This document shows positions 1-56,113 of a stretch of DNA of 56,113 nt, in pieces. How positions within the stretch are numbered: the first letter of the stretch is position 1; the number at the start of each line of letters is the position of its first letter. The position numbers were made by a program, and so were the translations under genes. The notes under the pieces are model-generated. The model was not told the origin of the DNA. It did not search any database and saw nothing but the letters and a program-made list of their open reading frames with translations. The stretch comes from a virus (lineage: Duplodnaviria > Heunggongvirae > Uroviricota > Caudoviricetes): IMG/VR virus record IMGVR_UViG_2923334124_000002; one strand, given 5' to 3'.

Positions 1-558
1 ATGAATACAGCTATAACTTTTTCTAACGAGTCACCAAAAGTCTTTTTCAAAGATGGTCGCCTGGTTACCACCTCTCAAGCTGTTGCCGACTACTTCGATA
101 AACAACATAAACACGTTTTAGCTAAGATTGACACACTCGACTGCTCTCCCGAATTTACATCAGCCAACTTTTCGGCCGATGTTCAGACTGTCGAAATTGG
201 CAACGGCGCAGAACGTGAATCACGATGCTACCTGATCACAAAAGACGGCTTCATGTTCCTCGTAATGGGATTTACTGGCAAAAAAGCAGCCAGACTAAAA
301 GAAGCTTACATTGAAAAATTTAACGCAATGGAAGAAGAACTCCACAAACGTCCTCCTGCAGCACAAAACTCCCCCGCCCCAAATAATGGATGCGCATTAC
401 TGATCCACTTCGATAAACACGGTCAGGTCGAGTTCACAGAAAAAGTCCCCGCCGATGCGATGGTATGCACGCTGGAACGGTTTAAATTTTATCTGGAGCA
501 ACATGGGTGGATCGTTGCCCGTAAAGAACAATTGGTGGAAAGGTTGATGCGGTTTTAA
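1..558 (+). CDS. rha: Rha-family phage regulatory protein (antirepressor-like)
   Basis: 185-aa ORF; N-terminal KDGRLVTTSQAVADYF...KHVLAKID block typical of the phage Rha domain; hairpin terminator just downstream. Confidence 0.7.
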   Translation: MNTAITFSNESPKVFFKDGRLVTTSQAVADYFDKQHKHVLAKIDTLDCSPEFTSANFSADVQTVEIGNGAERESRCYLITKDGFMFLVMGFTGKKAARLKEAYIEKFNAMEEELHKRPPAAQNSPAPNNGCALLIHFDKHGQVEFTEKVPADAMVCTLERFKFYLEQHGWIVARKEQLVERLMRF

Positions 559-565
559 TGAATGC

Positions 566-598
566 AAAACCCCGGATGATCACCGGGGTTAATTTTAT
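566..598. terminator. GC-rich hairpin (aaaaccccgg...ccggggtt) followed by a T-run; likely terminator for rha, possibly bidirectional
   Basis: inverted repeat read directly from the sequence. Confidence 0.4.
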
Positions 599-684
599 CG
601 AGCGTGATTGCCGCTAATCGCCATCGCTCTGATTGAGCGTAAATCATTCAGGTTATTCAGTTCTTCCTTCTGCTCTCGCTGACG

Positions 685-831
685 TCAATAAATCCCATCA
701 TTGCGATCAACCTCATCCTTAACCATTGATGCGAGCAGTTCTTCCAGTTTCTGCGCTGACAGCTTTACCTGGTGATCTTCAGCATCTTCCCGGGCTATTG
801 TGGTTCGCGCAGTGGCTGATTTTGCTGACAT
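685..831 (-). CDS. hypothetical small protein (about 48 aa, MSAKSATARTTIARED...)
   Basis: short ORF inside track ORF 685..966; no recognisable SD; no family recognised. Confidence 0.2.
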   Translation of the reverse strand: MSAKSATARTTIAREDAEDHQVKLSAQKLEELLASMVKDEVDRNDGIY

Positions 832-919
832 CACCACAGGGGGCAGACGGACCATTGAACCATGGCCTCCGGAACAAATAAGGGCAAAAATAACAACCAC
901 TATCGAAAGCTCACAAACT

Positions 920-1058
920 AACCGCAGCACGTTCCTGCATACGACGTGTCTGCGGCATAATCCCAATGATTACTCCCTGACAGGATTTGCAGGCCACTCA
1001 ATATCAGGTGCAGTTGATGTATCAACACGATTCAACAATACCCGATATTTATTCCATG
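920..1058. repeat. direct repeat copy 1 (3' end of a tfa-like gene plus following stem-loop)
   Basis: about 90% identical to 1970..2103 by manual alignment. Confidence 0.8.
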
Positions 1059-1239
1059 CCTCCAGCAACGATCTTTCTTCCTCCGTTGCGATTTCCAGAT
1101 CTACAGCATCCTGCAGTGGCGCAATATACTCACTGAATTCCTGGATGTAGAACTGTGTGGTGACGGTCTTCCAGCCATTCGGCTCCTGCTGTATCGAAGC
1201 ATACCAGGCTATTTCAATATCGCTATGCTGCGGCAGCAT
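970..1239 (-). CDS. tail fiber assembly protein-like, C-terminal domain only (probable remnant)
   Basis: 89 aa; C-terminus ...[27 protein letters not shown] resembles the C-termini of the two full-length Tfa proteins in this window. Confidence 0.5.
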
Positions 1240-1295
1240 TTAACCCCTTGTAATTCATCGCCATAATTGATTTAATTCACAAATAAAACTATAAC

Positions 1296-1964
1296 ATGGT
1301 GAAATCAATGAAAAAAAACACAGATGATGGGGCTAAAATTTACACACCACTTACCCTAAAGCTTTATGACTGGTGGGTTTTGGGAGTATCAAATCGGCTT
1401 GCATGGGGATGTCCTACAAAGGAACACCTTCTTCCACACTTTCTGGAACATGTAGGTAACAACCATCTGGATATTGGTGTTGGAACTGGGTTTTACCTTA
1501 CTCACGTACCTGAGAGTAGTCTGATATCTTTAATGGATTTGAACGAAGCTAGCCTGAACGCGGCATCTACAAGGGCTGGGGAATCAAAAATTAAACATAA
1601 AATTAGCCATGATGTTTTTGAACCTTATCCCGCGGCGTTACATGGTCAATTTGATTCCATTTCCATGTTTTACCTTCTTCACTGCCTGCCTGGAAATATA
1701 TCTACAAAAAGCTGTGTAATACGCAATGCGGCGCAGGCCTTAACTGACGATGGAACTCTATACGGAGCCACAATTCTTGGCGATGGAGTTGTGCACAATA
1801 GCTTCGGTCAAAAACTGATGCGCATTTACAATCAGAAAGGCATCTTTTCAAACACAAAAGATTCCGAAGAAGGCTTAACACATATACTCTCAGAGCATTT
1901 CGAGAATGTTAAAACCAAGGTTCAAGGTACTGTAGTAATGTTTTCCGCTTCAGGGAAAAAATAG
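1296..1964 (+). CDS. class I SAM-dependent methyltransferase (cargo/moron gene; substrate unknown)
   Basis: 222 aa; glycine-rich motif I LDIGVGTG; AT-rich relative to flanks; second ATG at 1308 has a GGTGA SD-like sequence. Confidence 0.7.
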   Translation: MVKSMKKNTDDGAKIYTPLTLKLYDWWVLGVSNRLAWGCPTKEHLLPHFLEHVGNNHLDIGVGTGFYLTHVPESSLISLMDLNEASLNAASTRAGESKIKHKISHDVFEPYPAALHGQFDSISMFYLLHCLPGNISTKSCVIRNAAQALTDDGTLYGATILGDGVVHNSFGQKLMRIYNQKGIFSNTKDSEEGLTHILSEHFENVKTKVQGTVVMFSASGKK

Positions 1965-1969
1965 CATCC

Positions 1970-2103
1970 AACCGCAGCACGTTCTTGCTTAAGACGTGCT
2001 GCGGCATAATCCCAATGATTACTCCCTGACAGGGTTCGTAGGCCACTCAATATCAGGTGCAGTTGATGTATCAACACGGTTCAGTAACACCCGATACTTT
2101 TTC
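1970..2103. repeat. direct repeat copy 2 (tfa 3' remnant with an 11-bp-stem hairpin ccgcagcacgt/acgtgctgcgg)
   Basis: manual alignment with 920..1058; minus-strand translation gives ...[27 protein letters not shown] preceded by a stop. Confidence 0.8.
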
Positions 2104-2162
2104 TAGGCTTCCACCACCAGCACGACAAGATGCCGCATACAGTGAACCAGTCAGTCCAGTTT

Positions 2163-2369
2163 TCAGACAACCAGTGCGTCACCTTTTTGAAGGCGCTTTA
2201 AAGCACGTTTTAATCCAGGTCGGCCTGTCCTTGTTCCGCTTAATTTATCTTCAAATATTTGTTCATATCCTGCACAAACAAGAGCGTTTCGTTGCAGATC
2301 TGTATTCTGGTCATTTGTTGATACCCTTACATAGCCAATCAGCACGCTGAATCTCCCGTCCAAAAGCAC
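2163..2369 (-). pseudogene. pin: DNA invertase (Pin/Gin/Hin serine recombinase), N-terminal fragment of about 65 aa
   Basis: LIGYVRVSTNDQNTDLQRNAL...GTRTGRPGLKRALKRLQKGDALVV matches the invertase N-terminus including the catalytic-serine region; reading frame stops after ...LVV where intact invertases continue. Confidence 0.8.
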
Positions 2370-2398
2370 AAATCATGCCATGCAGGCCAGAAACCGCC

Positions 2399-2426
2399 AT
2401 TATCTAAAACCTCGGTTTACAGGAAA
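2399..2426. other. gix/pix-like inversion crossover site (ttatctaaaacctcggtttacaggaaac)
   Basis: matches the remembered gix consensus TTATCCAAAACCTCGGTTTACAGGAA; inverted copy at 5478..5505. Confidence 0.6.
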
Positions 2427-3439
2427 CGGTAAACAAGGCTGGTAACGCCGTTCAGCGTTCCGGCGATAAAATGACCGGAGAACTGAAAATTGGCACGGTG
2501 AATGCGCTGCGAATTTTCAATGATGCCTTCGGTCTTATTTTCCGTCGTTCAGAAGATTTTCTTCATTTCATTCCGACGGCTGAAGGACAAGGCGAAAACG
2601 GTGATATCGGCCCATTAAGGCCATTCGCTATAAATCTGAGAACAGGTGCTATATCTGTCAGCCACGGGGCCAAAATTGATGGTGGGCTGGCGCTTGGTAC
2701 AGATAACGCACTGGGCGGTAATTCCATTACTCTCGGAGATAACGACACTGGTATTAAACAGGGCGGCGACGGTGTCCTTTTATTCTATTCAAATGGACAA
2801 CTGGCATTTGGGCTTCAACCCGCATCTGCTGATTTTTATAAGCGGGTTGCATATATTCATCAGGGAATAATTCCTGATGGAAGTGGCGCATTTGCAGACC
2901 AGTTGAATAATGCCACCGCGCCTTTTGTTCAGACGCAGTTTGCCTGGAATCCCACTCCTGGTGGTCTTTACGTGCCGATAGTTAAGGGCTTGTCCATTCG
3001 CAATGGACAGGGCTATCCCGGCGCGGTCAGCTTTGGGTATTTACTGACAGAACAGTATGGATTTCCGGTTCCATGTATTCATATGCGTGGCGATGGCGGT
3101 AATGATGCTTTATGGCAGTTTAACCCGAACGATAAATCCTTTATTTCACCGGGTGCTCTTATTGCGGGTGGCGTCCGTTATAACACCGATGGAAATATAT
3201 TTGGTGGGTGCTGGGGGTCAAACTTAAATGATTACCTGAATAGTTCTTTTATCAGAAATGTGCGTCTGGGAGGCAGACGTTCTGACACATTATATCGCGG
3301 AGGACTTTGCGAACCAGGTAATGGTCATGTGACAACAGGATTGCAAATTATTGGTGAGGTTGATGGAGATGACTGGATGGTGTCACGACCACTACAAAAA
3401 TACATTTCTGGTAACTGGTATAACGTTGAACAGGCATAG
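2427..3439 (+). CDS. silent alternative tail-fiber C-terminal cassette (Sv'-like, promoterless in this orientation)
   Basis: shares the ALGGNSIxLGDNDTGxKQxGDG block with the C-terminal part of Stf; starts at the crossover site; followed by its own tfa. Confidence 0.6.
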
Positions 3440-3454
3440 CCATCAGGAGAATAT

Positions 3455-3982
3455 ATGCAACATCTGAAAAATATTACCGCCGGAAACCCCAAAACCATTG
3501 AGCAGTATCAGCTTACGAAAAAAGCTGGCGTTATCTGGCTATATACAGAAGACGGTAAAAACTGGTATGACGAATTAAAAAACTTTCAGGATGATACTTT
3601 AAAAATAGCTTATGACCAGAAGGGGATTATTCGTTGTATTGAGAAAGACGTATCAACACTTAACCCTGACGGGTTAAGTGTTGTTGAGTTACCGAATATA
3701 ACAGCCAACCGTCGCGCCGATATCTCGGGAAACTGGAAGTTTCTGGATGGTAAAGTAGTAAAGCGGGAATATACAAAACAGGAACTGCAACAGCAGGCAG
3801 AGTTACAAAAAGCCGCTTTGCTTTCCGAAGCGGAGTCTGTGATTCAACCGCTGGAACGTGCTGTCAGACTGAATATGGCAACTGATGAGGAACGCACACG
3901 ACTGGAATCATGGGAACGCTACAGCGTTATGGTCAGCCGTGTGGATACTGCAAAGCCTGAATGGCCACAGAAACCAGAATAA
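3455..3982 (+). CDS. tfa: tail fiber assembly protein (alternative copy, U'-like)
   Basis: 175 aa; [14 protein letters not shown]... N-terminus and ...[10 protein letters not shown]-terminus typical of Tfa. Confidence 0.8.
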
Positions 3983-4012
3983 CAACAAATTAAGGCCCGT
4001 ACGGGCCTTTTC

Positions 4013-4546
4013 TTATTCTGGTGGTTCCGGGAATGTTACAGGAAGAACCGAGGTATCAGTTGTCTCAACCTGTTGCACGTATCGCATCCAGTTCATCAGT
4101 TGCTGTCTGTCTGAATCAGTGATAATCCCCAAAGTAAGCTGTGTTTGCCAGAACTGCGTTTTTTCTCTGGCCTGCTGTAATAATATTTTTTTCTGGTTTT
4201 CCGTCTGTAGGCGCAACTCTTCTTCGGTATATACACGTTTAATGACTGCGCCATCTTTAAACATCCATTTACCTGAGTCGTCAGCACGCCGGTTGGCGGT
4301 AATATCAGGAATCTCAACGACGCTATAACCTTCAGGGTTAAGTGTGGAGGCATCTTTGGTTATGGCAACAATAATATTATTTTCATCGTAAACAATCTTT
4401 ATGGTGTCTGGCTGAAAGTTTTTCACTTCCTCATACCAGTTTTTTCCGTCCTCAGAGTAAAGCCAGATAACTCCGTGTTTCTTTGTTAACTCATACTGTT
4501 CCAGTGTTTTAGCATTACCCGCTTTTATGTTCTTTAAGTGCATCAT
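4013..4546 (-). CDS. tfa: tail fiber assembly protein (expressed copy)
   Basis: 177 aa; paralogous to 3455..3982; immediately downstream of stf. Confidence 0.85.
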
Positions 4547-4547
4547 A

Positions 4548-7373
4548 TTAAACGCTCGCTACATTATACCAGGTGCCATTTATATACTTTTGAACGGGTC
4601 TGTAATAAACGCCCGCTATATTATCGGCAGAGTTAGACCCTGTATCCTGAACATTAATACCAGACAATACATGACCTGAAGGGCACTGGAAATTCCATGT
4701 TTGCCAGTTGTTCACTCCATAATATTGCTGTGAACCAAGTCGAACATCTTTCACATAACGGGAATCAAAGTTACCGTAATCCGAGGGGTTAACACGCCCT
4801 GTAATATTTATGGTTTTATTACTTTGAATGCTTCCGGAGACAAAGCGCATAACATGGACGTTATTAGCATAAACATCCAGATTACCATCGCCATTTTGTT
4901 TAAAGCCCGTGTCATTATCACCCAATACAATCGAATTACCGCCAAGAGCACTGGATGTTCCGATACCCAGTGCACCATTCAGTTGACCACCAGATAACGG
5001 CAGTGCACCAACATCTCCTGCTGAAGGCTTTCTGGTGGTGGTGTAAAATTCGGACCAGTCGGCTTCAAAACCATAACCATCACGGGCTGAACGATAAAAA
5101 ATACCGCCATTTTTATAATTAATCCGAAACTGAGCTGCAGGACAACTTCCTTCTCCCATATAAAAATGAATAATTAACGTTGATGCACCACTAATAGTTG
5201 CGTTATAGGCTCCGCTACTCCAGTTCCATCCAACTGCTTTATCATTCGCAACGGTGCTTCCTGTTTTCCCTAAGGCAAACGCACCAACATGACTTGCTTT
5301 TAATGTGATATCGGAGGAACCATCAAAAGCCACATTGCTTATTTTCCTGGCAGTTTTTAATTTTGCAGCTGTAGAAGCATTGCCGGATAGTTCACCAGAA
5401 AGGCCACCGCTGAATGTTTGTCGATTAGTCCAGGTATTCGCTGTACTGAGTAACGGTATTTTCTCCCCGCTTGTGCCGAGTTCTCGTAAACCGAGGTATT
5501 CGATAACGGCGGCAACGGTCGATTTCGCAAGAATATCCCGCCCAACTTTTGTCAGGGTTGCCAGACTGGCAACATCATTCCCCGTAAAATACGGAAACCT
5601 GTCTGCCGCAGTAGCAAGCCCGGCCAGCGCCGTCAGGGTGGCATCTTTCGGTTGCTTACCCGCAAGCGCGCTAGTCATGGTGGTCGCAAAATTCGGGTCG
5701 TTGCCCAACGCCGCAGCCAGCTCGTTCAGCGTATTCAGTGCGTCAGGCGACGAGTCCACGAGGGCAGCGATCGCAGCCATAACATAAGCCGTGCTTGCGA
5801 TTTGGGTATTATTCGTTCCCTGTCGCGCAGTTGGTGTTGTTGGCGTTCCGGTCAGTGCAGGACTATTTAAGGGCGCTTTCTTGTTCGTTTCACCCATTAC
5901 CGCCTTAACCGCTTTTGGCGTTGCCGCCAGTGACTCGGAAGTGCTGTTGGTCGCACTGCTGAGCTGTACTATCCCCTTTTTCGTCGTGCTCGCATCCTCA
6001 AGCGCCACGGCGGATGCAATATCCTCTGCCCGTTTTGCCGCTGTCTCGGCGCGCGTTGCCGCGGATTCCGCCGTACTTTTGCTCTGAGCTGCCGCCGTCG
6101 CACTGCCAGCTGCCTCTGTCGCCTTCGTGGATGCCGTCGTGGCGCTGCCCTTTGCTGCTGACGCCTGTCTGGTCGCCTCATCTTTTGAAGCAGACGCAGA
6201 TGATGCCGATGACGCCGCTGAACTGGCTGACGATGCGGCTGCCGCCTTAGAGGAAGCAGCATTGTCTGCTGAAGTCTTTGCATTTGTTTCAGAGGTTTTT
6301 GCTGCAGAAGCAGACCTCGCTGCTGCAGTGGCTTGCTCAGTGGCTTTGCCAGCCTTCGTTGTGGCTGTTGAAGCGGATGATGCGGCGCTTTCTGCCGATT
6401 TTCCGGCGGCGGTGGCACTGGCTGAGGCCTGCCCGGCACTTGTTGACGCGGCACTGGCAGATAATGCAGCCGCTGTTTTTGAACCTGCCGCAGCTGAGGC
6501 GCTCTGTCCCGCTGCTGTTTCAGAAGACTTAGCGTTCGTCTCGGACGTTTTTGCCGCCTTCGCGGAATTTCCTGCCGCCGTTGCCGAGGAAGCTGCACTA
6601 CTGGCACTTGATGATGCATTCGTTTCTGAAGATTTCGCTGCCTCTTTTGAGGCCGCCGCACCCCGTGCCGAGGTGGCAGCTTCTGACGCCTTCGTGGTCG
6701 CTGTGGATGCAGAAGTGGCTGCCGATTTTTGTGATGCTGCGGCATTCGTTTCTGACGTTTTCGCGGCACTGGCGCTGGTAGCTGCCGCGCTTTTTGATGA
6801 CTCTGCAGCAGCAGCACTTTTTGCTGCTTCACGGGCCTTTGTCGATGCCGTTCCTGCGCTGGAAGACGCTGACTGAGCCGACGACGCGGCCTGTCCGGCT
6901 GACGTGCTGGCGGCACGTGATGAGGCTGCAGCATCGGTTGCATGAGTTGCCGCCTCGCTGGCTGATGCACTGGCATCGCTGGCTGATTTTTTCGCGGCTG
7001 CCGTATTCTGTGCAACCGCGGAGGCGTTACGTGACACCTCTTCTACCATCTGCTCAAAGCGGCGCAGTGCCTCCGGTCGTACATCATCCTCCGTCATGGC
7101 ACCGAGAAAATCATTCAGCGTACCTGGTCTGGAACCTTCATAGACGGTAATGGTCCCGGCATGTGAAGGCGGAAAACCTTCAACCAGCAGGGTGACGCTG
7201 TACTGACCATGCTCAACATCCATGCTGTAACGTCCGGCTTCATCCGGATTTTCAGAGGCCACCGTGTTCACCACCACCGTGCTGCTGGTTCGTCTGGCCT
7301 TCAGCACAATGGTGCAGTTCTGTACTGGTTTTCCTGTGCCATCTTTAAGCACGCCAGAAATTTTTACTGTCAT
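4548..7373 (-). CDS. stf: side tail fiber protein (lambda Stf-like) with long Ala/Ser/Thr-rich low-complexity region
   Basis: 941 aa; N-terminus [22 protein letters not shown]... closely matches remembered lambda Stf; C-terminal about 310 aa lie inside the invertible segment. Confidence 0.85.
5478..5505. other. gix/pix-like inversion crossover site inside stf (inverted relative to 2399..2426)
   Basis: reverse complement ttatcgaatacctcggtttacgagaac matches site at 2399..2426 with about 4 mismatches. Confidence 0.6.
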
Positions 7374-7525
7374 ACTTTTCCACCAATAAAAAAAGCCCGC
7401 AGCAGTGACGCCACGGGCTTCAGGACAGTGTAACTTTACGTTTCCTCAAACGCAGTTCACCCCATAAGGTGGATGAACCTGCGTATCATAACAATATTTA
7501 CAGAAGATAAATCGGCGTCTGTTGT

Positions 7526-7749
7526 CAGAAACGGTATCCGATACCAACAATAAATGCATCCGTTCGCCAGTCGCCACTACCGGAACCTTCATAAGCAAGG
7601 TCAATGGTCACGGATTCGGTCGGGTTAAACTGCACGCCAGCCCCCCACGCCAGAGACGTGTTGCTGTGGCGACCGTCATCACTTCCGGTCAGCACATCGT
7701 GCGTTTTCCCCTTGTTGTCAGTTACGCGGAGATAATCCCCGGAGAAAGT
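7526..7749 (-). pseudogene. lom: lom outer-membrane protein, C-terminal fragment
   Basis: minus-strand translation ...SGDYLRVTDNKGKTHDVLTGSDDGRHSNTSLAWGAGVQFNPTESV...GYRF matches Lom C-terminus. Confidence 0.75.
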
Positions 7750-7834
7750 TGCGTATTACCGTGAAGGAGATCGGTGAGTAACATCGATGGAGATCGGTTC
7801 GTGTCACTTTCACAGAACCGTTTTTAAATTACCT

Positions 7835-8584
7835 TCACTGATCTCCTTCGGTCAACGGAGATTGTATTTTCCGCATTGATTCTCCTTTAAGTTCGATCTT
7901 GATACTGCCATGAACCAGTCGATCTAGGATGGCATCCGCATGTGTGGAGTCTCCGATCATTTTGTACCAGTTTTCCACCGGCAACTGGCTCACTACGATG
8001 ATTGAGCCTCGTTGGTACATCAGATCCACTATTTCCAGCAGGTCGCTACGCTGTTCTGATGAGAGAGGTTCCAGCCCCCAGTCATCCAGAAGCAGCAGAT
8101 CGCTATTATTCAGCCTGGTCAAAAGTTTGCTGTATCTTCCATCAGCATGCCCCTGATAGCACTGTTCCATCAGCGCTTTAAGGCGATAATAGTAGACCTT
8201 GTATCCCTGTCGGCAGGCATTATGACCAAGTGCACATGCCAGGAACGTTTTACCGCTGCCGGTGGCCCCGGTCAGTAAAATATTTTGTTTCAGGGTTAAC
8301 CAGTTTCCCTGACTGAGTGAACGGATGAGGGCCCTGTCCAGCCCTCTATTGTTACGATAATCCAGCTTTGATAACTCAGCATTAAGTCTGAACCGTGCAT
8401 GTTTGATCAGACGCTCTGCCTTCCTGTTTTCACGGCAGGTTAGTTCTTCTGCTGTCAGTAATGACAGGCGTTCTTCGAAGCCCAGCTCCTGGTATGTGCC
8501 CGGTTGAGCAAGTTGCTTTTTAAGCGCATCACGGAAGCCGGTGAGTTTAAGTGCGGTCAGTTGTTCGTAAAGATGATTCATCAT
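7835..8584 (-). CDS. istB: IS21-family helper ATPase IstB
   Basis: 249 aa; Walker A GATGSGKT; DnaC-like. Confidence 0.9.
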   Translation of the reverse strand: MMNHLYEQLTALKLTGFRDALKKQLAQPGTYQELGFEERLSLLTAEELTCRENRKAERLIKHARFRLNAELSKLDYRNNRGLDRALIRSLSQGNWLTLKQNILLTGATGSGKTFLACALGHNACRQGYKVYYYRLKALMEQCYQGHADGRYSKLLTRLNNSDLLLLDDWGLEPLSSEQRSDLLEIVDLMYQRGSIIVVSQLPVENWYKMIGDSTHADAILDRLVHGSIKIELKGESMRKIQSPLTEGDQ

Positions 8585-8595
8585 TGGATCCCGTA

Positions 8596-10137
8596 TCAGT
8601 GGTAATACTCACTGCCGCGTACGTTTTCGTGTTCCATCGTGGATAACAGATCTGGTTTTGGATCCTGAACAGGTTGTTTATCCAGACCTTTTTCCAGGAT
8701 CGATTTAATACCTGACAGACGCCATACCTTTGTTTTCAGAGCTCTTGCACATGCTGCATTAAGTCTGGCTTTACTGTATTTTTTATGAAGGTTCAGGAGT
8801 CCAAGGCAGAAGCGATAGCTTTGTTCCGGATGTGGACGAGAGTTCAGTATATGAAGCACATAACTATGAGTTTCACTGCCTATGTGCCCCGCCCATTCCA
8901 GAAGACGCTCTGGCGTCCAGGTGGCATGCTGTCGATGAGCTTCAGGCATGTGCTCGTTGCGGGTACTGTAGCCATAAGTACGCTTGCGCGGGTGCACAGC
9001 AACCTCCTGCCCCTGATTGAAGAGTCTTACCAGTTCTCCGGAGATCCATGCTTCCAGTTGCTGGCCTAACAGCGAACATGGAACCGAGTAGTAATGTTTG
9101 TCGATTTCCACGTGGTAATCGGCATGAACTCTGACTTTCTTCACCAGGGTGTAACTGTAACTGGCTTCAGGAAGAGGCTTCAGTGCGGGTTTATCAAGCT
9201 GGATGAAGAGTTCTGCACGTGAATAACCCAACTTCTGCATTATTTTGTTATTCAGTCTTTCCAGCAACTCCCGAATGCGCTGATTAAGCGATGCAAGGCT
9301 GTAGAAGATCTCATGCCTGATTCGGGCCATGATCCAGCGTTCAACAACCTGAACGCCAACTTCAGCTTTGGCTTTATCTTTCGGTTTACGTGGCCGCGCA
9401 GGCAAAACTGCGACATTATAATGCTCAAGCATCTGCTGGTAGGTAGGGTTAACGTCAGGATCATACTTACATGCCCTGGATGTGGCGCTTTTCAGATTGT
9501 CCGGAACAACAAGTTCAGGAACGCCACCCAACCACTGGAAGCAGCGAACATGACTCATCACCCAGTCTTCAAGCTGCTGAGACCAGGTGGCCTCTGCCCA
9601 TGTGTAACTTGATGCCCCGAGAACAGCTACGATGACCTGAGCAGTTCTTATTTCTCCGGTCTCAGGGTCGGTAACGCCAACGGTAGGTCCACAGTAATCA
9701 ACGAAAAGTTTTTCGCCAGCTTTATGTACCTGACGCATTGATGGTGAAGTGGTTTTGAGCCATTCACGGTACATCCGGCAGTAATGGTTATAGCTGTAAA
9801 AACCGCCTGGATTACGCTCACAGTATTCTTCCCAGAGTAGCTGCAGCGTCACGCATTTATTACGCAGTTCCCGGTGTACTGTAGCCCAGTCAGGCAGAGA
9901 GTGCTTCTTCATCTTAACCTGGGTCTGAAGGAACGCATGTTTTAGTTTTGTATCATCCCATCCTGTAGGTAAGGGCCACTGCTTTATGCCAAGTTGAGCC
10001 GCCCGATTAGCATATCTGGATACAACGGAAGGGGAGATTGCAAGACTACGACCAATTTGTCGATGGCTGAGTCCAACACCGTATTTAAGCCTAAGAATTT
10101 CTTTAAGTTTTCTCATAGAAATTGGAACTGTTGGCAT
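8596..10137 (-). CDS. istA: IS21-family transposase IstA
   Basis: 513 aa; N-terminal HTH and DDE-type core characteristic of IstA. Confidence 0.9.
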   Translation of the reverse strand: MPTVPISMRKLKEILRLKYGVGLSHRQIGRSLAISPSVVSRYANRAAQLGIKQWPLPTGWDDTKLKHAFLQTQVKMKKHSLPDWATVHRELRNKCVTLQLLWEEYCERNPGGFYSYNHYCRMYREWLKTTSPSMRQVHKAGEKLFVDYCGPTVGVTDPETGEIRTAQVIVAVLGASSYTWAEATWSQQLEDWVMSHVRCFQWLGGVPELVVPDNLKSATSRACKYDPDVNPTYQQMLEHYNVAVLPARPRKPKDKAKAEVGVQVVERWIMARIRHEIFYSLASLNQRIRELLERLNNKIMQKLGYSRAELFIQLDKPALKPLPEASYSYTLVKKVRVHADYHVEIDKHYYSVPCSLLGQQLEAWISGELVRLFNQGQEVAVHPRKRTYGYSTRNEHMPEAHRQHATWTPERLLEWAGHIGSETHSYVLHILNSRPHPEQSYRFCLGLLNLHKKYSKARLNAACARALKTKVWRLSGIKSILEKGLDKQPVQDPKPDLLSTMEHENVRGSEYYH

Positions 10138-10330
10138 AGGTATCCTTTACCGGAATGGCAAAAGATACAGATCAACACACCTGTGAAGTTCCAATAACAT
10201 TGATGGAGATCACTGAATAACAAAATGAGTCAAAAGTGATCTCCATCGATGTTATTCAGCGATCTGTTCAAATGTTATTACCCGATCTCGATGGAAGTTA
10301 TTGAGTGATCTCCTTTCATGAAAATACGCA

Positions 10331-10710
10331 AAAGTCGACACACGGCTGTAAGCCACACCCGCCATCGCATACGCGCTGAACCATTCATTCACGCGTACAG
10401 ACGGCCCCGCCATCACGCTGAACCAGCGGTTACGCACGGAATCTTCATGCCAGCGGGTATCGCTGTAGCGCGTTTTTTGCTCATCCTCAGCATTGGCATA
10501 ACTGAAGGACGTAATCAGCCCCAGCGCGTCCGTAAACTCATAACGGTATTTCACGTTAATCCCGTTCAGATCATCACTACCGGGAACGTTCGTCGAGGCA
10601 TGGAGATACCCCGCGCTCAGCGTGGACTGATGTTCTGCTGCACTCGCTGGCGTAGCAGCGGCGACCTGCCAGACTACTGCGGACAAAATAACAGCACATA
10701 ATTTACGCAT
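10331..10710 (-). pseudogene. lom: lom N-terminal fragment (signal peptide to ...AYSRVSTF)
   Basis: MRKLCAVILSAV...EHQSTLSAGYLHA... matches Lom; reading frame runs into IS sequence after STF. Confidence 0.8.
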
Positions 10711-10777
10711 AATTACCTCTCGCTTTTCTGCAATAAAAAAGGCGCCATTTCTGGCGCCCGTATCTGGGTTATAAAAT

Positions 10778-13700
10778 TCAGCTAATCGTGATGCCTGCAG
10801 TGGCTTTCTTCATCACCACAACCAGCAAATCGCTGATACTTGCTGTGGGATACCAGTTATTTACCAGCCATGCTGACACCGAAAACTCCAGTGTCATGTG
10901 ACCGTGACCGGCAGGCATATCAATAACACCACTGTAAATCAGCGTATTATCCAGCGCGGTACGGTTATAAATTTCAGCACCGTTTTTCCGCACTATCAGA
11001 CGGCATGAGGAGTAAATATCAGTATGCTCTTTCTCATGTTTAGCGCCGCTGAATGCCACCGCCGGAATAACAATCTGCCGGTCAAACGGCTGATCGTCAT
11101 AAACCCTGACGGTAATGGTTCCTGATGGCCACCGCTCCGGTGCACGGGAGTCCCGGGGGAAAGCTTTGCCCACTGTTTTAACGAGATCGCCTTCAATCTG
11201 GTTCGCGGACAATTTTCCCAGAACCCGACAGTTCTCGTTAATCGTGACGTTGTTGAGCGTCCCGGAGTTCGCATTCACGTTACCGCTGATATCGGCATTT
11301 TTCGCCGTCAGCCGCCCGTCCGGTGTCAGGGAAAATGCCGGAGGATTACCGCCGCTGGTAATGGTGGGAGCCGTCAGATATTTCAGGAACACTTCATTCA
11401 TAAATATCTGATCGCCCTGACCAACAAACATCGGCTTTGTGTTGCCATTCGCAGGATTAATCATCGCAATCCTGTCTGCCGCCAGCAGCACCTGACTCTG
11501 CATTCCTGCTGGCGTATTCTCAATACCGGCACCGATACCCGCAATATAAAGGCGTCCGTCCTGCATCTGCTGCAGTTTCACGGCCCACATGCTGTTCAGG
11601 TTATTATTTGTATCAACCTGAACTTTCTGTATCTGCTGGATTGCCGCACTCTGATTTTCCAGTTTTTTATTGACGGTCTGCGTGATTTCATTGCTGACAT
11701 TCGTAATGGACGTCCTGATTTCAGCCAGGTCCGGCGCAAGCTGACCGTTATCAATCTGCGTCCACAGCTCCTGGGCCAGATGTGTTTTCCCGATTTCTCC
11801 TTTGAAAAAATCCAGGTAACCTTCCGCATCATCGCTCGCCCGACCGACAGCCTCCACGAATGCCGATTTGCCAACAGTATTCACACTGCGGATATAAAAA
11901 TAATAATCATGGCCCGGTTTGATATTGATACTGGCAGCTATCCAGTACAGCGCCGAGCCAAGATAGCGGGCTGCGGTTTCAACCTGCCTGATATCCGCAA
12001 TCCGCTTTTCCGAGAACCAGAACTCAAACTGTACCGTCGGGTCATAAACGGCAAGATGTGGCGTTGCGGTTATCTGAAAATAGCCCGGCGTCAGCTCAAT
12101 CCGCGACGGTGCTGCCGGTGCGGCAATCCGGAAGGTGGTGGTGGCAGGTTCACCCTGCTGGCCATAGCTGTTTATCGCCCGCACCGTCAGGGTGTATTCC
12201 CCGAGCGGCAGGCCGCTGAAACGGTGCTCCGTGTCTGCGGTGATGGCGGTGGTCACCAGTCTGGCATCCGTTCCCTTACCACTGGTCAGGCGCAGACTGA
12301 AGCGCACACCCTTCACCACCCGCGGCGTGTCCCATTTCGCCTGCGCCAGATACTGGCCGTCAGCTGCGCTCACCTCCACCGTCAGGTGCTGCACTGCCGG
12401 TGGGATGACGCTGTTCAGGGAACCTGACTGCGGCTCAAAGCGGGCACCGTTATCCACGATGGCTTCTTTTTCCGGTACGTGCTGCACCGCCGTGATGGCA
12501 AAGGTGCCGTCCGTGTTTTCCCGGATGGAGACACAGCGGAACAGGCGACGGCGCAGTGACGGCAGGGAGAGTCCCCACACCCCGTATGTCTCCACACCAT
12601 CAGGCAGGGTACTGACCTGTATCCGGTCCGGCGCGGGGTGTGCGGTGATGTCCACACTCACCGGCTTACCGCTGCCGTTAATCAGGTTCACCGCCGATGT
12701 ACCTGTCTCCGGCAGGGTAACCTCACGGTCCAGCGTCAGGGTGCGGGTGGCAGCATCAATGGACAGGACACGTCCGCCGGTCAGGGTCCCGGCATAGTCA
12801 TTATCACAGATTTCAATAATGTCACCGGGTGTGTGCCGCAGCCCCTGAGACCCGAGCGTGAAATCCACCGTCTGCGTTTCCAGCAGTTCGGTCTTTATCA
12901 CCCACAGTCCGGCACGGTGGGCCTGACCGCGGCTGGTACAGCCGAACGCGTCCATCTTCAGCAGGTTGCGTCCGTAGCGCAGTATGGCTTCCGGGTCTTC
13001 CACCAGTTCCGTGGAGGTCTGCCAGCCGTTCTGCGGGTCGGTGTAATTCACCTCCACCGCCGTGTGCCGGTCCTTCAGGGCACTGAAGCTGTAGCGGAAT
13101 CCCACGCCGTTATCATCCACCACCACATCGCTGTTGGTGTACGGCCACACCACATCCGACGGGCGGTCCTGAACGAACGTCAGCGTCTGACCGTTCCATA
13201 CCGGCATACAGCGCATCGCAGAGCAGAAATCACTGAGAACGTCCCACGCCTTACGCTGTTGTGCCAGGTACGCATTAAAGGTCATCCGCGGCTCGGTCCC
13301 CCCGAAACCATCCGGGACCGTCTGGTCGCAGTACTGCCCGATGGCATACAGCGCCCACTTGTCCACATCCGCCGCCCCCAGACGTTTTCCCATGCCGTAG
13401 CGCGGGTGAGTCAGCATGTCCCACAGACACCAGGCCGGGTTGTTGCTGTATGCCGGTTTCAGACTGCCGTCCCAGATACCACTATACGTGCGTTTTTCCG
13501 GGTCATAGTTTGACGGCACCTGGATGATGCGACCGCGGATATGGTAGTTCACCGTCATCTGCTGGCCGCCGAACTGCTCCGCATCCACCTGCAGCCCCAC
13601 AATGGCCGTGTTCGGGTAGCACTGTTTCACATCGATGATTTCGGTGTATGACGACCACAGCGTCTTATTCTGCAGCTGGTCCGTGGTGCTGTCCGCCGTC

Positions 13701-14251
13701 TCCCTGACCATCCGGATGTTAAAGGGCCGGGGAGGCAGATTATCCAGAATCACCGAGGCCAGGAACTGTGAGGTGGTCTTGCCGTTAATGGTGACGTCCT
13801 TTTCTGTCACCCAGTTACCGTTACGCTGTAACTGAATCAGCAGGCGGACGGATGCCGGGTTACGGTCACCCTTTGAGGTGGTCTCCACCAGTGACTGCAC
13901 CCCGAAGGTAACCCGCAGGCGGTCAATGTTCGCGGACGTAATGGTGCGCGTCACCGGTTTTGCCTTCGTCACTTCCACGCCCAGTCCGGTTTCAGCTCCG
14001 GAGGACTCAAAGCCTTCCGGTGGTGTCTGCTCCTGCTCCCCGGCGCGCCAGACCGCCGTCACACCGTGTATCACGGGATTGCCGTCCGTGTCCGTCAGTG
14101 GGGTTTTGTTCACCAGAATACTCTGCAGTCCCTTCACCGGACCTTCTATCGGTCCCTCACCAATCGCATCAATCACGCTCATCATCTGCGTGGATTTGAG
14201 ATTATCCTTCGCCTCACGAGGCGTGTGTGCCTTACCGCCACCTTTTCCCAT
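10778..14251 (-). CDS. J: host specificity protein J (central tail fiber / tip attachment protein)
   Basis: 1157 aa; colinear with remembered lambda J along its whole length. Confidence 0.9.
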
Positions 14252-14352
14252 ACAGCCTTCCCCTGAATAAATTAACCGCCACTTGCCATTCCGTACAGAA
14301 GTCGGATATCCTTCGCCCGAAAAGCATGAAACACATTTCTGCCATGCTAAAG

Positions 14353-14385
14353 AGAAACCCCGGTATCAGCAGATACCGGGGTTTT
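14353..14385. terminator. bidirectional hairpin (aaaccccggtatc...gataccggggttt) with U-rich flanks in the I-J intergenic insert
   Basis: perfect 12-bp inverted repeat read from sequence. Confidence 0.4.
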
Positions 14386-14554
14386 CTTTCATGCCCACCG
14401 ATAATCCTGTTGGTTAAAACCGGTAATGGCATAAAAATTCTGAATATCTTCACATTTTCACACACTGACTGTGGCGCTTATAATTTCGCTGCGTTAGTGT
14501 TTTTTTGCCCGAGTAACAAAAACAACTCCTTAACATTGATCTTCATTTGTCTGT

Positions 14555-14589
14555 CCCCGCAGCTCCGCGATCACTGCGGGATTTTTTTA
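14555..14589 (+). terminator. rho-independent terminator on the plus strand (ccccgcag...ctgcggg + TTTTTTT), antisense to the tail operon
   Basis: GC stem followed by 7 T; lies about 70 nt downstream of a TTCACA-N16-TATAAT promoter-like element. Confidence 0.45.
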
Positions 14590-14593
14590 TGTT

Positions 14594-15274
14594 TTATCCC
14601 TGTCGCCCGATAACCACGACCGTTCCGCCCCCGCCTTCATCACGGGTGCTGATGTCCTGGGATATACGGCGGGAGCCAACCAGCATTTCCCCGTAAGGCA
14701 CCGGCATCGGGTTCCCCTGGGCAATCATGTTATCCAGCGAGGAAAAGTACGTGTTCTGTCTGCCGTTATCCGTTGCGCGGTAATCCGGTGTTTTTGCCTT
14801 CGGGGCCAGCATCTGGGCCACACCGCCCAGAATCATGCTGGCTCCAAGTGAAAACAGCATCGTGGTGGCAGAAAAACCACCGGCTGCCAGGGCTGAACCC
14901 CATAACGCCATTGATGCCCCGGCAGTGAAGAAAGAGCCCACGATGGCTGCCGCCCCCAGCACAATCTGCAGTCCACCCTTTCCGGCCCCGGCCAGTCGCG
15001 GCACAATATGGATGACCGTTCCCTCACCCAGCTGTTCGTGAAGACGGGCGTACACCGCCTCCGGTGCCGTGTCATAACCGGCAATACGTATCTGGTACCA
15101 GCCTTCGTTCATCTGACGGCGAAAGCCCGGCACCTGTAACGACAGCGCCCGGATGGCTTCCGCTGCCGTGTTCACATACAGGCTGAGGCGGCGGCCAAAT
15201 CGTTGTAAATCCCCGTGAAGGCAGATGCGTGCCAGTGGCGGTGACGCCAGACAGAATGCGTTCGTCGTTGCCAT
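14594..15274 (-). CDS. I: tail assembly protein I
   Basis: 226 aa; matches remembered lambda I (ARICLxGDLQRFGRR..., Gly/Ala-rich hydrophobic segment). Confidence 0.85.
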   Translation of the reverse strand: MATTNAFCLASPPLARICLHGDLQRFGRRLSLYVNTAAEAIRALSLQVPGFRRQMNEGWYQIRIAGYDTAPEAVYARLHEQLGEGTVIHIVPRLAGAGKGGLQIVLGAAAIVGSFFTAGASMALWGSALAAGGFSATTMLFSLGASMILGGVAQMLAPKAKTPDYRATDNGRQNTYFSSLDNMIAQGNPMPVPYGEMLVGSRRISQDISTRDEGGGGTVVVIGRQG

Positions 15275-15915
15275 TTTTCGGAATACCTCTCCCGTTTACT
15301 CAGTTGTTCAGGCAGATGGTGAAGCAGCTCACCGTTGCCGCAGTAAATGGCGGCATGGTTCGGTACCGAAGCACCAAAGCAGCACAGCAGAATATCGCCC
15401 GCCTGTGCAGAGGACAGGGGCACCCGGTAAAAGCCGGTGACCGCCATATTGTCCAGGTAAAGGTTCTGACCGTTGCGCCACCAGTCATCCTCGCGATGAA
15501 AATCCGGCATTTCAGTCCCCGCCAGATGATAAGCATCCCGGAACAGCGTGTAACAGTCCGTCACCCCGTGCTCAAAGCGCCGTCCTGTCAGATGTGGCAC
15601 ACAGCGGAATTTGTGAATGTCACCCCGGCAGACCAGCCACCAGGGCAGTGCGCTTTTTATCTGCAGCCGCCGGTCAGCCTCGCTCAGCCAGGGCAGCCCA
15701 CCGGGATGACTGTGGACCAGTGCCACAATCTCCCCCTGCATCTCTGCCCGCAGCCAGTCTTCCGGTGCGATACGAAAATACGCCTCCGGCTCTGCAGAAA
15801 TATTCACACAAGGGATATACCACTCCCCCTCCGACGTGCTTATCACGAAGCCGCACGACTCCGCAGGCGCACACCGCCGGGCATGCGCCAGAATCGCTGA
15901 TTCAGTCTGTGTCAT
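15172..15915 (-). CDS. K: tail assembly protein K (JAB/MPN + NlpC/P60-like)
   Basis: starts MTQTESAILAHARRC...; HSHPGG motif; overlaps I by about 100 nt as in lambda. Confidence 0.85.
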   Translation of the reverse strand: MTQTESAILAHARRCAPAESCGFVISTSEGEWYIPCVNISAEPEAYFRIAPEDWLRAEMQGEIVALVHSHPGGLPWLSEADRRLQIKSALPWWLVCRGDIHKFRCVPHLTGRRFEHGVTDCYTLFRDAYHLAGTEMPDFHREDDWWRNGQNLYLDNMAVTGFYRVPLSSAQAGDILLCCFGASVPNHAAIYCGNGELLHHLPEQLSKRERYSEKWQRRTHSVWRHRHWHASAFTGIYNDLAAASACM

Positions 15916-15925
15916 AAACCGGGAT

Positions 15926-16624
15926 TTACTGCGAAAGTTTATTAATGGAAAGGAAACCGCCAAAATTGCCGACATTCCTGCGCAGTTCACACCCGCGCAT
16001 GCACTTGCTGCATCTGTCCTTACGGATATCCGTGGTGGGGTTGTCGAACTCATCCGCCACCGCAGGACCGTTATACCCGCATTCATCTCCCCGGTAATCC
16101 CACATACAGGTGTTCGCCAGCATGATGCGACCGGGAAACAGCGCCCCATCCGTCTCGGTCGGTGTAGCCAGCACAAACGAGGCCGTCATGGCTGTCAGCT
16201 GCGACATCTGCTCCACCACCCAGCGGTCACTCAGCTCCTGCTCCGGGTCCGCCTCCGGATTGCCCGCAACGAAATTCACCGCATCCAGAAAACGGGCATA
16301 CACCCGGCGGCGGACCACCGTGGCCCCCACCAGACTCTGCAGGTCTTCCGCCATCCCGGTGACCAGACCGAACAGATTGGACACCGTCAGCGACGGTCTG
16401 GCACTGCTGCCCTTCCCGCTCATCTCAAAACCGCTGCCGTCAATCGGGTATGCCTGATATTGCCGCCCCTGCCAGGTGACCGGCTCCCCTTTTTCATTCA
16501 GCTCATTACAGAAAAAATACCGCTCACCGCCCTGTACCGTCAGGTCGATTTCCCAGAGTACCACCCGCGGTGACTGCTCTGACTTAACCGACTCGTTCAG
16601 ACTTTCTTCGCGAATATCCTGCAT
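15926..16624 (-). CDS. L: tail tip assembly protein L
   Basis: 232 aa; MQDIREESL...VVLWEIDL... near-colinear with lambda L. Confidence 0.9.
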   Translation of the reverse strand: MQDIREESLNESVKSEQSPRVVLWEIDLTVQGGERYFFCNELNEKGEPVTWQGRQYQAYPIDGSGFEMSGKGSSARPSLTVSNLFGLVTGMAEDLQSLVGATVVRRRVYARFLDAVNFVAGNPEADPEQELSDRWVVEQMSQLTAMTASFVLATPTETDGALFPGRIMLANTCMWDYRGDECGYNGPAVADEFDNPTTDIRKDRCSKCMRGCELRRNVGNFGGFLSINKLSQ

Positions 16625-16965
16625 CAGTTCACCACCTGCTCAATCGTACAACTGAAATCACTGTGCCTGGCGTTATCTGTGACGCTCCACTCCCGGCACA
16701 CCACCCTCACCGTCAGGTTATGTTTCGGCGGTCGCCACAAAAAGGCACGGTAACCACCATGCCACGATAAAAATTCATCCAGCCAGCGCCGGGTTGGTTC
16801 ATCCGTCACCCGGAACACCGCCTGAAACGTCTTCAGTCTGGCATTAAGTCCCGTCGGTCGGCGCTGTTCATAACCGTCACCAAACCGAACCCTCACCACC
16901 GACGGTTTCTCACTCACCTGCATCCCTTCACGCGGGACCAGATGCAGCGTTTTTATCTCAGCCAC
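16624..16965 (-). CDS. M: minor tail protein M
   Basis: 113 aa; position and similarity to lambda M. Confidence 0.85.
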   Translation of the reverse strand: MAEIKTLHLVPREGMQVSEKPSVVRVRFGDGYEQRRPTGLNARLKTFQAVFRVTDEPTRRWLDEFLSWHGGYRAFLWRPPKHNLTVRVVCREWSVTDNARHSDFSCTIEQVVN

Positions 16966-19900
16966 TCAGCATTCCTCCGTCACGTCGCATGGACAGCATC
17001 ACCGCCTGCACCCGCTGGTCAATCAGCTGCACAAGACTGCCTGCCGCCTCCGCCCCTATCTGTCCGTTAGCCCCGTCATTCTGAATGGCGATGTGGTAGA
17101 CCGGGGAATACACCAGACCGGCACTGCCGTTCATACTGCCCACCGCGCGTACGCCCAGCGAGCCATCCGCCGCCCGGGTCAGGGGCATAATGGCTTCAGG
17201 TCCGGCTTCCCCCATCAGCCCGGCCCCTTTTGCAAACGCAAAGTACGTGGGCGTGTCCACAATGCTGTTGCTGTACGCACTCAGGTTTGCCGAGGTATAC
17301 ACGCCGCCTTTTGCATTGGCCACCGCACCGCCCAGCCAGTCACCAATGCTGCCAATAAATCCTCCCGCACCGGACATACCGTTTGCCGCCGTCTTAATTC
17401 CGTTGACAATCGCAGCATTCATAAGAACTTTTGAGATTTCCTGCAGTACGGATGAGGCCCAGTTGCGCCATTCCACTTTGTTTCCGTTCAGCATCTCCGT
17501 GATGTTATTCACCATCCCTGAGATACCCTCCGTCGCAAGCTGTGCTGCCTGTGAGGCGTAATCGGATGCATTGTCCACCCAGTTACTGAGCCCCTCCTGC
17601 AAGCCTTTCTGCCAGTCCGCACGCTGCGCATCCGATTCGGCATAAAAGGCTGCCTGGTCCTTAAGGCGTTCGCTCAGATACTGCGCGTTCTGTGCCCGTG
17701 CCTGTCTGTAAAAATCCTCACTGATATCCCCGGTCTGATACTGAGACTGAAGGTCCGCATCCTTCTGGCGGAAGCTGTCACGGATCTGCTGCAACTCCCG
17801 CATGCGTTCCCTGGCTCGTTCTCCCTGCCCGTATCCCAGCAGTTCGGCTTCATTTGATGCACGCGCAGCCACATTATCATTCTTCAGGGTCTCTTCCCGG
17901 GATCGCAACTGTTCCCGGATTTTTTGCTGGTCAATCAGGGCCGCGTTACGCAGCAGTTCCTGCTTCTGCATCTCCGTCAGGGTTTTCAGTTCGCCCTGCG
18001 CAGTCTGGTACTTCAGCTTCGCCAGCTCTGTATTCTGACCCGCCAGTGCCAGTTGCTCTTTCTGCTGCTTCAGTAGCCGGGAAAAACTGTCTTCCGCTTT
18101 TTCCGTCTCTGATTTTCCACCCCGGGATTTAGGTTTGTTCGCCTCGTTATTACGCCAGGCTTCCAGAGCATTACTGATATAACGCTGTCTCGCCTCCTGA
18201 TACGAATCCCCCACAAAACCAAGGTCATCCGCCGCATACCCCAGCCGGGCACGCTCTTTTTCCTCCCCCTTCAGTCGGGACAGGGCCAGCTCACGTTCTG
18301 TTTTTGTCAGGGCGCTCTGCTGTTTATCATCCAGGGTGGCCTGCGGCAGCCGTAACGGTACATTCACCAGTCCCTGACGCTGCTGAAGCAGTTCATTCCC
18401 CAGCCCCAGCAGACGGTTGAATTCCGTATGCTGACCGTTCATAACCAGCATGGACTGGTACACCTTATTCTGCTCTGCCGCCTGCTGACGAATTAACGCC
18501 ACACGACGGTCTTCCAGCCCGGCAAGCACATCCTGAATGGACTGCGCTTTTTCCTGCATCTGTGCCAGACGGGACTGCTCAACGGCAAGCTGCTCTGTTG
18601 CCTGAGAAAGCCCTTCCGTCACGGTCTTCACCGATGTCAGATGGTTTATCATGAATCCGTCACCGGTTGTCCAGCCAGGGTTAGCCAGAACATACTGATA
18701 TCCAGCGATTTTTTCCTGCAGGGATTTCACCCGGCTGGCCTGTTCATCAATCAGCCGGTTCTGCTCTGCCAGCGCCGCCCGTGTTCGTCCTTCATTATCT
18801 GAGGCTTCAGGCAAAGACATTGACGGCGTTTTATGCGCGATTTCATCTATCGTCAGTGCATACTGGCGCGCTGACTCCCTGGCCTGCTCCTGATTCTGGT
18901 ACAGCGTATACCATGCTGCTGCCCCCAGCATCACCAGTCCGGGTACGCCACCAACCAGTCCCAACGCACCAGTCATCAGACGTGAGCCCACCGCCGTTGT
19001 ACTGTTCAGCTCATTCTGGGCTGCGGTTCTGGCAGCAATATTTCTGTTCAGGCGTTCCTGTGTGGCCGCCAGACGGGCTTCTGCAGCAATCTGCATCTCC
19101 GTCCCGCGGGCTGCCGCCACAGCCTGCTGTGCACGGTACACGGCTGCCCTTGCCCGCGCCGTGGCAATCTGCGTCCCCCTGAGCTGTGCTTCCGCCAGTG
19201 CCACTTCATTACGTGCTGCCGTCACAAGTCCTGCCGTGGCAGACACCGCTCCGGAGGCCATATTGCCAAAGTACCGGGCAACCCCGACGGCAACCAGCGC
19301 CCCCGCGGCTGTTGCCACATTATCAATATTACCGGCAACACCGTTCAGCACGCCGGAGAGCGTTTTCGTCGCTCCGCTGGCTTCATTCGCGCCACCCACC
19401 CAGGCCATAAAGGCGTTTTCCACCTTTGTGATCCCGTCAGAGACCGTTTCCGGCATGGCGGCATATTCATCACGCAATACCCCCAGCTGGCTGATTAACG
19501 CAGGAACGACTTTATCCGCCGTCAGTTTGCCGTCGTCCGCCATCGCCTTAAGGTCTTTACGGGCCACGCCCATACCCGCAGCCAGTGCACGTACGATCCG
19601 GTCTCCGCTTTCATTGACCGAATTAAATTCCTCACCGCGTAACACACCCTGTGCCAGCGCCTGGCTGAACTGGGTGATCACCGAGCCCGCCTCTGCCGTA
19701 CTGGCACCGGAGATTTTCAGCCCCGTGGAAATGGCCTCCGTCACCTTCAGCACATCATCAGCACTGTAACCATATTCACGCATTGAGGCTGCCGAGCGGG
19801 CAAACAGGGCCGCATTATCTGAAAATGCCGTGCCCGTCCGCTGGCTGATATCCATCAGCACTTTCTGTGATGACGAAAATTCATCGGATGACTGCGACGC

Positions 19901-20200
19901 CTGTTTCAGTCGGGCATTCACGGAACTCCATTCATCGGCCAGAGAAATCAGGTGTCCGGTGGCAAAGGCACCTGCAAATGCCCCCGCCGTTCCGGCAGCT
20001 GAAGCGCGGATTTCCGTCAACTGGCTGTTCAGCTCAGCCAGGGCGCGTCGCTGCACCCGGGCGACTGCGGCAGCCTGACGCCCGCCATTCTGCAGGGTCC
20101 GGTAATATTCACTGCCCATGCGGGAAGCCCGCTGGATCTCCGACTGGAATGACTGCGAATTTGCCGAAATTTTGATAATCAGTTCACGTAACGTCGCCAT
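16958..20200 (-). CDS. H: tail tape measure protein (lambda H-like)
   Basis: 1080 aa; Ala/Gln-rich coiled-coil protein between G/T and M. Confidence 0.9.
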   Translation of the reverse strand: MATLRELIIKISANSQSFQSEIQRASRMGSEYYRTLQNGGRQAAAVARVQRRALAELNSQLTEIRASAAGTAGAFAGAFATGHLISLADEWSSVNARLKQASQSSDEFSSSQKVLMDISQRTGTAFSDNAALFARSAASMREYGYSADDVLKVTEAISTGLKISGASTAEAGSVITQFSQALAQGVLRGEEFNSVNESGDRIVRALAAGMGVARKDLKAMADDGKLTADKVVPALISQLGVLRDEYAAMPETVSDGITKVENAFMAWVGGANEASGATKTLSGVLNGVAGNIDNVATAAGALVAVGVARYFGNMASGAVSATAGLVTAARNEVALAEAQLRGTQIATARARAAVYRAQQAVAAARGTEMQIAAEARLAATQERLNRNIAARTAAQNELNSTTAVGSRLMTGALGLVGGVPGLVMLGAAAWYTLYQNQEQARESARQYALTIDEIAHKTPSMSLPEASDNEGRTRAALAEQNRLIDEQASRVKSLQEKIAGYQYVLANPGWTTGDGFMINHLTSVKTVTEGLSQATEQLAVEQSRLAQMQEKAQSIQDVLAGLEDRRVALIRQQAAEQNKVYQSMLVMNGQHTEFNRLLGLGNELLQQRQGLVNVPLRLPQATLDDKQQSALTKTERELALSRLKGEEKERARLGYAADDLGFVGDSYQEARQRYISNALEAWRNNEANKPKSRGGKSETEKAEDSFSRLLKQQKEQLALAGQNTELAKLKYQTAQGELKTLTEMQKQELLRNAALIDQQKIREQLRSREETLKNDNVAARASNEAELLGYGQGERARERMRELQQIRDSFRQKDADLQSQYQTGDISEDFYRQARAQNAQYLSERLKDQAAFYAESDAQRADWQKGLQEGLSNWVDNASDYASQAAQLATEGISGMVNNITEMLNGNKVEWRNWASSVLQEISKVLMNAAIVNGIKTAANGMSGAGGFIGSIGDWLGGAVANAKGGVYTSANLSAYSNSIVDTPTYFAFAKGAGLMGEAGPEAIMPLTRAADGSLGVRAVGSMNGSAGLVYSPVYHIAIQNDGANGQIGAEAAGSLVQLIDQRVQAVMLSMRRDGGMLSG

Positions 20201-20247
20201 TCACCTTTCTCCGGGCGTAAAAAAACCGCCTCAGCGGTTCTCATCAT

Positions 20248-20529
20248 TCATGACTGTGCTGCGAAGCTCAGCGCGTCTTCCAGCGCCGCAAACGGATCCA
20301 CCTCCGGCTTATCCTCATCCTCGCCCCAGCAGAGCATGGCGTCCTTCAGTGCAACATTCATCCCCTGTGCCCCAAAAACCGCTTTCACGATCTGTGCATT
20401 ACGGATATCCCCGCGCTCATCACCCAGCGGGGATACCCTGTCGAACTCCATCCACATCATCGCCTCGCTCACACTCAGGCTGTGCCGCAGTTCGGATAAG
20501 GTGCGCCCCAGACGGAGCGCAAGTCGCAT
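20248..20529 (-). CDS. T: T portion of the G-T tail assembly chaperone (expressed by -1 frameshift from G)
   Basis: ORF in alternate frame immediately after G; slippery heptamer A AAA AAG at the end of G (plus coordinates 20556..20562). Confidence 0.6.
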   Translation of the reverse strand: MRLALRLGRTLSELRHSLSVSEAMMWMEFDRVSPLGDERGDIRNAQIVKAVFGAQGMNVALKDAMLCWGEDEDKPEVDPFAALEDALSFAAQS

Positions 20530-20552
20530 CAGAAAGCGAATTTCCGGGCGGG

Positions 20553-20927
20553 CTACTTTTTTCTGGCCGACTCTGCATCAGCGATCAGTTCCAGTGCCTG
20601 ACGCAGCAACCGGGCATGTACCGGACCATAGACGGCCAGCACCTGCTCACGGTCGTCCGGAGCGAACACCCGCTGCAGATCCGTATCACACAGGACATCG
20701 CAGAACAGCGTCACATCCGCTTCTAGGTTACGGCGGGTTTTCGCCACCACCGACAGGGTATCGTCATCCTCTCCATCACCATTGAGCACTTCCTGCCACA
20801 GATACCAGGCCTCTGCCGAAGGCTCCCGCAGCACCACGCTGACATTACCCCATTCCGGCACCTTCACCGTTTTATGACGAAACCCTGACAGTCTGGCCAG
20901 CGCCAGCGTTTTCAGATCCTTTTTCAT
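20553..20927 (-). CDS. G: tail assembly chaperone G-like
   Basis: 124 aa acidic protein between the major tail and tape measure genes; ends in a canonical slippery site. Confidence 0.6.
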   Translation of the reverse strand: MKKDLKTLALARLSGFRHKTVKVPEWGNVSVVLREPSAEAWYLWQEVLNGDGEDDDTLSVVAKTRRNLEADVTLFCDVLCDTDLQRVFAPDDREQVLAVYGPVHARLLRQALELIADAESARKK

Positions 20928-20941
20928 GATGACCCATCCCC

Positions 20942-21658
20942 TTATCCGGCGGCTGCGCTCACTGTCACGGTGCATTCAACAGACGTCACACTCTGTGCTT
21001 TCTCTGCCGAATCGGTCACCACGCAGGTATATTTCCCCGCATCAGCGGACTGCGCACCTGGCTTACTGAAGGTGTCTGTCGTCTGCCCGTCAACCGGCTG
21101 ACCATCCTTCTTCCAGGCGTATTTATACGGCGGCGTTCCCCCGTTGGCACTGACTGACATTGTCAGCAGCGCACCTGTATTCACGGTAAGTGTTTTATCC
21201 AGATTTTTCACAAACGCCAGCGGTACCACAAAGGACACCGGTTTGCCTTTCATACGCAGTGAAAACGTTGCTGCCACCACGCCGTTGGTACCGGATGACC
21301 AGGTGTGCTGACGCACTTCCGCCAGGAACTTAAAGCCCTTACCGGACGGAAACAGCACCTTAAACGCATACAACGCGTCATTGTCATAGGCATCACGCAG
21401 GGCGTTCTGGGCCTGATTCAGATAAAAATTACCCGACATGGAAATCTCAGACGACGCCCCCAGACCGTTGATGTTCTCCTGCTCGGTGGAGCAGAGCGTG
21501 GTCACATCAATATCCTGTTTCTGACCAGCGGTGAACTGGACTTCCTTGATGGTGCAGTCCAGGCGCAGATATTCCGCCTTATCCATAGTTTCAGCAGTCG
21601 CCGGGGCAGATGAAATCATCACCTGCGTCAGCTGTGAGCGTTCATACAAAGCAGACAT
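20942..21658 (-). CDS. major tail protein with C-terminal Ig-like (Big_2-type) domain
   Basis: 238 aa; position upstream of G/T; C-terminal ...TVNTGALLTMSVSANGGTPPYKYAWKKDGQPV... Ig-like pattern; true start may be an internal Met. Confidence 0.7.
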   Translation of the reverse strand: MSALYERSQLTQVMISSAPATAETMDKAEYLRLDCTIKEVQFTAGQKQDIDVTTLCSTEQENINGLGASSEISMSGNFYLNQAQNALRDAYDNDALYAFKVLFPSGKGFKFLAEVRQHTWSSGTNGVVAATFSLRMKGKPVSFVVPLAFVKNLDKTLTVNTGALLTMSVSANGGTPPYKYAWKKDGQPVDGQTTDTFSKPGAQSADAGKYTCVVTDSAEKAQSVTSVECTVTVSAAAG

Positions 21659-21724
21659 TCTGCCTCCTGATAATAAAAAACCCGCACGCGGCGGGGTATG
21701 GGTTTTGTAGAAAAAAAGAAAAAG

Positions 21725-31523: not shown

Positions 31524-32014
31524 GTATCCTCCGGATAATAAAAAGCCAGCTTAGTGCACTGAGTGCGGATATATTCCTGCGCCCCTTCCAGCTGCTTCTG
31601 CATTGTCATCAACCGTTCTCTGAGGATGAAATAATCCCGTTCAGCGGTGTCTGCCAGTCGGGGGCCGGTTGCATTATCCACGCTGGAGGTGCCGGTGGCT
31701 TCACGCACGGTACCGGGGCAGGTGGCGTTGACCCGCAGGCGCTTACGACCAGCGGCAACATCAGCGCGCAGAGTTTCATTTTCAGCTCTCGCATCGGCTA
31801 ATTCCTTCGTGTATCTGGCATCAAGCGCAGCGACATCTCGCTGGCGCTGCTGCATGTCAGTAATAGTGGCATTCGCCAGTTTCAGCTCACTGACTTTTTT
31901 ATCGCGCTGCGCTTTGTAGGTGATGGCGTTATCGCGGTAATGATTCAGCCCCAGACTAAGCACACCACAGGCTACCAGCATGACAATAATCACCACACAC
32001 AGAACACGGTTCAT
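31520..32014 (-). CDS. Rz: i-spanin Rz
   Basis: N-terminal TM segment, coiled coil, periplasmic Cys; contains embedded Rz1 frame. Confidence 0.8.
31609..31779 (-). CDS. Rz1: o-spanin Rz1 (lipoprotein embedded in Rz, +1 frame)
   Basis: [17 protein letters not shown] lipobox followed by Pro-rich segment. Confidence 0.65.
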
Positions 32015-32229
32015 ATCACCACCAACGGATTGCCCAGACCAGAACAGCAATGGCCACAATACGAATGGCAAATGCCATTGCCCGAATAAGTTCAGCACTC
32101 ATCTTTTTAAAGTTCACGATTTCAGCGCAATGACCAGTTTTGCCAGCCCATACAGCATCGGAGACACAGCAATACCAACAGCCACCCACTTAATAGCAAA
32201 AGCCAGCGCTCTGCTGATGTCATCAGTCA

Positions 32230-32364
32230 CTGTCACCCCAGCAGCCCCGACGAAGACAACATCACCCAGGCGAGGGACAGAAAAAGAGCAACCAGCATTA
32301 GTGAAAATGAAATACCGACAATCACACACAGGACCTTTGCCGGCGTTATGAGTTTGTCTGACAT
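32230..32364 (-). CDS. hypothetical small membrane peptide (44 aa)
   Basis: MSDKLITPAKVLCVIVGISFSLMLVALFLSLAWVMLSSSGLLG; SD AAGGGG 6 nt upstream; one predicted TM helix. Confidence 0.3.
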
Positions 32365-32366
32365 AG

Positions 32367-32462
32367 CTACCCCTTAATTGCCACAATTAACTGGGATACT
32401 ACCCATAAAAAAGGGATGCTCCAGACCAGCAAAAATTTCCAGTTTGGTAATTGACTAATCAT
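32367..32462 (-). CDS. hypothetical small membrane peptide (31 aa)
   Basis: MISQLPNWKFLLVWSIPFLWVVSQLIVAIKG; SD GGGAG upstream; hydrophobic. Confidence 0.3.
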   Translation of the reverse strand: MISQLPNWKFLLVWSIPFLWVVSQLIVAIKG

Positions 32463-32533
32463 GAGTCGCAACTCCCTAATCAGTTTGCTAAAATCAATCA
32501 AGGCAGCCTCCCATAGCTTACTGCCATAAAAAC

Positions 32534-32566
32534 AAAACCCCGCTTGCTGCCAACAAACGGGGTTTT
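32534..32566. terminator. bidirectional hairpin terminator (aaaaccccgcttgctgccaacaaacggggtttt) immediately after endolysin gene
   Basis: 9-bp GC stem with U-runs on both sides. Confidence 0.5.
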
Positions 32567-32656
32567 TACTTTTATTCACTTAGGTTTTGCCAGTTCACAG
32601 GACTTCGTGTTATCCGCCCGCGTTGGCCAACCTCATTTTTCAGCAAAATATTCTGC

Positions 32657-33190
32657 TTATCTGTCGATTCCCCAGCACGCCAGCGCGCTCTCCTGGTCAC
32701 GACGGAATACCTGACCGTAACAGTTATTTGAGCGAATACGGCAGTCTCTGCCACCGTCCTTAATCCACCAGCGAATCGCTTCGCATGCTCCCCTGCGATC
32801 ACCTGCATTAATTCGTCTGTAAAACGTCGACGGGAAACACTTACCGGGACCAATGTTGTACGGACAGAATGACGCGATCCCCGCTTTCTGGGGTTCGGTC
32901 AATGGCACTTTGATGTTTTTCTCCACCCATGCCAGCGCCTTATCACGCTCAATGGCGTTAACCCGGTCGCATTTTTCCTTCGACAACTTCATGCCCGGAA
33001 CGACAGGTTTGCCATCCACCAGGATGGCACCGCGGCAGATGGTCCAGATACCCGCGCCATCACGGTATGCCGTGGTGTGGTTACCTTCCTTTTCATCCAG
33101 AAACTGGTCGAGAATGTCAGGCGCAGGCGCACCAGCGGCAATCAGCGCCAGAACGGCAGCCGACAGGCCGTATCTGATTTTTGCGTTCAT
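32657..33190 (-). CDS. R: SAR endolysin (phage-21 R-type lysozyme with signal-anchor-release N-terminus)
   Basis: 177 aa; hydrophobic Gly/Ala-rich N-terminal segment LSAAVLALIAAGAP; lysozyme motifs E..EG...TAYRD.AG.WTIC.G. Confidence 0.85.
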   Translation of the reverse strand: MNAKIRYGLSAAVLALIAAGAPAPDILDQFLDEKEGNHTTAYRDGAGIWTICRGAILVDGKPVVPGMKLSKEKCDRVNAIERDKALAWVEKNIKVPLTEPQKAGIASFCPYNIGPGKCFPSTFYRRINAGDRRGACEAIRWWIKDGGRDCRIRSNNCYGQVFRRDQESALACWGIDR

Positions 33191-33358
33191 GGATATTTAT
33201 CAGGATTTATCGGTTTCTGAGCCCTGGATATGTTTATCAGTTCCAGCCTGTTGCCTCAGGCTGCTAACAGGTCGTAAGCGTAAACTGACCGCCGTATGTA
33301 GCCATCAGACGAGAATTGGTAACTTAGACGCCCATCTGATATAGACGGACATCTAAGT

Positions 33359-33784
33359 ATGGAATTACAGGACTGGCGAAAAGAACCTCGTAAAAACTAT
33401 TCGAATGAATTCAAACTTCGTATGGTGGAACTGGCATCACAACCTGGAGCTTGTGTTGCACAGATTGCACGTGAAAATGGCGTCAATGATAATGTTATTT
33501 TCAAATGGCTCAGGCTCTGGCAGAACGAAGGGCGTGTTTCGCGGCGTCTTCCGGTAACGACCTCTTCTGACACTGGCGTTGAATTATTACCTGTAGAAAT
33601 AACGCCGGATGAGCAGAAAGAACCTGTGGCGGCCATTGCGCCGTCTTTATCCACTTCCACTCAGACCAGAGTCAGTGCCAGTTCCTGCAAGGTGGAATTC
33701 CGTCACGGTAACATGACGCTGGAAAATCCATCGCCAGAGCTGCTCACAGTGTTGATCCGTGAACTGACCGGGAGGGGAAGATGA
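33359..33784 (+). CDS. tnpA: IS66-family accessory protein TnpA (orf1)
   Basis: 141 aa; HTH; first ORF of IS66-type element. Confidence 0.8.
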   Translation: MELQDWRKEPRKNYSNEFKLRMVELASQPGACVAQIARENGVNDNVIFKWLRLWQNEGRVSRRLPVTTSSDTGVELLPVEITPDEQKEPVAAIAPSLSTSTQTRVSASSCKVEFRHGNMTLENPSPELLTVLIRELTGRGR

Positions 33785-34131
33785 TCTCACTCCCATCAGG
33801 TACCCGTATCTGGCTCGTTGCCGGCGTTACCGATATGCGTAAATCCTTCAACGGACTGGGAGAACAGGTACAACATGTGCTGAATGATAATCCCTTCTCC
33901 GGTCACCTGTTTATCTTCCGTGGCCGACGGGGTGACACCGTCAAAATTCTTTGGGCTGATGCTGATGGTCTGTGCCTGTTCACCAAACGCCTGGAGGAAG
34001 GCCAGTTTATCTGGCCTGCGGTACGTGACGGCAAGGTATCCATTACCCGCTCGCAACTGGCAATGCTCCTCGATAAGCTGGACTGGCGTCAGCCAAAAAC
34101 ATCCAGCCGTAACTCACTGACAATGTTGTAA
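33781..34131 (+). CDS. tnpB: IS66-family accessory protein TnpB (orf2)
   Basis: 116 aa; conserved IS66 Orf2 pattern; overlapping stop/start with orf1. Confidence 0.85.
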   Translation: MISLPSGTRIWLVAGVTDMRKSFNGLGEQVQHVLNDNPFSGHLFIFRGRRGDTVKILWADADGLCLFTKRLEEGQFIWPAVRDGKVSITRSQLAMLLDKLDWRQPKTSSRNSLTML

Positions 34132-34161
34132 AAAACTCCTGACCGCATTATAAAAACGGTC

Positions 34162-35775
34162 ATGAGTCAGAAATACCTCATTCGCATCGCAGAGCTGGAA
34201 AGGTTGCTCTCTGAGCAGGCTGAAGCCCTCCGTCAGAAAGACCAGCAACTGAGTCTGGTTGAAGAGACGGAAGCCTTCCTGCGCTCTGCACTGACACGTG
34301 CCGAAGAAAAGATCGAAGAAGATGAACGGGAAATAGAACATCTGCGGGCTCAGATAGAAAAACTGCGCCGGATGCTGTTCGGTACCCGTTCTGAAAAACT
34401 GCGTCGTGAAGTTGAACTGGCTGAGGCTCTGCTGAAACAACGTGAACAGGACAGCGATCGTTACAGTGGGCGGGAAGACGATCCTCAGGTTCCCCGCCAG
34501 TTGCGACAGTCGCGCCATCGTCGTCCGTTACCGGCACACCTTCCCCGTGAAATACACCGCCTGGAGCCAGAAGAAAGCTGTTGCCCGGAGTGTGGCGGTG
34601 AGCTGGATTATCTGGGGGAAGTCAGCGCTGAACAGCTGGAACTGGTGAGCAGTGCCCTGAAAGTGATCCGCACAGAACGGGTAAAAAAAGCCTGTACAAA
34701 ATGTGACTGTATTGTTGAAGCACCGGCGCCGTCCCGCCCGATAGAGCGTGGTATCGCGGGCCCCGGATTACTTGCCCGCGTGTTAACGGGAAAATACTGC
34801 GAACATCTGCCACTGTATCGTCAGAGTGAAATCTTTGCCCGCCAGGGTGTCGAACTGAGCCGGGCCTTACTCTCCAACTGGGTTGACGCGTGCTGCCAGT
34901 TAATGACACCGGTGAATGATGCCCTGTACCGTTATGTAATGAACACCCGCAAGGTTCACACTGATGACACACCGGTAAAGGTACTGGCACCGGGTCAGAA
35001 AAAGGCGAAAACAGGGCGTATCTGGACGTATGTCCGGGATGATCGCAATGTGGGTTCGTCATCTCCTCCAGCGGTCTGGTTCGCGTACTCGCCGAACCGG
35101 CAGGGGAAACACCCGGAGCAACACCTCCGCCCCTTCCGGGGTATCCTGCAGGCGGATGCGTTCACAGGTTACGACAGGTTGTTCAGTGCAGAACGTGAAG
35201 GTGGTGCACTGACAGAAGTTGCGTGCTGGGCCCATGCCCGGCGAAAAATCCACGATGTATACATCAGCAGCAAAAGTGCGACGGCAGAAGAAGCCCTGAA
35301 GCGAATCAGTGAACTGTACGCCATCGAGGATGAAATACGGGGATTACCGGAGTCAGAGCGTCTTGCCGTCAGGCAGCAGCGAAGCAAAGTGTTACTGACG
35401 TCGCTGCATGAATGGATGGTGGAGAAGAATGGTACGCTGTCGAAAAAATCCAGACTGGGCGAAGCGTTCAGCTATGTACTGAATCAGTGGGATGCCCTCT
35501 GTTATTACAGTGATGACGGTCTGGCGGAGGCGGATAATAATGCTGCGGAAAGAGCGCTTCGTGCAGTCTGTCTCGGAAAGAAAAACTTTATGTTCTTTGG
35601 CAGCGATCACGGCGGCGAGCGTGGAGCACTGTTGTACGGGCTGATCGGCACCTGCCGTCTGAACGGTATCGATCCGGAAGCGTATCTGCGCCATATCCTG
35701 AGCGTACTGCCGGAATGGCCTTCCAACCGAGTTGACGAACTCCTGCCATGGAACGTAGTACTCACCAATAAATAA
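34162..35775 (+). CDS. tnpC: IS66-family transposase (TnpC)
   Basis: 537 aa; leucine-zipper N-terminus, zinc-ribbon CPECGG, DDE core. Confidence 0.9.
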   Translation: MSQKYLIRIAELERLLSEQAEALRQKDQQLSLVEETEAFLRSALTRAEEKIEEDEREIEHLRAQIEKLRRMLFGTRSEKLRREVELAEALLKQREQDSDRYSGREDDPQVPRQLRQSRHRRPLPAHLPREIHRLEPEESCCPECGGELDYLGEVSAEQLELVSSALKVIRTERVKKACTKCDCIVEAPAPSRPIERGIAGPGLLARVLTGKYCEHLPLYRQSEIFARQGVELSRALLSNWVDACCQLMTPVNDALYRYVMNTRKVHTDDTPVKVLAPGQKKAKTGRIWTYVRDDRNVGSSSPPAVWFAYSPNRQGKHPEQHLRPFRGILQADAFTGYDRLFSAEREGGALTEVACWAHARRKIHDVYISSKSATAEEALKRISELYAIEDEIRGLPESERLAVRQQRSKVLLTSLHEWMVEKNGTLSKKSRLGEAFSYVLNQWDALCYYSDDGLAEADNNAAERALRAVCLGKKNFMFFGSDHGGERGALLYGLIGTCRLNGIDPEAYLRHILSVLPEWPSNRVDELLPWNVVLTNK

Positions 35776-35835
35776 GCGTCAATACGGTGCTCCGTTGACG
35801 CTTACAACAGGTCAATACAATCATGAGGATTATTT

Positions 35836-36108
35836 ATGGACAATAACACCATTTCTCTACAGGAGTTGCTCGACAGCATTTCCAGGCTTCGGGAAGACGT
35901 GAATACCCTTACCGTCGCCTTCTCATATCTGGCATTCTCAATTCCAAGGGAACAGATGCAATCAACGCTGGCATCAATCCAGTTTGAATCATGCAATCCC
36001 AAATGGTCTCAGGAACAACAAGACTCTTTCAGGCGGCTTGCTGTATTACTGGATGAAAAATATGCTGGTAAAATTACCATTTCGGCGGACTCTTCAGAGA
36101 ACCCGTAA
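35836..36108 (+). CDS. hypothetical protein (90 aa), convergent with and overlapping the 3' end of 36074..36418
   Basis: good SD GAGGA 5 nt upstream of ATG; no family recognised. Confidence 0.4.
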   Translation: MDNNTISLQELLDSISRLREDVNTLTVAFSYLAFSIPREQMQSTLASIQFESCNPKWSQEQQDSFRRLAVLLDEKYAGKITISADSSENP

Positions 36109-36418
36109 TTATTCCCGGTAGTTTTCCTCTGTAGGTTATCAACACATCCTGCGCCTCTAAAATTACGGGGCGCTTTTCCGGCGACTGCTCATCCCCTTCA
36201 CATAACCCGGCAGCAACATCCAGGAAGACCTGTCTGATGCTCCTTCTGGCTGCTGCCTCATAAAACTCCAGCGCGGCACCTTCAACACGGTCCAGCGAGA
36301 TGTCCAGGTCAAAAATTTCACCGTCAAAGCGTTTTTTGTCCCGTAACGCTAAAGTTACCGTAACTTTATTCTCAAAATTGCGGATCCCTTTCACAATCAG
36401 TTCATAGTTTTGAGTCAT
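36074..36418 (-). CDS. hypothetical protein (114 aa) translationally coupled to holin; occupies the position of ydfR in Qin
   Basis: ATG 7 nt after holin stop with SD GGGGAGAG; soluble, no motif recognised. Confidence 0.5.
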   Translation of the reverse strand: MTQNYELIVKGIRNFENKVTVTLALRDKKRFDGEIFDLDISLDRVEGAALEFYEAAARRSIRQVFLDVAAGLCEGDEQSPEKRPVILEAQDVLITYRGKLPGIITGSLKSPPKW

Positions 36419-36422
36419 TGAA

Positions 36423-36638
36423 TTACTCTCCCCGTGCCGCCTTACGACGGTCCTCTCTGATTTTGAAATACAGGTTAGTCAGATATGTCAGCAGCCCAAA
36501 CAGCAGACTCCCCAGCACGCCTATTGCCGCCCACTGAGACGGGGAAACCCTGTCCAGCAACTGCAGGAACCAGTAGCCCGTTCCCACCGCTGACGTGGTG
36601 TATGACACACCTGTTGTGATTTTTTCCATCTGGTACAT
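36423..36638 (-). CDS. S: class II holin / pinholin (phage 21 S21-like) with dual start
   Basis: 71 aa; ...[51 protein letters not shown] closely matches remembered S21. Confidence 0.8.
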
Positions 36639-36788
36639 ACCCCGTCTCCCGTTATCCGGAAGCTGACAACAATAAAAAAAGCCACCAGTTAAGTACTGAT
36701 GGCTCTGATAACTCATGCAGGCATCTCAGACGACCCACTGACACTACCGGTGAGTTTAACGATACCTTCCATTTGACTGGCTCACTTT

Positions 36789-38657
36789 TTATGATGATGC
36801 CGGTGCATTTATCTCCAGCACCAGACTTTCTATCTCAACGCCATACGTTGCATTTTTGGTAATATCCGTCAGCGTCAGCGCATTCAGCCCCAGTGTCAGA
36901 CTGTCTTTTATGACCTGGAATGCCGGGCCAGCCACTCCATTCAGTTTCGGAGTAACCGTGGCACTGCCGGCGGTGAACACCAGCTCCAGCGTCTGCCAGT
37001 CGTTACTGTAATTCCCGAACTCGCCCAACTTTGTGTTTCCTGCTTTCTTGTGATGCATCAGATTCAGTTTGCCGTCTGTGGTCTGGGTGAAGAACGACAT
37101 CAGGAACGGGTTACCAGTCCCGGTCATCGCCACGACGTCAGGTAACGCTACATCGGTATACAGATAAATTCCCAGACCGAACTGATTGTTGGTCAGTGCG
37201 CCTGACAGTCGAAACTTACAGCTCAGTCTGCCACCCCGTGTCAGCAGGGAGACTGCGTCATCCACCGGGCGCGTCAGGGACCAGGCTTTATTGCTCTGCT
37301 TGGTGATCTTAAATACACCATCTGACAACTGAATTCCGCCATTCTTAATGCTCCAGCCCTGCGCAGCAGCATCTCCGGCTGTCGGCAACAGGGAGATTGT
37401 GCGTACGGATGCATCTTCAGACGGCCCCGATGGCGTGTCGCCGCCGGGCGAGGGTTTGATTTCCGGTGCCTTACCACTAATGAAGGCTAAGGTGCGACCG
37501 GCTACGTTCAGAATAGCAGTTGCCATACGATCGGGAATAATGCCACGACGCGCCCATGAGCTGAAATGCGTCGGGCGATTTGATGATACCCAGTTTTTGT
37601 TCGTTCGGGATGCCGAACCGTAATAACCAGACCCGGCAATATCAGGATCTTCTGACGGGTTGTTTGTCGGTGTATTAACTCCGCTACCATCGGTCATAAA
37701 GGGAACAAAATAAATCTGCTGGGATTCTTTACCTTTATATGCACCATATACCACTTCATATTGCGTACCGTGTTCTTGTTTCCACGCGTATGTCGTGTCG
37801 CCACAAATCCAGGGGACTGATGCCGGACTTCCACCGTGACACTGCGCCGCCAGCCCGGCAAGGTCAGCACGGAACTGCTGTACCATTGCAAGAAATGCTG
37901 CTGGCTGCTGGGCGTAACTGGCATTCGTCATATCGAATTCCCCCTGCATCCAGCATATCGCCAGCAAAACGTTTTTCGGGTTTTTCTGCAATGCTGCCTT
38001 CGTGCGGAAAAGCAGATCCTGATATAACGGCTTACCCACTCCCCAGCGAGCCGAATCCTGACTGGCCCCCGTGGACTCGCTGAATGTCCCCTCCGTGCCC
38101 TGGGTGAATGCCGAACCACCACGACAGCATGGTACCAGCAGGATCCCCGCATTATTAGGGATATACGGAAGCAGTTTTTTGGCAATATGTAAGCCCTGTC
38201 CGACACAGCCGTACTGCCCTTTGCTCAGGTCAGCCCGGGGATGGTTAATCGTACTCATATCCTGAACATCATGCAGACAATGGTCAGCAGGAATGATGTC
38301 GTTAAATACGCATACTTCACCACCGGGAGTCACTGTGTTACGACGGGCCAGTTGCTTAATGCGCGGATGGGGCGCATCGTATGAATCCGGAAGCGGAAGC
38401 CCTTCACCGTAAGCCATGGCATTGGATTGCCCGGCCAGTACGATGACGTAGTACCACTCCGGCTCAGTTGCACCACTGACGACCACATCACCTTCTGCTG
38501 CAATCGCCTGCATCAGGGTATAAGGGGTTATGGCCACCGGACTACCAAACGGCTGCCAGCCCTCTTTCAGTTTATGTGTCAGCTTTTCCGCAAGATCTGA
38601 CGGCGACGCCGCCCTGACAACATCATAGTGTTTAAATGCCATGGTTCTTTCCACCAT
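36789..38657 (-). CDS. nanS-p: NanS-p-type sialate O-acetylesterase (SGNH hydrolase) typical of Stx-phage late regions
   Basis: 622 aa; GQSN catalytic block; sits immediately upstream of the holin, as the esterase gene does downstream of stx in Stx phages. Confidence 0.75.
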   Translation of the reverse strand: MVERTMAFKHYDVVRAASPSDLAEKLTHKLKEGWQPFGSPVAITPYTLMQAIAAEGDVVVSGATEPEWYYVIVLAGQSNAMAYGEGLPLPDSYDAPHPRIKQLARRNTVTPGGEVCVFNDIIPADHCLHDVQDMSTINHPRADLSKGQYGCVGQGLHIAKKLLPYIPNNAGILLVPCCRGGSAFTQGTEGTFSESTGASQDSARWGVGKPLYQDLLFRTKAALQKNPKNVLLAICWMQGEFDMTNASYAQQPAAFLAMVQQFRADLAGLAAQCHGGSPASVPWICGDTTYAWKQEHGTQYEVVYGAYKGKESQQIYFVPFMTDGSGVNTPTNNPSEDPDIAGSGYYGSASRTNKNWVSSNRPTHFSSWARRGIIPDRMATAILNVAGRTLAFISGKAPEIKPSPGGDTPSGPSEDASVRTISLLPTAGDAAAQGWSIKNGGIQLSDGVFKITKQSNKAWSLTRPVDDAVSLLTRGGRLSCKFRLSGALTNNQFGLGIYLYTDVALPDVVAMTGTGNPFLMSFFTQTTDGKLNLMHHKKAGNTKLGEFGNYSNDWQTLELVFTAGSATVTPKLNGVAGPAFQVIKDSLTLGLNALTLTDITKNATYGVEIESLVLEINAPASS

Positions 38658-38902
38658 CTGAAAAATGATTCTTTAAAATACCTGACATGTAATACAGAAA
38701 AAACACAAAACCATACCTTAAATAAAAACCTCATCATCAAGCAGATATGCATGGATAAACTACAAGACGAGATATAAACCACCCTGCATTTAAATAAACA
38801 ATAAACAACATCAGAAAAATAATTCTGCTCTATGGTTTACAATCAAAAATATCATTTATACTTTTCAGAACATCACCAGCAAGGCATAAACAAGGAAACT
38901 AA

Positions 38903-39238
38903 ATGAAGTGGATTGTGATTGATACAGTTATCCAGCCATCATGCGGAATATCTTTTTCAGTCATATGGAGTAAAATAAAATTAATAATCTGGTATCAATC
39001 GGATGCTTTCTTACCTCCTGAAAGTATATTTACACTGACTCACACAGGCATCATGCTCAATAACAAAGTGCTACCTGTAACCATTTACAACGTAGTACCA
39101 TTCAATAAAACATTCTGGAATTTAATCAAAAACAGCCAGGAATGCCCTACAAATACAGATAACGTATTGAATGAATGCTTTAATAACCGTTGCACTCTGC
39201 AAATATGTCCTTATGGACTAAAACAACAAAGTCCATAA
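38903..39238 (+). CDS. hypothetical AT-rich cargo ORF (111 aa, Cys-rich C-terminus)
   Basis: SD AAGGAAA 7 nt upstream; low GC versus flanks; no family recognised. Confidence 0.35.
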
Positions 39239-39685
39239 GGAGTTTACTCACATCTGACAAAATCAATATAAACAGCCCCTCCGGAGAGGGGCTGGAGAGT
39301 GGCGCTATGTGCCATTGCATGGTGCCGGGTGCCTCCCGGTGAATTCAGTACCAGCACCTGAATCCGCGATTATCCCATATACCTACTCGCTGATTGCCCC
39401 TCCGCACAGGGGGATTCACCATGCCAGTTTCTTTTAACAAACTCCCCGCAAACCAGACAACAATCAACCGCCTGAATTGTGAAGTATTTAAAAATTTCTC
39501 CCGCTAACTGATACCCGGCTAACAGTCTGGCGTTTTCTTTTTCAGCAACGGGAAAGCAACAACCACCACACCCGCCACCAGCACACCGTCAGCCAGCACT
39601 GACATTATCCGGCTGCAGCAATGCCATTCACAAAAACAGTAAGCAATCACTTTTTACCGTAACCGGTGATAATCCAGATATGTAT

Positions 39686-40042
39686 CTACCCCAGATGAGT
39701 AATCCGAAGTTCATCCATACCACAGGTCCTGGCTATTCTGTTGTACTCCTGAACAAGAGTAAATAATTCTGAATTAGCCACCATGAACTCATCGCAAACC
39801 CTCTGTATAGCATCACTATTCAGAATAATAACGTCTCTTCCCGAAAGACGATCAGGAGTACAGAACAAAACTGTCAAACGGCTGAAGGCCTTTGCTCGTG
39901 CTGCATTGACTATATCAATACGCTGCCTAAGGATGAAACACCCCGACGCCTCATCAATATTCACTCTACCCACACCATATGAATGATAAATATTTAATGC
40001 TGAAAAAACCATTAGACCGTATAACAAACACTCAATCAACAC
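39686..40042 (-). CDS. hypothetical ORF (GTG start in track; possible ATG start at 40012)
   Basis: ORF only; weak translation signals. Confidence 0.2.
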   Translation of the reverse strand: MLIECLLYGLMVFSALNIYHSYGVGRVNIDEASGCFILRQRIDIVNAARAKAFSRLTVLFCTPDRLSGRDVIILNSDAIQRVCDEFMVANSELFTLVQEYNRIARTCGMDELRITHLG

Positions 40043-40149
40043 TTAACAGAACTTTTATTTTTGACAAACATATAATATTTTCAACAATATCCTGAGCCAG
40101 GTATATTTCAGTATAAGGCTCTGCCGGAAGGAATCTGGAAGAATGAATA

Positions 40150-40226
40150 TGGCGCGCTGTACTGGATTCGAACCAGTGACCGATTGCTTAGAAGGCAATT
40201 GCTCTGTCCGGCTGAGCTAACAACGC
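40150..40226 (-). tRNA. argO: tRNA-Arg (anticodon TCT)
   Basis: cloverleaf-compatible 77-nt sequence gcgttgttagctcagc...ccttCTaagc...ttcgaatcc...gcgcgcca read on minus strand. Confidence 0.8.
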
Positions 40227-40326
40227 TGAATACCGATAATGGACCGCCATCGGGGACCCGCCCCCGCACCAACAACCCTGTTATCGTGTCGTCTGCTCTT
40301 CCTGATAAGCTAATGGCGGTTTGTGA

Positions 40327-40402
40327 TGGTGGCCCTTGCTGGATTTGAACCAGCGACCTGGCGATTATGAGTCGCTCGCTCTCACCACTGAGCTAAAGGG
40401 CC
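40327..40402 (-). tRNA. ileZ: tRNA-Ile2 (anticodon CAT, lysidine-type) or tRNA-Met
   Basis: ggccctttagctcagtggtgagagc...actCATaatcg...ggttcaaatcc...gggccacca; closely resembles remembered ileX/ileZ. Confidence 0.8.
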
Positions 40403-40451
40403 GGGAGCAGAATAATAATGGTGCGTAATTAATTCTGCAATCTCATCCGTT

Positions 40452-41501
40452 TCAAACGATTAAACCCTGAACTTCCCTGACTGTCTGCTCAAAACGTCCG
40501 GTCTCCAGCTCAACGCCAATCGCACGACGCCCGAGCGCCAGTGCCGCTTTTACCGTTGAACCTGAGCCCATAAAAAAATCTGCAACCAGGTCACCCGGAC
40601 GACTGCTTGCGCTGATTATCTGCTGCAGCATTTCTGCCGGTTTTTCGCACGGATGTTTCCCGGGATAGAACTGCACCGGTTTATGTGTCCACACATCCGT
40701 GTACGGCACCTGCGCCGTCACACCAAAATACCGCCGCAGATGCTTATATTCACTCTGCAGCTCCACATACTGCCGGTTCAGTGACGTATACGTATCCACC
40801 AGCTGGTGGTGGGGCTTTTCCAGTTCACCGCGCTGATGTTTCTCTTCTGCCACCCGGGCAAACAGCGACTGTAATTTCAGATAATCGCTTTCGTTCGGTA
40901 GCTGCCACTGACTGGCACTGAACCAGTGCGACACCATGTTTTTCTTTCCTGTGGCATCTGCAATCTGTTTTGCCGTTATCCCCAGGGCCGCGCGCGCATC
41001 ACGAAAGTAAGAAATCAGCGGGGCCATCACATGCTGTTTCAGTGCACTGCCCTTCGCCGCATACCCGGCATCTTTCGGACGATACGGCCCCTGATAATGT
41101 TCCGCGAACAGAATGCGCTCTGTGGCGGGGAAATACGCCCGCAGGCTTTCCTTGTTGCATCCGTTCCAGCGTCCGGACGGCTTCGCCCAGATAATATGGT
41201 TCAGCACACTGAAGCGTTCACGCATCATGATTTCGATATCAGATGCCAGGCGATGACCACAGAACAGGTAAAGACTTCCGGCAGGTTTCAGCACCCGCCA
41301 GAACTGCGCCAGACACTGGTCCAGCCACTTCAGGTAATCATCGTCGCCCTTCCACTGGTTATCCCAGCCCTCAGGCTTCACTTTAAAGTACGGCGGGTCC
41401 GTGACTATCAGGTCAACAGAATTTTCGGGTAACGACCGGATAAATTCCAGGCAGTCGGCGTTGATTAACTCACAACTGGATATTTTTACAGTATTAGCCA
41501 T
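40452..41501 (-). CDS. DNA methyltransferase (N6-adenine/N4-cytosine class, DPPY motif), orphan
   Basis: 349 aa; VTDPPYF motif IV and C-terminal FxGSGST AdoMet motif; position between Q and tRNAs as in Stx phages. Confidence 0.85.
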   Translation of the reverse strand: MANTVKISSCELINADCLEFIRSLPENSVDLIVTDPPYFKVKPEGWDNQWKGDDDYLKWLDQCLAQFWRVLKPAGSLYLFCGHRLASDIEIMMRERFSVLNHIIWAKPSGRWNGCNKESLRAYFPATERILFAEHYQGPYRPKDAGYAAKGSALKQHVMAPLISYFRDARAALGITAKQIADATGKKNMVSHWFSASQWQLPNESDYLKLQSLFARVAEEKHQRGELEKPHHQLVDTYTSLNRQYVELQSEYKHLRRYFGVTAQVPYTDVWTHKPVQFYPGKHPCEKPAEMLQQIISASSRPGDLVADFFMGSGSTVKAALALGRRAIGVELETGRFEQTVREVQGLIV

Positions 41502-41652
41502 AGATCAATAAGCACTTCTCTGATAGGCTCATACCGCTTTTGCGCAAAGCAGATGGGCCTGAGGTTTGCTTGTGACCCCAACGCATGAGCAGATGGCTGG
41601 TGGGTGCCCCTAACACCCACCAGCCGCCCATTTACCACAAATAAAAAAGCCT

Positions 41653-41850
41653 TCACTGCGGAAGGCGTCTGTAACAACCGAACTGATAGTCTGCCAGACC
41701 CGCCATAACCAGCTGGGTCAGTATTAACTGGCAGCGTTCGCGTGAAAGGTAAGTATTCTGCGCAATCTCCCCGGCTGTCGCCGGTTCGGTGACGCTTAAT
41801 TCATTAAACACCACTCTGGCGGTTTCTGTCATATCCTGCTGTTTCAGCAT
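41653..41850 (-). CDS. hypothetical small protein (65 aa) between Q and methyltransferase
   Basis: internal start MLKQQDMTE with SD AAGGGA; followed by hairpin terminator. Confidence 0.4.
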   Translation of the reverse strand: MLKQQDMTETARVVFNELSVTEPATAGEIAQNTYLSRERCQLILTQLVMAGLADYQFGCYRRLPQ

Positions 41851-42076
41851 GTCTTTTTCCCTTTTCCGGTTAACGTGACACACCAATAACTCTTGTCGAA
41901 AAAGCCAGCAAGCTGAAAGACAGGTATTCACCGCCACCAGCGCGTTTACTGTACTGACGCGATTTCAGTCATAAAAAACCCGCCAGGCGGCGGGGTGTAA
42001 AAAATCTTCTAACGTCAGGCATAAAACGCCCATCGTTAGAGCAAATTTACCACAGATTCGGGAAAAATCAACAACA

Positions 42077-42898
42077 CTATCGCGTTACCCTCTTTAACTG
42101 CCGCTCCGCCCATGCCTCTTCAATGTCAAACCGAACCACCAACGTATCGTAAAAGCGTTTCACTGATTTTTTCCACGTATCAAGCGTGATAGCACTCGTC
42201 ACTTTGCATATGGCATTAAATGCCTCCGTTGATGGTAGTCTTTCACAGCCACGACCACCACAACGCTGGCAGTCTCTGATAACAGGCATACCACGTTTTA
42301 CCGACTCTTCACGATGAATGGCGACACCACGCCCACGGCAGTCTTTACAGGCAGTGGAAATCTCCCCCTTCCCTTTACATTCAGGACAAGAAACTTTCAC
42401 CACCTCCCGAATTTTTTTCCATTCTTCCCAGTAAGACGGATACACACCTTTCGTACACTTTGCCCATACTGGCGGCTTGCCATCCGGATACTGAACCTTG
42501 TTTGTAAAAACTTCGCCTTCAATAAATTTTTCCCCTCGGCAACAGGGGCACTGCTTTTTACTCGCTGCGCTGCGGGCATAATCCTCAAAAGCGTACGAAG
42601 CCATAATGCGCATCACTACCGGTTTTATTTCTGCCGGAAGTTTTCTCAACGCCGCCACACGATCGCACCGACTGAGTGCATAATCTGCCAGTAATTCTGT
42701 TGCCCGCGCCCTGTCATTCATACTGATGCCCATTTTCCCCAGGAACGCAGAAAACCCCATCTCAGCCCGATTCTGTGTCATGCCCTGCGCGGCCATCACA
42801 TCAGTGATACTCAGCGCATCTTTCGACGTTGAGGCCGATGCATCAGTCAGGCCGGGGGATTTTGGGGAGTAGTATTTCGGTAAATCTTCCAGTTTCAT
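42077..42898 (-). CDS. Q: late-gene antiterminator Q (zinc-binding type)
   Basis: 273 aa with several CxxC pairs; located between rusA and the late/lysis region. Confidence 0.7.
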   Translation of the reverse strand: MKLEDLPKYYSPKSPGLTDASASTSKDALSITDVMAAQGMTQNRAEMGFSAFLGKMGISMNDRARATELLADYALSRCDRVAALRKLPAEIKPVVMRIMASYAFEDYARSAASKKQCPCCRGEKFIEGEVFTNKVQYPDGKPPVWAKCTKGVYPSYWEEWKKIREVVKVSCPECKGKGEISTACKDCRGRGVAIHREESVKRGMPVIRDCQRCGGRGCERLPSTEAFNAICKVTSAITLDTWKKSVKRFYDTLVVRFDIEEAWAERQLKRVTR

Positions 42899-43275
42899 TT
42901 TTTGACCTGCTCTTCATGCATTATGGGGTAAATCTTCACCCCCAGACGTCCACCAGATACTGGCTGACCACGAACGATATTGATTTCATCAAACTGCTCA
43001 TCGTCCATTAGCAACCCCGCATGCGTCAGCGCATCCAGCGGCGCTTTCAGAATATTGTCCAGATCACGGCGGCGCTTATCCGGTGGTTCTGCAATAATTT
43101 TTATTGCCAACCTTCCGGACAGGCTTAATTTCAGCCGCTGCTGGCGAACAATAAGCGCCACTGCCCGGCGATAACGCTCCCCGGCTTTTGATACAAAATA
43201 TGTGCTGCCACGACGACGCCAGTAAGTGTTCACCGTTGGCGGGTAAGGCAAAACAAATTCTATGCGTTCAGTCAT
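42895..43275 (-). CDS. rusA: Holliday junction resolvase RusA
   Basis: 126 aa; ...YPPTVNTYW...DLDNILKAPLDALTHAGLLMDD... RusA signature. Confidence 0.9.
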   Translation of the reverse strand: MTERIEFVLPYPPTVNTYWRRRGSTYFVSKAGERYRRAVALIVRQQRLKLSLSGRLAIKIIAEPPDKRRRDLDNILKAPLDALTHAGLLMDDEQFDEINIVRGQPVSGGRLGVKIYPIMHEEQVKK

Positions 43276-44331
43276 TTATGCTTTCCACTTCAGAACACCC
43301 GAATTTCTCGCGTGCATTAAAAAACGAATCAGCAACAACAGCTGGCTGCCGTGTTTTTCTTCAAAATCTTTTACCCCGGCGTGTAGTTCGCTATGGCATT
43401 TACGGCACAGCGGAATAACAAACAAATCATCAGCCTTTGTTCCCATCCCTCCCAGTCCATGACCAATGATGTGATGCGGATCATCTGCCTGATTGCCACA
43501 CGTCATGCATTTCTGCGTTTTTACCCAACGCGTGTATACAGGCATCTCTTCCCGTTGTGATTTCTGGCGCTGGAGATACTGAGCCGGTGACTCCGGATCA
43601 ACGGCAATGCTGACCACCGTCTTTTCCTGTGGCGGGTTTTGCTGGTGGGCGTGAGGCAGCGGCGCAAGATTTTTTGTGCGCTGCTTCAGTATGCTGGTGG
43701 CGGTCTGCTCTCCCGGTACGATGTCGCTTTCACGGTACATTGAGCGGATTTTTTCCGCACGCAACCCCAGCGAACGACGTAATACCGCTTCCGGTAGCGC
43801 GTCCGCCACCTGATTGCGGACCGCCCACCAGGATAATTCAGCCAGCGATAATTCCCGTTCCTGCGAGCCATTCATTGCATGGCGTATGACGTCAATCATC
43901 CATGCAAACAGGTTTTGGTGAGCAAGTTGCCCGAGTGATTCGGAGGTCTGGTCGCGCAGCTGGTTGTCGCAGTGCCAGCACAACACCATTGCGCCGGTAC
44001 CATAACGGTGAATGACGGTTTCACTGTGGTGATAATCGCCGTGTGGCCACTGGCAGGATTTAACATGGCGCAGTAACCAGTCAGACAATGCGCCAGCGCC
44101 ACCAGCAGCACGAATCACTCGTTCGTCGCTGAAAAATGGCAGTAATGATTTATCCTCCGCCAGCGGCTGGCGAACGGCAGGAACGACCCCGGACGGCAGA
44201 TTACGCATGCTTTTCGGTTCCGGCTCCACCAGTACCCGGGTATTGTGGAATACCGGCATGGATTCACGGCCCGGCTTAACGATCACCAGCCCGAGTTCCG
44301 GTACCAGAACAGGTCGAAGTAATACCCGCAC
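43276..44331 (-). CDS. DUF968-domain protein (YdfU-like)
   Basis: 351 aa; C-terminal Cys/His cluster CMTCGN...HHIIGHGLGG...CRKCH; synteny with rusA and Q as in Qin. Confidence 0.7.
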   Translation of the reverse strand: MRVLLRPVLVPELGLVIVKPGRESMPVFHNTRVLVEPEPKSMRNLPSGVVPAVRQPLAEDKSLLPFFSDERVIRAAGGAGALSDWLLRHVKSCQWPHGDYHHSETVIHRYGTGAMVLCWHCDNQLRDQTSESLGQLAHQNLFAWMIDVIRHAMNGSQERELSLAELSWWAVRNQVADALPEAVLRRSLGLRAEKIRSMYRESDIVPGEQTATSILKQRTKNLAPLPHAHQQNPPQEKTVVSIAVDPESPAQYLQRQKSQREEMPVYTRWVKTQKCMTCGNQADDPHHIIGHGLGGMGTKADDLFVIPLCRKCHSELHAGVKDFEEKHGSQLLLLIRFLMHARNSGVLKWKA

Positions 44332-44332
44332 G

Positions 44333-44605
44333 TTACCTCCAGATGCGTTGCTGGAATGTGCGGGACGGACGCGGTGGGCGTTCAGAGTAAGGAAGCCTGA
44401 CGGAGATTATCCAGTGACGATAATCGAGGCTGAGGGCTTTCTTAATCTCGTATCCGCGTCTGCGGTAGTTATGAATTAGCCATTCGGCCTGTTCTTCAGT
44501 ACATGGTGGGTGTTGGTACCAGTCGGTTTTAAATGCGTGTGAACGCCGCCCATGCCGGATGGCAAGGTCGGTATCAGAATTGTGAAATTTGGTTTTGTGC
44601 GCCAT
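44333..44605 (-). CDS. hypothetical protein (90 aa; occupies position of rem in Qin)
   Basis: ORF with overlapping stop/start to DUF968 gene. Confidence 0.4.
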   Translation of the reverse strand: MAHKTKFHNSDTDLAIRHGRRSHAFKTDWYQHPPCTEEQAEWLIHNYRRRGYEIKKALSLDYRHWIISVRLPYSERPPRPSRTFQQRIWR

Positions 44606-44772
44606 CTGTTTTCTCTGCTGGCGCAGCAGGTGTCAGGTGTTCAGGCTGACGTGCGAATTGTAAACCAGAATGCCAGAAAAAAACAAAACCCGCCGAACCG
44701 GGTTAAGTGCGGGTGCGTTGAGGATGCCTGACACATCAGAGGTGGCGAGGGATTTCTCCCCCGCCGGGTCTC

Positions 44773-44928
44773 TTACTCCTCAGGTTCGTAAGCTGTGAAG
44801 ACAGCGACCTCCGTCTGGCCGGTTCGGAGTCGTACCTCGCAGAGGTCTTTCCTCGTTACCAGTGCCGTCACTATGACGGTTAAACAGATGACGATCAGGG
44901 CGATTAACATCGCCTTTTGCTGCTTCAT
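44773..44928 (-). CDS. hok: Hok-family type I toxin (HokD/RelF-like)
   Basis: MKQQKAMLIALIVICLTVIVTALVTRKDLCEVRLRTGQTEVAVFTAYEPEE is near-identical to remembered HokD. Confidence 0.85.
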   Translation of the reverse strand: MKQQKAMLIALIVICLTVIVTALVTRKDLCEVRLRTGQTEVAVFTAYEPEE

Positions 44929-45165
44929 AGCCTGCTTCCCCTTGCCTTTCGGCACGTAAGAGGCTAACCTACATTTGTGAGACATAGATTGGGCCTCAGA
45001 TTAATGTTAAGCGTCTTGCAGGACGCGAAATGTTAACTGGGGCTTTTCTCTATCTGCCTTTCAGTGTTCATGCCTGAGACAGATAGCCTCAAGCACCCGC
45101 AGCCATTCTACTTAACTCACGTCACCTCGCCAATATGAAATCAATCAGAAAGGTGATCCATAAAA

Positions 45166-45852
45166 TCACTCCTTCTCTTCTTTTCCGTAGTGGAGTTGGC
45201 CAATTTTGATAAGAGGGCGTCCCTGAGATTTGCGGTGTAGATTGGTATCGCGCAGAGAATACACACAGCCACAATATTCCTGCTGATAGAATTTTTCGCG
45301 CTTGCTGATTTCAATCATACGGGACGAGCCGCCCTGCTTGCGCCAGTTATAATCCCAGTACACCATACCCGGATAATGCGCAACAGCTCGCCGCCCACAC
45401 TCGTTAACCTGCTGCATATTTTTCCAGCGTGAAATGCCCAGTGAACTGCTGATCACACTGAAACCATTTTCAGCAGCGTACAACGCTGTCCGCTCAAAAC
45501 GCATGTCAAAACACATGGTACAACGGATCCCCCTCTCAGGCTCCCATTCCATTCCTTTGGCACGTTCAAACCAGTTGTCGGTGTCGTAATCAGCATCGAT
45601 AAACGGCACGCCGTGTTGTTCAGCAAAGCGAATATTTTCATCCTTACGAATTAAATACTCTTTCTGAGGATGAATGTTCGGGTTGTAGAAAAAGATGGTG
45701 TAGTCGATTCCCGAGGCCTGAAGCGCCTCCATCACTTCACCGGAACATGGAGCACAGCAAGAGTGCAGTAGTAGTTTGTTTGCCCCGTTTGGGAGCTCCA
45801 ATTTAGGCCGTTTGAAATCAGCAATAGTCATAAATATTTTTATTGGGGTCAT
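45166..45852 (-). CDS. queH: DUF208 / epoxyqueuosine reductase QueH-like protein
   Basis: 228 aa; [39 protein letters not shown] motifs match remembered DUF208/QueH signature. Confidence 0.7.
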
Positions 45853-46005
45853 GAAAATAGCACAGAGTGTAGCATCAGAGCAGGGCTATCGGGAATATAT
45901 GTCTAAATCTGGTAATATCTGGTTTTGACGCAAAGCGGACAACCACGCTGGCTCTACCCTGCGCCATGAAAATGTCAATTCACATCTGAACTAATGCTCT
46001 TTAAT

Positions 46006-46446
46006 CTAGTAACGTCTAAAATACCTAACATTTCCTTGATAAAATGCCAGTACACGCTGCATAGCTTCGCTCTTCCGGCACTCGCGACAGATTATATTCA
46101 GGCGCCTGTCGTAGCGGCGTATTTCGCCGTCTGGTAACGACCAGATAAGGTCCGGATCAACCACTGCAGGTTTCTTCACCTTTGCCCTTGAGAGTTTTTT
46201 GCGAGCATTTTGCCAGTCCTTACGCGCCTGTTCAGACGGGAATAACCCGTAACCAGAGTTGTATACATCGCCACTGGCAACCAGCTCTCTGGCGAGAACA
46301 CTCATCAGATATCTTGTCGCACCTGTCTTGGCTTCCAGTTGCCGCAACGTCTCGCGACCGCTCAGACGTACAAGTTCAACAACCTGCCCTTTAATTTTTT
46401 CCCGCTCTTCTTGTGTAAATACTTTTGCCATAAGCGCCTCCGGCAA
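46006..46446 (-). CDS. hypothetical protein (146 aa), basic C-terminus with CxxC
   Basis: ORF; stop/start abuts upstream gene. Confidence 0.45.
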   Translation of the reverse strand: MPEALMAKVFTQEEREKIKGQVVELVRLSGRETLRQLEAKTGATRYLMSVLARELVASGDVYNSGYGLFPSEQARKDWQNARKKLSRAKVKKPAVVDPDLIWSLPDGEIRRYDRRLNIICRECRKSEAMQRVLAFYQGNVRYFRRY

Positions 46447-47217
46447 TCACTTTTCCGATACAACACGGCGGGAAGAATCAGTAATCTGTCGAACAATATC
46501 CCGGTGCTTGTTCAGCTCCCGCAGCGCGGCGCAGACTCGCTCCCACTTCTGAACATCACTTTTCGCCCTGCGCAGCGCCAGGTTTGCCCTGCGAAGGGAC
46601 GGAAAAATCAGCTCATCTGCTTGCGTTTCGGTAAACGATGGCAACGGCTGCACAATGTCCGCCACAGTTTCTGTTTTAATTTCTTCCTGTGTTGCGGCTT
46701 CCCGGACTGGTAACGCAGCACCTGCTGGCTGAGGAAAGGCCTTACCATCACTTTCCGTTACCAGCGCGGCTTTCGGCTCTGCTGGTAAATTATCGCCCGG
46801 CATGCAGTAACGAAATTTACCGTTCTGATTAACGCGTGCCAGCCGCCCCGTTGCGGTTACCACCGCCAGCGTGGAAGCAACCTTGCGAGTACTGACACCG
46901 AACTTACCCGCCAGTTCCTCACACGTTTTAGCCCCATCCTGACCGATAAACTCAATCATCATGTCTGCGGTAACTTTTTGTTCGACCTCCCCGGTCAGCA
47001 TATCCTGTGCTTCAGATTTTACTGGCCGCTCTTCGGTTACCCGGGATTCACCTTCGCCAGCCAGAAACCAGGTGTGACCAGTTTTATCAACGACGCCTTT
47101 TCTTTTGAGTTCCCACAGCTCGTTGACAGCCTCTTCACGACTGATTCCAAGGCGAGCTGCCACCACATGTGAAGAGGCTTTTTTCAGTGCTTTCAGTGCG
47201 TCAGATACGGTTTCCAT
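46447..47217 (-). CDS. hypothetical protein (256 aa) with two winged-helix-like segments
   Basis: ORF; two N-terminal HTH-like stretches (AARLGISREEAVNELWELKRKG; GKFGVSTRKVASTL). Confidence 0.45.
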   Translation of the reverse strand: METVSDALKALKKASSHVVAARLGISREEAVNELWELKRKGVVDKTGHTWFLAGEGESRVTEERPVKSEAQDMLTGEVEQKVTADMMIEFIGQDGAKTCEELAGKFGVSTRKVASTLAVVTATGRLARVNQNGKFRYCMPGDNLPAEPKAALVTESDGKAFPQPAGAALPVREAATQEEIKTETVADIVQPLPSFTETQADELIFPSLRRANLALRRAKSDVQKWERVCAALRELNKHRDIVRQITDSSRRVVSEK

Positions 47218-47238
47218 TAAAATTTCCTCCGGACAAAA

Positions 47239-47985
47239 TTACTTCACAACCCTCATATTGCTGACATTTGGACGCCAGCTATCCCAGTTAAACGTCACCC
47301 ATCGACCACCGTTCATGGTCATGCGGTCCATAATCCTCTCACCAAGAAGCGTACTCATTGCGGCATGATTCAGGTTTGTTAACATCCCGACACTGCACAG
47401 TGATGCTGTCCGGCGATCAATTATCTGGTGCAATACCACCTGCTCGTTTTTCGTCTCCCGCTGAACGCCTATTTCATCCAGGACCAGCAAATCAACCCCG
47501 CAAAGCTCCTGTAAAAATTTTTCCCCGGATTTGCCGTTGTCGTAGCTGTCATGCAACACGCTCATGACGTCAGACACGGTGACGATAATCACGCTGCGCC
47601 CCTTCACCATCAGCCGGTTGCCCATCGCCGCTGCAAGGTGATTTTTCCCGGTGCCGGTTTTACCGCTGAACACAAAATTCGTGCACCCGGTCATCAGTTC
47701 GTCAGCTATGGATTTGGCCTGGCTCAGCGCGTATTTTTGCCCGTCGTTCTGCACCTGATAATTTGCAAACGAGCATTTGCTGTGCAGAGGCTGGATGCCC
47801 GAACGATTCAGGATTTTTTCCACCCGCAACTGGCGATTCTGGCGGTTAATCTCCTCGCTGCGTTTTCGTCCTTCAGCAAGTTGCCATTCCCGCCACTCCT
47901 CCACCGTCCGGTACGGTGGAACCGACCCCTGTGGTGCAAGTCTGCGAATACGTTCAAGAACCCCAACTGCCGCAATGTTTTTCAT
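47239..47985 (-). CDS. DnaC-like replicative helicase loader (P-equivalent)
   Basis: 248 aa; Walker A GKTGTGKNHLAAA and Walker B LLVLDEIG. Confidence 0.85.
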   Translation of the reverse strand: MKNIAAVGVLERIRRLAPQGSVPPYRTVEEWREWQLAEGRKRSEEINRQNRQLRVEKILNRSGIQPLHSKCSFANYQVQNDGQKYALSQAKSIADELMTGCTNFVFSGKTGTGKNHLAAAMGNRLMVKGRSVIIVTVSDVMSVLHDSYDNGKSGEKFLQELCGVDLLVLDEIGVQRETKNEQVVLHQIIDRRTASLCSVGMLTNLNHAAMSTLLGERIMDRMTMNGGRWVTFNWDSWRPNVSNMRVVK

Positions 47986-47991
47986 GACACG

Positions 47992-48969
47992 TCACCCCCT
48001 GAATCCCGGCGGTATTTCAGTGTCCGGTTCAGAAATGTGATTCACGCAACGCTGCGCAGGCGAACGCCCCAGGCGGATAACCAGTTCATCCCATTTTTCC
48101 CGGAGTTTTGCCGGACTCATGATGTTTTTTACCCAGAACGAATCCCGCTGGAGACGCCCAAACATTTCACAAATTTGTCTGTGAGTTCTGCCATCCAGCA
48201 TCCGCATTGTGCGAACGTCATTGGCCCATGCTGTCCAGTTGGGTTCTTTCGGTCTAGTGATCTCGCCATCATAGCTGGCCGCCTGCTCGTAAAGACTCAC
48301 GATTCGTCCCCAGATCCACTGTGCGCACACCAAATCTTCCTGACTTCCCCACTGGCGTTTTTTCGCACTGAACACAACCGCGTCAGGGTGTCGGGTTAAA
48401 AAATCCTGTTCAGCCGTCTGCGGGTCCGGTTGCGAAGCGTCCGGACAAGAAGATCTTTTATCTGACGGATCAGGTTTTAATACTGACGGATCGGGGTCAA
48501 TCATCGGCCCCCTAATCGGCAGTTTTTTATCAACAGTTGATCCATCAAAATTTGACGGGTCAACCGTTGAGGGGTCAATATTTGACGGGTCAACTGTTAA
48601 CGGGTCATTTTTTGCCGGGCTAATTTTTCTTTTCGGTTTATATGACTCACGCGCCGCCGCCGCAGCTGCTTCGAGTTTTTCCACATTAAGCCGATAGATA
48701 TTGCTTACATTACGCCCACCGACCTTACGCTCTTCCTTCGTCAGCCAGCCCTCTTTCGCCAGTTCTGCAATAGCCGATTTCACTGTGGATTCACTTCTTG
48801 CACCGATCTGACGCCGGATAGTTTCAATGGCAGGCCATGACACGCCCTCGTCATTGCTGTAGTCTGCAAGACGGGCCATAACCGCCACCCTGGATAAGAT
48901 CATGCCGGTGAAGGCGCACCCTTCCCAGACAAGACCATGAAGCTTGCTGCTCATAAAACCCCCGAACAC
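47992..48969 (-). CDS. replication initiator (lambda O-like) containing the iteron-type origin
   Basis: 325 aa; N-terminal HTH; internal peptide repeats TVDPSNIDPSTVDPSNFDGSTVD encoded by DNA iterons. Confidence 0.75.
   Translation of the reverse strand: MFGGFMSSKLHGLVWEGCAFTGMILSRVAVMARLADYSNDEGVSWPAIETIRRQIGARSESTVKSAIAELAKEGWLTKEERKVGGRNVSNIYRLNVEKLEAAAAAARESYKPKRKISPAKNDPLTVDPSNIDPSTVDPSNFDGSTVDKKLPIRGPMIDPDPSVLKPDPSDKRSSCPDASQPDPQTAEQDFLTRHPDAVVFSAKKRQWGSQEDLVCAQWIWGRIVSLYEQAASYDGEITRPKEPNWTAWANDVRTMRMLDGRTHRQICEMFGRLQRDSFWVKNIMSPAKLREKWDELVIRLGRSPAQRCVNHISEPDTEIPPGFRG
48545..48612. repeat. ori iterons: four copies of about 17-bp TTGACGGGTCAA-like repeat followed by an AT-rich stretch
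   Basis: tttgacgggtcaacc gttgaggggtcaata tttgacgggtcaact gttaacgggtca read from sequence. Confidence 0.6.
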
Positions 48970-48976
48970 CGTGCTT

Positions 48977-49402
48977 TTAGTGCATCACCACAGCATTCCC
49001 TGCCGGGCCGCCGCGATTCATCTGGTCATACAAAACAACCGCTGACGCAACAAAATCATCGACATCCTTCACCAGCCGATCCCGCCGTTCGACGATCTCA
49101 CGGTAATATTCAGAACTGTGGCTGCGCATACGGGCCACCAGCAAAGGCGGCATCGCCTTTTCGATCGCCGGTAACAGAGCCTGCATTTTTTCAACAGCAT
49201 CAGGGGTGTCTTTATCCAGCCAACGGAAAATTTTCTGGGTATTACGGGCCAGGGCTTCCGGATGGCTGTCGTCATACAGTTCCGGGAACGTCATTCCCAG
49301 CTCGAAATACGCTTTGGTAATTTTCGCAGCCGGCACTTTTTCGCCGTCCGGATGCGCCCAGGCATTCATCGCCATGCGGATGTGTTCATGCTTGATTTTC
49401 AT
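48977..49402 (-). CDS. YdaT-like / CII-position early regulator
   Basis: 141 aa; immediately downstream of cro-like gene; family assignment by synteny only. Confidence 0.4.
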   Translation of the reverse strand: MKIKHEHIRMAMNAWAHPDGEKVPAAKITKAYFELGMTFPELYDDSHPEALARNTQKIFRWLDKDTPDAVEKMQALLPAIEKAMPPLLVARMRSHSSEYYREIVERRDRLVKDVDDFVASAVVLYDQMNRGGPAGNAVVMH

Positions 49403-49614
49403 GAATCATTCTTTCCTTCGTTCGAGGTGCTATCCTGCTTCTTGTAAAGTTCTGGGTTGTATTTCAATTCACCGTTAGTAATTTCATCCAGTTCCATTGC
49501 GCGAAGTTTGGGAATAACTGCTTTCCACCGCACAACAGCCACATGTGAAATTCCAAGAGCCTCAGCTACTAGTCGCTTTTTTTTGAAATAGCGCAGAACA
49601 TCATCTTTGAACAT
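49399..49614 (-). CDS. cro: Cro/DicC-like HTH repressor
   Basis: 71 aa; HTH KKKRLVAEALGISHVAVVRW; SD AGGAGAG; divergent from cI. Confidence 0.65.
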   Translation of the reverse strand: MFKDDVLRYFKKKRLVAEALGISHVAVVRWKAVIPKLRAMELDEITNGELKYNPELYKKQDSTSNEGKNDS

Positions 49615-49643
49615 AAAACTCTCCTGTTATTTCGAGCAGAAGG

Positions 49644-49705
49644 GTAACAATAGTTACATAACAATGTCAACCATAGCAACATCACTTGGTAGTAACATTG
49701 GTTAC
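49644..49705. promoter_or_regulatory. operator region OR: palindromes GTAACAATAGTTAC (49644..49657) and GTAACATTGGTTAC (49692..49705) between cro and cI
   Basis: two 14-bp GTAAC-N4-GTTAC palindromes; third copy GGTAACTCTTGTTACC downstream of cI. Confidence 0.5.
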
Positions 49706-50380
49706 ATGAAAAACACTATCAGCGAACGTATTCGGAATCGTCGAAAAGACGTTGGATTAACCCAACAGCAGGTTGCGAAAGCAATCGGCATATCTCGTGT
49801 ATCCGTAACAAAATGGGAAAATGGCTCTTCAAAACCTGACGGTGAGAATTTGTATCTACTGTCAAAATTGCTTTCCAAATCTCCTGAATGGATTCTTTAT
49901 GGAAAGGACGGTCACGATAAAACCGATGATCTGCGTCTGAATCAGTACCCTTACATTAGTGACAACATCGCCCGGTTGCCCGTTTTAACGTGGGAACAGG
50001 CTGGTTATTGGGATATGAGTTGTCCAGTAACCAAGATTCCTGGTATTAAGAACTGGGTTGATGTCATGACAAAAACCGCTGAAAACTCTTTTTTATTGCA
50101 TGTTGAGGGAGATGCGATGACAAACTCTAACGGCCTCCCAACCATCCCCGACGGATCTACCGTGCTGATCACACCATGCTCAAGTAACATTAGAGAACTG
50201 GTGGGAAAAATAATCTTAATCCAATTGGAAGGAACGCCAAACGTAACACTAAAAAAAGTTGCGATTGACGGACCAAACATCTATCTGTTGTCACTGAATC
50301 CGCTTTACAAACCCATCGAACTGAATGGTGGTTACACCATTAAAGGTAAAGTTTCACAAATACATCAATACTTAGACTGA
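49706..50380 (+). CDS. cI: CI-type prophage repressor (HTH_XRE + S24 LexA-like peptidase domain)
   Basis: HTH QQQVAKAIGISRVSVTKWENG; C-terminal S24-like domain; ATG at 49706 abuts the operator (leaderless-type); alternative start at 49664. Confidence 0.8.
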   Translation: MKNTISERIRNRRKDVGLTQQQVAKAIGISRVSVTKWENGSSKPDGENLYLLSKLLSKSPEWILYGKDGHDKTDDLRLNQYPYISDNIARLPVLTWEQAGYWDMSCPVTKIPGIKNWVDVMTKTAENSFLLHVEGDAMTNSNGLPTIPDGSTVLITPCSSNIRELVGKIILIQLEGTPNVTLKKVAIDGPNIYLLSLNPLYKPIELNGGYTIKGKVSQIHQYLD

Positions 50381-50384
50381 GTCA

Positions 50385-50412
50385 GAACCCGCATTCATTG
50401 CGGGTTTTTTAT
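50385..50412 (+). terminator. rho-independent terminator after cI
   Basis: aacccgcattcattgcgggtt + TTTTTT. Confidence 0.6.
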
Positions 50413-50453
50413 GCCCTCAAATGTACCTTTTGCAACATTGTATTGACTCGAAA

Positions 50454-50469
50454 GGTAACTCTTGTTACC
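50454..50469. promoter_or_regulatory. operator OL-like palindrome GGTAACTCTTGTTACC near a TTGACT -35-like hexamer (early-left promoter region)
   Basis: palindrome of same family as OR sites. Confidence 0.45.
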
Positions 50470-50652
50470 TTAACAACATACCAACCCACCCCGCCCCACA
50501 GAACGCCGGGCAATACTTCGAGTTACCAAGCAGTGGTCAGGGGGTAAGTAGCCAGCCCGAGGCGTAAGAACATGACGGCAGGGTTCAACTTTAATAACTA
50601 TGCAGCAGGTTTTTGTTCCGCTCCCCCGGCGTTAAGGGGAAATGAGGTCAGC

Positions 50653-50808
50653 ATGGATACTATCGATCTTGGCAACAGCGAATCTCTGGTATGTGGCGTG
50701 TTCCCCAACCAGGACGGCACGTTCACCGCAATGACGTATACCAAAAGCAAAACGTTTAAAACCGAAAATGGTGCCCGTCGCTGGCTGGAAAGAAACTCAG
50801 GTGAGTGA
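50653..50808 (+). CDS. ydfA: YdfA-like small protein (51 aa)
   Basis: SD GAGG; synteny with dicB operon. Confidence 0.5.
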   Translation: MDTIDLGNSESLVCGVFPNQDGTFTAMTYTKSKTFKTENGARRWLERNSGE

Positions 50809-50809
50809 T

Positions 50810-50938
50810 ATGGATTTCGACACAATCATGGAAAAGGCTTACGAAGAATACTTCGAAGGCCTTGCCGAAGGCGAAGAAGCTCTCAGCTTCAGTGAGTTTA
50901 AACAGGCGCTTTCCAGCTCGGCAAAATCTAACGGCTGA
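50810..50938 (+). CDS. ydfB: YdfB-like small acidic protein (42 aa)
   Basis: MDFDTIMEKAYEEYFEGLAEGEEALSFSEFKQALSSSAKSNG; below track threshold, found by manual translation. Confidence 0.45.
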   Translation: MDFDTIMEKAYEEYFEGLAEGEEALSFSEFKQALSSSAKSNG

Positions 50939-50967
50939 TAAGCGAAGCAGCACCGCGAGGAATCAGT

Positions 50968-51186
50968 ATGCAGAAACGAGAACCCGTCATCATCGCGCCA
51001 GACTATACCGATGATGAACTTTATGAGTGGATGCGCCAGAAAATTAATGCAGCGCAGGATCTGAAATGGGCCAATGAAGCCAGGACTAAGCAGGCTGAAA
51101 ATCTGTCCGCTCTGGAGCAGGATATCACCAGGCTGGAAAAAGCAGCGGCATTAAGCATTGCCAGAATGGTTACATACCCGCGTTAA
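50968..51186 (+). CDS. ydfC: YdfC-like protein (72 aa)
   Basis: ORF; synteny. Confidence 0.5.
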   Translation: MQKREPVIIAPDYTDDELYEWMRQKINAAQDLKWANEARTKQAENLSALEQDITRLEKAAALSIARMVTYPR

Positions 51187-51524
51187 TAGCTAACCAACGA
51201 AGCTAAGGTTGGTAATTAAGGAGTTCTCCACGGGTCAGGTGGAGTGCGTGCGCCGGACACGGGTGAACATCCGGCACTGACAGTTTACTGAAAGGATATG
51301 TCCCTGAAAAGTCAGGGCATAAAGCGAAAGCGCACGGCGAAATTGGTCTCTCTGTACGGTGTCGTTAAATTTAGTTCGACCGTGCGCTTCCGGTTGTGGC
51401 ACTCCGCGAAATGGCGCGGCGGTAAGTATGGCGGGGTTATTCCTTCCTCCGTTGAGGACACCGGGTTGTCAGGTTGACCATACGCTTAAGTGACAACTCC
51501 GCTGCAACGCCCTCTGTTATCAAT

Positions 51525-51582
51525 TTTCTGGTGACGTTTGGCGGTATCAGTTTTACTCCGTGACTGCTCTGCCGCCCTTTTT
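51525..51582 (+). ncRNA. dicF: DicF sRNA (ftsZ-targeting, processed from the dicB operon transcript)
   Basis: tttctggtgacgtttggcggtatcagttttactccgtgactgctctgccgcccttttt matches remembered DicF including terminator-like 3' end; preceded by about 340 nt ORF-free structured leader and followed by dicB. Confidence 0.6.
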
Positions 51583-51751
51583 AAAGTGAATTTTGTGATG
51601 TGGTGAATGCGGCTGAGCGCACGCGGAACAGTTAAAACCAAAAACAGTGTTATGGGTGGATTCTCTGTATCCGGCGTTAATTGTTAACTGGTTAACGTCA
51701 CCTGGAGGCACCAGGCACCGCATCACAAAATTCATTGTTGAGGACGCGATA

Positions 51752-51940
51752 ATGGAAACGTTATTACCAAACGTTAATACGTCTGAAGGTTGTTTTGAAA
51801 TTGGTGTCAATATCAGTAACCCTGTATTTACTGAAGATGCCATTAACAAGAGAAAACACGAACGGGAGCTATTAAATAAAATATGCATTCTTTCAATGCT
51901 GGCCCGTTTACGTCCGATACAAAAAGGATGCTGGCAATGA
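51752..51940 (+). CDS. dicB: cell division inhibitor DicB
   Basis: 62 aa METLLPNVNTSEGCFEIGVNISNPVFTEDAINKRKHERELLNKICILSMLARLRPIQKGCWQ, near-identical to remembered DicB. Confidence 0.8.
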   Translation: METLLPNVNTSEGCFEIGVNISNPVFTEDAINKRKHERELLNKICILSMLARLRPIQKGCWQ

Positions 51941-52128
51941 ATACAGCATTTGCACTTGTTCTGACAGTTTTTCTTGTTTCCGGAGAGCCAGTTGATATTG
52001 CAGTCAGTGTTCACAGGACAATGCAGGAGTGTGTGACTGCAGCAACCGAACAGAAAATTCCCGGTAACTGTTACCCGGTCGATAAAGTTATTCACCAGGA
52101 TAATAACGAAATCCCGGCAGGTCTTTAA
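51937..52128 (+). CDS. ydfD: YdfD (small membrane/lysis-associated protein)
   Basis: 63 aa MNTAFALVLTVFLVSGEP...; ATGA overlap with dicB stop. Confidence 0.65.
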   Translation: MNTAFALVLTVFLVSGEPVDIAVSVHRTMQECVTAATEQKIPGNCYPVDKVIHQDNNEIPAGL

Positions 52129-52220
52129 AACAGTTCCGTAATAAATATCCGGTTTCATTCTTATATGCCAGCAATGGCAGGGATTTGTTCACCCTTAAAT
52201 CTGTAATGAGGTAAAACAAA

Positions 52221-54692
52221 ATGAGTAAAGTCTTTATTTGCGCCGCCATTCCGGACGAACAGGCAATAAAGGAAGAAGGTGCCGTCGCTGTAGCCACTGC
52301 CATTGAAGCCGGTGATGAACGTCGCGCCCGCGCAAAATTTCACTGGCAATTCCTGGAACATTATCCGGCTGCTCAGGACTGCGCTTATAAATTTCTTGTC
52401 TGCGAGGATAAACCCGGTATACCCCGCCCTGCCCTCGATTCCTGGGATGCTGAATATATGCAGGAAAACCGCTGGGATGAGGAGTCTGCTTCCTTTGTCC
52501 CGGTTGAGACTGAATCCGATCCGATGAACGTCACTTTTGACAAGCTGGCCCCTGAAGTACAGAACGCTGTCATGGTTAAGTTCGACACATGTGAAAACAT
52601 CACCGTTGATATGGTTATTAGCGCACAGGAATTGTTGCAGGAAGACATGGCAACATTCGACGGACATATCGTTGAAGCGTTGATGAAAATGCCAGAAGTT
52701 AACGCCATGTATCCGGAGCTTAAGCTGCATGCCATCGGGTGGGTTAAGCATAAATGTAAGCCTGGTGCCAAATGGCCCGAAATTCAGGCAGAGATGCGCA
52801 TCTGGAAAAAACGTCGTGAAGGTGAACGCAAGGAAACCGGAAAATACACGTCTGTTGTTGATCTCGCCCGCGCCAGAGCCAATCAACAGTACACTGAAAA
52901 TTCAACAGGAAAAATCAGCCCGGTCATTGCTGCCATTCATCGCGAATACAAGCAGACATGGAAAACACTGGATGACGAACTGGCCTACGCTCTCTGGCCT
53001 GGTGATGTGGATGCCGGAAACATTGACGGCAGCATCCATCGCTGGGCAAAAAATGAAGTTATCGACAACGACCGCGAAGACTGGAAGCGTATCTCGGCAT
53101 CAATGCGCAAACAGCCTGATGCCCTTCGCTACGACCGCCAGACTATTTTTGGCCTTGTCCGTGAACGTCCGATCGACATTCACAAAGACCCTGTGGCACT
53201 GAACAAATACATTACTGAATACCTGACTACAAAGGGCGTGTTTGAAGATGAAGGAAGAAATCAGAGCGCAACTGATACTCTCTCGTCGCCAGTACCAGAA
53301 ACTGATGCAGTGGAAACGGCAATTCCGGACAACGAAAAAACCGAATGCAAAGTGGAAGTCGAACCATCTGTAGAGCGTGAGGGGCCGTTCTACTTCCTCT
53401 TCACCGACAAGGATGGCGAAAAATACGGTCGCGCAAACAAACTTTCTGGTCTGGATAAGGCGCTGGCTGCCGGGGCAACTGAAATCACGAAAGAAGAATA
53501 TTTTGCCCGCAAAAACGGCACATACACAGGTTCACAACAAAATACTGATGCATCTGACACGACCGCACAACCAGACCTGGTAAAAGTTACCGCTGACGAA
53601 GTAAACAAAATTATGCAGGCAGCCAGTATCAGCCAGCCTGACGCTAATAAGTTGCTCGCTGCATCACGTGGTGAATTTGTTGAAGGGATTAGCGACCCGA
53701 ATGATCCGAAATGGGTGAAGGGGATTGAAACCCGCGATTCTGTGCACCAGAACCAGTCAGAAACGGAACAGTACGACCAAAAAGCGGAACAAAACAGCCA
53801 AAATGCGTTACAAAACGAGCCAGAAACGAAACAACCTGAACCAGTCGTGCAACAGGAAGAGGAAAAAGTTTGTACCGCATGCAATCAGACTGGTGGTGGT
53901 AACTGCCCTGATTGTGGCGCAGTGATGGGTGACGCAACCTACCAGGAGACATTCAACGAAGAAAGCCAGGATGAAGCCCGGGAAAAAGATCCAGAGGAAA
54001 TAGAAAATGCCGGACTCCCGAACAAGGAGTGCACCGAAGGCGATCAACATGCCAATGACAATAATGAAATAGGCGAGACAGCAAATCCCTTAATTAAGGT
54101 GAACAGTCATCGTAAAAGCACATCCACCAGCAGGTTGTGGCACCATCTGATGATTGACCTTGAAACCATGGGAAAAAATCCTGATGCCCCGATTATCTCA
54201 ATAGATGCAATATTTTTCGATCCGCAAACCGGAGATATGGGACCGGAATTTAGTAAGACTATCGATCTGGAAACTGCTGGCGGAGTCATTGATCGTGACG
54301 TCATTAAAAGGTGGCTGAAGCAATCACGTGAAGCGCAGTCTGCCATTATGACCGATGAAATCCCGTTAGATGATGCACTGTTACAATTGCGGGAATTTAT
54401 CGACGAAAACTCCGGTGAATTTTTTGTTCAGGTCTGGGGAAATGGAGCCAACTTCGAAAACACGATTTTGCGCCGTTCATACGAACGGCAGGGGATCCCC
54501 TGCCCATGGCGTTACTACAACGATCGCGATGTACGCACAATCGTTGAGCTGGGGAAAGCCATAGACTTCGATGCCAGAACGGCTATTCCATTCGAAGGTG
54601 AGCGCCATAATGCACTTGATGACGCCCGTTACCAGGCAAAATACGTTTCAGTTATCTGGCAAAAACTGATCCCGAATCAGGCTGATTTTTAA
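52221..54692 (+). CDS. large early protein with C-terminal DEDDh-type 3'-5' exonuclease domain (intact YdfE-like)
   Basis: 823 aa; C-terminus has MIDLETMG, VWGNGANFEN, HNALDDARYQ exonuclease-like motifs; central acidic linker with CxxC...CxxC. Confidence 0.65.
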   Translation: MSKVFICAAIPDEQAIKEEGAVAVATAIEAGDERRARAKFHWQFLEHYPAAQDCAYKFLVCEDKPGIPRPALDSWDAEYMQENRWDEESASFVPVETESDPMNVTFDKLAPEVQNAVMVKFDTCENITVDMVISAQELLQEDMATFDGHIVEALMKMPEVNAMYPELKLHAIGWVKHKCKPGAKWPEIQAEMRIWKKRREGERKETGKYTSVVDLARARANQQYTENSTGKISPVIAAIHREYKQTWKTLDDELAYALWPGDVDAGNIDGSIHRWAKNEVIDNDREDWKRISASMRKQPDALRYDRQTIFGLVRERPIDIHKDPVALNKYITEYLTTKGVFEDEGRNQSATDTLSSPVPETDAVETAIPDNEKTECKVEVEPSVEREGPFYFLFTDKDGEKYGRANKLSGLDKALAAGATEITKEEYFARKNGTYTGSQQNTDASDTTAQPDLVKVTADEVNKIMQAASISQPDANKLLAASRGEFVEGISDPNDPKWVKGIETRDSVHQNQSETEQYDQKAEQNSQNALQNEPETKQPEPVVQQEEEKVCTACNQTGGGNCPDCGAVMGDATYQETFNEESQDEAREKDPEEIENAGLPNKECTEGDQHANDNNEIGETANPLIKVNSHRKSTSTSRLWHHLMIDLETMGKNPDAPIISIDAIFFDPQTGDMGPEFSKTIDLETAGGVIDRDVIKRWLKQSREAQSAIMTDEIPLDDALLQLREFIDENSGEFFVQVWGNGANFENTILRRSYERQGIPCPWRYYNDRDVRTIVELGKAIDFDARTAIPFEGERHNALDDARYQAKYVSVIWQKLIPNQADF

Positions 54693-54756
54693 TGTTCAAC
54701 CCCGGTCGTTGCCCACCAGCTATAGTGGCGGCGACCATGATTAGCGAACGACGCTC

Positions 54757-55005
54757 ATGGCAAGACTTATTCTGCTCACTGAGTGGGCAAAAGAGGAATT
54801 CAGTGAACCGGTCCCAACTCCGAGTACGTTAAGTAAATACGCTAAAGCCGGAATGATATTTCCTCTCCCCAAAAAAGTTGGAAGACGCTGGCGAGTGGAT
54901 CCGCAAGCTCGCTTTGTCGGAATGGTAAACAAGCCGGAGGTGATCGCCACAGATCACCCTGCTTTGAAGAGGATACTGGAAGATGGCGCGCCCGCGAAAA
55001 TATAA
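54757..55005 (+). CDS. xis: excisionase-like DNA-binding protein
   Basis: 82 aa; overlaps int start; HTH-like segment PSTLSKYAKAGMIFPLPKKVGRRWRV. Confidence 0.6.
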   Translation: MARLILLTEWAKEEFSEPVPTPSTLSKYAKAGMIFPLPKKVGRRWRVDPQARFVGMVNKPEVIATDHPALKRILEDGAPAKI

Positions 55006-56113
55006 AACCAATGTTCCGGGATTATCTCCGTATTTTGACAAAAGAAATAACAAAGTTTACTGGCGTTACAGGCATCCCATAACAGGCAAAAATCACGGTC
55101 TCGGCAGTATTGACCAGAAACTGGCAGAAACTATTGCAGCAGAAGCGAACAGCCGTCTTGCCCGGCAGCAAATGGAACAAATGCTCAGTCTGCAGGAGAA
55201 AATTATTAGTGATACCGGCGGTTCATCAACCGTTACCATTTTTCTGAATAATTACAGAAAAATTCAACAGGAAAGATATGAAAACGGCGAGATCAAACTC
55301 AACACGCTGAAACAGAAAGCGGCCCCTCTCAGGGTATTTGATGAACGTTTTGGCACCAGACCGTTAGATGCCATAACCGTAAAAGATGTGGTATCAGTAC
55401 TGGAAGAGTACAAGGCCAGAGGACATAACAGAATGGGACAAATTTTCAGGAAGGTACTGATCGATGTTTTCCGGGAAGCTCAGCAAACGGGCGATGTCCC
55501 GCCAGGCTTTAACCCTGCAGAATCGGCAAAAAAACCGCAGGTGCGGATATCAAGACAGCGACTGACTTTTGATGAGTGGATGATGATTTATAACGCAGCG
55601 GAAAAGGATGGTTACTTTTTACAGCGCGGTATGCTGCTGGCACTGATGACAGGCCAGCGCCTTTCAGATATTTGCAAAATGCAATTTTCGGATATCCGGG
55701 ATGGTTATCTTCATGTCGAACAGCAAAAAACAGGAACCCGGATTGCCATCCCTCTGGCTCTGCGTTGCGATAAATTAAATCTCACCCTAGATGATGTGGT
55801 GTCATCCTGCCGCGATTGCGTTCTTAGTCCGTGGCTATTGCACCACCATCACGCGAAAGGGACAGCTAAGCGCGGCGGGATGGTTAAGCCAGCAACATTA
55901 ACCGTTGCATTTAAAAAAGCCCGGGATTCTGTGGATTACAACTGGCGTGCTAATGGCACCCCACCCTCTTTCCATGAGCAGAGATCTTTATCAGAGCGAT
56001 TGTTCAGAGAGCAGGGGGTTGATACCAAAATTTTGCTGGGCCATTCGAATCAAAAAATGACCGATATTTACAACGACGCACGCGGTAAGGAATGGAAAAA
56101 ACTGGTCATTTGA
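54983..56113 (+). CDS. int: lambda-type tyrosine integrase
   Basis: 376 aa; catalytic-domain blocks ...LALMTGQRLSDICKMQFSDIRDGYLHVEQQKTGTRIAIPL... and ...FHEQRSLSERLF...LLGHSNQKMTDIYNDARGKEW... match remembered lambda Int; stop at window end. Confidence 0.9.
   Translation: MARPRKYKTNVPGLSPYFDKRNNKVYWRYRHPITGKNHGLGSIDQKLAETIAAEANSRLARQQMEQMLSLQEKIISDTGGSSTVTIFLNNYRKIQQERYENGEIKLNTLKQKAAPLRVFDERFGTRPLDAITVKDVVSVLEEYKARGHNRMGQIFRKVLIDVFREAQQTGDVPPGFNPAESAKKPQVRISRQRLTFDEWMMIYNAAEKDGYFLQRGMLLALMTGQRLSDICKMQFSDIRDGYLHVEQQKTGTRIAIPLALRCDKLNLTLDDVVSSCRDCVLSPWLLHHHHAKGTAKRGGMVKPATLTVAFKKARDSVDYNWRANGTPPSFHEQRSLSERLFREQGVDTKILLGHSNQKMTDIYNDARGKEWKKLVI

Follow-up and report, generated by a model that had tools for sequence, protein, structure and literature searches.

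Why is a queuosine tRNA-modification gene found on a temperate phage, and the same cassette on conjugative plasmids, when every Escherichia coli host checked but one in 5,426 has the cobalamin-dependent enzyme QueG? We addressed this question for a gene in a window of 56,113 nucleotides (the whole stretch of DNA that was analysed), which matches E. coli strain M24 with 100% identity. The window consists essentially of a single complete lambdoid prophage, lying between trpA and ompW. A first-pass annotation, made from the sequence without database searches, had assigned the gene to the DUF208/QueH epoxyqueuosine reductases on the strength of its cysteine motifs, had placed it among recombination and regulatory genes next to hok, and had mentioned a role in 7-deazaguanine chemistry as an alternative. 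Below we establish what the gene encodes and how it sits in the prophage, follow its distribution among phages, plasmids and chromosomes, and weigh who would gain from a second reductase of epoxyqueuosine (oQ).

The prophage gene and its family

The longest intact open reading frame at the locus runs from 45166 to 45852 on the minus strand (228 amino acids) and begins seven codons upstream of an ATG at 45831. The RefSeq product, at 221 amino acids, is begun at this second ATG, and homology with most of the bacterial copies compared, at the nucleotide as well as the protein level, starts at 45831-45843. Plasmid copies have ATT in place of the upstream ATG (45852), and the candidate promoter described below lies just ~7 nt ahead of that first ATG. 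From the RefSeq call, the edge of homology, the ATT in the plasmid copies and the very short leader that the first ATG would leave, we take the second ATG, at 45831, to be the true start, which gives the following coding sequence.

45166..45831, minus strand: queH CDS, 221 aa, stop codon counted in the coordinates; conserved ATG at 45831; PF02677; RefSeq WP_000150294.1

The cysteine motifs that had been claimed (CCAPCS, RCxxCF and YCGC) were all found in the 45166..45852 frame, at residues 32-37, 110-115 (as RCTMCF) and 193-196, respectively, in the 228-residue numbering that is used throughout. Searching the protein against Pfam, the check suggested alongside those motifs, gave a match to PF02677 (QueH, formerly DUF208) with E = 1.1e-65 and 221.5 bits, far above the curated cut-off of 23.5 bits; of the 175 model positions the match spans 1-174. 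The same search gave no QueG, ferredoxin or B12-binding domain in the prophage QueH. Among 1.84 billion cluster representatives we found 4,775 relatives, and we aligned 67 members of full length, which are diverse (35-74% identical). Across these 67, 31 positions are conserved at 90% or more, and the prophage protein agrees at every one of them, including the cysteines C32, C33, C111, C114, C194 and C196, which are invariant (67/67) and present. By this comparison the ligand residues for the predicted [4Fe-4S] cluster and the adjacent iron are in place. Position 36 is Cys in the prophage QueH and in 63 of the 67 members, among them the Staphylococcus- and Listeria-type QueH, and Asp in the other four; these include Thermotoga maritima, where it is Asp13, the residue mutated in PDB 9DCO. 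Since Cys is the majority state, it is T. maritima that is the outlier at this position, and we rejected the reading of Cys36 as the mark of a divergent active site.

The predicted structure points the same way. The prophage sequence aligns over its full length to that of the crystallized T. maritima QueH (31% identity, E = 8e-22), and the AlphaFold2 model of the protein (pLDDT 95.9, pTM 0.91) had T. maritima QueH entries as its best five Foldseek matches in the PDB, with TM scores of 0.90-0.92 and rmsd of 1.2-1.9 Å. The next folds after QueH, TtuA and LarE (E ~1e-4), were weaker by many orders of magnitude. Taken together, the HMM match, the invariant residues, the predicted fold and 78-91% identity to Enterobacterales copies named QueH confirmed the family membership proposed by the first-pass annotation, and PF02677 membership thus stands. 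We conclude that the gene encodes a genuine QueH, in which the catalytic residues are intact and the predicted fold is that of the family, and for which epoxyqueuosine reductase activity is predicted.

The enzyme itself is not new, as RefSeq and UniRef already name the exact protein QueH. NCBIfam gave no match at E <= 0.01, yet the identical protein goes under "epoxyqueuosine reductase QueH" in PGAP/RefSeq, a name that probably derives from another type of rule than an NCBIfam HMM. In PHROGs the protein belongs to phrog_3217, which carries the label "unknown function" and whose 188-position profile begins at residue 41, past CCAPC; several cluster representatives likewise begin at this internal Met, and shortened gene calls may explain why phage annotation overlooks QueH. 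That phage annotation has missed the family is indicated by this label together with the survey of Hutinet et al. (2019; PMC6884629), which reports the analysed viruses to be without any homolog of QueA, QueG or QueH.

A single-gene cassette in the early-right region

On the minus strand the prophage genes follow one another in the order cro, ydaT, O-like, DnaC-like, DUF1627, DUF977, queH, hokD/sok, hypothetical, DUF968, rusA, Q, hypothetical, DNA methyltransferase, tRNA-Ile2(CAU) and tRNA-Arg(UCU), after which come the lysis and morphogenesis genes. By this gene order queH belongs to the delayed-early operon and occupies the counterpart of the lambda nin region. The surroundings described by the first-pass annotation were recovered, with hokD/sok ~240 nt downstream of queH and rusA and Q further on. 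The features that define the locus are as follows.

45164..45912, minus strand: queH cassette, ~750 bp, an insert relative to queH-less prophages; upstream edge uncertain by ~15 nt (45913-45927)
46006..46431, minus strand: DUF977 family gene (RefSeq annotation), constant upstream neighbour of the cassette
44773..45098, minus strand: hokD/mok/sok type I toxin-antitoxin locus (RefSeq, Rfam), usual downstream neighbour of queH

The boundaries of the cassette were read from a comparison with three queH-less prophages (L178, L179 and L180), in which homology stops at 45913-45918 and restarts at 45163, on the hok flank, three bases past the queH stop codon. The stretch in common with a Salmonella plasmid copy extends from 45927 to 45162. 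Between these edges lie queH and a leader of 60-80 nt, that is, a single gene with no partner gene, and the G+C content, 0.44-0.51 within the cassette, rises to 0.53-0.57 on either side. The position of the cassette is regular: among 80 queH-bearing loci in IMG/VR, queH stands exactly 157 nt past the DUF977 gene in 78, even with a DUF977 protein that is just ~63% identical, and in 52 the hok locus comes next, at 240-241 nt from queH. These 80 contigs vary in their immunity and replication modules. Had queH been a common conserved component of this prophage family with an established unrelated role, the proposed assignment would have had to be reconsidered; what we found is an accessory cassette and not a core prophage gene.

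We note that the DUF977/hokD slot holds other cargo elsewhere (L178, 2079-2888; L179, 3273-5270; L180, 138-2117). Examples from other E. coli prophages are an 810-bp hypothetical gene in reverse orientation (WP_000161640.1) and two hypothetical proteins of ~320 aa, and one remnant E. coli prophage has a BCCT transporter after DUF977. The slot looks like a cargo hot-spot. More generally, the lambdoid slot between the replication genes and hok commonly holds exclusion or defence cargo.

Downstream of queH, the hokD CDS occupies 44773-44928 and the hok/mok region 44773-44985 (minus strand), and the Rfam model for sok (RF01794) matches 44923-45098 on the same strand with 120.5 bits. The interval from the queH stop codon to hok/sok contains no terminator-like site, and the nearest such site lies past hok, at 44704-44687, so that queH transcripts would run into this complete hok/mok/sok locus. 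Upstream of queH, the leader contains a short element that stands out by its conservation.

45866..45874, minus strand: candidate extended -10 element TGCTACACT, 43 nt upstream of ATG 45831; identified by conservation

Transcription from this element is predicted to start near 45859. The same element (TGCTACAMT or TACAMT) precedes the ATG by 37-44 nt in copies from phages, plasmids and chromosomes, and it is kept in phage HannyBb, Shigella, Enterobacter, Scandinavium, Kluyvera, Erwinia and IncFII plasmids, among which the DNA further upstream is unrelated. A generic consensus promoter scan did not call TGCTACACT, and the phage copy has a poor -35 region. Judged by its conservation, then, TGCTACACT is a candidate for a promoter of queH's own. 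A preQ1 or cobalamin riboswitch in the leader was rejected, since an Rfam search at a permissive E-value gave only sok.

The tRNA genes of the prophage had been taken by the first-pass annotation as a circumstance that makes a phage-borne tRNA-modification enzyme plausible.

40150..40402, minus strand: tRNA-Arg(UCU) and tRNA-Ile2(CAU) genes (ARAGORN, Rfam, RefSeq)

Both genes, at 40150-40226 and 40327-40402, are real by all three sources, and this part of the claim stood. Queuosine is made only on tRNAs with GUN anticodons, namely those for Asp, Asn, His and Tyr, and tRNAs with the anticodons UCU and CAU are therefore not QueH substrates and have no bearing on QueH; as support for its role they fall away. 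The gene at 40327-40402 (minus strand) was called Met(CAT) by ARAGORN and tRNA-Ile by RefSeq. It is probably a lysidine-modified decoder of AUA, paired with tRNA-Arg(UCU) as rare-codon tRNAs, and rare-codon tRNAs downstream of Q are an arrangement as in Stx-type lambdoid phages.

Several other features of the prophage were recorded in passing. Two small RNAs scored above the Rfam gathering threshold, DicF at 51526-51577 (plus strand) beside dicB/ydfD, and STnc100 at 39264-39453 (minus strand) near iraM, on the downstream side of the tRNA genes. Two insertion sequences break up the prophage, the IS66-family ISEc23 (~34319-36735, plus strand) between the holin and SASA esterase genes and the IS21-family ISEc12 (~7835-10137, minus strand) within a lom/ail-like gene, and the prophage may be partly defective in this strain. 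The DUF1627 protein (46447-47217, minus strand) gave weak PADLOC matches to CARF/Csa3 models (E ~1e-3, over short stretches), which probably reflect merely a common winged-helix segment.

Distribution, selection and origin of queH

The gene was present in 994 of 5,426 complete E. coli genomes (~18%), and 984 of these 994 matches cover at least 80% of its length. The carriers include O104:H4, O157:H7, ST131 and APEC lineages, and RefSeq gives the name QueH to the annotated E. coli matches. The exact protein occurs on at least 1,000 contigs, under the entry [quoted passage not shown]. In IMG/VR, 189 contigs carry queH. Among 50,697 phage records we found one bona fide isolate with the gene, Escherichia phage HannyBb, in which it is annotated "hypothetical protein". 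All other phage-labelled tblastn matches were bacterial DNA, UNVERIFIED_ORG records or short unannotated gut contigs, and we do not count them as evidence of wider carriage by phages. For example, the record "Acinetobacter phage MD-2021a" (CAKLQH020000001.1; 328 kb, with soxR, tadA and gntR as neighbours; L175) resembles bacterial chromosomal DNA, as do the UNVERIFIED_ORG Staphylococcus and Listeria "phage" contigs (L176 and L177); such records inflate the apparent carriage of QueH by phages.

Outside prophages, queH was found on conjugative IncFII plasmids, in ~99 Klebsiella plasmid records (~92% amino acid identity) and on a Salmonella plasmid (96%). These plasmid copies carry the same leader and extended -10 element as the prophage queH, and within the Enterobacteriaceae the gene thus moves on more than one kind of element. 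One copy from each genus is listed here.

Klebsiella pneumoniae pBM338-1.2, 5074-5742: plasmid queH copy (L181)
Salmonella pCFSAN024441_02, 7001-7669: plasmid queH copy (L182)

Chromosomal housekeeping homologs with 78-86% identity were found in Providencia, Erwinia and Photorhabdus, the neighbourhood being tmcA...purC-bamC-dapA in Providencia and purL/glrK in Erwinia. The copies of Enterobacter, Kluyvera and Scandinavium (86-91%) are single-gene insertions that have the gene alone in common and differ in their flanks. In Enterobacter hormaechei (L097, 5283-5885) a 200-aa open reading frame lies directly upstream of queH, and its N-terminus, which is integrase-like by eye, hints at an islet-type insertion.

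Between the prophage alleles, which differ by 3-6% in DNA, dN/dS was 0.037-0.046, and queH is therefore under strong purifying selection. The prophage alleles cluster together, beside the Enterobacteriaceae copies. Distances at synonymous sites to every bacterial copy were high or saturated (dS 1.0-2.8), which means that no recent donor has been sampled; an immediate donor among the sampled bacterial copies was accordingly rejected. The best explanation for the sequence comparisons as a whole is that queH is of bacterial origin and was captured, along with its leader and extended -10 element, as a one-gene cassette of ~750 bp.

What a second epoxyqueuosine reductase would do

Since queG is present in 5,425 of the 5,426 complete E. 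coli genomes, the host check that the first-pass annotation had called for has a clear outcome: the prophage gene is always an added, non-orthologous oQ reductase, and it is predicted to be independent of cobalamin. In many bacteria QueH takes the place of QueG at the step from oQ to queuosine (Q) (PMC5372724). In E. coli and Salmonella this step depends on cobalamin, according to a passage of PMC4646009 that cites Frey 1988.

In the mechanism that we propose, QueH, an iron-sulfur enzyme that would not need cobalamin, reduces the epoxide of oQ34 to queuosine on the host tRNA-Asp, tRNA-Asn, tRNA-His and tRNA-Tyr; this would be the last step of the Q pathway, the one otherwise done by cobalamin-dependent QueG in E. 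coli. During lytic growth queH would be transcribed along with the delayed-early genes, from the early-right operon, and in the lysogen its own promoter would probably give some low-level transcription as well. The net effect would be that a lysogen can complete queuosine without an external supply of corrinoids. Most likely it is the host cell that benefits, since plasmids and chromosomes also maintain this cassette. We therefore consider it likely that QueH finishes queuosine without cobalamin and that the gene travels as a mobile cassette to the benefit of its host, the activity being predicted and the expression and the fitness benefit being what we infer from the comparisons above. In favour of this mechanism, heterologous duf208 genes reportedly restored the conversion of oQ to Q in an E. 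coli queG mutant in the work of Zallot et al. in 2017.

How much a host would gain is a separate matter. E. coli cannot make cobalamin de novo; corrinoids are present in gut habitats, which weakens the argument from B12 limitation. We know of no phenotype of oQ versus Q in E. coli, and with this and with the lack of a growth change on deletion of queG, the benefit of QueH as a backup is a putative one. The growth observation was made in one cited setting, in which the queG deletion left growth unaltered, and comes from a paper that counts QueG among the cobamide-dependent enzymes of E. coli (PMC11841063).

If the enzyme activity is the same and it is the phage that profits, then QueH expressed from pR in lytic growth would raise Q on host tRNAs and tune phage translation or the host's response to infection, and it would not be a trait of lysogenic conversion. 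We regard this as unlikely. The gene does share the orientation of the delayed-early operon and lies in it past the replication genes and ahead of Q, with no terminator to isolate it, and HannyBb, an isolated phage that forms virions, keeps it intact. Against it, the turnover of tRNA modification within a single lytic cycle is limited. The average fraction of NAU codons in E. coli is ~0.56, and the prophage fractions, 0.56 for late and 0.53 for early genes, are host-like and carry no codon signature of Q dependence; we rejected such a signature. Moreover, the same cassette with the same promoter element is found on conjugative plasmids and chromosomes, where there is no lytic programme. The oQ/Q step can matter during infection, since in Shewanella infection alters the oQ/Q balance; there the shift runs through the host queG (preprint 10.64898/2026.03.05.709803).

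A neutral passenger, captured by illegitimate recombination and hitch-hiking with successful prophages without a selected function, would account for a gene whose task QueG already performs in essentially every host genome, and for its place in a lambdoid nin-like region that gathers dispensable cargo and in which unrelated genes fill the same slot elsewhere. Against this reading, dN/dS is 0.04-0.05 across alleles that are 3-6% apart in DNA, and ~99% of the copies are full length. The cassette also persists in mosaic prophage backgrounds with differing immunity and replication modules, and it was acquired independently on plasmids, in prophages and at chromosomal sites across the Enterobacteriaceae. 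We hold this reading to be very improbable.

The alternative of another 7-deazaguanine chemistry, whether phage DNA modification or the processing of salvaged precursors, found no support and deserves barely any credence. Phages do use preQ0-derived bases in their DNA, and QueH is absent from the deazaguanine-DNA phages surveyed (PMC6884629). Some PDB entries show QueH bound to GMP or to queuosine as a free ligand, which indicates that the pocket accepts ligands at the nucleoside level. Among the annotated genes of the whole prophage, there is no DpdA/TGT-like transglycosylase, none of the preQ0-synthesis genes (FolE, QueD, QueE, QueC) and no QueA. Nor is there any sign of a new function, the protein being 78-91% identical to housekeeping QueH with all conserved residues unchanged. 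A role in conflict, by which an altered wobble base of GUN tRNAs would change susceptibility to anticodon nucleases or exclude other phages, is the next to negligible case: the slot does commonly hold exclusion or defence cargo in lambdoid prophages, but queH matched no PADLOC defence model, for which reason a defence role was rejected, the cassette contains no partner gene, the sequence is indistinguishable from housekeeping QueH, and to our knowledge no nuclease discriminates oQ from Q. In Shewanella, Q status influenced the evolution of phage resistance (preprint 10.64898/2026.03.05.709803).

We return to the likely reading, a QueH that serves the host, and to what would follow from it. If the enzyme is active, mobile elements remove a vitamin dependence from a translation-related pathway, and the oQ/Q ratio could vary between otherwise similar E. 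coli strains. It is possible, although we lean against it, that lysogeny (or, in Klebsiella and Salmonella, acquisition of an IncFII plasmid) alters the tRNA modification state of the host through QueH when cobalamin is unavailable. Queuosine would then be completed in aerobic growth, in urine, in blood or under competition for corrinoids, the translation of NAU/NAC-biased genes would shift, with a niche-specific effect on fitness or virulence, and we would have in the prophage a clear example of a temperate phage that changes, by means of a cargo gene, how the tRNAs of its host are modified. Among the papers searched, none discusses prophage- or plasmid-borne QueH, and what we describe is an ordinary enzyme in a mildly interesting phage context that is apparently undiscussed in the literature.

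Several known systems help to place this cassette. The phage 7-deazaguanine DNA-modification clusters (DpdA with FolE/QueD/QueE/QueC) have the queuosine/deazapurine enzyme repertoire in common with it; those clusters lack QueA, QueG and QueH and act on DNA, whereas the prophage has QueH alone and, among its annotated genes, none of those for this DNA modification. The T. maritima QueH of structures 7LC5, 7LC7 and 9DEU has in common with the prophage QueH model an adenine-nucleotide alpha-hydrolase-like core; unlike that system, ours is an accessory cassette of a temperate phage in a host that already has QueG. QueG and QueH are predicted to convert oQ34 to Q34 on an identical set of four tRNAs, and all queH-positive E. 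coli have both enzymes. The two have no relationship in sequence or fold, and QueG needs cobalamin whereas QueH is predicted to work without it; queG belongs to the chromosomal core (5,425/5,426) whereas queH is accessory and mobile (994/5,426).

With respect to its mode of carriage, the cassette resembles lambdoid morons and other lysogenic-conversion cargo of the nin or early-right region, in that it is a discrete insert with somewhat lower G+C than its flanks and in that the function of queH is unrelated to phage development; a promoter of its own, if TGCTACACT acts as one, would add to the likeness. It differs from them in having no terminator of its own and in carrying a tRNA-modification enzyme in place of a toxin, surface protein or exclusion factor. 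With respect to biochemistry, the closest likeness is to bacteria that hold two non-orthologous oQ reductases with differing cofactor needs in one cell. Acinetobacter baylyi ADP1 reportedly carries QueG and QueH redundantly, as Zallot et al. are said to have noted in 2017. In Staphylococcus aureus QueG and QueH likewise form a redundant pair with different cofactors, which has been read as an adjustment to cofactor availability (PMC13443448). In A. baylyi and S. aureus both genes are chromosomal, whereas here the second enzyme comes with lysogeny or, in Klebsiella and Salmonella, with a conjugative plasmid.

Follow-up and report, generated by a model that had tools for sequence, protein, structure and literature searches.

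The two minus-strand genes at positions 46,006 to 47,217 of the window, a 56,113-nucleotide stretch of DNA that is a complete (intact) lambdoid Escherichia coli prophage, encode a DUF1627/YdaW-family protein (gene A) and a DUF977/LygF/Ren-like protein (gene B). They close the early-right operon, behind cro, YdaT, the replication initiator and the helicase loader. Tentatively, and a little short of even confidence, we read both products as wHTH accessory proteins of the replication module that would serve lytic growth, with gene B acting like Ren against abortive infection (Abi) and gene A perhaps likewise. Both gene families have already been catalogued, are very common and occupy their usual place here. 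The tie between DUF977 and lambda Ren is visible in PHROGs and hidden by the names used in Pfam and RefSeq, and the real cargo hotspot of this neighbourhood lies one gene further downstream.

Two coding genes at the end of the early-right operon

An earlier note on this DNA had described open reading frames of 256 and 146 aa, listed at 46447..47217 and 46006..46446, that share a stop/start junction at 46446/46447. Both frames are present, on the minus strand, and are genuine genes. When they are compared with diverged homologues, most differences are at third codon positions (approximately 13/17/33 per codon position for gene A and 5/3/31 for gene B), and both products match curated families far above cut-off. 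The reported length of the second protein and the junction itself did not survive inspection. The junction letters read ...GAA AAG TGA TTG CCG GAG GCG CTT ATG GCA..., and the shared stop/start is an artefact of the ORF listing, in which the first TTG after the stop was taken. Gene B (46006..46431, minus strand; stop 46006-46008) starts in RefSeq at ATG 46431, giving 141 aa. Its ribosome-binding site, a GGAGG read from the sequence at 46437..46441 (minus strand), lies within the spacer that follows the TGA of gene A. In one relative (L034) a GTG replaces this ATG codon, and the listed ORF starts there. With gene B starting at ATG 46431, the two genes are 15 nt apart and do not abut.

Gene A (46447..47217, minus strand) ends at TGA 46447-46449, and a GGAGG read from the sequence at 47226..47230 (minus strand) lies 8 nt before its ATG at 47217. 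We also considered a true stop/start overlap or a fusion protein. The two apparent fusions, P0002 (403 aa) and P0004 (372 aa), are single metagenome gene calls, one with TGA read as Gly and the other with frameshifts, and this candidate was rejected.

The gene order agrees with the earlier placement of the pair between a helicase loader and a nin-like region. A cI-like gene and cro are followed by YdaT, an O-like replication initiator (47992..48969, minus strand; Pfam HTH_36 and DnaD_N), a DnaC/IstB-like helicase-loader ATPase (47239..47985, minus strand; Pfam IstB_IS21, 7e-19, and Bac_DnaA), gene A and gene B. QueH (45166..45852, minus strand; Pfam QueH, 1e-65), hokD, DUF968, RusA and Q lie downstream. 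The initiator gene contains the origin iterons, 15-nt TCAAnnnTTGAnGGG units repeated in tandem at 48530-48619. In transcription order, the RefSeq labels read LexA-family repressor (divergent), Cro/CI, YdaT-family protein, HTH-domain initiator, 'ATP-binding protein', DUF1627 domain-containing protein, DUF977 family protein, QueH, hokD, DUF968, RusA and antiterminator Q.

Spacers of 21 nt (DnaC-like stop to gene A) and 15 nt (gene A to gene B) each contain a GGAGG, and no promoter- or terminator-like site was found between cro and the end of gene B. Together these features make a single early-right operon likely, of which genes A and B are the last two members. As no such site separates them from cro, both genes should be silent in the lysogen, and this expected silence speaks against exclusion expressed from the prophage. 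The ori iterons within the O-like gene were the only DNA repeats found near genes A and B, no operators were found there, and no Rfam RNA family lies within the two genes. No rexAB genes stand beside the repressor of this prophage; without them, a Rex-specific role for gene B is not self-evident.

Protein families and domain architecture

The earlier note had treated the pair as unknown genes. Both proteins are 100% identical to named RefSeq entries, gene A to the DUF1627 domain-containing protein WP_000450998.1 and gene B to the DUF977 family protein WP_001151161.1, the latter with the same start. The HMMER searches and structure prediction proposed in that note assigned DUF1627 and DUF977 and gave AF2 models with predicted winged-helix domains in both proteins.

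Gene A matches Pfam PF07789 (DUF1627) with 328 bits (cut-off 28.1), its aa 91-245 covering model positions 1-155 of 155, and 38 of 39 diverse relatives match the same model. It also matches PHROG 630 over its full length (E 9e-133). BLASTP aligned gene A with K-12 YdaW at 55% identity over aa 1-154 (E 4e-55), and by sequence gene A is a full-length version of the YdaW protein of K-12 Rac. The DUF1627 family is small: an exhaustive HMMER search covering 1.84 billion cluster representatives returned only 154 clusters.

The domain architecture of gene A was read from an alignment of 39 full-length diverse members (21-65% identity) together with the AF2 model. Two winged-helix-like segments, as had been suggested for the 256-aa protein, were recovered as weak HTH-family matches at aa 1-56 and 84-140 and in the pattern of AF2 helices. 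The N-terminal domain (aa 1-56, METVxDALKAxGKA...W50; 47050..47217, minus strand) is the best-conserved block of the alignment, with L34 and W50 invariant. It matches phrog_16668 and, weakly, HTH_Crp_2, TrmB and MarR, and its predicted helices span residues 4-11, 16-23 and 27-39 (pLDDT about 66-76). For the second domain (aa 84-140; 46798..46968, minus strand), the family profile gave weak matches to ArsR, AspA and Zalpha-type wHTH structures in the PDB (E 2e-4 to 1e-2). Gene A itself matches phrog_142 weakly in this segment (3e-6), and helices are predicted at 84-91, 99-106 and 110-123. A variable acidic or proline-rich linker separates the two wHTH segments, and a second variable linker follows aa 84-140.

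The C-terminal segment of gene A (aa 197-255; 46453..46629, minus strand) is conserved as IPxF..P....EIRRTK..L..LE..R.A.R...KH, with R216 nearly invariant, and also occurs as the separate PHROGs 29124 and 1888. AF2 models it as a single long helix (pLDDT 70-80), which probably mediates oligomerisation. Overall, the model comprises two three-helix bundles, disordered linkers and this one long helix at low confidence (mean pLDDT 54). Profile searches with gene A returned sub-threshold wHTH families only (TrmB, MarR, FeoC, ArsR, AspA and Zalpha).

Some gene A alleles combine a divergent N-terminal half (about 62/22/54% identity) with a conserved C-terminal half (about 85%), a pattern that implies an intragenic recombination point near aa 140. 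We asked whether the N-terminal domain co-varies with loader type; divergent alleles were found with both loader types, with no clear signal of specificity. The second wHTH was also considered as a Zalpha-like binder of Z-DNA, given weak profile matches to the Zalpha domains of ADAR1, ZBP1 and PKZ (E 2e-4 to 0.5). This candidate was rejected because the matches are weak and the Z-DNA-contacting residues are absent. In the HMMER alignment, gene A has Ala at the positions that we take to correspond to the contact residues N173 and Y177 of ADAR1, and it lacks the PPxW motif to which P192, P193 and W195 belong in the ADAR1 wing. A paralogous origin of genes A and B found no support beyond a generic wHTH common to both, with a probability of 1.9% from hhalign of DUF1627 against DUF977. 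A relationship between DUF1627 and Ren was not supported by hhalign either (probability 15%).

Gene B matches Pfam PF06163 (DUF977) with 97.7 bits over model positions 1-133 of 134 (cut-off 22.1), and it matches PHROG 142, 'Ren-like exclusion protein', with E 1.7e-46 (profile positions 1-113 of 116). As described earlier, the protein is basic (pI 10.1; 30 K+R vs 17 D+E). Its winged-helix domain (aa 7-85; 46177..46413, minus strand) is confidently predicted by AF2, with pLDDT of 87-94 over most of its length, and the C-terminus is poorly defined in the model. The best Foldseek matches of aa 7-85 were wHTH regulators of MarR, GntR and ArsR type, none with E <= 1e-3. DUF977 had been classed as winged helix by Kinch et al. 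(PMC2686095).

The C-terminal region of gene B (aa 110-131, RLNIICRECRKSEAMQRVLAFY; 46039..46104, minus strand) contains a motif in common with lambda Ren, N-I-x-x-E-C-R-x-S-x-x-M-x-R-V-L-A-x-Y. BLASTP paired NIICRECRKSEAMQRVLAFY of gene B with NLVFKECRQSAAMKRVLAVY of lambda Ren (12/20 identical, E 5e-7), and hhalign of the DUF977 and Ren alignments returned the same 22 residues (probability 94.6%, E 6.5e-8). Lambda Ren (from NC_001416) matches PHROG 142 with E 1.6e-41 over profile positions 11-110 and matches no Pfam family, DUF977 included. The N-terminal wHTHs of gene B and Ren are aligned via the PHROG profile only; hhalign and BLASTP align the C-terminal motif alone. These sequence comparisons place gene B in the lambda Ren family, and the analogy with the position of lambda ren drawn in the earlier note is, for gene B, more than positional. 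Phage records name its homologues LygF, YdaW family or Ren-like exclusion protein, and short Ren-like proteins carry a MarR family annotation.

Neither protein has a solved-structure relative by sequence, and no enzymatic domain was found in either. Fold searches of the PDB and BFVD returned generic wHTH matches only, with nothing at E <= 1e-3, and lambda Ren was not a top BFVD match; for gene A the model (pLDDT 54) is too poor for fold matches to be meaningful. Neither gene matches any defence model of PADLOC-DB. Gene A gave only weak wHTH-type matches there, to the HTH portions of CARF, Csa3 and CasR (E about 1e-3), and gene B and lambda Ren gave no match at all.

Distribution and the adjacent cargo site

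Many E. coli chromosomes contain the 1.4-kb interval with 100% identity. Among 5426 complete E. coli genomes, 4600 have at least some match to it, and in 1140 of the 5426 the match covers >= 80% of the interval. In the GenBank phage collection, 24 records have a homologue of gene A and 24 a homologue of gene B; both genes are present and adjacent in 12.

Neighbouring genes were surveyed in 158 IMG/VR loci with close relatives, carrying out the conservation survey that had been proposed. Genes A and B go with replication genes in these loci, and the variability lies one position downstream of the pair. Where the upstream neighbour of DUF1627 could be read (123 loci), it was a helicase loader in 122 (DnaC-like in 104 and lambda-P-like in 18) and an IS protein in one. 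At 27 loci DUF977 occurs without DUF1627, with the initiator directly upstream and no loader gene (one of these at a contig end). The position that follows DUF977 is hypervariable. QueH occupies it in 76 loci, and at least 15 other, unrelated cargo ORFs were seen among the remainder. On a rough reading of sequence, this alternative cargo includes an IS, a methyltransferase, a Nudix-like protein and large proteins resembling AIPR and DUF262, and in some loci hok directly follows DUF977.

Homologues of DUF1627 in Serratia and Enterobacter (27-39% identity) are encoded immediately after replication genes, with no DUF977 next to them, and PPompW phages have DUF1627 and lack DUF977. A GTDB scan with a reduced alignment found nine loci, so that the breadth of Escherichia, Serratia and Enterobacter is a lower bound. 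These surveys indicate that the two genes are separable, that each is tied to the replication module, and that the true hotspot for cargo lies one position beyond gene B. As each gene is found without the other, joint action of A and B is not required.

These results also bear on the earlier proposal that the pair occupies a variable slot with exclusion functions. Gene A follows the loader in 122 of 123 loci, the hypervariable site comes after gene B (here occupied by QueH), and PADLOC gave no match; the proposal does not fit these two genes. The earlier note had named clear assignment to known replication-accessory families, with no variability among relatives, as the outcome that would speak against its view. 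Family assignment is indeed clear, but neither family has a proven function, and the presence or absence of each gene is modular.

Possible roles and comparison with known systems

In heteroimmune lambda, loss of ren results in poor growth on Rex+ lysogens, and suppressors lie in O and P, according to the supplement to Thomason et al. (bioRxiv 10.1101/2021.04.19.439022). The same supplement describes interactions of RexA and RexB, each with both O and Ren, in bacterial two-hybrid (BACTH) assays, and a RexB-Ren interaction in yeast two-hybrid. For ydaW, an overexpression screen identified the K-12 gene among five prophage genes able to block RcaT, the toxin of retron-Sen2 (bioRxiv 10.1101/2020.06.22.160242; PMC11951105). 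By our sequence comparison this 'ydaW' belongs to DUF1627, not DUF977. The screen result came from an overexpressed, truncated pseudogene product.

In our tentatively favoured model, wHTH accessory proteins of the replication module, genes A and B would be made only in lytic growth, alongside the replication proteins. By analogy with Ren, and in view of the one screen result, their products may bind DNA or protein and assist the complex that initiates phage replication, or act on its DNA, as accessory factors and not as enzymes or classical repressors. Gene B could then function as Ren does, such that replication of the O/P type is spared abortion by RexAB-type abortive-infection systems, possibly through contacts with the initiator and with Abi proteins. 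Gene A would perhaps have a similar counter-defence role or one in modulating replication. If Ren/DUF977 and YdaW/DUF1627 do shield phage replication from Abi, these abundant genes would offer an easy experimental entry. A lytic counter-defence function for both, with gene B blocking a Rex-like trigger and gene A neutralising retron-type (RcaT-like) or other Abi effectors, seems quite unlikely. Were it true, the pair would rank among the most widespread anti-abortive-infection modules of temperate coliphages, matching DNA being present in about 85% of complete E. coli genomes.

It is rather unlikely that A and B serve replication alone and have nothing to do with defence, for example by tuning the initiator or loader, the choice of origin or the theta-to-sigma switch. 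Their placement after initiator or loader genes is invariable, and the mapping of ren suppressors to O and P fits this view, as does the statement in the supplement to Thomason et al. that ren goes with initiator-helicase-loader modules and is 'likely involved in DNA replication' (bioRxiv 10.1101/2021.04.19.439022). However, lambda ren is non-essential, and lambda grows on ordinary hosts without it (PMC10695390). Some otherwise similar replication modules lack gene A or gene B, and there is no repeated binding-site-like DNA near the genes, with iterons in the O-like gene only. Ordinary winged-helix transcription regulators of MarR or ArsR type, controlling phage or host genes, are unlikely. 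The only similarities detected are to wHTH regulators, a list of predicted E. coli transcription factors includes YdaW (PMC9308461), and the MarR annotation of short Ren-like proteins agrees. Against this, all matches fall below family cut-offs, neither protein has the ligand-binding or canonical dimerisation domain of MarR, GntR or ArsR, and operator-like palindromes were not found nearby. The distal position behind replication genes is also kept across genera and is not beside a regulated divergent promoter.

That A and B are prophage cargo excluding superinfecting phages is very improbable, despite the PHROG 142 label and its category, 'moron, auxiliary metabolic gene and host takeover', and despite a real cargo hotspot in the neighbourhood. 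The label is a misnomer, as Ren gives resistance to Rex exclusion, and is not itself an excluder, according to the supplement cited above (bioRxiv 10.1101/2021.04.19.439022). Both genes belong to the repressed early operon and lack their own promoter, the PADLOC scan found no match, and it is the adjacent site that varies whereas the genes themselves are conserved. That the pair forms a toxin-antitoxin-like cassette, in which an HTH protein would be the antitoxin and a small basic protein the toxin, we consider extremely improbable. A pair of short neighbouring genes in the same orientation, one with a basic product, would suit such a cassette, and K-12 ydaW was a toxin blocker in the RcaT screen (bioRxiv 10.1101/2020.06.22.160242). 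Yet both products are wHTH proteins without a toxin fold, and no separate promoter is present. Nor is the pairing obligate: only 12 of the 24 phage records for each gene hold both, the 27 IMG/VR loci have DUF977 without DUF1627, and divergent DUF1627 loci lack DUF977.

Compared with known systems, generic MarR, ArsR and GntR regulators share their fold with gene B aa 7-85 and with the two wHTH segments of gene A. Genes A and B differ from them in failing the family cut-offs, in lacking effector and dimerisation domains, and in genomic setting. Lambda Ren (NP_040633, 96 aa) resembles gene B in its near full-length coverage of the PHROG 142 profile, in combining an N-terminal wHTH with the C-terminal motif ECRxSxxMxRVLAxY, and in the position of its gene right after the replication genes of the pR operon. 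Gene B exceeds lambda Ren by 45 residues, contains a basic linker at aa 67-109, and has a CxxC (C115, C118) where lambda Ren has one Cys; direct sequence similarity between the two is significant over about 22 residues only. Lambda ren overlaps the end of P, whereas gene B begins 15 nt after gene A, and unlike lambda, the prophage described here has no rexAB.

The 'LygF'/DUF977 proteins of temperate phages of E. coli and Shigella (e.g. 75/02 Stx, POCJ13, HannyBb and mEp460) are 70-96% identical to gene B, and their genes are likewise placed after replication genes. In half of the DUF977 phage records, unlike here, DUF977 directly follows the initiator, with neither a loader nor DUF1627. For gene A the comparison is with Rac. 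K-12 Rac YdaW (b1361) is a truncated protein whose homology with gene A stops after about 151 residues, without the C-terminal helix, and the K-12 Rac prophage has lost its DUF977 gene. The initiators also differ, that of Rac being the DUF1376 protein YdaU and the one here HTH_36 and O-like. The full-length 'ydaW' of phage Rac-SA53 is 65% identical to gene A over its full length, and the order ydaU-ydaV-ydaW-lygF of intact Rac phages is the order found in this prophage.

Variable cargo downstream of the DUF977 gene

The position directly 3' of the DUF977 gene (46006-46431, minus strand; site 45853-46005) is a cargo hotspot. It was occupied by QueH, an epoxyqueuosine reductase (45166-45852, minus strand; Pfam 1e-65), in the window and in 76 related loci among relatives L005-L162. 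The remaining relatives carried, between them, at least 15 unrelated ORFs after DUF977, or none ahead of hok. These alternatives included a 591-aa AIPR-like protein, a 375-aa DUF262-like protein, proteins of 343-345 aa, Nudix-like and methyltransferase proteins, and IS proteins, with all labels reflecting a rough sequence reading. As a metabolic or tRNA-modification cargo gene, QueH is unusual for a lambdoid prophage. The prophage-borne gene lies between the replication module and hokD.

The hokD/sok type I toxin-antitoxin locus (44773-45098, minus strand) comprises an Rfam sok match (44923-45098; 120 bits) and a Hok-family ORF (44773-44985). Other RNA features comprised the sRNAs DicF (51526-51577, plus strand) and STnc100 (39264-39453, minus strand), and two tRNA genes (40153-40402, minus strand). 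Annotation of the identical RefSeq region assigned the latter as tRNA-Ile and tRNA-Arg and places them downstream of the antiterminator gene Q and the DNA methyltransferase gene.

Mosaicism and junction of the DUF1627 gene

Comparison with relatives L055, L063, L077-L083, L004, and L163 revealed the DUF1627 gene (46447-47217) to be mosaic. Some alleles combined a divergent N-terminal half with a conserved C-terminal half (~85% identity), which implies a recombination point near residue 140 of the protein. In the divergent alleles, identity was ~62% for the first winged-helix domain (wHTH1), ~22% for the linker, and ~54% for the second (wHTH2).

At the junction with the DUF977 gene, a TTG (46444-46446) follows in frame directly after the DUF1627 TGA (46447-46449). 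Two apparent fusions of these genes among metagenome protein calls (P0002, P0004) were rejected. One, of 403 aa, arose from a gene call reading TGA as Gly and the other from frameshifts; both look artefactual rather than natural.

Insertions

The window differs from the prophage of E. coli 4/1-1, to which it is otherwise identical, by an additional 2.5 kb inserted in the lysis-gene region (33274-35805). Its three ORFs (141, 116, and 537 aa) have a layout resembling that of an IS66-family element. In a matching RefSeq prophage, the lom (Ail/Lom) gene is split by the IS21-like element ISEc12 (istA/istB). Colinearity with NZ_CP023844.1, to which the window is 99.99% identical there, places this stretch at ~7835-10137.

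Initiator tail and probable origin repeats

Otherwise unrelated initiators (window, L034, L057, L167, and L173) shared a C-terminal tail, ...(R)CVNHISEPDxEIPPGFRG or ...PDSxIPPGFRG. These spanned HTH_36 O-like, DUF1376/YdaU-like, and 339-aa types, and the next gene was either a DnaC-like loader or DUF977. The window's copy (~47992-48050) forms the C-terminus of the O-like protein. This tail may serve as a shared docking peptide or a recombination linker.

Partly palindromic 15-nt units, TCAAnnnTTGAnGGG, repeat in tandem across 48530-48619, inside the O-like gene (47992-48969), and code for the initiator's repeated 'DPS..DPS' peptide. The array is likely the origin iteron array. Lambda O/ori is organized likewise.

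Follow-up and report, generated by a model that had tools for sequence, protein, structure and literature searches.

Which operon follows the cI-like repressor gene of this prophage, and does it work by the mechanism described for Escherichia coli K-12? The analysed window, a stretch of 56,113 nt, matches at 100% identity a lambdoid prophage of ~54 kb that is inserted in ompW of E. coli ST131. This prophage is Qin-like, largely complete and nearly full length, and carries IS21 inserted in lom as well as tail-fibre pseudogenes. On the + strand, the repressor gene is followed by ydfABC, a non-coding leader, dicF, dicB and ydfD; next come the genes for an exonuclease, xis and int, in gene-for-gene agreement with the K-12 prophage Qin (dicA-ydfABC-dicF-dicB-ydfD-ydfE..intQ; b1571-b1577). 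The series ydfA-ydfB-ydfC-dicF-dicB-ydfD shares the strand and orientation of the prophage repressor gene and lies downstream of it. Nucleotide identity to K-12 is 90-100% from ~40 nt upstream of ydfA onwards, and all five ORFs (ydfA, ydfB, ydfC, dicB and ydfD) are intact (Table 1).

Table 1. Positions of the elements of the locus within the window, with their supporting matches
Feature	Position	Strand	Details
cI-like repressor	49664..50380	+	238 aa; Pfam HTH_3 3.8e-17, Peptidase_S24 1.1e-16
Terminator-like hairpin and T-run	50386..50411	+	AACCCGC-ATTCATT-GCGGGTT-TTTTT, directly after the repressor stop; read from sequence
Putative PL-type promoter	50443..50471	+	TTGACT 50443-50448, 17-nt spacer, TACCTT 50466-50471; hexamers read by eye
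Operator palindrome	50455-50468	+	GTAACTCTTGTTAC; overlaps the putative promoter
ydfA	50653..50808	+	51 aa; Pfam DUF1391 E 8.8e-28; 49/51 aa identical to K-12 YdfA; RefSeq annotation in EC958
ydfB	50810..50938	+	42 aa; 42/42 aa identical to K-12 YdfB; RefSeq annotation
ydfC	50968..51186	+	72 aa; 69/72 aa identical to K-12 YdfC; RefSeq annotation
Non-coding leader of the DicF precursor	51187..51524	+	338 nt; 90% identical to K-12
Conserved 21-bp helix, predicted RNase III site	51318..51398	+	Arms 51318-51340 with 51376-51398; RNAalifold, 47 leader sequences
DicF sRNA	51525..51577	+	53 nt; Rfam RF00039; 53/53 identical to K-12 dicF b1574; terminator T-run on to 51582
Structured spacer, dicB 5' leader	51585..51736	+	Fold z -4.53; distant relative of Rfam STnc100
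dicB, cell-division inhibitor	51752..51940	+	62 aa; Pfam PF05358 E 9.9e-37; 54/62 aa identical to K-12 DicB
ydfD	51937..52128	+	63 aa; DUF1482, Pfam E 3.7e-25; 59/63 aa identical to K-12 YdfD

Each element named in the original prediction was found in its place or at most 1-2 nt away. The ydfA/B/C-like ORFs that it had placed behind cI match their K-12 counterparts at between 42/42 and 69/72 residues, and the identity to K-12 dicF and dicB on which it hinged amounts to 53/53 nt and 54/62 residues, respectively. DicB matches Pfam PF05358 over its full length (residues 1-62 of 62; 124.9 bits, gathering score 27); its eight substitutions relative to K-12 are scattered, with four in the C-terminal stretch (RPIQKGCWQ here, RLMPKGCAQ in K-12). 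The ATGA overlap between the dicB stop and the ydfD start was read from the sequence at 51937-51940, as anticipated. The designation as an early-left operon is also apt, given the position on the same strand after cI, another operator palindrome, the third, just upstream, and the recombination, xis and int genes downstream.

The operon is thus dicBF as known from prophage Qin of K-12, which has been characterised previously (Faubladier 1990; Balasubramanian 2016; Ragunathan 2023), and nothing contradicts this identification. There is nothing new in the operon itself, since it is carried by most complete E. coli genomes, with a match to its 1840-bp region in 4769/5426 of them. Many ST131 genomes carry this region at 100% identity, with ydfA/ydfB/ydfC/dicB/ydfD annotated by RefSeq, and isolated phages such as Tritos and mEp460_ev081 have it as well; in one of these phages, DicF is annotated. 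Overall, the locus is very probably dicBF, serving a Qin-like lambdoid prophage as its early-left (PL-type) operon, with a mechanism as in K-12.

DicF and the predicted processing of its precursor

The DicF sequence matches Rfam RF00039 with 76.7 bits (gathering score 48, E 3e-15) over model positions 1-52 of 52, and its 5' seed is that of K-12 DicF without change. In the 3' part, the Rfam alignment shows a stem-loop followed by CCCTTTTT; alignment and sequence together reveal an intrinsic terminator with the stem GGCGGUA..UGCCGCC and then CUUUUU, in line with the terminator-like 3' end that had been proposed. This terminator was not listed by a simple terminator scanner, because its hairpin contains an internal loop.

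Upstream of DicF, a 340-nt ORF-free structured leader had been described, a claim that stands in part. The leader measures 338 nt and has no conserved ORF, though a 59-aa ATG ORF is present (51298-51477); this candidate coding gene was rejected as not conserved. This rests on 40 relatives, out of 47 distinct aligned leader sequences, among which the length of the longest ORF varies from 8 to 60 aa. The fold of the whole leader is not significantly better than that of shuffles (z -1.64), so that structural support extends only to a single long helix of 21 bp. This helix is strongly conserved: RNAalifold showed 45-47 of 47 sequences to be paired at every position. In K-12, a DicF species of 190 nt owes its 5' end to RNase III (bioRxiv 10.1101/2023.04.14.536235); an RNA of this length with its 3' end at 51577 would begin at 51388, within the 3' arm of the helix. 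The helix is therefore predicted to be the cleavage site from which the 190-nt precursor arises.

In K-12, DicF and DicB block division and DicB protects against ManYZ-using phages (PMC5069750; bioRxiv 10.1101/2023.04.14.536235). By itself, DicF filaments cells and also regulates ftsZ, manX, xylR and pykA (PMC5069750). Under standard conditions, the operon of K-12 is kept tightly repressed, and no transcript past DicF into dicB was detected in uninduced cells (bioRxiv 10.1101/2023.04.14.536235); despite repression, DicF is made in stationary phase and the promoter is spontaneously on in ~1% of cells. The division inhibition and altered phage susceptibility attributed to this operon in the original prediction are thus published for K-12, and their transfer to the ST131 prophage copy appears reasonable because DicF is identical and DicB is 87% identical. 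MinC-dependent inhibition of division has been published only for the DicB of K-12, and by analogy would apply to DicB here.

With processing, targets and phenotypes taken from the K-12 experiments, the following sequence of events can be proposed. The operon would be off as long as the prophage repressor is bound to the promoter-overlapping operator, which lies just behind the repressor gene. Derepression would give a polycistronic RNA from ~50478 through ydfA, ydfB and ydfC, in which RNase III would cut the conserved leader helix to release a ~190-nt precursor; RNase E would then trim this precursor to the 53-nt DicF, with the intrinsic terminator as its 3' end. Together with Hfq, DicF would pair with the ftsZ, manX, xylR and pykA mRNAs. 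Transcripts running past the DicF terminator would contain a structured leader and then dicB and ydfD, translationally coupled via the ATGA. DicB would bring MinC to the septum, whereby FtsZ-ring function and ManYZ-dependent phage entry would be blocked, and YdfD would act as a lysis protein. Output of dicB would depend on read-through of the DicF terminator, given that uninduced K-12 shows no transcript beyond it. The likeness to K-12 predicts that the ST131 prophage carries a ready-made cassette for division inhibition and phage exclusion.

The same terminator raises another possibility, rather unlikely in our judgement, namely that the DicF sequence works chiefly as an attenuator or terminator within the operon, limiting the toxic dicB and ydfD, with the trans-acting sRNA as a by-product. 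Both the intrinsic terminator at the end of DicF and the lack of detected transcripts beyond it in uninduced K-12 fit such a role, as does the arrangement in other phages, in which different sRNA-like sequences (KilS/DicF-like, with other seeds) have their terminator at the same position, ahead of this spacer and of a toxic gene. However, the 5' seed of DicF is perfectly conserved here, and in K-12 DicF alone filaments cells and regulates its four targets. The two roles are moreover compatible with each other.

The structured spacer ahead of dicB

DicF and dicB are separated by a spacer of 174 nt in all, which the original prediction had not mentioned. It contains a structured element that is closed by a 21-bp helix (51585-51605 paired with 51716-51736) around four internal helices and that ends 3 nt 5' of the dicB Shine-Dalgarno sequence GAGGA (51740-51744). 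Across 27 diverse copies, the structure comprises 41 pairs in five helices, with 90.2% of cells paired as against 35-40% in slid controls. Changes on both sides were found for 19/41 pairs, with 0/500 shuffles as good, and the covariation score is 0.24 compared with 0.05-0.07 for controls. By covariation, this structure is shared with STnc100 (RF02076), to which the spacer matches with 38.7 bits (E 2e-6), below the gathering score of 47 for membership; homologous spacers gave 43.8 (Rac-SA53) and 32.9 (Shigella phage 75/02). The spacer is 99.4% identical to K-12, whereas its flanks are 90-93% identical. This better conservation of a non-coding spacer than of its coding flanks argues for selection.

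The same element is found in other phages before small genes, many of them toxic, namely kilR, terB/tciA and several unknown ORFs. Its hosts are lambdoid, P1-like and Klebsiella phages, where it mostly lies just after terminator-ended sRNA genes or tRNA genes. This recurrence of the conserved DicF-dicB structured RNA before other phage toxic genes connects the leaders of dicB and kilR with the sRNAs STnc100 and PasD. Tentatively, and at less than even chances, the element can be regarded as a portable and unannotated structured 5'-leader, a terminator-less branch of STnc100/PasD, in which cleavage of the closing helix by RNase III would determine how stable the mRNA of the toxic gene is or how well it is translated. 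Such a cut would part a stable RNA from the mRNA and leave the latter with a structured 5' end. Table S1 of Gordon 2017 lists a low-count site, 'dicF-dicB 1649470', with 26 reads in the rnc mutant versus 0 in the wild type, which maps within the spacer at about 51613; the 'kilR-sieB 1418510' site of the same table maps just upstream of KilS, outside the Rac spacer. These sites are suggestive only, because the table contains very many low-count sites.

It seems improbable that the element is an independent sRNA that binds Hfq and belongs to the STnc100/PasD family, and not a cis-acting leader of dicB. Its sub-threshold STnc100 match spans the full model, a bona fide STnc100 elsewhere in the window aligns to the spacer core, and at some IMG/VR loci a seed-like stretch and a terminator come after this core. 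Yet no terminator follows the element here, nor does one before kilR and terB; the 3' hairpin of the STnc100 model falls on the dicB start codon, with poor scores; and the end of the element is always ~15-45 nt before the Shine-Dalgarno sequence and ATG.

Control of the operon

How would the operon be switched on? The palindrome GTAAC-N4-GTTAC occurs exactly three times in 56 kb (49644, 49692 and 50455), as against 0.03 copies expected; two copies lie in the cI/cro region and the third just upstream of the operon. A consensus promoter scan reported no + strand promoter between cI and ydfA, the hexamers (TACCTT) being below threshold; the PL-type designation is based on the operator together with a weak -10. 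We infer from these elements that the promoter overlaps the third operator copy and is repressed by this prophage's repressor. Homology to phages with other immunity regions begins at ~50474-50489, just after the operator/promoter site. Behind the repressor gene, the stretch 50381-50413 gives weak Rfam matches, in which the terminator parts of Trp_leader and isrK are aligned. A put- or nut-like antitermination RNA in the 5' UTR (50455-50652), considered as a possible cause of read-through at the DicF terminator, was rejected for lack of support: this UTR folds no better than shuffles (z +0.70) and has no Rfam match, and its distant BLAST matches are to Qin-like phages only, not to HK022.

The N-terminal HTH of the repressor shows 54% identity to DicA residues 7-76 (tblastn with DicA), and its C-terminal LexA/S24-type domain has Ala in place of the catalytic Ser (VEGDAMT versus VEGNSMT in lambda). 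In the alignment to lambda cI, this Ala is opposite Ser149, whereas the Ala-Gly site and Lys192 are kept; of the Ser-Lys dyad and Ala-Gly site that characterise self-cleaving S24 proteins, Ser is therefore absent. SOS inducibility, assumed at first from the S24 domain, was dropped because of this replacement. Nine repressor homologues of 98-100% identity retain GDAM and distant homologues have GDSM; judged from these sequences, the GDAM repressor is a conserved form and not a private lesion.

Qin control, comprising a promoter under DicA and the antirepressor Rem, was not recovered here, a difference that concerns the control module and not the operon body. The DNA of promoter and operator cannot be aligned with that of K-12, no Rem homologue or Rem-like antirepressor was found in the 56,113-nt window, and the search for LexA boxes gave none that was convincing. 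The Qin derepression signal cannot be carried over to this prophage, because the repressor is unlike DicA and without the S24 Ser, and because no Rem was found. Given the Ser-to-Ala change at the self-cleavage site, control of this operon may differ from that in lambda and also from that in Qin; this conserved replacement, like the recurring DicF-dicB RNA, could interest specialists.

It is highly improbable that the operon is a silent relic, intact in sequence and never expressed, with a repressor that cannot be inactivated, no read-through at DicF and no physiological effect: the lost nucleophilic Ser, the lack of a Rem homologue and of a convincing LexA box, the IS21 and tail-fibre pseudogene damage and the tight repression in K-12 would suit it, whereas the five intact ORFs, a region 100% conserved across many genomes, a spacer conserved above its coding flanks, the conserved GDAM repressor, and K-12 DicF and promoter activity despite repression all argue against it.

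Comparison with known systems

The closest relative is Qin of K-12, with the same genes in the same order, identical DicF, proteins of 87-100% identity, and a leader and spacer of 90% and 99.4% identity, respectively. The two differ in the immunity region, where Qin has DicA (135 aa, HTH only) and Rem, whereas this prophage has its 238-aa HTH and S24 repressor and other operators; homology begins only ~40 nt before ydfA. Downstream, Qin carries ydfE, intQ and an IS2 remnant as pseudogenes, in contrast to the intact 823-aa exonuclease, xis and int found here, and Qin is cryptic in K-12, whereas the present host prophage is nearly full length.

The PL leader of lambda, whose RNase III site lies between nutL and N, and its kil region offer a functional analogy only, with no sequence similarity. 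Both systems would have a cI-repressed early-left transcript, a long RNase III-type helix immediately 5' of the RBS of a small gene, and an early division inhibitor after induction. Lambda has no DicF, and no N, nut or put-like element was identified here.

The kilS-kilR module of K-12 Rac, Rac-like prophages and Stx phages resembles the present locus in having a terminator-ended small RNA, the ~150-nt structured spacer, a small FtsZ-directed division inhibitor and recombination genes. KilS is a weak DicF match (41 bits), and its spacer is 84-91% identical to the spacer here. Unlike in the dicBF operon, ydfABC are missing upstream, KilS has another 5' seed, and KilR is unrelated in sequence to DicB.

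The likeness to STnc100 and the related PasD sRNAs of EPEC/EHEC prophages concerns the spacer only. Although the spacer scores below threshold, has no 3' terminator, lies in the early-left and not the late region, and is directly followed by a coding gene, it shares with them the GGUG/CACC closing helix, the GGUGAAU junction, the CACCnGGAGGCACCnGGCACC hairpin and compensatory changes.

The operon and its prophage

The original prediction of a dicB-type early-left operon with DicF is supported, and every element that it named is present. The ydfA/B/C-like ORFs placed after cI were identified by Pfam or RefSeq labels and by identity to K-12. The DicF match with its terminator-like 3' end covers the whole RF00039 model, terminator stem and U-run included, and all 53 positions equal K-12 dicF (b1574). 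The proposed refuting check, alignment to K-12 dicF and dicB, found identity for both (53/53 nt and 54/62 aa), and the ATGA overlap of dicB and ydfD is confirmed, the stop and start codons sharing 51937-51940. Homology to the cryptic K-12 prophage Qin is unbroken from ~40 nt upstream of ydfA to past ydfD, whereas DNA from the repressor gene to ~40 nt before ydfA did not align with Qin.

Features of the operon and prophage, and of loci fetched for comparison (window coordinates unless another sequence is named)
Feature	Position	Strand	Evidence or remark
Prophage	~2000-56113 (EC958 1436717-1490886)		integrated in ompW; ompW fragment at far end
STnc100	39264-39453	-	Rfam; full score, 132 bits
Two tRNA genes	40153-40226, 40330-40402	-	downstream of Q/methylase region
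sok antitoxin RNA	44923-45098	-	beside hokD
YdaT/cII-position gene	48977-49402	-	PR-type operon; replication genes further on
cro-like gene	49399-49614	-	PR-type operon
Repressor gene	49664-50380	+	HTH_3 and Peptidase_S24
Palindromes 1 and 2	49644-49657, 49692-49705		cro/cI intergenic region
Palindrome 3	50455-50468		75 nt past repressor stop codon and its terminator-like hairpin
Candidate promoter	50443-50448, 50466-50471		TTGACT, 17 nt, TACCTT; read by eye
ydfA	50653-50808	+	Pfam DUF1391 8.8e-28; K-12 identity 49/51 aa
ydfB	50810-50938	+	RefSeq annotation; K-12 identity 42/42 aa
ydfC	50968-51186	+	RefSeq annotation; K-12 identity 69/72 aa
Leader	51187-51524	+	338 nt, non-coding; K-12 identity 90.3% nt
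Leader helix	51318-51340 with 51376-51398		21 pairs
DicF	51525-51577	+	Rfam RF00039 76.7 bits (gathering 48); K-12 identity 53/53 nt
Spacer element	51585-51736	+	closing helix 51585-51605 with 51716-51736
dicB	51752-51940	+	Pfam DicB 9.9e-37; K-12 identity 54/62 aa
ydfD	51937-52128	+	Pfam DUF1482 3.7e-25; K-12 identity 59/63 aa
Spacer copies	L003 2496-2685; L004 2505-2703; L005 ~2474-2640; L006 ~2474-2640; L007 ~2474-2660
DicF-like small RNA	L003 2452-2506		terminator-ended; before structured spacer
K-12 kilS	L129 1106-1203		DicF-like small RNA before spacer

The 1840 bases at 50381-52220 match many complete genomes of the E. coli ST131 lineage (EC958, JJ1887 and others) at 100%, and RefSeq labels ydfA/DUF1391, ydfB, ydfC, dicB and ydfD in them. 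In EC958, the region is part of a ~54 kb prophage bounded by an ompW fragment beside trpA and by intact ompW. This prophage contains replication, Q, lysis, head and tail genes; its lom is broken by the IS21-family element ISEc12, and several tail-fibre genes are pseudogenes. The cargo includes iraM, queH and a SASA-family esterase. With the window as oriented here, the minus strand carries the rightward (PR-type) operon; the plus strand is used from the repressor gene onward, and the right end encodes an 823-aa exonuclease, xis and int.

A match was found in 4769 of 5426 complete E. coli genomes, with at least 80% of the region in 2136, and isolated phages, Tritos and mEp460_ev081 among them, also carry the operon. 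Balasubramanian et al. (PMC5069750) had earlier described the same flanking genes in several strains other than K-12, one of them uropathogenic CFT073, and more than one copy in O157:H7. The operon is of low interest in itself because it is already known and annotated in identical public genomes; what may be new is the spacer between DicF and dicB.

Control of the operon

The body of the operon being essentially identical, the published account of Qin (PMC5069750; bioRxiv 10.1101/2023.04.14.536235) is the best supported here. The operon would be repressed at a PL-type promoter, from which a polycistronic transcript would arise. DicF would be matured by RNase III and then RNase E, and transcription would stop at the terminator of DicF, although some would read through into dicB and ydfD. 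DicF would target ftsZ, manX and other mRNAs, and DicB with MinC would act on FtsZ and ManYZ.

The 56-kb window contains the palindrome GTAAC-N4-GTTAC exactly three times, where chance predicts 0.03, and the three copies are likely operators for this immunity type. The third overlaps the candidate promoter, which is absent from the list returned by a consensus promoter scan. Phages with other immunity regions share homology from ~50474-50489 onward, right after this candidate. The early-left assignment under the prophage repressor is supported by a likely operator copy, a putative PL promoter and a homology boundary.

The repressor itself is not DicA: kinship is confined to the HTH (54% identity to DicA residues 7-76), and a C-terminal Peptidase_S24 domain is present in addition. 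LexA and lambda cI cleave themselves by a Ser-Lys dyad. The Ala-Gly cleavage site and catalytic Lys of lambda cI are kept, whereas the position of the nucleophilic Ser149 is occupied by Ala (VEGDAMT versus VEGNSMT, residues ~147-153). Ala was found there in 9/9 close homologues (98-100% identical; fetched loci, on other contigs), and Ser in more distant relatives. Since the Ser of the dyad is replaced, the repressor is predicted from its sequence to be non-cleavable. Neither a homologue of the Qin antirepressor Rem nor a convincing LexA box was found in the window. Spontaneous and stress-linked switching has been described for Qin (PMC5069750; bioRxiv 10.1101/2023.04.14.536235), but because the repressor differs and these two elements were not found, such switching cannot simply be assumed for this copy.

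The DicF leader

The stretch between ydfC and DicF had been described as a 340-nt ORF-free structured leader. Its length is 338 nt, and it contains possible ORFs of 44-59 aa, but none is conserved: the longest ATG ORF ranged from 8 to 60 aa among the 40 relatives listed, out of 47 distinct leader sequences (IMG/VR and K-12). Folding the entire leader to minimum energy gave no significant gain over shuffles (z -1.64), whereas the 47-sequence consensus fold contains one long helix, each of whose pairs forms in 45-47 of the 47. The 190-nt DicF precursor of K-12 owes its 5' end to RNase III, and RNase E then makes the 53-nt DicF (Ragunathan et al., bioRxiv 10.1101/2023.04.14.536235). A 190-nt RNA with its 3' end at 51577 would start at 51388, within the 3' arm of the helix. 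The term "structured" thus holds for the part of the leader that matters, the conserved helix at the expected precursor start.

The spacer between DicF and dicB

The 174 nt from the DicF terminator to dicB, overlooked in the original prediction, are 99.4% identical to K-12, higher than the leader (90%) or dicB (93% nt). They fold much better than shuffled sequence (z -4.53), and a perfect 21-bp closing helix stops 3 nt short of the dicB Shine-Dalgarno. With relaxed thresholds, the spacer matches the full-length Rfam STnc100 model, below the gathering threshold (38.7 bits against 47; E 2e-6). In an alignment of 27 diverse copies, the STnc100 of the window among them, with a five-helix structure, 90.2% of cells hold a standard pair, against 35-40% in controls with 3' partners slid by 1-3 columns. 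Both sides changed in 19/41 pairs (slid, 4-12), and the covariation score was 0.24 (slid, 0.05-0.07); 0/500 column shuffles reached either the percentage paired or the covariation score of the real alignment. Given these pairing, covariation and shuffle tests, the spacer is a real conserved RNA structure.

In Rac-SA53 and Shigella Stx phages, relatives of 80-91% identity lie immediately before kilR. In the P1-like phages P7 and D6, a core (70-82% identical) stands between tRNA genes and terB/tciA. The element also occurs in a Klebsiella phage, and its carriers include lambdoid phages. A 22-base core pattern found at least 120 loci in IMG/VR. In most of the 111 usable copies, the ORF that comes first downstream encodes a DicB variant, and in others it encodes KilR, a TerB-like protein or one of several unknown small proteins; one subgroup has no downstream ORF, with a seed-like stretch and terminator instead. 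L009, L011, L029 and ~20 similar IMG/VR loci share the core with a different middle part; ~12 nt past the core come a seed of the GUGUAGUC type and an intrinsic terminator, which gives the architecture of an STnc100-like sRNA. Several loci, including the Klebsiella phage, share a conserved motif, CACCGAGCCTGAAGTGGTGAAAAGACAGGC, ~50-70 nt upstream.

At loci of the kilR type and several more, canonical DicF is replaced before the spacer by a related sequence that likewise ends in a terminator and differs in its 5' part. The Rac-SA53 sequence matches DicF weakly (41 bits), and its counterpart in K-12 Rac carries the annotation KilS, an sRNA (Bar et al. 2021, PMC8175672). DicF and KilS appear to be members of a single sRNA family with different seeds, placed in one modular layout. 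Because the upstream small RNA differs between loci, this is a recurring module with exchangeable parts: a small RNA with terminator, a structured spacer and a division inhibitor. The spacer usually follows a terminator-ended, DicF-like small RNA whose seed part varies from phage to phage, as in many IMG/VR loci (e.g. L004, L012, L030, L045). Matches of 87-98% to E. coli DicF-dicB spacer/PL leader stretches also occur in Aeromonas phage AP1 (MT713136.1, 249906-250152) and Actinobacillus phage vB_Apl-pPE4 (PP818812.1, ~5840-6456), which suggests E. coli prophage-derived sequence or mis-assigned hosts in these two non-enterobacterial records.

Table S1 of a published RNase III survey (Gordon et al. 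2017, PMC5371410) includes a low-count RNase III-dependent site labelled 'dicF-dicB' at K-12 1649470, which corresponds to window ~51613, within the spacer. That label refers to the known DicF site, which has, however, been mapped upstream of DicF. A second low-count site in the same table, 1418510, precedes KilS in Rac by 8 nt. As the table holds very many such low-count sites, 1649470 is only suggestive. One possibility is that the spacer belongs to the STnc100 superfamily and acts as a portable, structured leader ahead of phage toxic genes. As a working interpretation, it would serve as a processing and 5'-stabilising leader for a toxic gene, much like the RNase III site in the lambda N leader.

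Follow-up and report, generated by a model that had tools for sequence, protein, structure and literature searches.

A ydfE-family protein of an ompW-site lambdoid prophage appears to join a RecE-type scaffold to a DEDDh exonuclease domain, with no RecT-like partner found

The window, that is, the whole stretch of 56,113 nucleotides analysed here, represents a lambdoid prophage of the ompW site (PPompW-type). The features of its early-left region that bear on this study are collected in Table 1. An intact open reading frame with an ATG start closes the dicBF early-left operon as its last cistron, and the coordinates and length of 823 aa given for it in an earlier note on this DNA are exact. 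Directly downstream lie the excisionase (54757-55005) and integrase (54983-56113) genes, and the 64-nt gap in front of the excisionase holds no gene, which confirms the position next to xis/int described earlier. A promoter scan of 49300-56113 returned no promoter-like site on the + strand, a result weakly consistent with co-transcription from the operon promoter; the same interval holds nine terminator-like sites, no excess over the mean of 8.0 in shuffled sequence. In K-12, no transcripts reaching ydfE were detected (PMC10448788). The prophage also encodes RusA.

Table 1. Features of the early-left region and of the 823-aa protein, in window coordinates
Feature	Position	Strand	Basis
CI-like LexA-family repressor, head of the early-left region	49664..50380	+	PGAP annotation of identical record
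Upstream cistrons of the same operon: ydfA, ydfB, ydfC, DicF sRNA, dicB, ydfD	50653..52128	+	Annotation; K-12 operon structure (PMC10448788)
DicF sRNA	51526-51577	+	Within operon
dicB	51752-51940	+	Within operon
ydfD	51937-52128	+	Within operon
Intact ydfE-family gene, 823-aa ORF	52221..54692	+	PGAP name 'exonuclease' / '3'-5' exonuclease'
N-terminal YdfE-type module, residues 1-345	52221..53255	+	Three predicted subdomains
Mini-domain, residues 386-438 (EGPFYFLF...), between acidic linkers	53376..53534	+	pLDDT about 80 (AF2, residues 346-823)
Middle module common to RecE, residues 454-625 (KLLAASRGEF..., zinc ribbon, acidic tail)	53580..54095	+	BLASTP, NF007259, DNA homology blocks
Cys4 zinc-ribbon-like element, C551-x2-C554-x7-C562-x2-C565	53871..53915	+	Motif
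Mosaic junction, codon 625/626, where DEDDh and PD-(D/E)XK alleles diverge	54094..54095	+	Protein and blastn homology end
Predicted DEDDh (DnaQ-like, Rv2179c-like/DexA-like) 3'-5' exonuclease domain, residues 641-813	54141..54659	+	Pfam PF16473, Foldseek
Exo motif I, MIDLET (D646, E648)	54150..54167	+	Motif comparison with homologues
Exo motif II, GNGANFENTIL (N744-F-E746-N)	54438..54470	+	Motif comparison with homologues
Exo motif III, HNALDDA (H796, D801; H-x4-D)	54606..54626	+	Motif comparison with homologues
Excisionase and integrase (ompW attachment site)	54757..56113	+	ORF list, PGAP annotation

As an object the gene is already known: it is very common, catalogued and named by PGAP, and such nucleases are touched on by two 2025 papers. 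In public data the exact 823-aa protein is present on 1000 contigs or more. Of 5426 complete E. coli genomes, 4503 have a match to the gene, and in 3532 genomes a match spans at least 80% of its length. A single genome can have as many as 10 matching places, and several lambdoid prophages occur together in many genomes. As had been surmised, the ydfE fragment of the Qin prophage has its intact form in this gene: K-12 ydfE corresponds to its first 767 nt at 96.3% nucleotide identity, after which the K-12 copy is cut by IS2. Intact 823-aa copies are found at the Qin locus of E. coli B and other strains, and split versions exist as three ORFs. The Pfam families YdfE_N and YdfE_C (PF27430, PF27432) are assigned from precomputed matches on close homologues of 88-99% identity, and place the 823-aa protein, as far as sequence goes, in the YdfE family.

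Using Pfam, we identified the Rv2179c-like family PF16473 at residues 641-813 (E=1e-60, 204.9 bits against a cut-off of 27), with the profile matched over its full length (positions 1-177 of 177). The DnaQ-like motifs reported earlier for the C-terminus (DLE, NFEN and H-x4-D) are all present. An AF2 model of residues 346-823 contains a confident domain at 637-823 (pLDDT about 80-90), whose best PDB match in Foldseek is T4 DexA (8KEL; E=4.5e-10, probability 1.00, TM 0.65-0.73), followed by RNase T, oligoribonuclease (Orn) and REXO2, also with probability 1.00; altogether 116 PDB matches have E<=0.001. The Pfam scan detected no PD-(D/E)XK domain in the 823-aa protein: PF12684 is absent from it and present in K-12 RecE, HK225 RecE and P0079 by the same kind of scan. 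The model points to an RNase H-like DEDD fold, in keeping with the claim that the fold is not of the RecE type, and the lack of any exonuclease fold, which the earlier note had named as an outcome that would speak against it, is not what we find. We have little doubt that the fold and activity class are those of a 3'-5' DEDDh exonuclease. We infer from them the activity itself, its 3'-5' polarity and a DNA rather than RNA substrate. In the predicted two-metal chemistry D646, E648, E746 and D801 would act as ligands and H796 as the putative general base.

An exoribonuclease like Rv2179c, working on the 3' ends of operon transcripts, sRNAs or host RNAs, would suit the naming of the Pfam family after an exoribonuclease, the strong structural matches to RNase T, oligoribonuclease and REXO2, and an operon that makes the processed sRNA DicF. 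We nevertheless regard such an activity as improbable, as the best structural and sequence match is a DNA exonuclease, T4 DexA, and the domain takes the place of a DNA nuclease on a scaffold used in DNA recombination and is also found within modules for that process. DicF processing, moreover, is credited to RNase E and RNase III (PMC10448788), on which ground a role of the protein in it was set aside.

One of the catalytic motifs departs from most homologues in the protein studied here. MIDLET is found in 149 of the 159 homologues in which the Exo I motif was located. At Exo II, 190 of the 201 homologues with the motif found have Asp (F-D-N), ten have Glu and one has Asn (F-N-N); Glu746 replaces the usual Asp in the 823-aa protein, with the carboxylate kept, and the allele may encode a weak enzyme. 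Together with the IS2 destruction of the K-12 copy and the split three-ORF versions, FEN in place of FDN could suggest a decaying or inactive prophage remnant in which Glu746 marks a dead active site. This we consider very improbable: the reading frame is intact, its exact sequence is widespread, matches covering at least 80% of the gene are numerous, and the change from Asp to Glu preserves the carboxylate. Furthermore, dN/dS stays well under 1 in each of the folded modules, being mostly 0.05-0.13 in the N-terminal module, about 0.14-0.27 in the middle module between diverged alleles and mostly 0.17-0.27 in the DEDDh domain, and is relaxed only in the linkers (0.33-0.65). Purifying selection acts on all of the folded modules.

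The N-terminal module is predicted to comprise an alpha/beta subdomain (residues 1-96) and two helical ones (103-200 and 245-340), none of which has an informative solved relative by fold. The mini-domain that follows is kept in sister alleles that end in a PD-(D/E)XK nuclease. The middle module is bounded by DNA homology blocks with ends at 53580 and 54094, and residues 454-625, including the zinc ribbon, share about 80% identity with Rac RecE. BLASTP against K-12 RecE gives E=3e-56 over residues 262-625, with 477-625 nearly collinear with RecE 447-591. Likewise, residues 246-625 give a partial match to the NCBIfam RecE profile NF007259, confined to its non-catalytic part (positions 271-602 of 877); the score of 253 bits lies below the equivalog cut-off of 1269, that is, below what is asked of a full-length RecE. 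The earlier description of the N-terminal 550 aa as unassigned therefore stands for the folds of the N-terminal subdomains and falls for residues 246-625, where the fold and profile check proposed there yields a partial RecE match and residues 454-625 recur in RecE. Close homologues also carry YdfE_N and YdfE_C.

The central acidic linker with a CxxC...CxxC element, also described earlier, is present as C551/C554/C562/C565 with flanking linkers of 25% D+E. Of the 86 long homologues with a located element, 85 retain all four cysteines, as does K-12 RecE, and the element may bind a metal ion. In the AF2 model the zinc-ribbon middle module has pLDDT below 50, and nothing structural can be read from it.

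Because of the partial NF007259 match, the middle module common to Rac RecE and the YdfE_N/YdfE_C matches on homologues, the 823-aa protein is, on sequence grounds, a RecE-family scaffold with its nuclease swapped and not a protein unrelated to RecE. The junction of the swap is sharp. Sister alleles of 900 aa share 89% protein identity over residues 1-625 and none beyond, where they continue into PF12684 PD-(D/E)XK, and the DNA homology seen by blastn ends at 54094. Each N-terminal type is found with each type of nuclease: Exonuc_VIII is combined with PD-(D/E)XK in Rac RecE and HK225 RecE and with DEDDh in phages Chris1 and vB_EcoS-640R1, and YdfE_N is combined with PD-(D/E)XK in P0079 and with DEDDh in the protein described here. 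Among 57 long representatives with the common N-terminal region, 14 have a PD-(D/E)XK and 10 an Rv2179c-like nuclease, the rest being without a Pfam-recognised nuclease. RecT covaries with the nuclease type: it directly follows the PD-(D/E)XK forms in all four cases examined and the DEDDh forms in none of ten, the latter running straight into xis/int.

The annotation of the whole prophage contains no annealase, Bet and Erf having been checked by PGAP annotation only. A tblastn search of the window with four RecT proteins, a Rad52-like annealase, SSB, Abc2, Gam and a Sak4-like ATPase returned nothing below E=0.01. The absence of a RecT/Bet-like partner proposed in the earlier note is thereby upheld, for RecT by annotation and tblastn and for Bet by annotation only; a RecE-type nuclease accompanied by an overlooked RecT gene, the finding that the note had set against its own proposal, was looked for, and neither was found. 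The prophage contains 14 Chi sites against 2.5+-1.7 expected (none of 100 shuffles reaches 14), 10 of them on the late-gene strand. A class of lambdoid phages with no Rec module and many Chi sites has been described (PMC12315714), and a Chi-rich prophage without an annealase matches it.

The closest standalone relatives of the nuclease domain share 52-54% identity with residues 629-816 and are located in Rec modules; the neighbours of one of them, gp34 of Salmonella phage epsilon34, are a Rad52-like protein, SSB and Abc2. Such lambdoid DnaQ-like nucleases have been described, and sporadic DnaQ-type genes next to int noted (PMC12315714). It is conceivable, though we would not expect it, that the 823-aa protein is a recombination accessory that trims 3' flaps or non-homologous tails, or blunts 3' overhangs for RecBCD loading, with host RecA/RecBCD or the annealases of co-resident prophages as partners. 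The scaffold common to RecE agrees with this, as the N-terminal part of RecE enhances linear-linear recombination (review PMC11611040), and the standalone relatives within Rad52-like/SSB/Abc2 modules are regarded as legitimate Rec-module members (PMC12315714). The prophage is, in addition, Chi-rich and RusA-encoding, and the many genomes with several lambdoid prophages and up to 10 matching places could offer such partners. However, 3'-5' DnaQ-type exonucleases usually inhibit recombination, and those adjoining int are explicitly not counted as Rec-module genes (PMC12315714).

The likeness to T4 DexA brings in a further reading, that of a phage-exclusion nuclease that degrades incoming (e.g. 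modified T-even) DNA in the manner of the EcD 'HREX' protein, with the scaffold serving targeting or regulation. EcD gives protection against T4; it digests DNA with 5hmC and leaves unmodified DNA undigested (PMC12153337). To judge from the primers and residue A78, EcD corresponds to a protein of 189 aa in the same Pfam family that shares 36% identity with residues 644-816; the 823-aa protein is not EcD itself, which starts MIDTET. Among the bacterial DexA homologues listed in PMC12153337 (Table S3), 34 have accessions of the type WP_000048xxx. The alleles seen here (WP_000048322, WP_000048435, WP_000048520 and WP_000048602) fall in the same numbering block, a suggestive coincidence by which the ydfE-type family is probably included in that list; a check through cluster accessions gave other accessions. 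An exclusion role needs no annealase. Induction of the dicBF operon lets DicB, one of its products, protect against infection by phage (PMC6832061), and in E. coli B and other strains, where Qin has otherwise decayed, the gene has stayed intact under purifying selection.

We still think an exclusion role unlikely. PADLOC gave no significant match (best E=0.027), and the gene lies in the CI/DicA-repressed early-left operon, which is not lysogenically expressed. At 36% identity, the substrate specificity of EcD is not transferable. DexA reads 5hmC through an aromatic/acidic pair, W152 and D169, and W152, which stacks on 5hmC, aligns with Tyr766 here; the D169 position could not be placed in the alignment. 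The closest relatives of the domain, moreover, sit in recombination modules, and EcD is a bare domain, whereas the 823-aa protein has 640 extra residues shared with a recombination protein.

Taken together, we lean towards a 3'-end-degrading DNA exonuclease on a RecE-type scaffold that works alone. Its architecture comprises a YdfE-type module (1 to about 453), a Cys4 middle module (454-625) and a DnaQ/DEDDh exonuclease domain (641-813), the last of which occupies exactly the place of the PD-(D/E)XK 5'-3' nuclease of RecE. As the gene is last in a CI-repressed dicBF-type operon, the protein would be expected on prophage derepression. The scaffold could then bring the enzyme to DNA ends, a role that we infer purely from RecE, because the N-terminal subdomains match nothing informative and the zinc-ribbon model is of low confidence. 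The DEDDh site would remove nucleotides from 3' ends. The fold class predicts this 3'-5' direction and not the 5'-3' resection that yields 3' tails; such an activity would destroy, not create, the 3' single-strand tails used by annealases, and the protein would therefore not be the exonuclease half of an Exo/Bet or RecE/RecT pair. That it is not a two-component recombinase we consider highly probable.

Homologous recombination of the phage would instead be supplied by host RecBCD acting at the many Chi sites. For this lone exonuclease, end processing during lytic growth is a tentative proposal for the main role, one that we hold with less than even confidence. The generally inhibitory effect of DnaQ-type nucleases on recombination (PMC12315714) is compatible with a degradative role, though it supplies no positive function in the growth of the phage. 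More speculatively, and in our view rather improbably, the RecE-family scaffold could be a polarity-indifferent platform that targets DNA ends or a host factor and carries exchangeable 'warheads': a 5'-3' PD-(D/E)XK nuclease with RecT, a 3'-5' DEDDh nuclease without an annealase, or none. In that case the DEDDh form, no recombinase, would serve as a weapon of anti-recombination or exclusion, consuming 3' tails or the genomes of competing phages and linear DNA. If true, this would explain the intact gene in the cryptic Qin of most E. coli strains.

RecE is a recombineering workhorse. Roughly four of every five complete E. coli genomes have a match to the gene described here. As a database entry it is ordinary, has a name already and does not represent a new kind of system; its value lies in a testable contrast among alleles. 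The same scaffold occurs in a natural series, 5'-3' with RecT, 3'-5' without RecT and with no nuclease, which provides a genetic handle on the role of the scaffold. With these alleles one can ask whether an early-left 3'-5' exonuclease helps RecBCD/Chi-dependent growth or hits competitors.

Among known systems, Rac RecE (exonuclease VIII, K-12) shares with the 823-aa protein the middle module (KLLAASRGEF...DPNDPKWVKGI), the Cys4 ribbon and the acidic tail. RecE ends in a 5'-3' PD-(D/E)XK nuclease (PF12684), whereas the protein described here ends in a predicted 3'-5' DEDDh fold; its first ~260 residues are of the YdfE_N type in place of Exonuc_VIII (PF06630), and no recT follows its gene. The 900-aa YdfE_N/PD-(D/E)XK alleles such as P0079 have the same dicB-ydfD upstream but differ in their RecE-type nuclease, which is followed by RecT, Lar and DUF1187 before xis/int. 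YdfE of Qin in K-12 is the same gene in the same operon (ydfABC-dicF-dicB-ydfD-ydfE), and its copy ends after codon 255, without the middle and nuclease modules. Rv2179c of M. tuberculosis, a cellular exoribonuclease, is the founder of PF16473, whose whole length is matched here, yet it is absent from the PDB sequence matches of the 823-aa protein. T4 DexA is the best solved match to the predicted DEDDh fold, and it and EcD are both small single-domain proteins. Finally, the lambdoid Rec-module nucleases of the epsilon34 gp34 type belong to the same Pfam family and are standalone proteins of about 182 aa, encoded between SSB and Abc2 and beside a Rad52-like annealase, whereas in the 823-aa protein, without such neighbours, the domain is fused to the RecE scaffold.

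The 823-codon ORF ends in a DnaQ-like exonuclease domain. Pfam assigned residues 641-813 to PF16473 'Rv2179c-like 3'-5' exoribonuclease', with the whole profile covered (E=1e-60; 204.9 bits, cut-off 27). When residues 346-823 were modeled with AlphaFold2, a confident domain emerged at 637-823, whose best PDB match in Foldseek is the T4 phage DNA exonuclease DexA (8KEL; E=4.5e-10, probability 1.00, TM 0.65-0.73), with RNase T, oligoribonuclease and REXO2 next in rank. A sequence-only PDB search returned DexA as the sole match (E=0.005). RNA is a minor alternative as the substrate. The exonuclease motifs are D646-L-E648, N744-F-E746-N and H796-x4-D801, and the Pfam scan detected no PD-(D/E)XK domain in the protein. 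The earlier note, which had quoted DLE, NFEN (correctly transcribed) and H-x4-D and had set this C-terminus apart from the RecE-type PD-(D/E)XK fold, was thus right on the nuclease. Position 746 in motif II is Glu here versus Asp in 190 of 201 homologues, so at this catalytic residue the allele belongs to the minority; that this allele is inactive is likewise a minor alternative.

Coordinates and selection estimates for the gene and neighboring features
Feature	Window position	Strand	Remarks
DicF sRNA (RF00039)	51526-51577	+	Rfam, 76.7 bits; between ydfC and dicB
823-codon ORF	52221-54692	+	single ORF, ATG start
Residues 1-345			dN/dS mostly 0.05-0.13
Cys4 element C551-x2-C554-x7-C562-x2-C565	53871-53915		flanking linkers 25% Asp+Glu
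Zinc-ribbon module			dN/dS about 0.14-0.27 between diverged alleles
DEDDh domain			dN/dS mostly 0.17-0.27
Linkers			dN/dS 0.33-0.65

Upstream of this domain, sequence comparison shows the protein to be related to RecE, with the nuclease exchanged. NF007259, the RecE equivalog model, aligns through positions 271-602 of 877 to residues 246-625, at a score (253 bits) far under the family cut-off of 1269, and direct comparison shows residues 477-625 to be nearly collinear with K-12 RecE 447-591. The RecE-shared stretch, whose last residues are ...ETGE-A-P-I, takes in the acidic tail and the zinc ribbon, the latter being the CxxC...CxxC element that had been described within an acidic linker. Using residues 1-625 as the query, we found 900-aa E. 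coli proteins that are about 88-92% identical over this region and continue after residue 625 into a RecE-type PD-(D/E)XK domain (PF12684). DNA homology to a PD-(D/E)XK locus spans 51307-54094 and ends at codon 625. Phage vB_EcoS-640R1, whose protein joins a RecE-type Exonuc_VIII N-terminus to a DEDDh C-terminus, shares DNA homology through the upstream operon to 52225 and again at 53580-54701. From these homology breaks, the gene consists of three modules, whose junctions, made by recombination, fall close to codons 1, 454 and 626. The two N-terminal types and two nuclease types occur in nature in all four combinations. One common allele (L044:737-3127, E. coli GCA_002972015.1) is divided among three ORFs (456, 157 and 183 aa); its breaks lie in both linkers (residues about 453/465 and about 591/641) and coincide with the module boundaries of the mosaic junctions. 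This allele could reflect pseudogenisation or a natural three-protein version.

Six alleles, taken from four integration sites, were compared pairwise by Nei-Gojobori dN/dS; the values show purifying selection on the folded modules and relaxed linkers. Segments of the gene differ greatly in divergence within one allele pair (in the comparison with L042, for example, the N-terminal module has a dS of 0.05 and the nuclease one of about 1.0), confirming intragenic recombination. Residues 1-345, modeled with an alignment that took in a distant Klebsiella/Salmonella/Stenotrophomonas-phage clade, are predicted to form three subdomains (mean pLDDT 79). AlphaFold2 also predicted a mini-domain at residues 386-438 with confidence and gave no confident prediction for the zinc-ribbon module. 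Searching the full library with residues 1-345 gave no more than 175 clusters (50% identity). Of 57 long representatives, 14 have a PD-(D/E)XK and 10 an Rv2179c-like domain, and the others have no Pfam-recognised nuclease. 'RecE-2' proteins without a nuclease domain have been mentioned (PMC12315714), and the only known effect of the RecE N-terminal region is enhanced linear-linear recombination (PMC11611040). Stenotrophomonas phage BUCT708 (L037:4974-7672) encodes a 710-aa protein with a YdfE_N-like N-terminus at 28.5% identity and no Pfam-recognised nuclease; it has the same int-proximal location, and a Siphovirus Gp157-family gene comes after it.

The gene is 100% identical to a chromosome stretch of E. 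coli strain 4/1-1, a record in which PGAP's annotation outlines a complete lambdoid prophage at ompW, flanked by ompW and trpA; deposited related phages carry the name 'PPompW'. The order is CI-like LexA-family repressor, ydfA, ydfB, ydfC, DicF, dicB, ydfD, the 823-aa gene, xis and int, and the operon is dicBF, as in the cryptic prophage Qin. In K-12 it (ydfABC-dicF-dicB-ydfDE) is DicA-repressed, and YdfD is its only characterised product besides DicF and DicB (PMC10448788). The complete operon, known from cryptic Qin, is here present in an active-looking prophage. The proposal that the gene is the intact form of Qin ydfE is correct, because the first 767 nt are 96.3% identical to K-12 ydfE, which is then broken by IS2, and E. 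coli B and other strains hold an intact 823-aa copy at the rspB-proximal Qin locus. Matches occur in 4503/5426 complete E. coli genomes and span at least 80% of the gene in 3532/5426. Elsewhere in the prophage, an IS21-family ISEc12 (istA/istB) at about 10375-12677 (NZ_CP023844.1 1480155-1482457) breaks a Lom/Ail-like outer-membrane protein gene. The nin/Q region holds, all on the - strand (44923-45098, 39264-39453, 40153-40402), sok antitoxin RNA with hokD, the sRNA STnc100, and two tRNA genes, for Ile and Arg (PGAP). A QueH (epoxyqueuosine reductase) homologue (WP_000150294.1, PGAP; about 45166-45831, -) lies in the early-right region; beyond it are an IraM anti-adapter gene and, right before the lysis genes, a 617-aa SASA-family carbohydrate esterase.

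As the earlier note had observed, the gene adjoins xis/int, which follow directly after 64 nt, and has no RecT/Bet-like partner. PGAP annotates no annealase, SSB, Gam or Abc2 in the window, and tblastn with representatives of these families gave nothing below E=0.01 there. RecT follows the PD-(D/E)XK form in 4/4 loci (L005, L006, Rac and HK225), whereas the DEDDh form runs straight into xis/int in 10/10 loci, which cover five distinct E. coli integration sites and include a Citrobacter phage. Because of these counts and the negative searches, the absence is real and systematic; the annealase accompanies the 5'-3' nuclease rather than the scaffold.

From its fold class, the enzyme is predicted to remove nucleotides at 3' ends, a polarity that fits the missing partner, since it cannot make the 3' tails that annealases use. 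Chi (GCTGGTGG) occurs 14 times in the window against 2.5+-1.7 expected (0/100 shuffles reach 14), with 10/14 sites on the late-gene strand. The majority cluster a few kb from the terminase/cos region, and the ten late-strand sites are concentrated close to the nin/Q region's cos-proximal end (cluster at 39575-44106, mostly - strand). This pattern matches that reported for lambdoid phages without a recombination module, which are Chi-enriched and RecBCD-reliant (PMC12315714); DnaQ-type nuclease genes adjoining int were noted there and not counted as Rec-module genes. On the grounds of polarity, Chi excess and this comparison, we favor an annealase-independent enzyme on a RecE-type scaffold that would be made upon prophage derepression and would degrade or trim 3' ends, with recombination supplied by host RecBCD/Chi.

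Two roles are the main candidates for such an enzyme. End processing in phage replication and recombination would agree with the domain's closest standalone relatives (52-54% identity), which lie between SSB and Abc2 in phage epsilon34, adjoining a Rad52-like annealase. Exclusion of competitors is suggested by EcD, the E. coli DexA homologue ('HREX') of the same Pfam family, which guards against T4 by digesting 5hmC DNA (PMC12153337), and by DicB of the same operon, likewise protective (PMC6832061). However, EcD is only 36% identical, lysogens keep the operon repressed, no PADLOC match was found, and DexA W152 aligns with Tyr766 here. EcD corresponds to a 189-aa protein (MIDTETLGNGPDAAIF...) present on several viral or prophage contigs in IMG/VR (L013, L018, L028, L029, L031 and L034), so this 'bacterial' nuclease appears to be phage-carried as well.

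The gene is already a known object: its exact protein sequence is on at least 1000 public contigs, its PGAP product name is 'exonuclease' or '3'-5' exonuclease', and its full-length PHROGs family is phrog_2082 'exonuclease'. DnaQ/DexA-type nucleases in lambdoid phages and E. coli were treated in two 2025 papers. In the searchable literature we found no published experiment on the 823-aa protein, and no explicit mention of RecE-family scaffolds bearing nucleases of opposite polarity, with RecT tracking the 5'-3' form only. This contrast is a useful, easily testable lead, not a new kind of system, and all folded parts of the protein fall into existing families (YdfE_N and YdfE_C, the RecE middle region, Rv2179c-like). 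EcD differs from the 823-aa protein in being a bare domain. Rac/K-12 RecE has the middle region in common with it, with the nuclease domain exchanged.
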